From: Glycera tridactyla
Taxonomy: Eukaryota
Assembly: GCA_965644265.1 (NCBI GenBank)
Contig: OZ286462.1
Span: 93,682,001-93,746,000 of the forward strand
Length of the DNA stretch: 64,000 nucleotides
Direction of reading: 5' to 3'
The notes below the pieces were generated by a model that worked only from the letters and a program-made list of their open reading frames with translations, searched no databases and was not told the origin of the DNA. Shown here piece after piece: positions 1 through 64,000 of the stretch. Both the position numbers and the translations under genes were made by a program. How positions within the stretch are numbered: position 1 is the first letter of the stretch; every line of letters starts with the position of its first letter.

Positions 1-699
1 GGGAGTCCGCGATTTCTATGGATGACAGCCACCAATGGGCGTGGGGTCTTGTCATCTTGGACGATGTGGTCTAGTTGTAGCACTATGCCCTCTACCCTCA
101 ATAGCTTTTGGGTTTTGTGTGTGAGGGGGGGGGGGTGTAAACATACCTTCAAAATTCTCCACTTTCTGTCTTCAGGTATTTTCTGCCAATATTACATTAT
201 CACTGTGTCTGTTTCCATATCATCCGTCCAAGCTCTTTTTTTATTCCTCTAAAATGGTCTCCCATGTAGGTAGCTGATGGTTTTGCTGTATCAGAGAAGC
301 CACTGTGCACGATGCAGAAACCAGAAACAGGAGTTCTGGCTTACTAGGGCTTTGACTAGGTTTACTGGAAAGTGTGATGGCATTCTACCACAAGTAAAGG
401 CAACATTATTGTGAAGCTGGTTTGAAGTTGACAGTTGATATCTGATAACATCAAGCATTCTTCAAACCAGATTCTTCGTTTCAAGTACTGTGATCCGCCT
501 GAAATGAAAACGTTGCTATCACGCTGGAGTGTCAGCTACCATCTAATTACATACTTATGATTTGCTATCCATGGATTCATCCAGACATATGTGAGTTTGT
601 AACTGAATTTAAAGGACATCTTACAATACGTTATTCGCCTTGCGTGACAGACTTTCAAAAAGTTTGATATCTATGCAAGGTATTGGGTCACTAATTTGC

Positions 700-930
700 T
701 CCACTATTCCAGGTCTTTGTTGTGCTCAGCTTCATACATCCGGAAACTGATATTGCAAACAAATCTCTTCTCCACTGGCAACCACTAGAGTTGTGTCAAC
801 ATATGGGAAATGTCATGCTGTCTAATAGATGTTATAACATAAACTGCTGCATTGAGAGCATGTTGCAGCTTCTGGGTCTTATTCCGGAGAGTCCGAGATG
901 TAAAGCATTGCAATTATCAATACAGGATGT
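700..930 (-). pseudogene. Decayed CR1/L2-group LINE reverse transcriptase C-terminal fragment
   Basis: Translates with a frameshift to IDNCNALHLGLS..QKLQHALNAAVYVITSIRQHDISHMLTQL*WLPVEKR, matching the IDYCN..LQ.VQNAAAR....HI...L..LHWLP motif. Confidence 0.6.
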
Positions 931-1214
931 GGCAAGTGAATGTACAACTTCTTGGTTGCTTAATAGGTAATCCACTTCTTATTCGGTGTATCTGGAAGCA
1001 TTCGATTCTCATCGATCACTCGATTCCGTGCTTTTAGTGGCGAGTTAGGTGCAGTCACTCCGGTTCTCAAACTGAGCAGCACGGTTTACTACAGTGAGCA
1101 GGGCTCCTCCTCAGATGGGGGACCAACATGTACAAGGTTAACCATTCCATACCGGACCTGCACCATAACACAGACCTGTATGATCTGCGCTACTCACTGA
1201 GGAGGCACTTCTGT

Positions 1215-1375
1215 GTGGAGGTAGCTGAGTGGAACCTCTGTACTCCACCACTTCACTTCACCCAGGTGTGAATGGGTACTTGGCATATAGGCAGTGATGG
1301 TTAATGTAGAGTGCTTAGCCCATGCAGTTAACTCTGTGTCTGTAGTTGTATACTCCCCAGGGAGATGAGAAAGAC
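1215..1375 (+). mobile_element. CORE-SINE-like relic
   Basis: CACCCAGGTGTGAATGGGTAC and ACTCCCCAGGGAG motifs resemble the CORE domain. Confidence 0.4.
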
Positions 1376-2534
1376 TCAAGCTTGAACACGCCTGCCACGG
1401 AATATATTTGTAAAGTCGGGTGAGCTCGACGAGGAACCAGACTCTAAACCACTACATTTACATTTACATTTACATTTACATTTACATTTGTTTAGCCTGC
1501 CACATTGAAGCTGTTCCACCTCAAAACGGCCCCACTCTCTCATTAGACAATCAAGCTGTGCCGATTCACTTGTTGTATTCATACAACCTCTTAGGAGCAT
1601 GTTTTCAACTCAGTCAGAGTAAACCCGGAGAAATTGCCGTTACATGATTCATCTGAGCCAAAATATTGAGAATGCACGGAGAACGAGTAGAATAAATCAT
1701 ATTTCACTAGATGCCATGTGATCTCACAAAGCCATAATCATGCAAATAGGACCCCCCCCCCCCCCCCCCCCGTTTTGACCCATCAGACGAGATAAAGCCA
1801 CCACAGAAATCATTCCGCATTGGCGGCATGTATATGATGGCGCTTCGGAGGTGGCAATTTAGCGAACACAGATATGACGATGATGGCATGTTATGAACTC
1901 ATGTCCGAGAGTGAGTGGGTGTAAATAGAATGTGTGCTCAACAAATTTCTCCAGTTTGGCAGTCTCTATAATGGGTATGAGACAACCATGCAGAAATGAC
2001 TGCATTTGCTAGGCACTAGACAGTTAGGACTATATATTCTCAATTGCGAATTTCTCGCTTTTCAAAAACATTCAGGCACCTCGCACAAGTTTCAACTGCC
2101 AGAAAAGTATGAACCACCATTCCCAGCAGTACATCATTGGCTTATTCAATCATGTCAGGCAGTCAGGTTTGATTCTCAATCCTTTCGCAGATTACAATCA
2201 GGTAGCCCCCCCCCCCCCCATCATGGAAGTTGTTGACTTGTGAAGAGGTATTCAATGATGCAGGCCTGACATTGAATGACGAACCTTGTGCATTCTAATC
2301 ACCCATCTATACCACAGTTGAGCTCATCATGCCTAACATCTCTCTTCAGTGGCGAGGCAGAGATGCTGATTGTAAGCCGTTGATAGCCTAGACACATTTG
2401 GTGTAATAGTGACCATAGCTTTTCTCCAGAAATGCTACACTACATGCTGGCGATAAATGTATTGCAAATCCCTCTAACAGTGGACTGCCGATTGATATTC
2501 CAGGTCATACATCGGTTGAAGTTGAAATTGAGAG

Positions 2535-2728
2535 TTTGTTTGTTTGTTTGAGTTCAACGTCACTTCAACCCCCTTGGGTTATAATGCTGAAGAAAAGAGG
2601 CACCGCCGCCGGGCGCCGTCCCTACTCTTTGCGAAAGACAGCGGTGGTTCTTTTACGTGCGTCCAGGAAGAGACTCCTATAAACACGGCCGGCTTTTGAT
2701 ATCCCAGGCGACATGCACTGGGTTTGAG
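2535..2728 (-). mobile_element. SINE family copy ((AAAC)n tail; central CACGTAAAAGAACC..CGCAAAGAGTAGGG, MetaSINE-like)
   Basis: Recurrent family in the window (also about 17337-17425, 40130-40310, 43863-44080, 50087-50255). Resemblance to the Meta domain is from memory. Confidence 0.6.
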
Positions 2729-3444
2729 ATAATTATCATGCACACATGCGTGGATACCTTCCTGTAAATATATTCACGATTTTCAATGTCAACTTGACAG
2801 TATGTTTTGTGAAGCGATATCGAATGTAAAGTGAGGAAGATTTCTTATTGTTGAGTGGTGTGTAGCTATCAATACTATTGTACTGCTCAATGATATACCA
2901 TGTACCATATACAACAACTCGAAAATGGTAGCTAACATGGCAGCTAACACTGGCAACAGTACATAAACAACTCATCTGGGCTTCAGGCAATTACTCCACC
3001 AACTTGCAAAGATGACTCCCTTTTTCTTGTTTTTTACCATTTGTTTTACCATCTGGCTATTAACAAATCTGCGGGGTCTCAACTGGCACCAATGAGCTTG
3101 ATATGAACACTTCTCGTCAAGGTTCATAGGGAGATCTTCAGAGGATTGCCATTGGTCTCATAATCTGCTGGACATCATCAGCCAAAGTGTATCCAACCAG
3201 TAAATGAGTTAATCAGGCAAGCGAGCAAACACACAGCTTTACCTGCTAAGGCGTGGCTTGGTATATATCGTGCGAAACCTTTGTCCCTATTGCAAACATA
3301 GACTATTGGAGTGTCTATGTTTGCACTAGCGAAATAGGAATATTGTGATATATACATCATCCGATAGATAGAAAGATGGCTGGTAGATAGGTTAGGTGGT
3401 CGTGGCAGAGAGCGAGGCAGGCTGACAGACAGAAACAGGCAGAA

Positions 3445-3560
3445 ACAGACCGACCGACCGACCAACCGACCGACCGACCGACCGACCGACCGACCGACCG
3501 ACCGACCGACCGACCGAACGACCGAACGACCGAACGACCGAACGACCGAACGACCGACCG
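3445..3560. repeat. (CCGA)n/(CCGAACGA)n microsatellite
   Basis: Direct reading. Confidence 0.9.
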
Positions 3561-4157
3561 TCTGTCATCAAACATATTGTTCAGACAGTGCTGGGAATGT
3601 AGAAAATATATGACTGGCCCATTGTGCATTTGGTAGTTTCGTCTACAAGTTGTTCTGTTCTTGATTTTCGATTTTTGTGGAAAAATACTATAGGCTAAAG
3701 AAAAGACAACTCCTGTCAGGAAACTTCTGTTACTCTTCGCTGCACGTAGCATAGACATTAACACACATATCTGGCCCTTGGCAGTTGTTGAGACCTTATG
3801 TTAACAAGAGCGCCACGGCGCTAATTGGAGAATTCGCTCAATCGGCTATCGCTAGCACCTGCATTTCCACACCTTGATATATTTTCCATGAATTTAGGTG
3901 ACATTTTGAAGGTGCTCTGCCTAGAAATTGACACACTGACTCATTGGACAAGTATATGGATAAGTCCTGCTCCAGAACAAGGTCGGCTGTTCCAGTTCAT
4001 TTGGAGGATGGACATGTCAATAAATGTAGTCATACACTCATCGAGAGGGCTATTTCCGCCCAGTCACAAAAAAACCCAGAAAAATTATTCACACATGATT
4101 CATCCGTGGTAAAATAGCAAGAATGCCTGGAGATTGAGTAGAATAAATCATATTATA

Positions 4158-4334
4158 CAGTCGAACCTGTCTATAAAGACCACCTTCGGTCGCATCAAAA
4201 AGCGGTCTTTATGGGCAGGTGGTCTTTATAGAGAGGTCATTTACTGTTGAAAATACTACCACGGTCGCATCTCAGGTGGTCTTTACAGAGAGGTGGTCTT
4301 TATAGAGAGGTGGTCTTTAGAGCAGGTTCGACTG
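4158..4334. mobile_element. TA-flanked MITE family A (TIR CAGTCGAACC; Tc1/mariner-pogo-like)
   Basis: TA|CAGTCGAACC...GGTTCGACTG|TA with internal GACCACC/GGTGGTC repeats. Confidence 0.85.
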
Positions 4335-4449
4335 TACTTGGTGATTGGGATCGCACAAGTCTATAATCATGCATATATATTGTATAAGCAGTGACACTAT
4401 TTGGAGGAGCAATGTTGTTTCCAGCACAAACAGTGAAGTGATCAGTGAT

Positions 4450-4810
4450 TTGGATAGCTTTGATTTTCGCTTTGCTCAATCTTCATGATGGGCAGAATTG
4501 GGTCAACATCGGACTAGGTACAGGCAACCAAGCGAATTCTCCAAAATTCATACATTCAAGCAATAAGCTAGACTAACATGAAACATACTAAGTTTGGGCT
4601 GGAATTTTCTTCAAGTGAAATGCATATGTGAGGTTGGTGTGTCCTATCCTCAAACGAGATCAGACAATCTCTTTACATCTACTCAGCTGCGCTCAGATTC
4701 AAGCTGAGTCATGTGTGCTGTTTTATCAGCTGCGTCATTGCTCGGAATGTCAACATGACCAGGAATCCAGCATAGTCTAATGCTTTTGACGTTAGCCAGA
4801 GAGTATCGAT
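4450..4810 (-). pseudogene. Decayed I/Ingi/Nimb-group LINE fragment (RNase H end + C-terminal region)
   Basis: SIRLCWIPGHVDIPSNDAADK (RNase H WIPGH.GI.GNE.AD) followed by SRLRIGHTNLT...LLLEC. Confidence 0.6.
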
Positions 4811-5077
4811 TGCTTGATTCATTGACTGAATGACTGACTGATTGATTGAATGATTAATTGAATAATACCTATCTTCATTCATATCTCTTGTATCGTTTCA
4901 TTTGTATGAGCTCGGTACTCATCCATTAGACAGACAAACGGGCTGACTGTCAGACAAGCACACATATTGAATGATTGGTTGATTGATTGATCGGTTGATT
5001 GGTTGTATGAAGGAGATAGTAATGCTTAACGACTCTTGTATCTTGTAAGCTATCATCATGAGACAAATGAACGGACA

Positions 5078-5079
<2 letters not shown>

Positions 5080-5163
<84 letters not shown>
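5080..5163. repeat. (GA)n microsatellite
   Basis: Direct reading. Confidence 0.95.
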
Positions 5164-5169
<6 letters not shown>

Positions 5170-6149
5170 TGATGGACAGGTAATCATTCATTTGGAGGAC
5201 TTTCTGCTCCAGAATACGTCACCTTGAGATCCATCCCCATAAAGGCGGGCATCATGAGTCTGGCACATATTCCGTTATCCATCTCGAAGAACTGGTCCTC
5301 ATCCATTCAGCTGCTACTTAAAAGTCAAAAGTCGCTCTGCTTCTTCGTAAAGCCCACTGATATCAGTCAAACGGATCAACTCATTGCCACCGTCTCTCAA
5401 CCATCTAGTGGTGGCTGCACTTGTTGCGAAAAATTGAATTGACCGGTTTCCATTCTGCAAGGTACTGATATTAGTAAGNNNNNNNNNNNNNNNNNNNNNN
5501 NNNNNNNNNNNNNNNNNNNNNNNNNNNNNNNNNNNNNNNNNNNNNNNNNNNNNNNNNNNNNNNNNNNNNNNNNNNNNNNNNNNNNNNNNNNNNNNNNNNN
5601 NNNNNNNNNNNNNNNNNNNNNNNNNNNNNNNNNNGTCTGTCTGTCTTGTCGGTCCTGACTACCTGAATATATGTCTGTGTGTTAGTCTGTTTGTGTTTCT
5701 GTCTGCTTGCTGCCGTTTCCTTCTGTCTGTTCCCCACGCTTTGTCTGGATGTTTATCTGTCAATCTCATTGTCTGTGTGTCTTTCTGATGCTTTTTCAGT
5801 TTATCTGTCCATCTGTTCGTCTGTCTGTCCGTCTAGTGTATGTCTGTCCACGCTCTGTCTGTTTATCTGTCTGTTGGTTTGCCAGTTTTTATGCCTGTCT
5901 ATATGTTTATCTGCCTTTGTCTCTGCCCGTCCCTCTGCCTGTCTGACTGTCTATCTGTTTGTCTCCAAGTCGAGCCCTTATTGGATGAAATTATGCCTAC
6001 TTCTCTACGTTGTAGCTATAGATTGTATTCGGGGGGGGGGGGGGGGGGGGGTTGTTATATGTTCTTAACCGCTTGGAATTTTGTAGTCTTGAATGAACGG
6101 GATCAATCTTCCTGAATTATGCAATTAACGACCCTCCCTATCCGACTGG

Positions 6150-6950
6150 TGTTTTCATAAAGTGAACTTGATCCACTAGAGTAATGATGTTGTCTCGAGT
6201 TTTGTCTCGAGGTCACCAAAATAATCGTATAGTCATAAAGTGAGCTTAACAACAGAAGACTAGTGTTGTAAAGTTAGCTTGGTGACTAGAATAATGAGGG
6301 TTATCGTACGTGAACTTGGTCACTAGAGATCTTGAGAAGTTGTCTTGAGTGAAATAATGGTATAGTCACGGAATGAGCTAGAATAATGGCGTTATCATAG
6401 AGTGAGCTTGGCCACTAGAATAATAGTATTATCATAGAGTGAACCTGGTCACTAGAATAATGATGTTGTCAGAAAGTGAACTTGCTCACTAGAATAATGG
6501 TGTTGTCATAGAGTGAACTTGGTCATTAGAATAATGATGTTGTCAGAAAGTGAACTTGCTCACTAGAATAATGGTGTCTTAAAGTGAGCTTGGTCACTAG
6601 AATAATGGTGTCTTAAAGTGAGCTTGGTCACTGGAATAATGGTGATGTCAGAAAGTGAGCTTGGTCACTAGAGTAATGGTGTCTGAAAGTGAACTTGGTC
6701 ACTGGAATAATGGTAATGTCAGAAAGTGGACTTGGTCACTAGACTAATGGGGTTGTCTTAAGGTGAACTTGGTCACTAGAATATTGGGGTTGTCATGAAG
6801 TGAACTTGGTCACTAGAATAATGGTGTTTTAAAGTGAGCATGGTCACTAGAATAATGGTGTTGTCTTAAGAGAACTGACCAACTTATTTGGATAATTGTG
6901 TTGCCTCACATTGACCCTGGTTACTTGAATAATGGTGTTGTCTTTGGGTG
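6150..6950. repeat. 34-38-bp minisatellite, ~20 units
   Basis: Unit GTGAACTTGGTCACTAGAATAATGGTGTTGTCATAGA (37 bp) with variants. Confidence 0.9.
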
Positions 6951-8897
6951 AAGTTCGTTTTTTTATTCAGAAACTATATTGTATTCCGAAATAACATCGA
7001 GGATTTTGATTAAGGAATACATATGGATGCCATTCGAAATCAAAAACGTGCAGCTATAGTCCAAAAAGTCTGTCGAATCGACTCGAAATCAGTATATCCT
7101 ATAGATTTTATCCATATTGTTTCATCTGAATCTCACAGCAACGTATCCATCACGGAAACGGTATGATAAGTCAGTAGGAACTCCAAAGTGTGGTATTTCC
7201 AAAACTTGTATGCTGTTTTATGAAGATCTATGTCCAATAAGATGCTGTGAATTAATTTCGGACCACAGGTTATCCAATCAAGAGGTACATGTCCGAAAAT
7301 GTTAGATGATCATAGCCCTGGTTGTTGTTTGTATAACATTGCTGAAGTTACCATCAACATGAAAGTTTCAGCCGATTGGTGTGCGCTCGAGTCATTTGAG
7401 CAAGGTAATGTTGTAGATGTTGGTTATCAGAACCAGATGTTCAGAAGACTAATATCAAATCACTGATCTTCTGCCTTCCCATCTGCGCATCACCAACCCC
7501 CGTCGGCCGATCGCATGTCTGCAGGGGTCAACACAGAGGCACCGACGACCGCCCAGTTTGTTGTTTCCCTAGTCTGCAATGCTTGGCTAGTGCCAGTTGG
7601 ACTAGGGAGTGCCTCCGCCCGTATAGAGGATCATATCAGGCCCCGAGGTGTGGATCGCCAGACCACATTCGACGCTTCAGTGCACCTTCAAATGAAGAAA
7701 TCAATCTCGGGTATTTCTCGAAACATCGCAATGTTGCCACCTCATTGTCTTGGCGAGGAACGGACATGAGATGGATCTACTTTCCTGTTGATATTAGAAG
7801 GACATCTCAGATCGCGTATCATTTACGTAGCGCCATCTATCCGAGGGCGACAACAACATAAAAGGCGAGCCTCTTTATGGGATTTTCTCGGTGTGACGCA
7901 AAAGAAGATTACCAAGCAACCCGTTTCAGTGGATCTGTCCTCCGCACCGTGAGCTATAAAGGATAGCTCACTGATATTCGGGTAAACAGAGAGAGCTGGA
8001 GATCTAAGCTGTATAGAGACCGTGCCTTGATCTAGCCACTGGACAAGTCTTTTCAATCAGGCAGAAGAGGGATGGGATCTCCTACTCACGGGTCGCTGGC
8101 CATATTAGCAGGGCCCCTTGATCATGGGTTTCCAAACTCTCGGAGATTTATTTACTCTGTGTGATATTTTCGTGCGCAAGTCTTTCCAGAAAGCAAGCTG
8201 ACGTCAATTGAATGTCGGTGGACGTCGGGATGACGAGGTTGGACGTCCGATAGACGTCCAGTGGACATATACTGTACCACGTTATCCCATGCCCCCCCCC
8301 CCCCCTATTATGATTCCACTCATCAAATATAGTTGCTTAATCCTACAACAAAAGATTCAAGGGAGTAGAATATGATAGAGATACCATGTGATACAAAAGG
8401 AATGACTTGCTAATATGAATAGTGGGAAATAAATAGAATTATTTCAATAGAAATGAGTATGCTTGATGGTGTGCTAGTGAGATGCTTGATACTGTCAACC
8501 CTTGCGAGAAACCCAACTTTGGCATTTGAAACATTTCATGGGCCTCTTGCACGTGCACCATTTCGCTTACATGAATCGAGCAAAACATATGTGTATATGA
8601 CCAGTGACGTAATATCATGATTCTATTACAAATGGAGAATGGGGCTGATGCATTGTCAGTTCTGGCCTCATAGTTACTCGCCGAACTTAATATCCTGGAG
8701 GATGACTAGGCGTTACGGCAGTTAGAGGCACTGGCAGTGTGTTTAAGGTGGTGGGTGCCTTGCTCAGAAGTCTTGGCTTCAACTCCCATGAGGGAACAAA
8801 AAATGGGCTTGGGCTCTCGACACATTTCGTGGACCTATTGCCCATGCATCACATGTCACTGACGTAATTCAAACCAAACACACACGCACGCACGCGC

Positions 8898-8954
<57 letters not shown>

Positions 8955-8986
8955 TGTGTATACGCTCGTTTGTTTGTTTGTTTTTT

Positions 8987-9072
<86 letters not shown>
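8898..9072. repeat. (CA)n and (TG)n microsatellites in inverted arrangement
   Basis: (CA)n to about 8950, short spacer, (TG)n from about 8988 to 9072. Confidence 0.9.
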
Positions 9073-9078
<6 letters not shown>

Positions 9079-9556
9079 CTTCACCGAACCCGTGAACACT
9101 GGATCGTTATCACTATCCAAAGTCATTTGAGCCGAGGTGATATCCACATGTGTGGATAGCAAGAATTAGTAATATCAGTATGACATGCATGACGCTATCT
9201 CACTCCACAGAGACACTTCCGCATTCCAACGAACATCCCCAAGAATTTACAATGCAGCGCAGAGTACAAGTAAAGGTAATCTGGAAATTTGAAAAGGTAA
9301 CCTAATGTAATAATATTTGATAAGACATATGACGTGTNNNNNNNNNNNNNNNNNNNNNNNNNNNNNNNNNNNNNNNNNNNNNNNNNNNNNNNNNNNNNNN
9401 NNNNNNNNNNNNNNNNNNNNNNNNNNNNNNNNNNNNNNNNNNNNNNNNNNNNNNNNNNNNNNNNNNNNNNNNNNNNNNNNNNNNNNNNNNNNNNNNNNNN
9501 NNNNNNNNNNNNNNNNNNNNNNNNNNNNNNNNNNNNNNNNNNNNNNNNNNNNNNNA

Positions 9557-9800
9557 GAATTTATGCTGGTTGATTCCTTCACCATTGATGGTAACCCATC
9601 ATAACATCTTGGGCTCCTCACAGTCAATCTGCGGTCTGCTGTGACATTCTTCGACCGGGGCATATCAAGAGGATTACTGCTTACACTTCTTGTTAGTGGC
9701 CCATCACTATGAGGTCTAGACAATAGACATTTCTTTATTTCGCCAGGTCGCAACAGCGCATAGACAGGTGAAAAGACAGTAGTAAATACAATCGATTCAG
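9557..9800 (-). pseudogene. Decayed CR1/L2 LINE ORF2 3' end
   Basis: TRSVSSNPLDMPRSKNVTADRRLTVRSPRCYDGLPSMVKESTSINS resembles TRS....L.VPR...GDR.FSV..PRLWN.LP. Confidence 0.5.
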
Positions 9801-10779
9801 ACCGAAGTCTCGCCATTCGGCTATGACCTGTATCGACATGATTCCTATTAAGTCACGGTTATACCTGTAAGACTTGTCAAAGATACAGCGAGTAGTTTGG
9901 CACTAGAGTTGTCGGTCTAGAGTTGTACAATTTGCTAGAAATTGATGCATTGCTGTCCGGTTTGAGTGTCAACATCCAGTTACATAATTATTAGTGCGAT
10001 CTGCCAGCAATGGGTCCAGCCATTATCTGTCACACATGCAATCAATCAAACAATTGATCAATCAATTACTCACTATAAAACATGCTATCGGCCCAACTTC
10101 TGTAGGTCCCATTCGTACAGGTACGGTTACAACTCTGATCGGATAAGAATTGTGAAGTTGAATTACTTGTCCAAATGCAACAGGTAGATTTTGGAGAAAA
10201 TGCTTGCTTCATTCGCTGTGGTGCCCAGACGGGGTTCTAGCGAAATCCTTACAGGTACAGATACAGTCGACTATACACTGTGAGGTGACCTCAATTTTGC
10301 CATGATTGTCGTTTCAAACTTCCGATACCTATTTTCATTTTCTCGGGACAAATTCTTTTTAGCCGGATGAAAAATGCTTCAGGCCCTAGCTAACTGGCTA
10401 ATGGCTAGTACCAGTGCACAGTCGGTTAGTTGGATGGCCGATTGGTTGATTGATTTGGATTTAATGGCATGTATTGACCTAAATGATTAGCCCACGGACG
10501 TCTTATACTCCAGATATACAACAGCGTCACTCCCACTCCCTGAACTCACATTTCGTTGAGCCAGAAAAGTGCTCAGGTGAAGCAGCTGGCAGTTCAGCCA
10601 TCCCTCCACCTGCATCACATAGCACCGATAGTCCGATGAGTGACATACCTAATTAAGGAACCAGCTGGGCGCTGACACTGAAGCCTGAAGGCACTGTTTC
10701 TCAACGAATATTGTGAAGCTTTTTTCATTTGCTTATGTTATTTCCACATCGGGTTTCAGACATCATGTCTCATTTGTAA

Positions 10780-11220
10780 AATCAGACACGATTGGCAAGG
10801 TAGGAATTCTTGGAAGATTAAGATCAGTCTTGAGTCAAGATGCCACATTGATGATGTACAGGATTCTTGTCTTGCCCCTGTTTGATTATGCAGATGTGGT
10901 GTTTGACTGTCTCTCGCAGAGGGACAGTTGCCAACTACAGCTGCCAATTATTGCCATGTGATATGTGAAAAAACAAGTTATTATTTTATAGACAGGCTTC
11001 ATGAAGAATTGGAACTCCAAACTCTTGCAGCCAGAAGAAACCAGCATGAAATAATACATGTAAATAACATCTTCTATGGGAAATTGTCAGATTCACCAAA
11101 CATGCGAGCTTGCGTGCCACAAAATCGAAAAAAAAAACCCATTTTGAACGCCCGAAATTATAGATCATCGGAAAAGAATTTCAGACATGGAGCTCCAAGG
11201 CGATGGAATATCTATACAAC
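10780..11220 (+). pseudogene. Decayed CR1/L2 (Crack-like) LINE RT C-terminal fragment
   Basis: KVGILGRLRSVLSQDATLMMYRILVLPLFDYADVVFDCLSQ, then frameshifted LHEEL..QTLAARRNQH. Confidence 0.65.
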
Positions 11221-12022
11221 TGAACACCCCGATTTAGTTATGATGGGTCCAGTGACCTTTAAAGGGTTTATTATGCAATGAGTACGTTTTCTATAAGAAT
11301 CATAATAAGCATTGTGGTACAGTCAAAGAGTTACATGAAAATGTTGAAATCCAATACTATGTGGCCGTATCATTTTCGTCTCACCTCTCATCTACTCTAT
11401 TTTTCACCGAAATAGCCATCTTGTGAATATTCACAATTATCTCGTGATTGTCTCGTATTTCAATGGGTTTTTTTGTTCCCCTCAAATCAGATTTAAGTAT
11501 CCTGATATGTTCTCATCTCCATCCCCTCCTTCTCCTCATCTCATTTGTTCTCATGGGCACACCGTCCACGACCTGCTGTATCGGTACCATTATAACAATT
11601 TACAGTCGAACCTGCTCGAGAGACCACCTCAACACAGAGAACGCCTTCCTACAAAGGTCAACCCAAGCAGTATCTGCAATGATGCTTCATACAATAAACG
11701 ACTCCCGTGAAAATCACCTCTCTACAAAGACTACCAGTCTGTGAAGACCAAAAGGCCACCCCGAGCTGTGACTGCAATGATTTTTGATACAGTGAACGAG
11801 CCCTACTTAGGTCACCTCTCTACAAAGGCCAGCAGTCTTCAAAGACCATTTTTTGTGCGACTAAAGGAAGACTTTGTATACAGGATTGGTTGTTCGCTGT
11901 GGCGCTCATGTCTTGATGTAAATGCATATGGTGGATATTTTCACAATGTTGAATATATTGTATTACATGATTGTCATTGGACTTCATTGTCTGCGATGTA
12001 ATCGCCTTATGGGGGAGATGTA

Positions 12023-12200
12023 CAGTCGAACCTCTCTATAAAGACCGCCCTCGGTCGCATCAAAAAGTGGTCTTTATAAGGAGGTGGTCTTTATAGGGAG
12101 GTCATTTACTGTTGAAAATACTCCCGCGGTCGCAGCTCAGGGTGGTCTTTATAGGGAGGTGGCCTTTATAGAGAGGTGGTCTTTAGAGGAGGTTCGACTG
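12023..12200. mobile_element. MITE family A copy
   Basis: TA|CAGTCGAACC...GGTTCGACTG|TA. Confidence 0.85.
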
Positions 12201-13084
12201 TATATCATGTACACCTCCTGCGAATAGATATTTTGAAGCCTTTTTCAAAACTATAGATTCATTGAATTGAGTTGAATATGATGTCCTGAATCATATTGCA
12301 GGTTAGCCAGATGAGCGATTGATTGAGTGAATAGGGCTTAACGTCTCTTCAACCCAGGCAGGATTATTCGAGACTGAAGTTATGGTCGGTTCAAAGACAT
12401 AGACTGGACAGATATTGTAGTACAACAAATACATGTATTTGAAGAAAGTTTATCGGTACTTTTCAAAAAATCAGATTAGACAGATATTGATGATAAAAAG
12501 AATGTCAAAATAAGTGATTTTTGTATTTTTCAAATAATTATTGGCCAGTGGATAGAGGACTCCTGCCGGGTAAAACCCCTAATCTATACGAAATTAGAGG
12601 ATGGGTCTTTATATCATATATTATAGACGCTAACTCACACGGCCAGCCATTGATAACCCAGTCGGCATACACTGTATGTATCGCACCAGGGATTTGGGAT
12701 TTACGGATTATCATTAATCCGATCAAGTATTTTCTGGTGTGGCGCTCCAGCAACAGCTCATAATATCAAATAAACAACTGTCGTCGACCAGCTGATGGTT
12801 TGTTGATTTGGTGTGGTTTAACGTCATGTCAGCGACATCTGCTATATTGTGACGCTCATGCAATGGGCATAGGCACCAAAAAAGTGACCTTTACGGGGAG
12901 TTGGTCTTCATAGAGAGGTCATTTGCTGTTGAAAATGCTACCACGGTCGCAGCTCAGGGCGGCCGTTATAGAGAGGTTGTCTTCATAGGTAGTCACATCA
13001 TCTGTGTTATAGGATGCGGGTAGAGGTGTGTCTGGACTGACAATTGCACCAAGCAGACAACCTACATGACCTCATAATCTATGT

Positions 13085-13400
13085 CTGCAGGATTAAAGCC
13101 TGTGGGGCCTTCGGTTGGTGGGAGATTGGTGACATGCACCAACACGCAGAATTAGGTATGCTGTGCGTCCGAGATAATTCAGAGCTGGATGCCCTGGCTC
13201 CTACAAATATCACACTCACACGCCCTGAACACTGAATGGTGGAGAAAGAAATCTTGAAAATGGAAGTAGCAGACAGTTCATACACACATGCGCGTGATAA
13301 ATATAAAACCGATGGTCTTGCAGATGACATTGTTAACTACGTAGCTGGTTGGGTGGAAGCAGGCGCTCAAACATGATAACTGCACTGCTAGTGAACAAGG
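13085..13400 (+). pseudogene. Decayed P-element/THAP9-like transposase C-terminal fragment
   Basis: Frameshifted LRLVGDW*HAPTRRIRYAVR and DGLADDIVNYVAGWV/KQALKHDNC resemble IR..GG.ND.P...QFRY and IV.YIAG.V.+.....C..C. Confidence 0.4.
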
Positions 13401-13886
13401 CCAGGTAAACAAACAAGGAGATTGACAAATGTGTTCGGTTATGAACTTCAAACTTAAAATAAGTTCATGTTCGCAGTGCAAATTAGTTGTGACATCCACC
13501 GCTACTTCCACTTGCTAACCTTCATGTTTTTTTCCCGTCAACTTGTGTTCAGGTTGTTTGTTAGCAATGCTTGCAGGGAAAAATAAATCATCCAACAACC
13601 CTACCAACCAACCAACCAACCAACAAAGATACCCACCAATGTGATCACACTTGTGATGGACGTGGTACTCAGTACTGATGATTTCAAACAAACTTTTAGT
13701 CACGGGAGGCATATATTATGCCAGTGGCTACAACATGAGATTCTAGCCGAACCAACAAATTAACCAACCACCCGACCATCCAACTAACACATCATTGCAA
13801 TATCAGCATCGGGGGCACATGCACTTCAGAAGTCCCCAGTTTGACCTGCAGAGAAAACCAGTTGTTGCCATGATCATGATGCTACC

Positions 13887-27900: not shown

Positions 27901-30900
27901 ATCCACAGGAGCAATGCCATTTATTTTGACATTGGGATAAATGGGGTAAAAGCCCGGTTAACCTATACATTGCTTCCTGCTGTTCTTGATAATGGTAATT
28001 TAATCAGATATAAACTTCTTGCCAAGGTTGCATCTTAAGGAAGAGGAGGGAATACTCCTACAAGCCTGTCGGATGACTGGTTCAATTCCATTGTCAATTT
28101 GGAAGGATTACAGACGGATCAGGACATCGTGGCGTTATCCTGAAACACGAGATTAATTTACATGGCCTCCACCACCGCGTACCCATCATCCATAGGGCAT
28201 TCCATCAAAACATGATGATCCGGATCGTCATCTTATTATCCAATGTCTTCCCGCCCGCCTTTAATTCAAGAGCGTAATGCATGTGGCCATTACGCCTACT
28301 TGATCAGTGACGTCGGTCACGTGATGTTCGCTCGCCATCGCTGATTCATCGGAAAACAATCAAAGTCAAGGGTCAACTGGCAGTGCCGCGCTTTCGATTG
28401 TTGCCTCACGGCAATAAACAAGCCCTACCTCGCGCTGTCGGAACCTGCTAACTCATGCAATTTCACTCACTGATCCTGGTAAACTGCAGAGTAGATGGAT
28501 ATATTGGATGATAAATTCAGAATGTCCCTCTGCCGGGTACGTTGAGACCGCACACGCCTTGTAGTGTTCTGCGGCCACTCGTGCGTTCACCGAGGAACGC
28601 TACTGGGCGTGTACGCTCTCCACGTACCCGGCACTCGGGGCATTCTTTATAGATATAATTGTACCATATCAGGTTTTTCAGGCAAGCAGAATATCCGAAA
28701 AGTGTTGTATAGCGACTTCAAAATGTGGACCCAAGATTCACTGAAAAAACGTATAGGTGGTTCTCTATGCGCTGGTCTGTATAGCAACTGAAAGCACCGA
28801 TTGTAGTTTGAGTGCCCCAACACAAAAATGGAAGGGGCAGACGAGGGCTACGATATTCTGGGAGCTGACCATATACATGAGTTACTCATCATTCACTGAA
28901 CGCGATATCATAGTCAGCATCATACACCGACTATCTTTACAAAGGGAGCGACAGGGAAATAATGGATCTATGGAAAATCTACGGTTGCACGCATTTCGTT
29001 TGGACAAAGAGACTAGTGGTGAAACAATACTAGCCTATATTGGGCGGACCCCAGCCTAGGAATCATTTATACCATGGCAATCGAAGTTATGTACTCGAGT
29101 TGCGTTTGAACTGTGTGTTTGAGCTGTCAGCTTCTCCCGCTTGACATCCTTCCTGTTTCAACATCATTTTGCCTTCAGAGTTTTGGGGAATGATGCCTGC
29201 AGGGGGGGGGGGGGGGCAGAGCATCTATTAGTAGCTTCCATAGTCCAGGAACACGGGCATACATAACTCTCTGGATTGATACATGCCGTTAAGCCCCGAA
29301 CAAAAAAACAAACATACAAACAGGCACCTATCAATAATGGTTTTGAAACGAAGTTGAATTGACTTTAATGTCGAAATGCGCATCCTTTGTTTAGTGTTCA
29401 CCAGCATGTGGAAATTTGTATAAGACAGTAGATGCATGTATCATCAAGGATAAACAATCTGGAATATCGATATAGCACACTGACGATAGGTCTCTGGTAT
29501 CTTGAACTTCTTTCATAGTAATCGGACATCTCAATATAGCCAGTGAGGTAGCACAGTCACAGCTTGGTGGAAGATAATGGCAACATCGTGCAGTTTGGGG
29601 ATCCTGAAGATCCAGTCGAAAAAAAAAACTCATCAAAGGGCTCAATCTAATCCCACCATCCTCCATTTTCACAAGACCGGGCTCAAAAAGAGTATTCAAT
29701 ATTCTCATTGCAAGAGCACTGAACCATGGCGCCCATTGGTTTATGCAGCCAGGTGTTCCCACTGCCGGAAACGGATGCTTTTGCGACAGAACGCAGCGTA
29801 CCATTTCTGTCGATGACACTGAATATATGTTCTGTTGTTGTTCCACGTGTTTCAGCAAGTCAGGAGAAGCTTCTGTCCAGAGTTAGAGATCCACCCACCT
29901 GCTGTACAGATCTGTTTCCGGGCGGTTTCACCTTCCATTTGAAAGCACTCTTCGTCATCGGATGGCCCATCGTGAGTAAAACATCTCGGCTCAATAAGGG
30001 ATTATAAAACACCTCATGTAAGCATTTGTTCAAATATAACAGGAGGAAGCTGCGTTGTGTAGTGGTAGCGTCTTCAACACTTGACCCAAATGTAAAACAG
30101 CTAGGGTTACAGCTAGTCATGGGATGGATGACCATGGCTGGGGTGTGAGGATGCATACAAGTATGGTTGGGCCATACACTACAACAATAGTCGCAGACTA
30201 CACAAGTGGTCTGCCCCCCTCTCCCCCCCCCCCATCCCAGTGTTGAGCTCTAAACATTGAAACCGACACGAACTACACACCACCAGGGCTGGGTGATGGT
30301 GGGAGCACATTATCTAGGATCAGAAAACAATGGTCCTAGGTTAGAAGTGGCGCTATAATAAGTGACTACAAAAACCAGCTACACTGATACCCTCCTCAGC
30401 ATACACACATATGCAAGCACAAGCGAGGAGCTTCAAAATTCAATCACAGGCAGAGTGTTGTGCCTTGCCAAGATTAGACCTGTCACCCATGAATAGCCAA
30501 CAGCAGGCCCTGATAGTGGTATTGGACTGAGATCAGTCAAAACAGACACAAGTGGTCTGCCCCCCCCCCCCTTCCCAGTGTTAAGCTCTAAACATTGAAA
30601 CAGACACAAGCTACACACCACCAGGGTTGGATGATGGTGGGAGCACCTATCTAGGATCAGAAAACAATGGTTCTAGGTTAGAAGTGGCGCTATAATAAGT
30701 GACTACAAAACCAATTACACTGATACCCCTCCTCAGCATACACACACATGCCAGCACAAGCAAGGAGGTTCGAAATTCAGAAGGCAGAGGGTTGCACCTC
30801 GCCAAGATTAGACCTGTCACCCATGAATAGCCAACAGCAGGCCCTGATAGTGGTATTGGACTGAGATCAGTCAAAACAGTCGAACAAACAAACGAACAAC

Positions 30901-31115
30901 AAAGAATCCATGATGGCTTCATGAAAATTTATCGAAGGAATGTATATTCAATACATCCCCCTTCCACGACTTACAGAATGATACCTTGGCCTGAATCACA
31001 AAATGCTGAGTGAAAGGGACTATTTCAAACATAAGCTATACCCTTAGCAAAGATTATGAATGCAGCAAGTCAATAAATGAGATCGATTTCAATTCCAATC
31101 CATAGTCACGTTAGA

Positions 31116-31184
<69 letters not shown>

Positions 31185-31524
31185 TTGTTGATCATCATTA
31201 CTATCGTCTTCGTCGTTGTCTTCGTCGCCGTCGGGACATGATCACCGTGTTTCTGGAGTAATGATGTGCGAATATAAATAAATATTTTCAGACGATCATC
31301 CAGATAACGGAATATTTGTTCGCTGGAGTTGCTCTCATTTTCACTGGACAAATTGGGACACTGGAGCTGGACGCCGTGGCTCTGGCTAACTCCGTATGTA
31401 TACCACCCCTTGACTGAGACCGTAGCAGTCCTGGTCATATAAATTGATTTCCGGTGCATGAAATATAGAAAATAGAAGATGCTTGTTCCAATTACATTTG
31501 TTGTTGAACAAAGCAAACAGCGAG

Positions 31525-31613
<89 letters not shown>

Positions 31614-33125
31614 GTTGTGTAGAAGTGCATGTGTGTGCCAAAATGGTGATGGTGGCAGAGAGAACTACTATCACCGCCGCCACCGCCACCGCCGTCACCA
31701 ACACTGCTGCGACCACCACCTATGCTGCCGCCGATTCTTCCGCTTCCATTCCCACCAGAACAACTGCCTCTGTTGCCGTCACCGACACCACCACTGCAGC
31801 AAGCACCACTGCTACCACCGTCACCACCTCCACTACCAACACCGCCACCACTACCCCCTGTGATTGGTGAGGCCCTGCAACTGCCTGTGATGTCTGGAGA
31901 GTCTGGAAGAGTATTAAAACATGGGGGAATGCTGGACGAAAAGTGGAGTCATTCACTCAGAATCTATTTGACTGACATGGCATTCTGTCCCCAGGTGATG
32001 AACGTTACGGGTATATCCGTGGCGCTGGGCTTGTCCTCCGCGTGTGATACTCTATTCTCACAGGTTGGTCACAGTTACATGATACAAGACAAGTGGGGTG
32101 AGCCAGAGCATGCACTCATACATTTTCTGTCCACTGAGCATGCACTTTATGCTTATACAACTGTCTGCTGTATATATGTATATACTGAGTATGTACCTTA
32201 TACTAGTACCCTCGAAAGGAATGACTGCATCCTTCGTGATGACCTTGTACGTTATATGCGTTTTGTTGAATTTATTGCATCATTATATCTTATCTGTTTT
32301 CATTACCTCGTGTAAATGTACTATTTCGAGGTGAACTAGACGACTATCTATCAATCTAATACATATTTCTGCAAAAGATCACTGAGTGTGGACATTGTAC
32401 TAATATTTTATGATACTGAGTATATGCCTAATACTGAGACATTTTTCTGCAAAAGATTACCGAGTATGGACCTCACACAAATACATTTACCCGCTAAAAT
32501 TACTGAGTATGTACCTTAGACTGATATATTTCCCTGCAATATGATCAGTTAGCATGTGCCTCATGCTGACGCATTTTCCCTCAAACCCATACTCTCCACT
32601 TCATAATCTGGAGTGTTTATCCTCCATGCGAAATCAGAGAGACGCCTTCACTCTCCGGGAATTCCCAATATGGCTGCCTGAAAATATGTTGGGAATCACT
32701 CAGAACACAAATTTCGACGCCCGGTTTGTTTGTTTGTTTGTTTGGTGTGATTGGGGTTTGAAAAAGTTGTTTGTAGGGAATGACAACTTTTGGTTTTTCT
32801 TTATATTATATCAGACAGTCAAAGTCTATGGTACCTCACTGGGTTAAAAAAAAAGAATAGGGACTGTGAATGGTGAGTGAAACTGGATTGGCAGTTCTGG
32901 CATAGGGGTGAAGAGGTTTTCTACAGGCCTGCGGTTGAGGGTGACATTTCCTACATATCACTTCCCCTATGACCTTAATTTGGTTTCTTATATTTGCAGT
33001 TTTTCGGGAGTGATAACAAGAAGCTGACTGGCACTGTATTACAAAAAAGTAAGTCCACTGTCTCTGGTCAAACACGCACGTGTGCAAAACACACACGCAA
33101 TCACATACACACACGTACGTACGCA

Positions 33126-33204
<79 letters not shown>

Positions 33205-36200
33205 ACACACTGGGATATGGCGCTCATAACGAACGAGGAAGATTATTACCACTGCCTGATATGCAGCAATGTGGGGAAACCAACACTATTATTCCCAACA
33301 AATATTCCCGTCAAACTCAATTACATCAAGTAGTCAAATTTGACTTCCGACCACATGTAGGCAGCCATCTCCATCTGGAAACTTCCTGAATAGTGATACT
33401 GTCTTCTTTCACCTCCAGCTCGAAATACTTCAATGGCTTCATGACTTCTACCTTTTGGTTTTCATCTGTCTTCCCCTAGGTTTATTGATCATGTTCCTCG
33501 CGTGTTTGCCATGTTTGGCCATTCAACTCAATACTGAATCTCTGCTGGTGCTGGTTCGCCAGGACAAGGACGTCGCCAAGTAGGTTCATTATATCGTCAG
33601 TTGGTCCGTTTCTTGGTTCAGGTCTGAGAAGTGATATGTACAGTCGAACCTGCTCTAAAGACCACCTCTCTATAAAGACCACCTCCCTATAAAGACCACC
33701 CTGAGCTGCGACCGTGGTAGTATTTTCAACAGTAAATGACCTCTCTATAAAGACCACCTCCCTTTAAAGACCACTTTTTGGTGCGACCGAAGGTGGTCTT
33801 TATAGAGAGCTTCGACTGTATTTGACGAGAAGGAAATTGAATACTGCCGGGTAGATTTGAGTACTCCGCCCCTACTCCAGATTTCAAGCCCACCACTGTG
33901 GCCGATATAATTGCTAGAATTCCACCTTGAGTGCCCACACATCACTCGTGAGCTCTCTGCTCACCTGGACATCTCCATCACTCGGCCTTGGCGGACCGCT
34001 GCCTTGCAGATCTTCACTCCATACTGTTGACTCTGCTCGGTGCACATCCAGTACGGGGTTGCTTGGGAATAGCAATCTCCAGGTTCAATCCCCGTCTGCA
34101 TTGAGTACCTTGCAGTCCCTGAATAGGAATCACCGGCGACCAGCCAGGAGTGGAGATTTAGGGCAGCTGTTTGCCAGGAAAAGTGACAGAGGGACTTGCC
34201 ATTTAGACTAGCCACCAGATTGCATCCGATTGAACTGAGACTCACAGACATACATTGTTGAGATCTCTGACAACTAGAAATATGGTCATGGCGAAGTCCT
34301 CTTGTATATTTCACTGTGGAGCGCCAATAATGTCAATTTAACGCTGGGTTCACAGCGAGTGGGGCATCCGCATTTCCACTGTTTCACATACAAATATTCG
34401 CTGATAATGCTGGCAGAGTGGCCAAAAAATTCAGTGAAAGGATGGCACAATGCTCTCGAAAATCATGCAGACAATCAAAACTCAGTTCAGACAAAAAATG
34501 GCGAGATTATCGTGTGAAACGTACCTTCCACATTTGGATTTGATAGAGTTTAGCTTGACCACCGTAGTTTTCACCAATCTGACATGACTCTTTTGGGATA
34601 TACCATGCACTAAAGACTTTTGCCAGACCGCCAAGCTGCACCCACATAGGTCCCACCTGCAGTGGATACTCATGTACCCTGTTCGCAGGGGACACCCACG
34701 TGTACCATTTGCAAGTGAAACTCACGTGTCCTGTTTGTAGGCCCAATATCATGAGGATGAGTGCGTGTCCTGATTGCAGTGGATACTCACATGTCCTGTT
34801 TGCAGGGGATACTCCAATATCCTGTTTGCAGGGGATACTCACATGACCTGTTTGCAGTGGATACTCACATGTCCTGTTTGCAGGGGATACTCACATGTCC
34901 TGTTTGCAATGGATACTCACATGTACTGTTTGCAGGGGATACTCCAATATCCTGTTTGCAGGGGAAACTCACATGTCCTGTTTGCAGTGGATACTCACAT
35001 GTCCTGTTTGCAGGGGATACTCACATATCCTGTTTGCAGGGGATACTCACATGTCCTGTTTGCAGTAGATACTCACATATCCTGTTTGCAGGGGAAACTC
35101 ACATGTCCTGTTTGCAGAGGATACTCATATATCCTGTTTGCAGTGGATACTCACATGTACTGTTTGCAGGGGATACTCCAATATCCTGTTTGCAGGGGAT
35201 ACTAACATGTCCTGATTGCAGTGGATACTCACATATCCTGTTTGCAGGGGATACTGACATATCCTGTTTGCAGGGGATACTCACATGTCCTGTTTGCAGT
35301 AGATACTCACATATCCTGTTTGCAGGGGATACTCACATGTCCTGTTTGCAGAGGATACTCATATATACTGTTTGCAGTGGATACTCACGTCTTGTTTGCA
35401 CGGGATACTAACATATCCTGTTTGCAGGGGATACTAACATGTCCTGATTGCAGGGGATACTCACATGTCCTGATTGCAGGGGATACTGACATATCCTGTT
35501 TGCAGGGGATACTCACATGTCCTGATTGCAGTGGATACTCACATGTCCTGTTTGCAGGGGATACTCACATATCTTGTTTGCAGTGGATACTCATGTGTCC
35601 TTATTGCACAGGATACCCACCTGCCCTGTTTGCAAGGGACACCCGCATGTTCTGTTTGCGGAGAACACCCACATATCCTGTTTGCATGGAATACCCACCT
35701 GTCCTGTTTGCAGGGAACACCCACGTGTCCTGTTTGCATGGAACACCCATGTGTCCTGTTTGCAGGGAACACCCATGTATCCTGTTTGCAGGGAACATCC
35801 ACGTGTCCTGTTTGCGGGGAACACCCACGTGTCCTGTTTGCAGGGAAGATCCACATGTCCTGTTTGCAGGGAACACCCACGTGTCCTGTTTGCAGGGAAG
35901 ATCCACGTGTCCTGTTTGCAGGGAAGATCCATGTGTCCTGTTCGCAGGGAACATCCACGTGTCCTGTTTGCAGGGAACATCCACGTGTCCTGTTTGCATG
36001 GAACACCCACATGTACTGTTTGTAGGGAACACCCACGTGTCCTGTTTACAGGGAACACCCACGTATCCTGTTTGTAGGGAACATCCACGTATCCTGTTTG
36101 CAGGGAACACCCACGTGTCCTCCTGTTTGCAGAGAAAATTCATGTCCTGTTTGCAGGGGACTCTCATATGTCCTGTTAGCAAACGACACCCATATGTCCA

Positions 36201-37542
36201 GTTCGCAGGCAACATATATTTGTCCTGATTGCAGGGAACACTCATGTATCCCGTTTGCAGGCATACTCAGGTCAGACCTAATTCTAGATAAATCTGATTT
36301 CAGGATGGCGGGACATTACATGCTGATATGTATGCCAGGAGTTATGGTACGTTACATACCTTTTCCAGTCGTCATGTTTTCGTAGATTCTTGGTCATATT
36401 CTCTATGGTCTGTTTAAATACCAGAAGTTTGACTCGCTTGAGCTCCAATATTTTCTATGATTGTCTAGTACAGTCAAACCTGCTCGACCGACCATCATCA
36501 TATGAAGTCCATCTTGTTACAACGGCAAAGTTTTTCTATAGTATACAACCTCTCTACAAAGACCAACTTTATGATGATCGTTGCAGAGAGGTTCGAGTGC
36601 AATTTTAGTGATTATTCAAATCTAGCCAAAGAGAACCAAGGTTTGACATGGATCCTTCGACTCCAATGATCGCCAGTTCTACATAGACTTTACGAGCGTA
36701 GAGTGAGTGGACCTTCTCCAGATGGCGTTGGGACGGTTACCGATTTGCTAGTTCTATCAGTAGAGAGGGCTTGGGTCAGAATGCTCCTACAGGCAACAAT
36801 TTATCTCAGTGAGAGGTGAAAGAGAGTGTAAGACATGTCCCTATAAGACTGAATAAAGTATATTTTTTCCTCATTTCATATCTTTATTGCATAAATGAAT
36901 AAAATGTACAAGTGTGCCCGTCGTCGTTCCTCCAATCTTAATATTCTGTTTTTCTTCACATGCAGTTTTTCTTCATCTACTGTCCGATAGTCAAATTTTT
37001 ACAAAGTCAGGTAAGATTTTATTTTATCCTTTCTTGAAGTAGAAAACACTCAATTGCCAATTCTACTAGTACAGTCCACCCTTATAACCGCGGGCTCAAA
37101 ATGTGTCTCTGGTTGAATTTCTCCATAAAGATCTGAAGGTATGCACCCAAGCTCATCGGTACAGTAGCACATGCACCGAGCGTAAGTCACAGCACGGAGT
37201 TACTATTTACCTGTGCAAATGATCGTTGACTATTGCAAAGTGACATAACCATAACAAGACAGAGATTGTGTGATTAACGGATGATTAACGTGTAAGTGTA
37301 TGAGTGTATGACTGACTGACATGTGGCTCCGAGAAATTAGACAAACGTAATGGGCTATATTGAGTATATGCCGAGACTTGTCACTACTGCAAACGTGCTC
37401 CTGTATATATGTTGCTTCTTATTATGATGTTAATCCCTCCGGTCTGTGTCTTGGGATAACTAAACATTGTTGTGATTATGACGTCCGTATCAGCTTCTTC
37501 CTCAAAGCTTCTGGACACATCGATTGATTGATTGACTGGTGA

Positions 37543-37580
<38 letters not shown>

Positions 37581-40500
37581 GGAGCACGGGGCATATATCA
37601 CTCCAAGGAAGTAAGCGTGCCATATGTTCCCGACAAATGATGGCAGCCTTCTTTCTGAACTAGCAGACATTCAATGTCTCGTGTCTCACTTGAGTATTCT
37701 TGGCAGTACACACATGCGGGGTAATGATAACGTTTTATTACACTTGTAGAATATCGTCTATCCCAGCATGATATTTGGCCTGGTTTCTATTGCAATAAAC
37801 ATATTGCTTCACTATATCTTCCTCTGGATTCTTCATATGGGTATACAGTGAGTATTCGGGTAATTATGCCTACACCCCTTCAAGATGTCCTGTAGTATAC
37901 ACGACTTTGAATGTAGTGGTTTATAATCTACTCTCCTCATCGAGTCGACCGGGTTTTACAATTCTTNNNNNNNNNNNNNNNNNNNNNNNNNNNNNNNNNN
38001 NNNNNNNNNNNNNNNNNNNNNNNNNNNNNNNNNNNNNNNNNNNNNNNNNNNNNNNNNNNNNNNNNNNNNNNNNNNNNNNNNNNNNNNNNNNNNNNNNNNN
38101 NNNNNNNNNNNNNNNNNNNNNNAATCTTCTGGGATGATACATGCTATTAAACATCAACCAAACAAGTCTACCTAAATAACAAATAACAAACTAACTAATC
38201 AACTATCCCTCTATCCATCCATCCATCAATGCATTCATCCACCTATCCATCTCGATTTATCTGTCTATCTGTCTGCCTCACATCTGATCTAAGTATTCCG
38301 TTATTCAACCAATATTATTCGATCGCCGTTTGCTTTGTAGTGGCTCTGCCCTGGCCCAGACTATATCATATACAGTCATGTGTCTTCTGAACGTCGCTTA
38401 TATCCTCATAACAGGTGTACACAAACCCGTCTGGACAGGTAGGTCGAGCCAAGCCAAACCTTTGCGATAGCAGTCACAGACATACCATGAGGCCGCTTCA
38501 CTATTCCATTCAGCAATCATGACAAACGCGGGATGTATCGTATATTGAGAAGATACTGGTAGATGAGGGGGATGTACTTGCAGCAGGTCATCACCTCTCG
38601 TGTTCAGGAATGAAACATTGAATGTCTCACGGTGATTCAGGGCTCTATGTTAACTTTTCTCATCAGCTGTCCTTTGGGCATGTGAAGTAGAATAATTTTT
38701 ACCTGCCCTCCCTATCATTTCCACCTGCCCTCCTGCATATAATCATAGCCCAAGTAAGAGGGGGGTAGCTGCCCATCGGCCAGGCAGATTGATAAAATCA
38801 CCTGCCCTAACAGCAAATCTGCCTGCCTGTGCCAGTAGGGCAACCATTAGTGTAGAGCCCTGTGGTTTTTACGGTGGCGTGTGTCATTGGAGGTCGGATG
38901 GTCAGCTTTTAAGCCTTCATAAGATTTCATACGAGTTTCATAAATTTTATTGGTGTAGATGATATAGATACTCCATTTCCATCGAATCCGACACCATGAA
39001 CATAATCACAATACAAATATACAAAAGCCATTACAATGAAGTAATCACATATACAAATCCACTTAGCCATGAGAATACACCACATGGTATGAACAATTAG
39101 GTAAAAATGAATGCAGACATGTCCCTACCGATAAATATATGTATACATATATTGGGGATTACAATGAAGTAATCACATATACAAATCCACTTAGCCATAA
39201 GAATAAACCACATGGTATGAACAGTTAGGTAAAAATGAATGCAGACATGTCCCTACCGATAAATATATGTATACATATATTGGGGATTTGGCCCATCGTC
39301 AGTTCAAAAAGGAGCCAAAGATAACAAATGCGTGTCAACTGGCCCTCCCCGCCCCCTGGATGCAAACCACCCACCATACCCATATATGTGTTGCAACGAG
39401 GACGTTGGCATTGTATCAGTGGTGGCATTCAAATACATTAGCACTGAAGTTCGTTGGGAGATGCCTACCGTCAGGCTACATGCCTTGGCTTGGAAATGCT
39501 CATTCTCCATATTCAGAAAAGAATCACTCCGTGCTACCATATCTTCCAATAACTTTTAGCCCAAGGTTTCACTTAAGACTAAGCATGATTATATAGCTGA
39601 TGCTGACATTTCCATTGATCAATACTTGACTTTCTGAATGCTGTGATTGGCAGGTTGGAGTACTGCCATCTTCTACGACTGGGGCCCCTTTATGATGGCG
39701 GTACCTAGCATGTTGATGATCTGTATCGAATGGTGGGCCTTCGAGGTCGGTGTTCTTCTTGCCGGTACGTTCGGTCTTGCTCGGTTAAATTCGACTATGA
39801 TTCCTATTAGATATGTTATATGTCAGGGACAAGAATAAAGCCACAAACACACTTATTTTGCCGCCAGAATTCGGATAGCCCTTCGAATCCTGATGAGAGT
39901 GAAGACAATTTGTCAGCTTTCAAACAGTTTCTCCCTATTGAAATCTGCATCCGGCAACTTCGTCTGTAGTATGGTTCCCGGACCAACCGCTAGATGTCGA
40001 GATAGCCGCCACACTCCCCCACCTAGCGGTCGGGTCAGGGAACCAGACTTCCTCGTCTGAATCAGAATCAGTCGTGTCTGCTTATGCAACCAAATGACTC
40101 AATGGCGATTCATATCCTTCGAACCTACTGGGGTCACATCAGACTGAAAACCTGAAAATGCTGATGAAAAAAGGCACTGCTGCCGGGCAATCCGTTGCAA
40201 AAGACAGCAGTGGTTCTTATAAGTGCATACTGGAATAGATTTCCATACACACTACCGGCCTTTGAAATCCCAGTCGCATTCACTGGGTCCGAACTTTGTA
40301 GACACGATTGAATGTATTCCCCCCCCCCCCCCCCCCCCCCCCCTGTACACACCCAAAGCTGTATATGAGATAATATCCAGCGTTTTGAAATATTTGGGTA
40401 ATAAACACGGTACCCATCTTGGTAGGAGCCATTCCAATCAATGCGTAACATCAGAATACGATGAAGAAATAGAATGACTGTATATAACTTGCTCTTGGTG

Positions 40501-43500
40501 GCTTCTTTGGCAGGTGCTCTTGGTACGACCAGCTTGGCAGCGCAGTCAATCATCCTCCAGTTTGACAACATCTGGTATTCAGTAAGTTTCAACCACCATA
40601 TTCGATTCTTTACCACAGATTGGTGTGTAGGAAGAGAAGGTAGCCTAGGTTCTCTATAGATGACAGCCACCAATGGACATGGGACCCGTGTTACCATCAT
40701 GGATTGTGTGGTAGGGCTTTTTTGTTGAGTCAAAGAAGACATATCTTCAAAATTATTTATCATCTGTCATTGGGAATTTCCTAGGGGTATCACACTACAA
40801 TCAGGTTTCCCTTTTCACATCAATTCGATTCCTCTAAGGTCTTCCTCGACCCCCCACCCCCTTGTGAATTGCATAGGGTTCGCCCGTAGCAATTGCGTCG
40901 CTATACACAATGCGGGTACCAGACGCATGAGCTCTGAGTCTTTAGAGCATCGACTAGGTTCACTGGGGTTAGGCAGATCATCAGTGAAGTGCCAGGTCAG
41001 GGTTTCAGCACTTCAAACGCCAAGCCCCTGAGAATGGGAGACCTATCAGCCCTGCCAGGATTCAAGAAATATTGACGCTTGTCCAACCCCTCCAAGGCTT
41101 CACTAAGATAAGTTGTTGATGGGTCATTCCATGGTATTCGGGACATGCACTTTCATTTTTTAAACTCAGTAATCAGCTGAAAGTTTTATTCCAAATCATT
41201 GTCAACAAGTTCAAGTGTCTGGGAACAACTTCTTTTTGAATAGAATTCTGAGAGTTTGTTAGATACATGTATAGTGGTTTGGGGGTGAAAAGTCACCTTT
41301 TTAAGCGTTGCTGACGGACAAATTTCATATTGCCATAAATTTGATTTGCAAAAATATAGGAGTTTCAAATTTGATAACAAATATCTCTCACCTATGTCAT
41401 TCATGAAAACTATAGTTTTGGTTCATTTTTTTCGAAATATTTTTAAAAAATTCAATTTTTGAAAAAAAATGTCCGTCCACAATACTCAACCTTCAAAAGT
41501 TGATTTTTTTTCAAAGAAATTTCGAATTGTTTTTCTCAAGACTTCAGTTCCTCTTAAAAAATGCAGAAAGGATGACAGGTGGCAAGTTATGAATGAATAT
41601 CTCTGCAACTTATTTTTTTATTAAGACTTCAAAAAGTGTCTGTCTGCAACGCTCAAAAAGTGTCTATCCGCAACGCCCTAAAAGCATCCATCAGCAACAC
41701 TCAGTGTCTGGTGAAAAAAAAACTACCAATAAAACTGTAGCTCATTTTGGATATCACTTGAAATACTTACATTATGATGGTCATTGATTATTCCATCCCT
41801 TGACCCTTTTATGCTCAGATAATTTCCCAAATTTCATCGAAAAATGTGTCTTTCGATCATAACTTGCGACCTTGGATCTGATCATATGGTCTGACTTATA
41901 TGCCGAGCAAATTTGGCATGGAGAATAACACACTTAACTCATTTATTGAAAACAATATGAATACTGTTGCAAAGATGGAAAAGTCGAGCGCACCCAAATG
42001 TGATTTACCACCTCACACCTCCCCTCTCCCCTCACTCCTCCATCACACCAGAGGCTGAGGTCATCTGCACTGAGCAGTGTAACCAAGTTCACCCCATCCA
42101 ACTACCTTAGTTGCTCACCAAGTTGTGAGCTTGTTAGCAGGTCTGGCCTAGTTGCAAGCAGTGAGCAGAACTATGGTCCATAGGTAGATAGAGGTACCCG
42201 TCCCCCACTGCCAGTTAGAAGGGTGGGCGAGCAAGTGAGGAGGGGATGCATCAGGTACACTTAGACCGGCAGATCATCAGTAACAAAGAGTCACCTGAAC
42301 CATACAATTGCTCTGTTGAAGAGCTTTTGGAGAACAACTAGAAATTGGATATTTTCATGATTTTGAGATAAATTTGTGAAAAAGGTAAAATTGGATAAAA
42401 ACAGGAGAAAAAAGGCCAAAATAATTTCCCACAATACTACTATGCTTCACATCTGTAATCTAAATACTTTAAATAGAAAGATATAGAAATGTTTTTCCAT
42501 GGTGTGGTAAACTGTTTTGGTACACCTAACATAACAAGAACAAATGTGTCTATCCACAACAGCCAAGCGTCCGTCTACAATACACCATTTTTCCATGTTT
42601 TTTCCCTGATTTGTAAGGGCTCCTGTGAAAATCTCTATTCATATGTTTCAGACATGGACTGAAGATGCTTATAACGCCAAGTTACTGAATAATTGTCCAC
42701 ACCCAGGGCAAAAAATGTCTGACTTAGTGAAAATTGATATTTTCATGATTTGGGAGAGGAAGACGTCTAAAATTAATCGAAAAGGGTGGGAAATGTCCGA
42801 ATATTCACCCACAAATACATAGAAACTCCTTATCTTTGATCAAAATATCACAGGAAGATATTTGAATGTTTCTCCCAGATGTTGGAAACTATTTCCGTAC
42901 ACCTCATATTACATCCACAGAATTGTCCTTCTGCAACAAGTCAAAAGTGTCCATCCGCAACGCAACATTTTTTCAGATTTCTGTTTTTAGTAAAAATCTC
43001 TATATGTTTCAGTCATGGATTGAAGATGCTCATTATACCAAATTACTGAATTATTGTCCGTAAACAAGCAAAATATGTCTGATTTCGTAACTGGAAATTG
43101 ACATTTTCATGACTTGGGAGAGACAAATCGTAAAAGGGCTAAAATTTAGTGAAAATAGGTGGAAAATTACCAAAAAATTACCCACAAATATTCAAATACT
43201 CCTTATCTATAATTGAAATAGTGCAGGAAAATATTTGAATGTTTTCCAGGATGTGGGAAATCACTTTGGAACACCTCGTCCGCAACACAACATTTTTTCA
43301 GATTTTTCTGAATTTTCAGGAGCTATTGTAAAAATCACTTTTCATATGTTTTAGGCATATACTCGAGATATTTATCAACCCCAGTTACTAAAAATTTGTC
43401 TGTAAACAGAGCAGAATTTTTTGACTTTGTGACTGTACCTTAAAACCCTTGTCTCAAAAGTATCCGTCCGCAACGGTAAGAAAAATGACTTCACCACCAA

Positions 43501-46500
43501 CACGTGACAGTGAATAATAATAAAAATGCCTGTGATATGTTGAGTCTTGTATGTATAATGTATCGGCATAGGAACACTTTTGATTTGGTGTTATGTTTTA
43601 TCAAGAGATCAGAATTATGTCTGCAAAGTGTCCGTCCGCTACAAAAAAATACCATGGAATGACCCTGATCAATAACAGATGCAGGGTCCTTCTAAAAGTA
43701 ATAGTATGAATCAAAAAGAATAAAGGTCCACTCCAGATGACCTGTTGGTGCAATGAAGGGTGGGCAATGGGCTATCAGCGACGGGGAGTCATGGAGATAC
43801 ACTGCCATCAACAAGTACAGTCGAACAGGGGACCATCTCTCTATGAAGGCCATTGAAAGTGGTTTGTTTGTTTGTCTGTTTGGGTTTAACGTCCTTTCAA
43901 CCACCTTTGGTTATATCAGACTGAAAAACTGAAAATGCTGACAAAAAGAGGCACCACTGCCGGGGTCCGTCCCTACTCTTTGGAAAGACAGCAGTGGTTC
44001 TTTTACGTGTATACAGGAAAAGACTCCTATAAACACGGCCAGTCTTTGATATCCCAGTCGACATGCACTGGGTTAGATGCGACTGTATAAATACAACCCC
44101 TGATGAATTGGCTTGCAGTTTCCATTGGGTATATCGGTGGCGTGTACGATCATTGTTGGTCGGTATCTGGGAGCTGGTGAGGCAAGGAACGCTGTCACTG
44201 CGGCTAGGGTCGCCATCACCGTAGCTGGTAGGTGAAGATTTATTACATTATGCGTGGTGGGATTGGCTGATTGGTTGGTTGGTTGGTTGGTTGGTTGGTT
44301 GGTTGGTCACATGACTATGCCTGTGTCGGGTGTTTGATTGTTCGGTTGGTTGTCTGATGGCTAGTTGATGGCTGGTTGACTAGCTTGAATGCTCTTTGTT
44401 TATCTCCACTTGGTTGGTTGGTTGGTTGGCTGGTTAGTTGGTTTACTATCTGGTATGGTGATTGCTTGGCTGGTTGGCTGGCTGGTTGGCCACCTTGTGC
44501 TTTGGGTGTCCGTAATTGAATGAATGACCTGGCTAGTAGTTCTCCGAAGGACATTTCGCTACAGCGCGAATACAGGAAGTGGTACCGTTGTCTGAGCAAT
44601 AGAACACAGGTCCATTTATTTGACGGTAATTCGAAATTTCTCCCCAATTCGCCTGAAATTCAATCGGTTATCAATTGATATTCACTTAGAAAATACGTGG
44701 CATTTACTCCGATTTTGATCGACATCCCCCTGACATTTACTTGAATCATCATTTATTCGATGTATTTGCTTAAGGTATTCGCTTAACATTGACTCAGTGT
44801 TGACTTGGCATTCACTTTATACTCACCTAGAGTTTACATATTTACTTCCTTCAGCTCACCCAGATGCCGTAACCCAAACGAACTGTTAATATGCCCTTTT
44901 TCCATCAGAGACGGTACTGTTTTCACTTTGGGCTTCCCACCAATCTAGATATTACTATCGTTGATTTTACGGAGGTATTCGCCGTGATTTGACCATGTCA
45001 AACACACATGTTTCGTGAGCTACCATTTGTAAACGATCGCTATTGAATCATCAGAATTGAACTGAAATGCTTGAAAAACATGTGAAACGTGTGAGAAACA
45101 GTAGTGTTTGCGTGAAACGTTGCTAAATTCGGATATCGTAGATTACTGACTGTGTGAGATTGTTTGAAACGAAAAATATATTATTAAAAGCAACGTACGG
45201 CGGATAAATAGAGTGCCATTACCGGGGAAACCCCTCCGTGACGTCATAACAGCTAGCAAACATGGCGCACAGGGAAGAAGTTGCCATTCGATCGATAGTT
45301 CACTGTTTCTGGCAGATTCACACAATTTATACATGGGTTATACACAGATGGATATGAAAGACTTCATTTCATCACCAAGACGAGTCACAATGCGCATATC
45401 CACCGGTAAGTCGCTCCGTACTAGGGATGATGAAGTTTCTCACTGCTTGCCATTTAACATGTGAGCGCACGCAGTCCGAGTTCGACTTCATCCATCTGGC
45501 TAGTGTTCGGGAACGTTTGGCTAGTGGTCGGCTAGTGGTCGGCTAGTGGTCGTTCTCATTTGCATGCGGTCCGGTAATGTTCGGCCGATGTTCAACGATT
45601 GTCATCATCATCTCTCTCCCCCTATCTCCCTCCCTACCTCCCTCCCTACCCCTCCCTCCCTACCCCTCCCTCCCTCCCTCCCTCCCTACCTACGTACCTA
45701 CGTACCTACGTACCAACCAACCTACCTACCTTCCTACCTACCTACCTACCTACCTACCTTTTCCCCTTTTAAATTACCACCTCTCCACTGTAAATCGACG
45801 ACCATTCTTCTTTTTGAAGAACTTTCTTGTTTCTTTTCTTTTCAAGTGATTATGGGAGTCATCTTCGGCGGCCTGTTCATCCTTTTGAAAGATTCTCTCC
45901 CACGTCTTTTCAACGACGACGAGTGAGTACCCTATCCAGTGGTATTCCTATTAGAAATTAAAATCCTGAGATCGCCCAGAATACAATCAAATGTGATGGT
46001 TTCTATAGTTCTAGGATTCATAGGGTTTGTAAAGATATCACATATGATGCTTGTTAGTTTAGCGTCCTTTCGACTTTCCTCAGAATACATACGAAGCCAT
46101 GGGGCAGGCAGTCTCAAGTTAGTTATAGACAATTTTCTAAAGATTGCTTCATATAGCACCATAATACTTTATTGATCTCGATGTAATAAAGATAAGGGTC
46201 ACGTTTATATCTAATCAAGCACAACCAATCATGTGAACTACGCGGTATGTTACCGATGGCATATTCAAATGTTAGACCAGAACTAAAAAATTACCAAGGA
46301 ATCCAAATAATAATGATTGGAATAATATCCATGACATTCCAACTCATACCAACATCTATCTTCTAAAAGTGAATGTAGATATATGTTTTTACCCATGAAA
46401 AGATATAAGATATGGTATATACAGGCATGGTATTATTCGATCACATGTCTACTAACATCCAATAAGATTCGACAGTGTAGCAGTTTTTATTTCATTAGAG

Positions 46501-49254
46501 TGATCAATTAATGTTTCGACACATAGATGACGGAGTCCACTGTATATTGCAAGTTCGCCGAACTCAAGTACTGGGGGTTAGCAGAGAAGTGCATTTTTAC
46601 ATAATATTCGGTGGAACCTGTCTACAAAGAGCGCCCTTGGTCGCTTTGAATTGTGGTTTTGGTAGACAGGTGGTCGTCGCCGACTGGTGGTCTTTGTAAA
46701 TTACACAATCAATCAACGGTACCTCGAGGGCCAGCAGGTGATATTTTGTTGTCAGGAGAATCAACGAAGGACATATTGAGTGTCTTTTCCCCTAACTTGC
46801 TTTTCCAGAGATGTTCTAGAGCTGACGTCACAGGTGATACCACTGCTTGGAGTCTATACCGTGTTCGACGGCATCGCAGTATGTAGTACTCCTCCTCCCC
46901 TCTTCTTCTTCTTCTTCTTCTTCTTCTTCCCCTTCTTCTTCTTCTTCTTCTTCTTCCCTCTTCTTCTTTCCTTCCCCTCTTTTGCTCCTTCTTAGTCTTC
47001 GTATTATCTTATTTCACCTTCTCTTCCCACCCTCTTCTCTCCTTATCATTCCTCTCCAGTATATACGTTTTCGCCTTCAGTTTTTGACTCTTCTCTAATC
47101 CCTAACCACAATCACCACCACAATCACCGCTACCATCACCACTATCATCACGACCACTGTCACTACAATAATAACCCCACTACCAGAAGCTCTATTACCG
47201 ACACGACGAAGACGACGACGACGACCACCACCACAGCCATCATCACTGCCATCACCATAAAAACCACCACAACCACCACGACCATGAAAACCACCACCAC
47301 TAACATCACCACCACCACCACTAACATCACCACCACCACCACTACCATCACAATAACAACCCCACTACCACAAGCAGCATCATCACCACCACCACCACTT
47401 CATTATCATCATTTTGAAAACCTCCAGAATACATTTGTTAGTGGATGTTGTTTTAGTGTGTATGTGGCGGTGCTCTGCGTGGCGGAGGGAAGATGTATAT
47501 CGGTGCCATTGTGATCTCTGTAGGCTATCTGATCGGTATGGGGGTTGGCCTGCCTCTCATGATGCTCACATCTCTCGGCATCACAGGTGGGTGTTCCGCA
47601 TCACTACTACCGCACTACTCTCGAATCACTACCGCAATATTTTTTCTTCACTACCACACCATTTTCCCATCGCTAGCGCAACATTTTTGCTTCAATGGCA
47701 CACCATTTTCCCATCGCTTGTGTAACATTTTCGCTTCACTGGCACACCATTCTTGCAATACTACCCCTACATTTTTGCTCCACTATCACACCATTCTTGC
47801 ATCACTACCACATTTTCACTTCACTAACACACTGTTCTTGCATCACTACTGCAACATTTTGCTTCACTTCCACACCATTCTTGCATCACAACCGCAACAT
47901 TTTTGCATCACTACCACACAATTCTTGCATCACAACCGCAACATTTTCGCTTCACTAACACACCATTCTTGCATCACGACCGCATCATTTTTGCTTGGCA
48001 ACCACACCATTCTTGCATCACTACCACAACATTTTTGCATCACTTCCACACCATTCTTTCATCACTACCACAATATTTTTGCTTCACTAACACACCATTT
48101 TGCATCACTTCCACAACATTTTTGCTACACTAACACACCATTTAGCATCACTTCCACACCATTCTTGCATCACTACTACAACATTTTTGCTTCACTACCG
48201 CAACATTCTTGCCTCACTATAACACCATTCTTGCATCACTACCACACCATTCTTCCATCACTACTGCATTCTTCTTCGTATGCTAGTGATGATCAATGGA
48301 TGACACCTTGCCTTTGCTGAAGATGACGTCAACAGATCGGCCCTTGGTAAGCACAATATAGATAGGTCAACAAACCATCTTGCGGTGTGCTGAATTTTAA
48401 GGGGATGGATCACCTCTTGGAATGCCGAAGGTTGGGCTGCAGTTAAGGCCGATAGGTCATCCCTCGGTATGTTGAAGGTGAGGTCCATCTTAATGATATA
48501 TGTGATATACTGGGTTGTGTTGCAGGCCTGTGGTCAAGCTTAGCCGTGACCATTATAATAGACAGCTGTGTATTGCTGGCGTTAATCCATCAATTCAACT
48601 GGAACAACCTTGTGGATGAGGTGATGTATATTCTCTCGTTATCACCTATCACTCTCAATTAACGGCCATCACCACCGCCATCACCACAATCACCATCACT
48701 ACCGCTACCACCAGCAACACTACCACCACTACCACAACCACCGCCACCACCATGGCTTACACACCACCACCACCGGCAACTACCACCATTATCACAACTG
48801 CCACCGCCACAATCACCACCACCACCATGGCATTACAACACCACCACCATCATGACCAGCAACTACCATCACCATCATCCCTTCATCCGAATTACCTTCA
48901 ATCACCTTCACCATCATCACAACCATTATCATTAGCCCAACTACGACCACATCACCACTACAATCACCATCACCACCAACAACCACCACCTTCACAACTA
49001 CCACCAATCGCTAACACCACCACTAGCAACACCACCGCTGCCATCACCGTCACCGCCTCCACACTACCACTACCACCACCGCCTTCCTATCCCATTTGGA
49101 AGAACACTACGATTGTCCCCTCCAATACAAGCATTCAACGACTTGTCGATTGTTTTCCAGGCCAGACAGCGTACCCACCCAGACACCATTTTTGAGGGAG
49201 ATGAGGACGAGGAGGCGCCTCTCCTTCCCAATAAAACACATAATCCCCGCAGAG
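21842..49254 (+). CDS. SLC47A: SLC47A/MATE-family multidrug and toxin extrusion transporter (18 exons reconstructed; 3' end unresolved)
   Basis: Phase-compatible GT-AG exons: 21842-21935, 29856-29971, 31292-31393, 31995-32063, 33000-33048, 33480-33579, 36304-36346, 36966-37010, 37750-37847, 38341-38438, 39654-39764, 40514-40581, 44119-44227, 45847-45922, 46809-46878, 47457-47586, 48526-48620, 49161-49254. MATE motifs LELDAVALA, NVTGISVALGLSSACDTLFSQ, VPSMLMICIEWWAFEVG, LAAQSII, GRYLGAG, GGALRG.GK..IGA, GLW. Confidence 0.92.
29856..29971 (+). CDS. SLC47A: MATE exon (..LFPGGFTFHLKALFVIGWPI)
   Basis: Acceptor tttcag, donor |gtgagt; matches the N-terminal L+AL..LA.P segment of MATE1. Confidence 0.8.
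30200..30880. repeat. Tandem duplication of a ~345-bp unit
   Basis: ACACAAGTGGTCTGCCCC...GAGATCAGTCAAAACAG occurs at about 30200-30545 and 30546-30880. Confidence 0.9.
31117..31183. repeat. (ATC)n microsatellite
   Basis: Direct reading. Confidence 0.95.
31292..31393 (+). CDS. SLC47A: MATE exon (TIIQITEYLFAGVALIFTGQIGTLELDAVALANS)
   Basis: 102 nt, phase 0/0, GT-AG. Confidence 0.92.
31508..31610. repeat. (GT)n microsatellite in MATE intron
   Basis: Direct reading. Confidence 0.95.
31995..32063 (+). CDS. SLC47A: MATE exon (VMNVTGISVALGLSSACDTLFSQ)
   Basis: 69 nt, hallmark MATE motif, GT-AG. Confidence 0.95.
33000..33048 (+). CDS. SLC47A: MATE exon (FFGSDNKKLTGTVLQK)
   Basis: 49 nt, ttgcag|...|gtaagt. 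Confidence 0.9.
33130..33210. repeat. (CA)n microsatellite in MATE intron
   Basis: Direct reading. Confidence 0.95.
33480..33579 (+). CDS. SLC47A: MATE exon (SLLIMFLACLPCLAIQLNTESLLVLVRQDKDVA)
   Basis: 100 nt, phase 1/2, GT-AG. Confidence 0.92.
33641..33818. mobile_element. MITE family A copy in MATE intron
   Basis: Same TIRs and TA flanks, 61 bp after the exon ending at 33579. Confidence 0.85.
34660..36260. repeat. 26-bp minisatellite, ~60 units, two variant domains
   Basis: Left units GCAGGGGATACTCACATGTCCTGTTT; right units GCAGGGAACACCCACGTGTCCTGTTT. Confidence 0.95.
36304..36346 (+). CDS. SLC47A: MATE exon (MAGHYMLICMPGVM)
   Basis: 43 nt, phase 2/0, GT-AG. Confidence 0.88.
36966..37010 (+). 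CDS. SLC47A: MATE exon (FFFIYCPIVKFLQSQ)
   Basis: 45 nt, KFLQSQ motif, donor gtaaga. Confidence 0.9.
37750..37847 (+). CDS. SLC47A: MATE exon (NIVYPSMIFGLVSIAINILLHYIFLWILHMGI)
   Basis: 98 nt, GT-AG. Confidence 0.92.
38341..38438 (+). CDS. SLC47A: MATE exon (GSALAQTISYTVMCLLNVAYILITGVHKPVWT)
   Basis: 98 nt, GT-AG. Confidence 0.92.
39031..39288. repeat. 128-bp tandem duplication
   Basis: TTACAATGAAGTAATCAC...ATATTGGGGA repeated at 39031 and 39159. Confidence 0.9.
39654..39764 (+). CDS. SLC47A: MATE exon (GWSTAIFYDWGPFMMAVPSMLMICIEWWAFEVGVLLA)
   Basis: 111 nt; conserved EWW.FE motif. Confidence 0.95.
40130..40310 (-). mobile_element. SINE family copy (diverged)
   Basis: GAAAATGCTGA..GGCACTGCTGCCGGG..AAAGACAGCAGTGGTTCTT shared with the other copies. 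Confidence 0.55.
40514..40581 (+). CDS. SLC47A: MATE exon (GALGTTSLAAQSIILQFDNIWYS)
   Basis: 68 nt, donor gtaagt. Confidence 0.93.
41121..43665. mobile_element. Non-autonomous DNA transposon, 18-bp perfect TIRs, 4-bp TSD TGAT (Sola2-like by inference)
   Basis: TGAT|GGGTCATTCCATGGTATT (41121-41138) ... AATACCATGGAATGACCC|TGAT (43648-43665). AT-rich interior with diverged ~370-bp direct repeats (about 42620-43400). No transposase ORF seen. Confidence 0.8.
43863..44080 (-). mobile_element. SINE family copy in MATE intron
   Basis: High similarity to 2535-2728 including the (AAAC)n tail. Confidence 0.65.
44119..44227 (+). CDS. SLC47A: MATE exon (FPLGISVACTIIVGRYLGAGEARNAVTAARVAITVA)
   Basis: 109 nt, VG..LGAG motif. 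Confidence 0.93.
45847..45922 (+). CDS. SLC47A: MATE exon (VIMGVIFGGLFILLKDSLPRLFNDD)
   Basis: 76 nt, donor gtgagt. Confidence 0.9.
46809..46878 (+). CDS. SLC47A: MATE exon (DVLELTSQVIPLLGVYTVFDGIA)
   Basis: 70 nt, GT-AG. Confidence 0.92.
47457..47586 (+). CDS. SLC47A: MATE exon (CVCGGALRGGGKMYIGAIVISVGYLIGMGVGLPLMMLTSLGIT)
   Basis: 130 nt, GG.LRG.G motif. Confidence 0.93.
47630..48270. repeat. ~22-bp minisatellite with alternating variants
   Basis: CATCACTACCACACCATTCTTG / CATCACTACCGCAACATTTTTG units. Confidence 0.88.
48526..48620 (+). CDS. SLC47A: MATE exon (GLWSSLAVTIIIDSCVLLALIHQFNWNNLVDE)
   Basis: 95 nt, GLW...NW motif. Confidence 0.92.
49161..49254 (+). CDS. SLC47A: MATE exon, cytosolic C-terminal loop (ARQRTHPDTIFEGDEDEEAPLLPNKTHNPRR)
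   Basis: 94 nt, ttccag|...G|gtaagg, phase 0/1; acidic dileucine-like EEAPLL motif. Confidence 0.75.
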
Positions 49255-49300
49255 GTAAGGACCCGTGGATGGAAGAGGCAAAGGCATAATTCATAATATA

Positions 49301-49494
49301 CAGTCGAACCTGCTCTAAAGACCACCTCTCTATAAAGACCACCTCTCTATAAAGACCACCTCTCTATAAAGACCACATGAGCTGCGACCGTGGTAGTATT
49401 TTCAACACTAAATGACCTCTCTATAAAGACCACCTGCCCATAAAGACCGCTTTTTGATGCGACCGAAGGCGGTCTCTATAGACAGGTTCAACTG
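49301..49494. mobile_element. MITE family A copy
   Basis: Same TIRs and TA flanks; extra AAAGACCACCTCTCTAT unit. Confidence 0.85.
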
Positions 49495-50086
49495 TACCTG
49501 CCTTATTCATGCTAGTTCAGGATCTATTGAATACTCAGAAGGGGTACACAGAGGTACGTATCTGGTTGGTTCCAACATTTAGTAGAAACTTGTATTGAGA
49601 ACGTGTATTCATACGCCTATGGGGAAGTTGCTCTTCTCTAAGTAAACAGGTTCATAAGGTTATCCTAAATGAGTCGGTGAGTGAAATCCCTGACACTCTA
49701 ACTTCAATCCCATCATCTCAAAAACGAGCAGTTGATCCTATACTGGTATTTTGAGAGAGAGAGAGAGGAGACGAAATATAGTGCCATAGCAAGGCAGCAT
49801 GGGCCTATCTCAACTTTCTCTTTGAAGACTGCTTCTGTGGGAAGCTCACCAATCAATTATTGAACAGATAGGAATTTATTCTAGGCCCAATGGCCCTCAT
49901 TCCTCCGCTGGGTGTCATCTCAATCATGAAACTAAAAAGCGAGTAAAATATGGGGAAGGTATTTGGTACATTGATCGGACGAGCCGGGGAACCCAGTGTC
50001 GTTACTTCCAAATGTAGGTTTATCGGGGATTTGATGGTATGTTCCATTCCATGAGTATTTACACGCCCTGTGTTCTATATCTGTGA

Positions 50087-50255
50087 TTTGTTTGTTTGTT
50101 TGTTTGTTTGTTTGAGTTTAACATCACTTGATCCCGCTTGGGTTATATCGGAGTGAAAACAATGAAAATGCTGAAAAAAAGAGTCACTGCCTGCCGGGGG
50201 CCGTCCCTACTCTTTGCAAAAGACAGCAGTGGATCTTTAACGTGCGTAAAGGAAT
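50087..50255 (-). mobile_element. SINE family copy, truncated at the palindrome
   Basis: Tail and body match the family up to ACGTGCGT; the remainder is absent. Confidence 0.6.
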
Positions 50256-50257
50256 AT

Positions 50258-50408
50258 AGCAAGACTAAATGGCCGTGAAGTAATAACGCATTACCAAACG
50301 AGGTCCGCATTTCGCCGAATGTCACGAGGCCGAAGGCCGAGTGACATTCGGCGAAATGCGGACCGAGTTTGGTAATGTGTTATTACTTCACAGCCATTTA
50401 GTCTTGCT
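50258..50408. repeat. 151-bp near-perfect palindrome (68-bp arms, 4 mismatches, 15-nt loop)
   Basis: AGCAAGACTAAATGGCCGTGAAGTAATAAC...GAATGTCAC | GAGGCCGAAGGCCGA | GTGACATTC...GTTATTACTTCACAGCCATTTAGTCTTGCT. Confidence 0.92.
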
Positions 50409-50667
50409 TTTATCACATGGATTCGGTGATGAAATGTGTTCTGGAAAGGATTTGTTAAAGAAAAACATGGAAGATCTCCGGACGTCTGGCGGCCAACAAC
50501 GACAATGCGTAGTAATACAAATTGCTGCGTCAGAAGGTCGGGAGCTGCCTCGAACAATAAAATCAAACTTACCAGGTGAAGAGTCACGTGAAAGAAGGAT
50601 ATTTGGTAGGAATATGTTATTTTGAGAGATTTCCGTTAGCCTTAAACATTCGTAGGACACGGGAAAT

Positions 50668-50720
50668 GGGCGTCCGAGCAGTCACTGCCGCAGTGTGGCG
50701 CCACCACCGCACCGGCACCT
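50668..50720 (+). repeat. Left imperfect terminal inverted repeat of ISL2EU element
   Basis: GGGCGTCCGAGCA...TGGCG...CACCGGCACCT aligns in three blocks with the reverse complement of 63679-63734, with a ~3-nt indel. Confidence 0.82.
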
Positions 50721-50824
50721 CTCCCGCGCAGGCTGAGATACTACAAACGTAAACAACTGCTAACAACTCATAGATACTCATCGAGCTATTTTAAGCCACT
50801 CAACAACATCACCCAGACACAGGC

Positions 50825-50922
50825 ATGGATAGGTACGATGGCTGGTGTGTGCCGGAGTTGAAAGGTGAATTGAAGAAGCGAGGGGCTAAGACTTCAGGTC
50901 GGAAGAAGGAATTGATTGAGAG
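50825..50922 (+). CDS. YqaJ gene exon 1 (SAP domain)
   Basis: ATG at 50825; W..PELK.EL..RG..TSG.K.ELI.R pattern; donor AG|gtgagt. Confidence 0.85.
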
Positions 50923-53900
50923 GTGAGTTTGTCAGGAGGTGGGCGATATTATGGTGCTTTACTGCTATGTGTGATAGGATCTCAACAGAGAGTAGAAGGG
51001 GCTGTTTCCCACCTCGAAATAGACCGATGCAGCCCATGAACAGATGAGCCAATTGCCGGATGCGCCTGTGCCCCAAGAGGGGCAGGTAATATTTTGAATG
51101 AATGGGAGGGGGGGGGGGACAAGAGCTTCTTGACAGGAGACAGCCTGCTTCCAGCCTGAGGGACCACTGTTTGAGAGCCTATAGTCGAATATACCTCTGA
51201 CTAAAGACCACTTGTTTCATGAGACTGGTTTTAGTGATATCTAGGATGGTATCTCTTCACAGATTTCACTGTGTCCCTGCATTGTTTTATACAGTGGAAC
51301 CTCCTGCAACTAGACCACAGGCACATCACCAAAATGTGGTCTCTCATCAGAGGTATTTTTGACAATGTCAAATAGGTAGTCTCTTATCAGAGGTACATTG
51401 GACTATATATCAAATAGGGATGCCACACTGTGAAAATGATCTCATGTCAGATGTGGTCTCTAGTTATCCCCCCCCCCCCCCCACTGAAGGTGGGAGGGGG
51501 GAGGGCATACTGGATTCAGTCTGATTTTGTTCACATGGGATAGAATGGAAGGTTCAAATCACTCATGACTGTTGCATGAATAGCTATTCGAAATATGATT
51601 CTATTTGGACTCCTACATTGTGTTTTACCAAACTGTTTGGCCTAGAAAACTATCAAAATTCTCACAAGCCCTTTTTGTTGAAGTAAGCATCCATCTCCTG
51701 TTTCCAATCTGGGTGTTTACCCCGCCCCCCTTGCAAGGTCAGTCTGCCAGATTGAAACCTCTGGTCAGCCTGATCAAGTTGCAGGTTGTATTGTACCAAC
51801 AGCAGAGATGCTAATTGATTGACAATGGGGGGGGGGGGGGGAACAAACATGCCACAGTAGATTTACAGGATGTTTGAGATGTGTTATCAATTGCCTTCTA
51901 TCCAGACATATCCTCCTCAAGAACACATTAAACCTCTTGAGGATAATCTCAGCTGCATATTAGCAAATACACAGCTTTTCTGATTTGTGTTTTGGGATTC
52001 ATATTTTACTGTTGATCATGCTGTCTCAGAAGTGGTACAGTAAAACTTATCTTACGAGACCGCCCCAAAGGCTAATGAAAAGTGGTCTCTCAAGACAGGT
52101 GATCTCTCATTGAGTGTATATTTGACTATGTCAAATAGAGAATAGCCGATAAAGAGCGGTCTATCATTAGAGGGTGGTCTCCCAAAAGAGGGGTATCCCA
52201 AGACAGGTTTCACTGTATTGTGTCTCATCTCATGTCAACAAAAGATGACCAATAAACCTCTTGCATTTGGAATATATCCTGTGTCTCAGTTCTTAATTTT
52301 TAACAGGGTCCCAATCGAATGTTTCATCCTGCTGTTCGTTTTTTCAGGCTTGAAGCTTATGACCGCAATGCTGATTTTGGGGCCGAATCCACTTCAGCTG
52401 AGAGTGTTTGGGTCATGAAGACTGTTGACCCAATTTTATACAAAGATGTGACAGCCAGCAGCGTGCTCCCTCCTCTGAGTGAATGCACCATCAGTGACTA
52501 CCTGAAGCCACTGCATACCAGGCTGGGACGAGTTTGCCGTGAACTTTATGATGAAAGGTGAGATATCGTGGTTTGCTGAGACTTGAGTTCTTGAGAATCA
52601 TCAAGCGTGGATTGGATTGCCATTTTGGAGAATGCAAGTAATCATTGAGAAGCTTGATTTTTTGGAGAATGCTTGAATTTTAACTGACATTGCCAAGGGA
52701 TCACACATTCATTGTATACGGTATTTAGTGATATATGTATGGATGATGACAGGACATATTTCCTGAACAGTCGGATCTATCGATACGCATATGTACATTG
52801 AAAACAAGAGACTGTACAGATTCAAATTTTGTTAAATCTCCTGTATGGTGGACATTCATGCAAGTCAATGTAGCTAATGAATTTTTGCACTGCTAGCGAG
52901 TGTGTAGTGGTGATAATCAGAAGTAATGATGGCTATGAGAAGGTTCAATTACCAGTGACTCGGCTGTGTGCTTCAGATCTCAAAATAGTCGGGAAAAATG
53001 TGTCCTATGCCCCTTTACAGCATGTTGATGTAAGTACATGTAATTGCAGTTTTTAAGGTTAAAACGACAGAGTGAAATGATTGTCTTAGTCATGAACAGA
53101 GTGCTTGATAAATGCTTATTCTCTGAATTTCTGTATGAGCACTAGATTTCAGAGATATCTACACGTGCAATCAAAAATTGTATTAGGCAGCCGTCCTCAA
53201 TACTAACATACAGTGAAATCTGCAATGAGAGACCCCTTGATGGGAGACCACCTCTTTGTGGAGACCGCTTTTTTTCAGGGCAGCATTTCTATGTGACATA
53301 GTCAAATATTCCTCCAAAGAGAGACCACCTCATTTGGGAGACCGCTTCTGTTGACATTAAGGGTGGTCTCTTACTGCAGGTTTCACTGTATGCCATCAAT
53401 ATGTTCCGTATCTTCATGTTGAGTATGTATAAGTGTGTCTGATTTTTCAGCTACTTCCACATGAAATAGGTGTTTCTAGTTATGGCACATATCCCTCGTC
53501 ACACTGGGATTATTCCATTCAAAAAAAGGGTGGATGAACAGATTCATACAATGCCCCCTAAATCAACAAAAAATTTGCACTATGCCATGTTGAGTGTACC
53601 CATTTTGGAACATTTTTTGAAGAAATGCCCCATTTTCTCAAATTTAAGGGGCCAATGCCCCCATTTCAGAAAATCCTGGATGCACACCCTTGAAAACTAC
53701 CCCCCCCCCCCCCCGCACTCATCTCTGAATTATTAGCTACTTCCTTACCCCACTTCCCTCCCCCAAAAATTGAATATGTTTAGACCCCCCCCCCCATCAT
53801 TAAAATTAAATAGAATGACCTACACCAAATCCTGCATTCACCTGTAATTCAGTAAGAGGTTGGTTAGTTTTTGGTGTGTCAGGTTACAGCATCCTATTCA

Positions 53901-56900
53901 CACCACAAACCCATGCTCTACCTCTATCAAATAGGTATTTTTTCAATAGTTTTGAGTCATATACTCAATCCAACAACTTTCAGTGCCTTGGTGTGTGAGG
54001 GGGGTGGCTTTCTACTCACCCCTGTTTATAATATGGGTGACTCACTGGTGAGTGGGAAATAATTGGTTGACATGGTAACTAAGATGAGGGGGGGGGGGGG
54101 GGGGTATTACTTGTTCATTCTATTATATCATAAACATGTATGTGATATCTGCTATTTCCAATGTCTCTTGAATCTCAGCCATGGGATTAAAATGCTGATG
54201 TGAATTTGTAATAATCACATACTGCTATCTGAGGTATTTTTATTGAAAAGTGATTGGCTGAATTACTCATTTTGCACATTGCGGCACGTAACTTCAGTCA
54301 GGCAATTTGGCTGTTTCTGGTTCAACTCATGTCAGCTCCATTTGTGCTGTATTATGACGCCCATGTAATAAGCATGGGTGGGATCATTCAAGAATCTTCC
54401 TTCTGCTTTCTCAACATAAGGTGAAAATTTGTGAAATTCAGAGACACTCAAGGTGTCATTTCTGTTATTAGAAAACAATGGGCGAACTGAATTGATCAAG
54501 AATGGTGATTCTTCTTCCTGCACCATGAGCAAATGTGAATCCTATACACTGAGTCAATTTGATTCTTCTATAGTTCACAGCGCTCACATCTTTCAATCAT
54601 TGATTAAAATATTGATCACTGATTGATTTATATAACTTAGTGCTAGATATTAGCCAGATAGCCAGGGGTTAGATCTATTCCCACCTGGCTACAATTTGTA
54701 TTTGATAAGGCGAAAATATGTATATGAGTGTATATTGGTGCACAAGTATCCAACTGTGTGAATGTTTTACCTCATAAATGCTTTGATCTCTGTGCAATGC
54801 CTATGTTACAACTTGTGATGTGGCAAAAATAAAGTATTTTGAATTTGAATTTGAATTGACTAGTCTTTAACCAATCTTGCTGAAAGGAATTACAGTCGAA
54901 CCTCCTCTAAAGACCATCTCTCTATAAAGACAACCTCTCTATAAAGACCACCCTTAGCTGCGACCTTGGTAGTATTTCCAACACTGAATGACCTCTCTAT
55001 AATTACCACCTCCCCATAAAGACCCCTTTTTAATGTGACCAAATGCAGTCTTCATAGAGAGGTTTGACTTTACTCTGAGGCAAATCGTGACATTGCTTAT
55101 TTCGTCACAGATAGCTCATGTAGTCACGAGAAGTTTTATGATTGTTGGCTGCAAGAAATGATTTCTCATACCAGAAACTCAATACACCCGTTTGAAATGG
55201 AGGTTTGGGAAAAGCTTGATGTATTTGGCTAAAGATGGAATGGCCGCTTTATCCTGATTTGCAATAGAAAGTATCGTCCCAGTGCCGACACAGTGCTGTG
55301 TAATCTACAGGCAATGAATATTGCCACAGATCAAAAAGATCATGACCATGGCAGTAGTATTTCGAACTTTGTGTAGATGAAAGACTACCGTACTCATCAG
55401 ATTGACCATGTGAATAGATATTTCACACATGTGGTGGACTTGGATAGAATGATGCTGTCAACATTCAAAAAAATACAAGGAGAACATATTTTCCAACCAA
55501 GTTTTTATTCATCGATGATATTAGTGCCCATCTGCACCAAAGATATTGTGGCAGCATATGTTGGAATATATTCTGTAGGCATCAACAGTCATTTCGTAAC
55601 AATTTCAACACATCAAATACCAACTCATCCACAGGTACAGGATTTCATTTACACCTATGTCCTGTCATTCTGCGTCATGAACTACACCCATCAATCACAG
55701 CTGGGACAGAAGCACCTTTGTCCAATTGGATTATATTATCATTCACTGGGATGCAAACCATACATACAGACCTCTCTTGGGAGACCACCCCAAATGCCAA
55801 CCGAAGTGGTCTCTCAAAAGAGGTGACCTCTCATTGGAGGCATGCGACTATGCCAAATAGAAATGAACCAATGAAGAGCAGTTGCTCGCTCAAAAGAGGT
55901 TTCACTGCAGTATCATTCCATCGGGTGGATGGAATTATATACCCATGACCAAATAATGGCAGTATCATACCCAGAATGGGCAGTGTAGCATCAACACAGT
56001 GGTCAGCAGCCACCACAAAATATCAGAGTTCAAGGTCATAGATACAAGTGTAAAGGTCACAGGGTCAAAATGTCATGCCTATGAGCACCCACTCCTCATT
56101 GGTAGTCAACATACCCAAAATGGGCAGTGTGTCATCAACCAAAACATACTTAGCAGCTGATGTTTGGATGCTGGACTCCCACCTAGACCCACAAGAGAAA
56201 TGTTCTGCAAAGTTGGCATGCACGGACAGACAGATGGATGGTATAGTTGAGGTTTAGCAGCATGTATCAACCCAGAGGATTCTCTTGTGGGCATCACTCT
56301 CACAAACCCTGAACACAAGATGATGGAGAACCATATAGGATGTCAAGTGGAAGTAGCTGATAGCTCAGACTGTCAGAAGTGATAGTCATTCTGTACAACG
56401 GTCAAATGCCATTTTGCCAACACTGCATCTCTAATTGCAGGTTTGTGCGATTCATGCGTTGCGCCCCAAATGATGGAATCACTTACTTCAAGTCCCAATG
56501 CCGGGCAAAAATGAGACGGACCACAGCGTATGACATTGACATTGCTGTTGATAGCCAGGGTCACATTGTTGAGGCCCAATGTGAATGTGCTGCAGGAATG
56601 GGACCACATGCCCATTGTAAACATATCCGTGCTACATTCTGTGCCCTACTTGACCGTAGTCTAGGAAAGTCAATGAACATAGAGCTGGCTTGTACTGAAA
56701 GGATACAGTCATTTCATCGACCGCACCGACTCCATGATGGTTCACCAGTCAAATCAGATTCACTTGTCCTGAACAATGCAAGTGCGGATAACCTTATCTT
56801 TGATCCAACACCAGTATTTGCCCAAGATTTATCATGTGCCTCAACCATTCTTATGAATGCCACTATAAATTTTGCCGCAAGAACCAATAAGAAACCAGCT

Positions 56901-57689
56901 CTTTTACAGATGTGTCCACCTGCAAATATTTTTGCTTCACTTCACGATCACGATTACTTGGCCATTTCTCCTGATTCTCAGTTTCTTCAAGAGCAATGCC
57001 TGACACAAATAACAGAGGCTGAAGGGAACAAAATTGAAGAAGGAACAAGAGGTCAAAGCAAAGTAGTGCTTTGGCATATGGAGCGTGCAAAGCGCATGAC
57101 TTCTTCAAATTTTGGGAAAATATGCAAGTGCTCAGAGTCTCGAAAGGGAAAACTTGCACACGACCTTCTCAATGCCACTGAGATCACTGCAGCCCCACTC
57201 AAACATGGCAAGAAATATGAACCAGTTGCGATTTCATCGTACTGTCAAATCACAAATTCAATTGTTCATGCTAGTGGTCTTGTTGTTAGTATTGATAGGC
57301 CGTATTTGTCATGTTCCCCAGATGGTGTCATCAATGATGACCTATTTCTTGAAGTGAAATGTCCCTACAGCTCAAGAGAGAAGCCAATCAACCCTCAAAC
57401 AGTACCATACTTGGAAGAAATTGTGGTAAATGAGAACAAATCATTAGCCCTCCAGAAGAGTCATGATTATTACTATCAGGTACAGGGGGTGATGCACATC
57501 ACCAAGAAGAAACTCTGTCACTTGGTTGTATACACATTTAAGGAGGTAGCTATCATTGAAGTACCATATGATCAGGACTTTATCAAAAAAATGCTCGAGG
57601 ATCTTGACAATTTCTTTCATGATCATTTCCGTATGAAATTTCTTCAACAACATTTGTACCGAAATACACATTCATATAACTGGGATTAG
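50825..57689 (+). CDS. SAP domain + SWIM zinc finger + YqaJ (lambda exonuclease-like) protein, 518 aa; join(50825..50922,52348..52557,56441..57689)
   Basis: Three GT-AG exons, phase 2/2, 98+210+1249=1557 nt with no internal stop. Exon 1 MDRYDGWCVPELKGELKKRGAKTSGRKKELIERL is a SAP consensus. Exon 3 has SWIM CECAAGMGPHAHCKH and YqaJ motifs RMTSSNFG, HGKKYE, SCSPDG..LEVKCP, YYYQVQG. Confidence 0.9.
52038..52215. mobile_element. TA-flanked MITE family B (CAGTGAAACC-type ends) nested in YqaJ intron 1
   Basis: TA|CAGTAAAAC...GGTTTCACTG|TA with GGTGGTCTC motifs. Confidence 0.72.
52348..52557 (+). CDS. YqaJ gene exon 2
   Basis: Acceptor ttttcag|G, donor AG|gtgaga; reads (R)LEAYDRNADFG...CRELYDE(R) and completes the SAP helix. 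Confidence 0.85.
53211..53388. mobile_element. MITE family B copy nested in YqaJ intron 2
   Basis: TA|CAGTGAAATC...GGTTTCACTG|TA with GAGACCACC motifs. Confidence 0.75.
54893..55070. mobile_element. MITE family A copy nested in ISL2EU (YqaJ intron 2)
   Basis: TA|CAGTCGAACC...GGTTTGACTT|TA, diverged. Confidence 0.75.
56441..57689 (+). CDS. YqaJ gene exon 3 (SWIM + YqaJ exonuclease)
   Basis: Acceptor ttgcag|G; long open frame (track ORF 56379..57689) with SWIM and PD-(D/E)xK nuclease motifs. Confidence 0.93.
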
Positions 57690-59612
57690 AGCGCTTCAGC
57701 TGGGTTGGGACATTCCAGTCATGTGGAAAATTCAGCCAATTTACTCTGGCAGGACCAGAAAACTATGAGCCGAAAGATTTGTAATTCACCATTCGTACCG
57801 AAAAAAATGAAATCATCTGAATTCAGCCAAATCATTAAATCAATAGGCACTGTGTAATTTACCATTTTTTATAGCATGAATTCTTTCATTAAAAGTGGAA
57901 ATGCCCAACTCTTAGTTACAGCAGAAATTCTTGAGGGTGGATTTTTGCAATCTACTCTTCCCATGGGAGAGTGGCTGAATTTCTTTTTCGTGAAGACTCA
58001 ACCTGCACACCTGAAAAATCAACCTACCCTGCCTATATGAGCAAGTCATTTATGATCATTTTCCACCTGCCCACCAGGTAAATCAACCTGCCCTGCAAAT
58101 ACAATTCACTAGAGACAGCCAGTCAGTGTTATTTGGAACTGATAGTCTCTGTTACATGCGTTTATCTTCGGTCCATTATCCGTATCTCTGCCACTGAGAG
58201 GATGATAGATAACTAAGTCAGGTTCTTGATCAGATGAATGATGGACTGGGCCCAGTCGAGTGGGAGTAGTTTTGTTTATTTAAGCAAATTGCATGTAGTA
58301 GTAAGCCAGGAGAATCTGTCCCCCAAGCCCACCTACAACCGATCAGACTCCCCTGCATCATTTCCAGTCTACAGTGAAACCTATCTACAAAGGCCTGCTT
58401 TGCGCATCAGAAAGTGACCCTAATAAGCAGGTGGTCTATATCAAGGGGTCATTTATTGATAGTCCTGCTGGGAAGTTTCTGAATCATATTTCCCAGATCA
58501 ACGCTCTCTCTCTCTAGTGTAATTACTGGCTGTCCATACTTTTTCAAGCAGACACATATATACAGGAATAGCATTAGTACATGAACATGAGCATGAGCAT
58601 GCAGATGTGAGATAGATTGCTGAGGGCAGCAGGGTGTCTGTCACTGAACGACAGTCAAAATTGTAGACCAGAAGATTGCTGTTGAAAACTTGGATTTTTG
58701 TAAATAATAATGATATGTATGACTGCCATGAAAAATCCCCTGATGCAATATCAGGAAACATTAGTTATGCTTGATAGATGTTTAAATTTAAGGTGTAAGT
58801 TGCCACCGTGAGTTGAACATTTGATTTTTAACACTGTTGGGGCAGATGTTGAAGTTGCCATGATATTGAAAGATGTCAGTGGAAAACAGAAAGGTTTGAG
58901 CATTGGAATCTTCTTTGTACATGTATATAATATAGTGGATGTTGTCACAGATAGCATAATCATGACTGAACCCAAGCATGTGGTGGGATAGAAGTGTAAC
59001 AATCCAGGAGTGAGTACTGATTAATTGATTGAATGACTGATCAGAGCCTAATTTAATGATATATATATATAGGTATCAGTGTGTCTGAGCTGACTGCTTT
59101 GCCCCTTGAAACCTCTGGATTTTTTTTCTATCCTGGGTCGGTGCAAAATATGTTTGCAGGGGGTAGATGACATGACATATTTAGTTCTTCAGCCTAAAGT
59201 TGTACCTGCTTCAGAGACCACATGCACACAAAAAAAACACCTGCCAACAAGGACACCCTCAGTTCTAACCATGAGAGTATTTTCTATGGTGAGTGACTTC
59301 ATACAAAGGTCACATATGTGACTAAGGGTGGTCACTCAAACCAGGTTTGACTGTACATTTCCCGGTTTTGGGGTACGGGCTAGGCGGTCAGCAAACCAAA
59401 CATGGTGGTCCCTGGCCGGATTTGGGAGGTGGTCGCTATGCAGAGGTCAAATATAGTGAAATATGAGTCGCTCCCGGTTACGGCTGGTCGTTAACAAGAG
59501 GTGGTTGGAGAAGGGGGGGGGGGGGGGGGGGGAAGATCAATCTTGATCATCATTTGATGAACAAATACAATAAATTTTACCTTGAACAAACAGAGATTTG
59601 TTATTTTTTAAT

Positions 59613-60775
59613 TCAGCTGTCAGCAGGGACAATGCATGCACGTAAATTGCACAACATGAAGCATGCAAATACAATCCTGCTGCCAAGTATGGTTTCCTGT
59701 TCATTCATTGGTGACGCCAAGATTTTATACGTCTTTGCAAGACCAATGACACGCTCAACATGTACACGCTTGCTTGCAATTTTTCTGTCTCTGATTACCT
59801 CTTTGTTGGACAACTGGTTCTTCTTTTTCAAGAAAGTCGGTATATTGATCTTGACATCGAATGGTGCAAAAATATCCTGAACATTGAACCCCTTGTCACA
59901 CATTATAGAGTCACCAGGGTCACATTTTTCAGGCAGCTGACTTCTTTCCACCAAAAGACGATCACTGGCAGAGCCACCATACGCTGGGGGTATGTGTGAG
60001 GTCAGTCCACCGGGAGTGATACCCACCACAGACTTGAGAGTGTTACGATTTTTGTAGGTTGAGTAAGTAACTTGCTGAGCAGTCGGCTTGCTGGGTCGCT
60101 TCACTGGAACTTCAACTCCATCAATGATGACCCTAGTGGATGGGAACTGACGTCCAAAATCTGTGGGCATGTAGAATTTAACCATATCCTTCGAGGGCCA
60201 GATGTTGACCTTACTCCACTGACAATACATAAAGTTGATCCAGGTCACAAAAATGTTTGATACAGAGAATTCCGAGATGTTGAAGAAGTAGGCTAACTCT
60301 TGATTTGGCGTATGTAGACGGAGTTTGATGAGGGTAATTAGTAGTTGGTTCTCTACAGATACCTTCACAGGAGTTCTCCATCTGTAGTTCAGACTATATG
60401 CTGCTGGGCCTAGGGTTTGCAGCACATAGTCAAAATGGTCCGCATCATCAAGTCCTGTGAAATAGTGTAGAGATTTCTCGTCAAGTTTGAGATCTTCAAT
60501 CGATATACGTGACCATCGAGGTGTCTGACTTGAACTGTCAACTGGAGGAGGTGTAGGTTCAGGTTCAGGTTCATCACGTAACATTTCATCTTCATTGCTG
60601 ATCACCATCTCCTGAACATCAACATCAAAATCATGATCAGGTTCTTTGGATTTGATCCTTGAGCGAACTTCTGCTCGTTCTCTACGCTGGCATGATGATG
60701 GTGACAATTCCATCACCCATGCAAAGCTTGACGGCACAGCATCTCTTTTGAGAATTTTCCTCTCACGGGCTCCAC
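59613..60775 (-). CDS. Transposase exon 2 (THAP end, HTH, DDE core)
   Basis: Acceptor tttcag|GT at 60775; open frame to TGA at 59613-59615. Confidence 0.93.
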
Positions 60776-62008
60776 CTGAAATTGAAAACCAAAGAGCAAA
60801 TTATTAGTGTATGTATTCAGCTGGCTTGAGTAATTATGAGAGATGTGAAAATCTAGGGCTCTACATTGCTACATGTGGGTAGCCAATTGCTACCAAATTT
60901 ACCCTCTGCCTCCCATAACTTGAAAGTTAGAAGCCAGGCGCCCCTAAATTTTGAGAGGAAGTAATTGGCAATGTATTGACTGGCTACCAAAATTTTGCAC
61001 TGGCTACCACAAAATTCCAACTTAGGAGCCAGCTGACACCAAAATAGTTTGGCCAATGTAAAGGCCTGTATATTTTCACATGGATGTGGCATTTTCAGTG
61101 GAGTAGCAGGTCTGACCTTACACTCACTTAACACACACACATACACACCATGCATGCATACATACAAACACCCCTCCCCGACTCACCTGGGTAAAGAATA
61201 TTCAACCAGCCCTTCTGCCAGAAGGGGGGGGGGGGGGGGGGCTACACCCTAAGGAGGTGCGGGACAGCTAATGTATTATCAGATATAGCAATCTCTCCCA
61301 TTCTAACTGAACCAATTTCCAATCCAATTATTTGTGACTTTCATTACTTAATCTGCTCTTCCCTAATTTTTTCATGACACTACATCCCATCATATATTGC
61401 CACAACCCCCCCCCCCCCCCCCCCATCCCACCGGCATTTCCATTATAGTTGTTTACTGCATATTTCTTGAAAAATTGAATACCTAAAAATGAGATGTCAT
61501 TCAGGTCTATTCGAGAAAAATATGGTGAAACCTGTGACAAGGGAGTACCCTGAATATCAAATGATGACCATGATTGTATTTTCCACAAGGAACCTCTAAA
61601 CTGAGACCTCCTGTCAACTTTTTAGCTTGACCAGATCATAATTTACATCACTGACAGAGAGACACAGGAAGACTGACAGATAAACAGACAGACAACGAAA
61701 GAGACAGACAGACAAGCCCATGTGCATCCTGTGGGTTNNNNNNNNNNNNNNNNNNNNNNNNNNNNNNNNNNNNNNNNNNNNNNNNNNNNNNNNNNNNNNN
61801 NNNNNNNNNNNNNNNNNNNNNNNNNNNNNNNNNNNNNNNNNNNNNNNNNNNNNNNNNNNNNNNNNNNNNNNNNNNNNNNNNNNNNNNNNNNNNNNNNNNN
61901 NNNNNNNNNNNNNNNNNNNNNNNNNNNNNNNNNNNNNNNNNNNNNNNNNNNNNNNNNNNNNNNNNNNNNNNNNNNNNNNNNNNNNNNNGACACACAGACA
62001 GACCCACC

Positions 62009-62052
<44 letters not shown>

Positions 62053-63261
62053 GATAGGGACGGACTGAAAGACTATTAGGCACACAGGCAGATACACATT
62101 AACACAGATGAGAAGGTTCAGATACACAGACAGACAGAGGGGAGGGGGGAGGTCAGTCTTCAGTCTGTTTACCCAATGGGCTAAGACATGGCAATTATAT
62201 AGTTAATGATTATACTGATCGCATGGGAAGGAGAACAATGATAATAACAATAGTAGTAATAATAATAATGATACTAATCGAAATAAAAAAACAATGAAAA
62301 TGAGCTATGTGAATTGAGGTACAATTTGGGATATGCAGGAGGACAGGTACAAAAGTTGAGAAGGGCTGGATCAAGTTCTACATCAACTACCTGAAGGGAA
62401 GCTGAAGAAAACAGTTAATGTAATGCCTGGCAAGAAGTCTGGATTCACACATCTGAGTTCTGTAATGTAACCATTTTTATGACCTTTGCTGTCCCAGTTT
62501 TCTAATGAACACCAGATGGGTCGATATCATTGGTGATATTGTGGTCAGTGATGCTGCCCCCTGCTGGACATCCTGTTGATGTGTTAATGGCTTGTGTAAG
62601 CAGAGGGTGATTCGGGGAAGGGGCTCAGACTAAGAGCATGGACTGGTTATGAGTTATACAGTCAAACCTCTCTATAAAGGCCATCCTGAGCTGCAACCAT
62701 GGTAGTATTTTCAATGGTGAAAAACCTCTGTTGAGACCACCTTCCCACAAAGTCCACTTTTTCGCAACTGGAGGTGGTCTTTATGGAGAGGTTTGACTGT
62801 ATTTAGGATGGTCTCTGGTCGCAGATTTATTTGCGTTCCTGCACTGTTTTATACAGTGGAATCTGCAACGACACCACAGGTACATCACAAAAATGTGGTC
62901 TCAAAAGAGGGGGTCTCTTATCAAAGGTATATGTGACTATAGAGTGAAACCTGTATTAAGCAACCACTATATTCAGCAATCACCTGTCGTAAGCTACCAC
63001 TTTTCAATATGCCGTCAGAGTATTTTTCTCCTGTATTAACAAACCACCTGTCTTAACCAACCACTTATTCATTCCCTGGCGGTGGTTGCTGAATACAGGT
63101 TATTCTGTACATCAAATAGGGATCCCACACTGTGAGATTTGTCTCTTGTCAGATGTAGTCTCTATCTTTCACTGAACTGTTGAACTTGCCCAAGTATGAT
63201 TCATACAGAGTGCCCATGGATGTTCAGTGTAACCTATCAACAAAGACCACTCTTGGTTGTG

Positions 63262-63338
<77 letters not shown>

Positions 63339-63575
63339 CATGTGCATGGGTTATTGAATAAACTCACCATGTAAAGTTTCTTCACCAGGCAAGTAGTCAT
63401 CTGGTTTGAAGTGCTGATAGCAAACAATCATGTATGGCTTGGGCTCCCACCGGGCACCCTGCTTGTTGGAGGCACGACGAATGGCATGTACCCACTCCTG
63501 CTTCACAATCTGGCTGGCAGGAAACTGGTGTCCGCCTCTGTTGCTGCATCCTGGCACACAACACCTGGTAGGCAT
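59613..63575 (-). CDS. THAP-HTH-DDE (Harbinger/ISL2-family, DDE_Tnp_4-like) transposase, 456 aa; complement(join(59613..60775,63368..63575))
   Basis: Two exons (208+1163=1371 nt, phase 1). THAP C2CH: CCVPGC..W..C..HF in exon 1, LKRDAVPS in exon 2. HTH region LLITLIKLRLHTPNQELAYFFNIS. Catalytic triad IIDGVE / IMCDKGF / RVHVERVIG intact. Confidence 0.92.
61738..61988. other. Assembly gap inside the transposase intron (other gaps: 5479-5634, 9338-9555, 15795-16276, 18302-18645, 20158-20787, 37967-38122)
   Basis: Runs of N. Confidence 0.98.
62659..62799. mobile_element. MITE family A-related copy nested in transposase intron
   Basis: TA|CAGTCAAACC...GGTTTGACTG|TA. Confidence 0.75.
62942..63107. 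mobile_element. TA-flanked MITE nested inside another repeat in the transposase intron
   Basis: TA|GAGTGAAACCTGTATT...AATACAGGTTATTCTG|TA; the empty site is visible in the paralogous module near 51410. Confidence 0.7.
63263..63335. repeat. (CA)n microsatellite near the transposase intron donor
   Basis: Direct reading. Confidence 0.95.
63368..63575 (-). CDS. Transposase exon 1 (THAP zinc finger)
   Basis: MPTRCCVPGCSNRGGHQFP...WVHAIRR...VCYQHFKPDDY; donor G|gtgagt at 63367. Confidence 0.9.
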
Positions 63576-63678
63576 TATGTCTAGCTCCAGTGATCAAAGA
63601 TGATAACAAATACAGACAGGAGACAGCTGGTAGTCGCTAGGGTAAACAATAACAGTGCCTCGTTGTGGGAGTAACGCT

Positions 63679-63734
63679 AGGTGCCGGTGTGATGGGCACG
63701 CCATCTATCGGAACACGCGGATGCACGGAAGCCC
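63679..63734 (-). repeat. Right imperfect terminal inverted repeat of ISL2EU element
   Basis: Reverse complement reads GGGCTTCCGTGCA...TGGCG...CACCGGCACCT; followed by the AT duplication. Confidence 0.82.
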
Positions 63735-64000
63735 ATTGTATCAAAATAGCTGCAAAGCATGGGGCTACATTCTTGGGCAAAGCACTACGTTGGTTGCGTA
63801 GGAAGCGGATTGATCTGCATACTTTTGACCTGGTGAAGCAGTCGGGTCAAGGGAGCTTGACCCTGCGAATCAACTAATGGAACATGTGAAGCTTTGCTGC
63901 AACAAACATGGATTTATTCAAATATATCTGCCGTGACATCAGGTTAGTCATCAACGAGAACAATGCGCAAACATTCGACAATACATTCATGTCGTATCTA

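Follow-up and report, generated by a model that had tools for sequence, protein, structure and literature searches.

A 13-kb Glycera tridactyla locus with the structure of a complete two-gene ISL2EU transposon, enlarged in its introns and spacer

Introduction

ISL2EU elements are a group within PHIS (PIF/Harbinger-ISL2EU-Spy), a Harbinger-like superfamily of animal cut-and-paste DNA transposons (Han et al. 2015, PMC4482050; Han et al. 2014, PMC4122938). By definition they duplicate AT at an A|AT|T target site, have GG termini, pair a THAP-HTH-DDE transposase with a YqaJ protein, and are confined to animals (PMC4482050, Table S2; PMC4122938). The 25 described families range from 746 to 7,117 bp, with a stated mean of ~4,840 bp for autonomous elements (PMC4482050, Table S2); 12 families have two intact ORFs, and the same domain set is found in ISL2EU-4_CGig (Crassostrea gigas), IS4EU-2_DR (zebrafish) and IS4EU-1_BF (amphioxus) (PMC4482050). 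Harbinger elements, in contrast, make a 3-bp TWA duplication, and their transposase, which lacks a THAP domain, is partnered by a Myb/SANT or MADF DNA-binding protein (PMC4482050, PMC4122938). Few eukaryotic cut-and-paste groups have been studied as little as ISL2EU: we found no experiment in the searchable literature on the role of the nuclease or on any ISL2EU element, in agreement with an earlier statement that the exonuclease has no demonstrated role, nor any that addresses why a nuclease is present where Harbinger carries a Myb-like partner.

Here we describe an element at positions 50668-63734 of a 64-kb window, the whole stretch of DNA analysed, from Glycera tridactyla (GCA_965644265.1 OZ286462.1:93682001-93746000). 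It is 13,067 bp long, including 251 estimated N, and 2,928 bp of it (22%) are coding. A preliminary description of this DNA had proposed a full-length, two-gene ISL2EU element with both genes intact, and the ends, the target site, the open spliced genes and the catalytic residues bear this out. We conclude, with a probability of roughly 0.8, that the locus is one structurally complete, autonomous-type ISL2EU copy that owes its size to swelling of the introns and spacer, with exons and termini preserved.

Results

Termini and target site

The element is bounded by four features.

50666-50667, no strand: AT target-site duplication on the left side, with A before it at 50665; the resulting AAT flank is invariant in all 8 aligned ends
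50668-50720, + strand: left (nuclease-side) TIR, 53 bp, starting GGGCGTCCGAGCAG and ending with CACCGGCACCT
63679-63734, - strand: right (transposase-side) TIR, 56 bp, homologous to the ends of relatives
63735-63736, no strand: AT target-site duplication on the right side, with T after it at 63737

The first bases of the element, from 50668, are GGGCG and its last, up to 63734, are GCCC (GGG/CCC); the left flank reads A-AT and the right flank AT-T, which defines an A|AT|T target. The AT duplication proposed in the preliminary description is present at both borders, and the GGG/CCC termini with ~55-bp imperfect TIRs described there correspond to the best inverted-repeat alignment, AAT flank included, in a comparison of 47001-50825 with the reverse complement of 63576-64000 that used 100 shuffles as a control. 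This pair (50668-50720 / 63734-63679) scores 28 vs 23.2 +/- 2.3 for the shuffles (maximum 31), which taken alone is ~2 sd above chance; an accidental 2-bp duplication, also taken alone, has a chance of 1 in 16. The ends are statistically weak on their own, and are confirmed, at the level of sequence, through homology to the ends of other elements.

Both ends align with those of related elements in three other genomes (loci L001, L002 and L003, the last in Lingula anatina). Invariant in all 8 aligned ends, two of which belong to 50668-63734 itself, are the AAT flank, found also at all six other related ends, a G.G terminus, CCG.GCA and a subterminal ACC.G.AC block. Across the five other distinct ends 29 columns are invariant; of these the left end retains 27 and the right end 24. 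Within the 64-kb window, the 9-mer CACCGGCAC has exact matches at the two element ends only. Asymmetric ends with an invariant subterminal block are thus a feature conserved across genomes. Because L001, L002 and L003 have the same differences between their left and right ends, these differences are a family trait and not decay, and we rejected the use of TIR imperfection as a clock.

No second copy of the element was found within the 64-kb window, nor was a paralogous empty site, as neither the 80 bp immediately before the insertion nor the right flank recurs elsewhere there. An exact 24-mer of the left end has no match among JGI metagenome contigs.

Two convergent spliced genes

The transposase gene lies on the - strand (exons 63575-63368 and 60775-59613) and encodes an open frame of 456 aa in two exons; the nuclease gene lies on the + strand (exons 50825-50922, 52348-52557 and 56441-57689) and encodes an open frame of 518 aa in three. 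Two convergent spliced genes without stops or frameshifts, starting about 155-160 bp inside the ends, had been proposed from the outset, and we find both frames open, all three introns of the consensus GT-AG type, and start codons 157 and 159 bp inside the ends. The introns fall at residue ~69 of the transposase and at residues ~33 and ~103 of the nuclease. The best named homologues of both proteins are all animal proteins. Full-length homologues number in the hundreds, and in other genomes relatives form multi-copy clusters of up to 75 member sequences at 90% identity.

The transposase gene comprises the following features.

63368-63575, - strand: exon 1, THAP zinc finger of the C2CH type (Pfam THAP, E=5.5e-11)
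60776-63367, - strand: intron, 2,592 bp including the assembly gap; it carries two nested MITEs (61566-61634, 62657-62801) and an (AC)37 run (63263-63336)
61738-61988, no strand: assembly gap of 251 N, length estimated, wholly within the only intron of the transposase gene
59613-60775, - strand: exon 2, the end of the THAP domain (AVPSSF), HTH_Tnp_4 at aa 207-254 and DDE_Tnp_4 at aa 287-446
59612-59607, - strand: poly(A) signal, directly after exon 2

The THAP-HTH-DDE architecture called previously is recovered by Pfam, with matches to DDE_Tnp_4 (PF13359) at E=2.5e-36 and to HTH_Tnp_4 at E=1.2e-13 in addition to the THAP match, and the human THAP1 structure 2KO0 aligns with exon 1 at E=0.003. 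The catalytic triad D288, D363 and E410 shows no variation among the aligned sequences (121, 121 and 120, respectively); a sequence search for a solved structure of the DDE part returned none. The gap begins 1,379 nt after the splice donor and ends 962 nt before the acceptor, with GT and GTCT-type simple sequence on both sides, and touches no coding sequence. No reading frame crosses it, since it lies within an intron and full-length homologues align over the exon junction with no residues missing.

The nuclease gene comprises the following features.

50825-50922, + strand: exon 1, SAP domain, aa 1-33 (Pfam SAP, E=4e-11), with splice donor GAG|gtgagt; homologue residue 1 aligns at 50825
50923-52347, + strand: intron 1, 1,425 bp, with a diverged nested MITE at 52036-52217
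52348-52557, + strand: exon 2, linker, aa 33-103, placed by tblastn with homologues P0142, P0177 and P0222
52558-56440, + strand: intron 2, 3,883 bp; it carries two nested MITEs (53209-53390, 54891-55072)
56441-57689, + strand: exon 3, SWIM-like CxC..CxH motif, disordered linker and lambda-exonuclease-like domain (Pfam YqaJ, PF09588, E=1e-16)
57834-57839, + strand: poly(A) signal

Only one of five open combinations for exon 2 has both consensus splice sites and a homologue-like length, and this is the model adopted. The catalytic residues E363, D397, E407 and K409 are conserved in 120-121 of 121 sequences, and lambda exonuclease (1AVQ) aligns with the protein at E=9e-5 across the GKxYE, SPDG and ExKCP motifs. 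An AlphaFold2 model (pLDDT 84.6) matches LHK-Exo and lambda exonuclease in Foldseek with target-normalised TM values of 0.70-0.77. As modelled, the protein is a nuclease of the lambda-exonuclease/YqaJ PD-(D/E)XK type, with the catalytic E, D, E and K and the predicted fold all present. Residues C150, C152, C162 and H164, which form the SWIM-like CxC..CxH motif, are invariant in 121 of 121 sequences. The SAP-SWIM-YqaJ label given to this protein in the preliminary description stands for SAP and YqaJ, both recognised by Pfam; its SWIM component is supported only by the CxC..CxH motif and by one homologue that UniRef names 'SWIM-type domain-containing protein', the Pfam SWIM model finding no match in the nuclease even at E up to 10.

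Relatives in other genomes

The closest complete relative recovered is L002 (ENA assembly ERZ25069863, contig ctg9197, locus coordinates 9002-14026), an element of 5.0 kb in which the genes converge as they do in 50668-63734, the introns occupy the same three positions, the asymmetric ends are homologous and the flanks read AAT; protein identities are 65% for the transposase and 52% for the nuclease. The two differ in their terminus (GAG in L002 vs GGG here) and in their non-coding lengths: introns of ~0.7, 0.33 and 0.67 kb in L002 correspond to 2.6, 3.9 and 1.4 kb in the Glycera element, and a spacer of 80 bp to one of 1,923 bp. The NCBI-called nuclease gene of Lingula spans 2.15 kb for 506 aa. 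A YqaJ-type nuclease match lies beside the transposase in all five relatives examined, and a THAP exon in four of them, none being detected in the Lingula locus L003. In two further loci from another assembly, L004 and L005, the two genes span at least 9-10 kb, and we found no family end motif, convincing inverted repeat or SAP exon there; a marginal AAT|GA pair in L004 (8682/19798) would give an element of 11.1 kb, with a score at chance level. The exon structure of 50668-63734, which had been described as unusual, is not so, because the 2+3 exon layout and the intron positions are common to L001 and L002, both from ENA assemblies, and to Lingula. Its intactness, too, is less unusual than claimed, given the hundreds of full-length homologues and the ISL2EU families with two intact ORFs already catalogued.

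Non-coding bulk, nested MITEs and age

Between the two genes lies one further feature.

57690-59612, no strand: 1,923-bp spacer separating the stop codons of the two genes; it carries three MITE fragments (58370-58459, 59198-59355, 59422-59505)

The excess length of the element is made up of 7.9 kb of introns and 1.9 kb of spacer. Its 13-kb size arises because introns and spacer are filled with nested repeats, not with cargo: passenger genes were considered and rejected, as ORFs in the introns, intron 2 of the nuclease gene included, and in the spacer have no Pfam match, and Rfam finds nothing. A scan of the spacer for bacterial-type promoters and terminators, which is irrelevant to a eukaryote, gave results at chance level.

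We find eight nested Tc1/mariner-like MITE segments in the element, none of them in exons (2.9 kb of exons vs 10.1 kb of non-coding DNA); ~2.3 would be expected in the exons, so that the deficit is weak when taken alone (P ~0.1). The nested copies are 54-88% identical to the MITE consensus vs 94-98% for copies outside the element, the latter values being inflated, since the consensus was built from five outside copies only and then compared with the same copies. CpG observed/expected ratios are 0.84 for the ends, 0.47 for the exons, 0.23 for the introns and 0.30 for the spacer, with 0.65 for the surrounding DNA. If substitution were purely neutral, the probability that both ORFs remain open would be 0.30 at a divergence of 1%, 0.003 at 5% and ~0 from 8% upwards. 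Synonymous sites compared with relatives are saturated, at 65% protein identity.

The lineage thus appears to be old and to have been kept under selection for function, because the non-coding interior has decayed, through nested MITEs and CpG loss, while exons and termini are preserved. This age argument presumes that the MITEs diverged after insertion, and the nested copies could instead derive from older subfamilies.

Discussion

An immobile fossil whose two frames have stayed open by chance, without selection, would account for introns and spacer that are full of diverged nested MITEs and strongly CpG-depleted, for a right end altered at 5 of 29 conserved positions, and for the single copy seen in the 64-kb window. 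Such a fossil is nevertheless unlikely, as interior decay of 5% in place leaves both ORFs open with P ~0.003, the seven catalytic residues are all intact, as are the zinc ligands and the three pairs of splice sites, and the confinement of the eight MITEs to non-coding DNA, weak as it is, points in the same direction. The preserved coding sequence within an old non-coding interior, and the long, host-like introns, would be expected if the host has kept both genes for its own use at an immobile locus, and the related pairs L004 and L005, with intact genes but no recognisable ends or SAP exon, offer a possible parallel. We consider this improbable as well: both ends of the Glycera locus are recognisable, match the family at 24-27 of its 29 conserved positions, retain the subterminal 9-mer exactly and are rich in CpG, none of which a host gene would need, and relatives of the two proteins form the multi-copy clusters in other genomes noted above.

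The completeness of the element would be an artefact if two partial copies of the same family had been joined across the gap at 61738-61988, which is unread and lies in simple-sequence DNA of the kind where assemblers fail. Gene order, orientation and splice phase across the gap nonetheless match those of the uninterrupted relatives L001 and L002, the same GT/GTCT-type simple sequence is present on both sides, and the intron is CpG-poor with nested MITEs on both sides, which together make a chimera very unlikely.

We therefore return to a structurally complete ISL2EU copy as the preferred reading. More tentatively, and with considerable doubt, we suggest that the lineage remained functional over a long period in which host repeats accumulated in its introns and spacer and CpGs were lost there, and that it is now either a still-mobile 13-kb autonomous element or a host-retained pair that keeps its ends.

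If the element transposes in the manner suggested by its domains, the THAP finger and HTH of the transposase would bind the ~55-bp ends, and the conserved subterminal CACCGGCAC block is a candidate site. The human THAP1 site has a GGCA core (PMC2879526), and the block contains GGCA; the candidate site is not strictly conserved, reading GGTA in L001 and AGCA in L003. The DDE core (D288, D363, E410) would excise the element and reinsert it with a 2-bp stagger at A|AT|T, giving the AT duplication. The second protein is predicted, from its sequence, to combine a 5'-to-3' nuclease of the lambda-exonuclease type with a DNA-binding SAP motif and a zinc motif that is SWIM-like. We speculate that it would most likely resect DNA ends made during transposition; in the version that we prefer, equally conjectural, the donor-site break would be resected and repaired by homologous recombination from the sister copy, so that the element would be restored.

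The annotated copy provides material for experiments, as both cDNAs are deducible, both ends are defined and a candidate transposase-binding motif is at hand; if the 13-kb element is mobile, it would offer a natural setting in which to ask whether a lambda-exonuclease-like protein is a transposition cofactor. Its value is limited in that intact copies of ISL2EU are already on record for oysters, zebrafish, amphioxus and others. The conserved end asymmetry, the conserved intron positions and the decay of the interior with exons and ends preserved may be of specialist interest.

Among known systems, lambda exonuclease and LHK-Exo (PDB 1AVQ, 3SYY) resemble the nuclease closely in its catalytic part, where GKxYE, SPDG and ExKCP align residue for residue and the predicted fold matches. 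The Glycera protein differs in an extra 230 N-terminal residues (SAP, linker, SWIM-like zinc motif and disordered stretch), and 50668-63734 contains no single-strand annealing partner gene of the Red-beta type. PIF/Harbinger elements proper share with it a related DDE_Tnp_4 core, a two-gene organisation and a preference for AT-rich targets, but not the 2-bp AT duplication, the SAP and YqaJ partner or the THAP domain on the transposase; conversely, the Glycera element shows neither a TWA duplication nor a Myb/SANT or MADF partner. Correspondence is closest with the ISL2EU group (Han et al. 2015), each of whose published hallmarks that we checked is found here: the DDE_Tnp_4 triad, THAP and HTH domains, a YqaJ protein, an AT duplication in A|AT|T, and TIRs that begin with GG and fall within the published 6-259 bp. 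The transposase of 456 aa lies within the published ISL2EU range of 426-576 aa, and the YqaJ protein of 518 aa within that of 477-647 aa. The earlier claim of unusual size holds, at 13,067 bp vs a maximum of 7,117 bp among the 25 families, with the qualification that the published lengths are those of family consensus sequences and ours is that of a single copy with nested insertions. The non-coding bulk is the only trait that sets this copy apart.

Gene structure and the assembly gap

Full-length homologues placed by tblastn, together with an exhaustive search for splice sites, yield gene models that bear out the two spliced genes of the preliminary description, as a three-exon nuclease gene and a two-exon transposase gene.

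Features of the element
50668, left terminus, begins GGGCG
50825-50922, 52348-52557 and 56441-57689, + strand, nuclease exons (518 aa)
63575-63368 and 60775-59613, - strand, transposase exons (456 aa)
61738-61988, assembly gap, inside the sole transposase intron (63367-60776)
63734, right terminus, finishes GCCC

All three introns carry the donor G|gtgag and an acceptor cag| with a pyrimidine-rich tract, and in both genes the stop codon is followed by a poly(A) signal. The distances from the element ends to the start codons are 157 and 159 bp, in line with the 155-160 bp estimated previously. The gap abuts no coding sequence; since it lies inside an intron, homologues align to transposase residues 1-70 and 68-456 with none missing, and relatives carry an intron at the same codon, it raises no question of frame. 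GT and GTCT-type simple sequence flanks it on both sides, and there is a small chance that two copies of the same family were joined across it as an assembly artefact.

Element ends and target site

AT is found on both flanks, with A before the left AT and T after the right AT, so that the A|AT|T characteristic of ISL2EU targets (Han et al. 2015, PMC4482050) can be read just outside the proposed GGG/CCC termini at 50668 and 63734. When the 3.8 kb that precede the nuclease start are aligned with the reverse complement of all sequence past the transposase start, the top inverted repeat is 50668-50720 with 63734-63679, AAT flank included, the same imperfect pair proposed earlier. The alignment scores 28 versus 23.2 +/- 2.3 (maximum 31) for shuffles, and statistics alone do not make these ends convincing. 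We rely on contigs that encode the closest transposase homologues; three of them (L001, L002 and, from Lingula anatina, L003) have ends alignable with those of the element. The AAT flank and a G.G terminus are common to 8/8 ends, as are CCG.GCA and, ~45 bp inside, a subterminal ACC.G.AC block. The five other distinct ends have 29 invariant columns, of which the element keeps 27 at its left end and 24 at its right, with one departure, GAG to GGG, present at both. Within the 64-kb window, the element's two ends are the only places where the exact 9-mer CACCGGCAC is found. Homology to the relatives' ends settles the predicted termini. Left and right ends differ in the same pattern in all three relatives, so the inverted-end mismatch is a family trait, and we reject decay as its explanation.

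L001 (ENA ERZ25084518, 7787-12773, 5.0 kb) retains both family ends together with an intact transposase, has exon 2 only of the nuclease gene, and is a deletion derivative. L003 (LFEI02000098.1) carries the nuclease-side end and SAP exon twice at 14785-16314, with ends at 14852 and 16306, an arrangement that resembles a partial tandem duplication next to an N. In the window, 50258-50408 is a self-complementary inverted duplication of 151 bp (90%), some 260 bp upstream of where the element is inserted; a repeat adjoins it at 50094-50254, with further copies at 43862-44019, 2534-2669 and 40128-40237. A C-rich stretch of strongly negative GC skew (46901-49048) combines ACC/CCA-type microsatellites with a 44-bp minisatellite (47606-48264, 15 units), and its long spurious ORFs have no Pfam match.

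Size, nested MITEs and possible selection

The element measures 13,067 bp, a length that is approximate because it includes the gap at its estimated 251 N, versus 746-7,117 bp for the 25 ISL2EU families in the 2015 catalogue (Han et al. 2015, PMC4482050). Coding sequence makes up 2,928 bp (22%), introns 1,425, 3,883 and 2,592 bp, the spacer between stop codons 1,923 bp and the two ends 157 and 159 bp. L002, a complete relative, fits the same layout into 5.0 kb; its introns measure about 0.7, 0.33 and 0.67 kb and its spacer 80 bp. No gene or RNA is recognisable in the element's extra DNA, and its size is non-coding bloat. The unusual size claimed earlier thus holds against the catalogue, but the bulk is non-coding and large forms are not unique to the Glycera tridactyla genome, since in another assembly the two genes of L004 and L005 span at least 9-10 kb. 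These two loci (ENA ERZ25767047, L004 9010-19319 and L005 8698-17708) are paralogous transposase-nuclease pairs with open genes, the same intron positions and 4.4-5.9 kb between genes; family ends and the SAP exon were looked for in both and none is recognisable, and they could be domesticated pairs or belong to a divergent family. The element's introns and spacer (51108-61424) contain 9 of the window's 18 runs of G or C that are 10-25 nt long, at ~3.5x the outside density; these homopolymers could be real or sequencing artefacts.

The extra DNA holds eight segments of a Tc1/mariner-like MITE (TA|CAGT...ACTG|TA, 182 bp), 0/8 of them in exons. This family (TA|CAGTCGAACC...GGTTCGACTG|TA, with internal GGTCTTTATAGAGAG repeats) has about 20 loci in the 64-kb window, among others 4156-4336, 12021-12202, 19013-19183, 33639-33820 and 49333-49496. 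Nested segments match the consensus of copies outside the element at 54-88% identity; the outside copies are 94-98% identical to it, a figure inflated because the consensus was built from them, and this identity suggests that the family was recently active. CpG observed/expected is 0.23 in introns, 0.30 in the spacer, 0.47 in exons, 0.65 in surrounding DNA and 0.84 in the ends, and the probability that both ORFs stay open under neutral substitution alone falls from 0.30 at 1% divergence to 0.003 at 5% and about 0 at 8%. If decay of the interior followed the arrival of the MITEs, selection must have kept the coding sequence and ends, and could have done so via ongoing transposition of a bloated lineage or via host use. 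This argument is tempered by two possibilities: older subfamilies may be the source of the nested MITEs, and decay may have occurred in ancestral master copies, not at the present insertion site.

Proteins, proposed mechanism and family placement

In the nuclease the Pfam matches are SAP and YqaJ; those in the transposase are THAP, HTH_Tnp_4 and DDE_Tnp_4. Of the SAP-SWIM-YqaJ architecture proposed previously, SAP and YqaJ stand; Pfam finds no SWIM model match to the zinc motif, and that name comes only from the motif and a homologue's UniRef name. The transposase intron splits the THAP domain, with human THAP1 aligning to exon 1 and the AVPSSF motif carrying on in exon 2. Transposase D288, D363 and E410, nuclease E363, D397, E407 and K409, and the nuclease CxC..CxH ligands C150, C152, C162 and H164 are each conserved in 120-121 of 121 sequences. 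When the exon-3 product is modelled with AlphaFold2 (pLDDT 84.6), a small beta-plus-helix domain is followed by a disordered linker and then by a nuclease domain (pLDDT >95) whose predicted fold matches LHK-Exo and lambda exonuclease; the catalytic motifs of the latter also align. In both chemistry and fold, the nuclease is predicted to be a 5'-to-3' double-strand exonuclease, joined to DNA-binding modules.

On what is known of the family, THAP and HTH would bind the element ends, and the DDE core would excise the element and insert it at A|AT|T with a 2-bp stagger. The conserved subterminal block of the element ends includes GGCA, which is the core that human THAP1 recognises (PMC2879526); because it varies in L001 and L003, this candidate THAP site is only a lead. 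Our preferred guess is that the nuclease would resect the broken donor site or transposon ends, channelling repair to homologous recombination, a role for which our literature search found no published test.

A YqaJ-type nuclease match lies beside the transposase in 5/5 fetched relatives and a THAP exon in 4/5; none was detected in L003, where the transposase is annotated at 405 aa. Harbinger elements have a TWA duplication and a Myb/MADF partner, neither of which is present here. Instead we find every ISL2EU hallmark tested (AT duplication in A|AT|T, GG termini, THAP-HTH-DDE_Tnp_4 transposase, YqaJ second gene), and both protein lengths fall in published ISL2EU ranges. The element is a further member of the described ISL2EU group, as the preliminary description correctly proposed; the intactness and exon structure that it took to be unusual are ordinary for that group, the latter being shared with L002.

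What the first reader, a model, noticed from the sequence alone, without database searches (positions are those of the whole stretch)
50825..57689. Hidden SAP-SWIM-YqaJ nuclease architecture assembled across three exons
Seen: a 98-nt exon encoding a textbook SAP DNA-binding motif splices in frame via a 210-nt exon to a SWIM finger (CxC..CxH) and a YqaJ/lambda-exonuclease domain with intact PD-(D/E)xK residues (SPDG...EVK) and a YYxQ motif. Established: lambda exonuclease/YqaJ enzymes are 5'-3' dsDNA exonucleases that make 3' overhangs for recombination; SAP domains tether proteins to DNA ends or AT-rich DNA. Inference: the element carries its own DNA-tethered end-resection nuclease, which could process excision breaks or bias donor-site repair toward homologous gap repair and so raise copy number.
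Basis: partly seen in the sequence, partly recalled or inferred. Interest (0 to 1): 0.7.

Follow-up and report, generated by a model that had tools for sequence, protein, structure and literature searches.

The report
ISL2EU transposon's accessory SAP-SWIM-YqaJ nuclease gene
The three-exon gene is real and encodes a DNA-binding, lambda-exonuclease-like nuclease, but it is the already described second gene of ISL2EU cut-and-paste transposons; its role in transposition has never been tested.

Summary
Observation confirmed. Exons 50825-50922, 52348-52557 and 56441-57689 (+) join in frame through GT-AG introns into a 518-codon gene. It encodes SAP (Pfam E 5.5e-10), a SWIM-type CxC..CxH domain and a YqaJ/lambda-exonuclease domain (Pfam E 1e-16; Foldseek LHK-Exo E 1.5e-10). 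The D..ExK triad and the residues aligned to lambda exonuclease's 5'-phosphate pocket are invariant in 60 homologues.

Full-length homologues from a brachiopod and bivalves hit the three exons collinearly. Four copies in this genome keep start, splice sites and stop, with dN/dS 0.11-0.15. No RNA run was listed, so the junctions lack transcript proof.

The gene lies in a 13,067-bp element (50668-63734) with GGG-initial inverted termini, AT target-site duplications in an AAT..ATT site, and a convergent THAP-HTH-DDE transposase gene. [quoted passage not shown]

So this is a new member of a known kind. Only the explicit SAP and SWIM assignment goes beyond those papers. End resection and donor-repair bias remain plausible but untested.

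The scan's first stage had already read this same stretch as an ISL2EU element (s1-329806).

The parts
50666..50667 (.). Left AT target-site duplication (flank reads A-AT)
   Evidence: same AAT|GGG junction in copies C28, C32, C26
50668..50680 (+). Left terminal inverted repeat, begins GGG
   Evidence: 11 of 13 matches to the right end. Homology to the three other copies starts at 50665.
50825..50922 (+). ORF2 exon 1: start codon and SAP domain
   Evidence: Pfam SAP E 5.5e-10. tblastn with residues 1-33 of homologues. 0 non-synonymous changes among 4 copies.
50923..52347 (+). ORF2 intron 1 (GTGAGT..TTTCAG, 1425 nt)
   Evidence: an intron lies at the same residue in the Mercenaria homologue
52348..52557 (+). 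ORF2 exon 2: end of the SAP helix and a linker, no Pfam family
   Evidence: tblastn with residues about 32-103 of homologues; pN 0.02-0.07 against pS 0.14-0.24 among copies
52558..56440 (+). ORF2 intron 2 (GTGAGA..TTGCAG, 3883 nt), enlarged by nested repeats
56441..57689 (+). ORF2 exon 3: SWIM domain, conserved linker, YqaJ nuclease domain, stop
56442..56672 (+). SWIM-type domain (four strands, CxCx9CxH at 56580-56624, helix)
   Evidence: C47, C49, C59, K60, H61 invariant in 59 sequences. Model pLDDT 92. ZSWIM8 SWIM region Z 6.4. Atlas SWIM clusters TM 0.76-0.79.
57072..57509 (+). YqaJ / lambda-exonuclease-like PD-(D/E)xK domain
   Evidence: Pfam residues 211-356 of the exon 3 translation. PDB profile hits 3syy 2.3e-19 and 1avq 1.4e-15. 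Foldseek TM by target 0.78.
57321..57359 (+). Catalytic D (SPDG) .. E-V-K
   Evidence: aligned to the SPDG and ELK motifs of lambda exonuclease
59613..60775 (-). Transposase exon 2: AVPSSF tail of THAP, HTH_Tnp_4, DDE_Tnp_4, stop
   Evidence: Pfam DDE_Tnp_4 E 2.5e-36 and HTH_Tnp_4 E 1.2e-13; acceptor TTTCAG
63368..63575 (-). Transposase exon 1: THAP zinc finger
   Evidence: Pfam THAP E 5.5e-11; donor G|GTGAGT
63722..63734 (-). Right terminal inverted repeat
   Evidence: homology to copies C28 and C32 ends at 63737
63735..63736 (.). Right AT target-site duplication (flank reads AT-T)

Best explanation
The three exons are the accessory gene (ORF2) of a full-length ISL2EU-type (PIF/Harbinger-like, PHIS superfamily) cut-and-paste DNA transposon at 50668-63734. 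The partner gene, on the other strand and tail to tail, encodes a THAP-HTH-DDE transposase. ORF2 encodes a 518-residue protein with an N-terminal SAP DNA-binding motif, a linker, a SWIM-type zinc-finger domain, a conserved but poorly modelled segment, and a C-terminal lambda-exonuclease/YqaJ PD-(D/E)xK nuclease. Shown: the gene structure, the domains, the intact catalytic residues, strong purifying selection, and linkage to the transposase in this genome and in other phyla. Inferred at about 0.6: the protein is an active Mg-dependent 5'-to-3' exonuclease that engages 5'-phosphorylated double-strand ends, as lambda exonuclease does. Inferred at about 0.35: it acts at the breaks made by the transposase and resects them to 3' tails, so that the donor gap is repaired by homologous recombination from a copy that still holds the element. 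SAP and SWIM would supply DNA or transposase contacts.
For: Domains. Invariant C47/C49/C59/H61, D294/E304/K306 and W211/R215/S222/Q346 in 60 homologues. R215, S222, S292 and Q346 align to lambda exonuclease R28, S35, S117 and Q157 (the role of those residues is from my memory of the 2011 lambda exonuclease-DNA structure). Element hallmarks (GG-initial TIRs, AT duplication in A|AT|T, THAP-HTH-DDE transposase, YqaJ ORF2) match the published ISL2EU definition. Four copies share homology only between the termini. All four keep both genes open. ORF2 has dN/dS 0.11-0.15 over 516 codons with no indel. Matching by eye, some 50 YqaJ hits in the genome have a Harbinger-type DDE hit within a few kb, nearly all convergent, down to about 25% identity. 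The same convergent pair occurs in Lingula and Mercenaria.
Against: There is no transcript evidence, since no RNA run was listed. There is no biochemical evidence for any ISL2EU ORF2, and the papers state that the function is unknown. The homotrimer prediction gave no answer. Pfam SWIM is below threshold. Copy number is low: four full copies with dS 0.23-0.38, which is unusual for a recently active family. Unrestrained lambda-exonuclease-like resection would also degrade the excised element's own 5' strands, so the donor-repair model needs some form of targeting that is not shown.
Confidence: 0.85

Rival explanations
1. ORF2 is the second-strand nuclease of a two-protein transposase. The DDE protein nicks the 3' ends, and the PD-(D/E)xK protein cuts or trims the 5' strands at the element ends, as TnsA does beside TnsB in Tn7. 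On this reading it is not a repair-biasing resection enzyme.
For: The nuclease is linked to the transposase in every family seen. It evolves more slowly than the DDE core: 90-91% against 72-73% amino-acid identity between the window copy and the other three. TnsA is also a PD-(D/E)xK enzyme (my knowledge).
Against: The sequence and fold are specifically lambda-exonuclease/LHK-Exo-like. The residues aligned to the lambda 5'-phosphate pocket are invariant, which points to an end-dependent exonuclease rather than a site-specific endonuclease. Related PIF/Harbinger elements transpose without such a nuclease; their ORF2 is Myb-like.
Confidence: 0.2
2. ORF2 works mainly as a DNA-binding or recruiting adaptor, like the Myb-like ORF2 of Harbinger. 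It would bring the transposase to the element ends or into the nucleus, and the nuclease domain would be secondary or inactive.
For: Published descriptions call it a DNA-binding protein. SAP and SWIM modules are present. Both genes of Harbinger are needed for transposition.
Against: The catalytic D..ExK and the residues aligned to the phosphate pocket are invariant across 60 homologues. The nuclease exon is under strong purifying selection. The ISL2EU transposase has its own THAP and HTH DNA-binding domains.
Confidence: 0.1
3. The gene is a host gene domesticated from a transposon and no longer part of a mobile element.
For: There are only four close copies, on four chromosomes, all intact, with dS 0.23-0.38 and dN/dS 0.11-0.15. 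The introns are large and full of nested repeats.
Against: Each copy is bounded by the same GGG-initial termini with AT duplications in AAT..ATT. Homology stops at the termini. An intact transposase gene sits beside each copy. Ten short loci share only the terminal 40-75 nt at 81-97% identity, as non-autonomous derivatives would.
Confidence: 0.05

Closest known systems
[quoted passage not shown]
   Same: AT duplication in an A|AT|T target, TIRs starting GG, a THAP-HTH-DDE transposase, a second gene with a YqaJ domain, and an animal host.
   Different: The element is 13.1 kb against a published mean of about 4.8 kb for autonomous consensus sequences. The excess comes from large introns filled with nested repeats. 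The three papers I searched for these terms do not mention SAP or SWIM (only PMC4482050 was searched for both, PMC9179366 for SWIM), and the library holds no paper with both 'YqaJ' and 'SAP domain'. The DDE core of this copy is far more diverged from its sister copies than the rest of the element.
Lambda exonuclease (1avq, 3sm4) and LHK-Exo (3syy), phage YqaJ-type recombination exonucleases
   Same: The fold matches (Foldseek E 1.5e-10 to 3.5e-9, TM by target 0.65-0.78). The profile matches (E 2e-19 and 1e-15). The SPDG..ExK catalytic motif and the residues aligned to the Arg/Ser/Gln 5'-phosphate pocket are shared.
   Different: About 300 extra N-terminal residues (SAP, linker, SWIM, conserved disordered segment). 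There is no partner annealing protein such as Red-beta or RecT in the element. The oligomeric state is unknown (one search gave no answer). It is a eukaryotic, intron-bearing gene.
[quoted passage not shown]
   Same: A eukaryotic DDE cut-and-paste transposon that carries a lambda-exonuclease-like accessory nuclease.
   Different: A different transposase superfamily (Kolobok against Harbinger-like). There the nuclease follows the transposase domain, whereas here it is a separate convergent gene. I did not compare the sequences.
FAN1 (SAP domain plus a PD-(D/E)xK VRR-nuc nuclease with 5' flap and 5'-3' exonuclease activity); from my own knowledge
   Same: A SAP DNA-binding motif combined with a PD-(D/E)xK nuclease that acts from 5' ends. 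One homologue gives a faint FANC_SAP hit (E 0.046).
   Different: The nuclease subfamily differs (VRR-nuc, not YqaJ), FAN1 has no SWIM, and it is a host repair gene. This is an analogy of design, not homology shown here.
SWIM domains of ZSWIM8, MuDR-type transposases and bacterial SNF2-associated proteins
   Same: A four-stranded sheet followed by CxCxnCxH and a helix. The best solved match is the ZSWIM8 SWIM region (Z 6.4, rmsd 2.2 A over 67 residues). Atlas clusters that are 66-100% PF04434 match at TM 0.76-0.79.
   Different: Pfam PF04434 does not reach significance on this protein. The Z score is in the range the tool calls middling.

Membership tests
ISL2EU transposon | 2-bp AT target-site duplication within an A|AT|T target (PMC4482050) | tested here: met
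   The window element has AAT|GGG.. on the left and ..CCC|ATT on the right. Copies C28 and C32 show the same at both ends, and C26 at its left end.
ISL2EU transposon | Terminal inverted repeats that begin with GG | tested here: met
   Both ends begin GGGC, with 11 of 13 terminal bases matching in the window copy. In copies C28 and C32 the first 9 terminal bases match between the two ends.
ISL2EU transposon | Transposase with DDE, HTH and THAP domains | tested here: met
   DDE_Tnp_4 E 2.5e-36, HTH_Tnp_4 E 1.2e-13, THAP E 5.5e-11. The two exons join in frame to 456 codons.
ISL2EU transposon | Second ORF with a YqaJ exonuclease domain | tested here: met
   PF09588, 62 bits against a cut-off of 22.
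ISL2EU transposon | Mobility: several copies at unrelated sites | tested here: met
   Four full copies on four contigs share homology only between the termini. Ten further loci match only the terminal 40-75 nt. Present-day activity was not tested.
YqaJ / lambda exonuclease family (PF09588) | Profile match above the curated threshold | tested here: met
   all 60 aligned homologues match
YqaJ / lambda exonuclease family (PF09588) | PD-(D/E)xK catalytic residues D .. E-x-K | tested here: met
   D294, E304 and K306 are invariant. They read SPDG..EVK at 57315-57359 and align to lambda exonuclease.
YqaJ / lambda exonuclease family (PF09588) | Lambda-exonuclease fold | tested here: met
   AF2 model pLDDT 87.7. 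Foldseek 3syy E 1.5e-10 with TM by target 0.78; 3sm4 and 1avq TM by target 0.65-0.70.
YqaJ / lambda exonuclease family (PF09588) | 5'-phosphate binding pocket (lambda R28 and partners) | tested here: met
   Invariant R215, S222 and Q346 and near-invariant S292 align to R28, S35, Q157 and S117. The role of these residues is from memory, not from a tool.
YqaJ / lambda exonuclease family (PF09588) | Toroidal homo-oligomer (trimer) | tested here: inconclusive
   The three-copy prediction of residues 125-415 gave no answer.
YqaJ / lambda exonuclease family (PF09588) | 5'-3' exonuclease activity on duplex ends | not testable with these tools
   Needs purified protein.
SWIM zinc finger (PF04434) | CxCxnCxH signature | tested here: met
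   C47, C49, C59 and H61 are invariant in 59 sequences.
SWIM zinc finger (PF04434) | Pfam profile match above threshold | tested here: not met
   No hit at E up to 1 on the window protein. Only 6 of 60 homologues hit, best E 0.0024. Some homologues carry a source name 'SWIM-type domain-containing protein'.
SWIM zinc finger (PF04434) | SWIM fold (sheet plus zinc knuckle plus helix) | tested here: met
   Model pLDDT 92. The top solved match is the ZSWIM8 SWIM region, Z 6.4. Atlas clusters of PF04434 proteins match at TM 0.76-0.79. This is moderate strength only.
SAP domain (PF02037) | Profile match above the curated threshold | tested here: met
   39.1 bits against 23.9 on exon 1 alone. Eight full-length homologues also carry it at the N terminus.
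SAP domain (PF02037) | DNA binding | not testable with these tools
   Needs a binding assay.

The most novel reading that the evidence does not exclude
The ORF2 nuclease is an obligatory part of the ISL2EU transposition machine. Either it resects the donor break so that homologous repair restores the element, making a cut-and-paste element effectively replicative. Or it serves as the 5'-strand nuclease of a two-protein transposase. The SAP-SWIM module and the invariant but disordered C-T-x3-Q-x-F-H / FDPRP segment would dock it on the transposase or the element ends. That would be the first eukaryotic DDE transposon shown to bring its own end-processing exonuclease.
Probability: 0.3. Interest if true: 0.6.

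Novelty: new member of a known kind. Interest (0 to 1): 0.25.

Why it matters
The finding itself is ordinary: a correct annotation of a published transposon type. Its value is as a clean and probably functional example. Both genes are intact, the nuclease is under strong purifying selection, and the active site is complete. This could serve to test what no one has tested, namely why one branch of the Harbinger-like transposons replaced the Myb-like helper with a lambda-exonuclease-like nuclease. The explicit SAP-SWIM-nuclease layout also gives concrete handles for such experiments: catalytic mutants, a SAP deletion and SWIM cysteine mutants.

Tried and rejected
1. RNA evidence for the two junctions: the look-up of sequencing runs on exon 3 listed no RNA run, so read laying could not be used.

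2. Toroidal trimer: complex prediction with three copies of residues 125-415 gave 'no answer'. It is not evidence either way.

3. The Pfam SWIM model gave no significant hit. A profile of the SWIM domain found nothing among PDB sequences at E up to 10. The SWIM reading therefore rests on the motif and on fold searches.

4. Every search and fold used exons by reference. dN/dS was computed exon by exon and only the counts were summed.

5. The exhaustive protein search (search of protein representatives) was not used, because the word search and family scans settled the family.

6. The domesticated-host-gene reading was considered and set aside, because homology ends at the TIRs with AT duplications and each copy has an intact transposase.

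7. An endogenous viral alkaline exonuclease was considered because of the Viral_alk_exo Pfam hit (E 1.7e-07). It was rejected because the stronger match is YqaJ and the gene lies in a TIR-bounded two-gene transposon.

8. One search printed two spurious 'summed' rows that held exon 2 only. This was corrected.
Full report
**The observation**

An ATG lies at 50825 and a 98-nt exon ends in a consensus donor (GAGAG|GTGAGT) at 50922. A 210-nt exon runs from TTTCAG|G at 52348 to a GTGAGA donor after 52557. A last exon starts at TTGCAG|G at 56441 and runs into the 436-codon open frame that stops at 57689. The phases fit, and the total is 1557 nt, i.e. 518 codons plus stop.

Exon 1 on its own matches Pfam SAP (E 5.5e-10, 39.1 bits against a cut-off of 23.9). 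The exon 3 frame matches YqaJ (E 1e-16) and, more weakly, the viral alkaline exonuclease family. The motifs read AQCECAAGMGPHAHCKH and CSPDG..LEVKCP at the stated places.

**Is the splicing real?**

No RNA run was listed for this sequence, so there is no transcript proof. Three indirect lines agree.

- Full-length homologues of 506-554 residues from Lingula anatina, Mercenaria, Saccostrea, Pecten and unnamed assemblies hit the window in three collinear pieces. Residues 1 to about 33 hit 50825-50923, about 32-103 hit 52346-52558, and about 100 to the end hit 56439-57683. These are the predicted exon borders.
- The genome (2.04 Gb, 207 contigs) holds three more copies at 90-91% amino-acid identity. 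All keep the ATG, both GT..AG pairs and the stop, without a single indel in 516 codons.
- Summed exon by exon, dN/dS is 0.11-0.15 at dS 0.23-0.38. The SAP exon has 7-8 synonymous and no non-synonymous differences against the window copy.

The Mercenaria gene model has an intron at the same residue, after SAP residue 32. Everything was done exon by exon by reference.

**The protein**

A word search with exon 3 found 164 relatives, best 50% identical. The named ones are all 'uncharacterized' or 'SWIM-type domain-containing' proteins of brachiopods, molluscs and an insect, and several carry SAP plus YqaJ.

In an alignment of 60 of them the invariant columns include three groups:

- C47, C49, C59, K60, H61, which form the SWIM signature.
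- D294, E304, K306, which form the PD-ExK triad.
- W211, R215, S222, Y343, Q346.

A profile of this alignment finds LHK-Exo (3syy, E 2.3e-19), lambda exonuclease (1avq, E 1.4e-15) and mimivirus R354 among solved structures. In the printed alignment R215, S222, S292 and Q346 stand opposite lambda R28, S35, S117 and Q157. From memory of the 2011 lambda exonuclease-DNA complex, those residues hold the 5' phosphate.

The AlphaFold model of exon 3 has mean pLDDT 87.7. Its C-terminal half superposes on LHK-Exo and lambda exonuclease (Foldseek E 1.5e-10 to 3.5e-9, TM by target 0.65-0.78).

The first 82 residues of exon 3, folded alone (pLDDT 92), form four strands, the Cys/His knuckle and a helix.

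- The best solved match is the SWIM region of ZSWIM8 (Z 6.4, rmsd 2.2 A over 67 residues).
- The ESM Atlas returns clusters made of PF04434 SWIM proteins (TM 0.76-0.79).
- It also returns clusters with SAP, SWIM and YqaJ together from Cnidaria, Arthropoda and Chordata.
- Pfam's SWIM model itself does not reach significance here, so SWIM membership is by motif and fold, not by profile.

Residues 84-114 of exon 3 are modelled with pLDDT under 50, yet they hold invariant residues (C84, T85, Q89, F91, P102). I cannot explain that segment.

**The surroundings**

The gene lies in a 13,067-bp element.

- The left end at 50668 and the right end at 63734 are inverted repeats beginning GGGC (11 of 13 bases match).
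- Each is flanked by AT, and the flanks read AAT and ATT.
- Copies on contigs C28 and C32 have the same junctions at both ends, and C26 at its left end.
- Homology among the four copies starts at 50665 and ends at 63737.

On the minus strand, tail to tail with the nuclease gene, is a two-exon gene of 456 codons.

- Exon 1 (63575-63368) is a THAP finger (E 5.5e-11).
- Exon 2 (60775-59613) begins with the AVPSSF tail of THAP and holds HTH_Tnp_4 (E 1.2e-13) and DDE_Tnp_4 (E 2.5e-36).
- A 251-N gap (61738-61988) lies in its intron and was left alone.

**What is known**

Three papers describe exactly this combination as the ISL2EU group of the PHIS (PIF/Harbinger-ISL2EU-Spy) superfamily (PMC4482050, PMC4122938, PMC9179366). 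Its features are:

- AT duplications in an A|AT|T target.
- TIRs usually starting GG.
- A DDE-HTH-THAP transposase.

PMC9587614 notes a lambda-exonuclease-like nuclease in KolobokE transposons as well. SAP does not occur in PMC4482050, and SWIM occurs in neither PMC4482050 nor PMC9179366. The library holds no paper with both 'YqaJ' and 'SAP domain'. The scan's own first stage had also read this same stretch as an ISL2EU two-gene transposon (s1-329806). I verified its termini, duplications and both genes.

**Linkage beyond this copy**

I compared the genome-wide hits of the nuclease and the transposase by eye. The 16 best nuclease loci each have a Harbinger-type DDE hit 1-3 kb away on the opposite strand, pointing towards it. 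This covers three families at 100/90%, 40% and 36% identity. In all, roughly 50 loci show the pairing, down to about 25% identity, with a few in other orientations. In Lingula the SAP-YqaJ gene is followed 400 bp later by a convergent HTH_Tnp_4/DDE_Tnp_4 gene. In Mercenaria it is followed by a convergent THAP gene. The nuclease is thus a stable component of this transposon group, as published.

**How it most likely works**

Shown: an intact, selected protein with a lambda-exonuclease fold and a complete active site, preceded by SAP and SWIM modules, always partnered with the transposase.

Inferred: it is an end-dependent 5'-3' exonuclease (my estimate about 0.6). It acts on the double-strand breaks of transposition and makes 3' tails that steer donor-gap repair towards homologous recombination, which would restore the element at the donor site (about 0.35). 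It is reasonable, but nothing tests it.

The main rivals are these:

- A TnsA-like role in cutting or trimming the 5' strands at the element ends (about 0.2).
- A mainly adaptor role like the Harbinger Myb-like protein (about 0.1).
- Domestication as a host gene (about 0.05). This is contradicted by the termini, the duplications, the intact neighbouring transposases and ten loci that share only the terminal 40-75 nt.

The expected ring trimer could not be assessed, because the one complex job returned no answer.

**Verdict**

The kind is already described, so this is a new member of a known kind, with a modest addition: the explicit SAP and SWIM modules and the conserved residues aligned to lambda exonuclease's 5'-phosphate pocket. 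Interest 0.25.

Noticed in passing
window 57750-63276, against copies G000:C28, C26, C32 (L013-L018): The window element looks chimeric. Its left part (terminus, ORF2) and right end (THAP exon, terminus) are 86-90% identical in DNA to the three sister copies. Its DDE exon is only 74% identical in DNA and 72-73% in protein, with synonymous sites saturated (pS 0.81). The three sisters differ from each other by dS 0.13-0.18 there. No closer transposase exists in the genome (next best 52%). This suggests exchange of the catalytic module between ISL2EU lineages, while THAP, termini and ORF2 stay together.
   Followed up: partly
G000: C51:74551960, C28:85605523, C39:64711524, C18:28128653, C34:47763735, C47:58789524, C18:86500693, C7:59138329, C54:767827, C31:72065508: Ten loci match only the first 40-75 nt of the element's left end at 89-97% identity. 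They are probably non-autonomous (MITE-like) relatives that use the same termini. An eleventh, at C1:47670564, is weaker at 81%.
   Followed up: no
window 56691-56783 (residues 84-114 of the exon 3 translation): This segment has invariant residues (C84, T85, Q89, F91, P102, with H92, S101 and K104 near-invariant), and a conserved FDPRP-like motif follows at residues 120-124. AlphaFold nevertheless gives pLDDT under 50 for residues 84-114. It may be a docking motif that folds only on a partner.
   Followed up: no
window 54891-55072, also 4156-4322, 12020-12205, 19013-19194, 33636-33820, 49296-49497, 62656-62802: A SINE-like repeat of about 180 nt, with internal 17-nt repeats, is scattered through the window and sits inside both genes' introns. 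The insertion at 54891-55070 is precisely absent from the C26 copy of the element but present in C28.
   Followed up: partly
window 50258-50408: A near-perfect palindrome (74-nt arms, 92% complementary, 3 nt apart) lies just outside the element's left end. Copies of it lie inside the introns of the three sister elements, so it is a small foldback or MITE-type repeat.
   Followed up: no
G000:C34:27791980-27817294: A 25-kb cluster of many broken fragments of this same ORF2 (55-81% identity, several stops each), all on one strand. It looks like a decayed tandem or rearranged array of element pieces.
   Followed up: no
window 34636-36245; 6254-6958; 47562-48300; 13864-14061: Tandem arrays: a 26-nt unit in about 50 or more copies; a 37-nt minisatellite; a 22-nt array; and a 22-nt array built on CCTAACCCTAA telomere-like units. 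They account for most of the long 'ORFs' in those places.
   Followed up: no
L020 (Mercenaria mercenaria CM038773.1:39736926-39756823): The Mercenaria homologue and its THAP neighbour lie inside an intron of a short-chain dehydrogenase gene. That is a nested transposon annotated as ordinary protein-coding genes.
   Followed up: no
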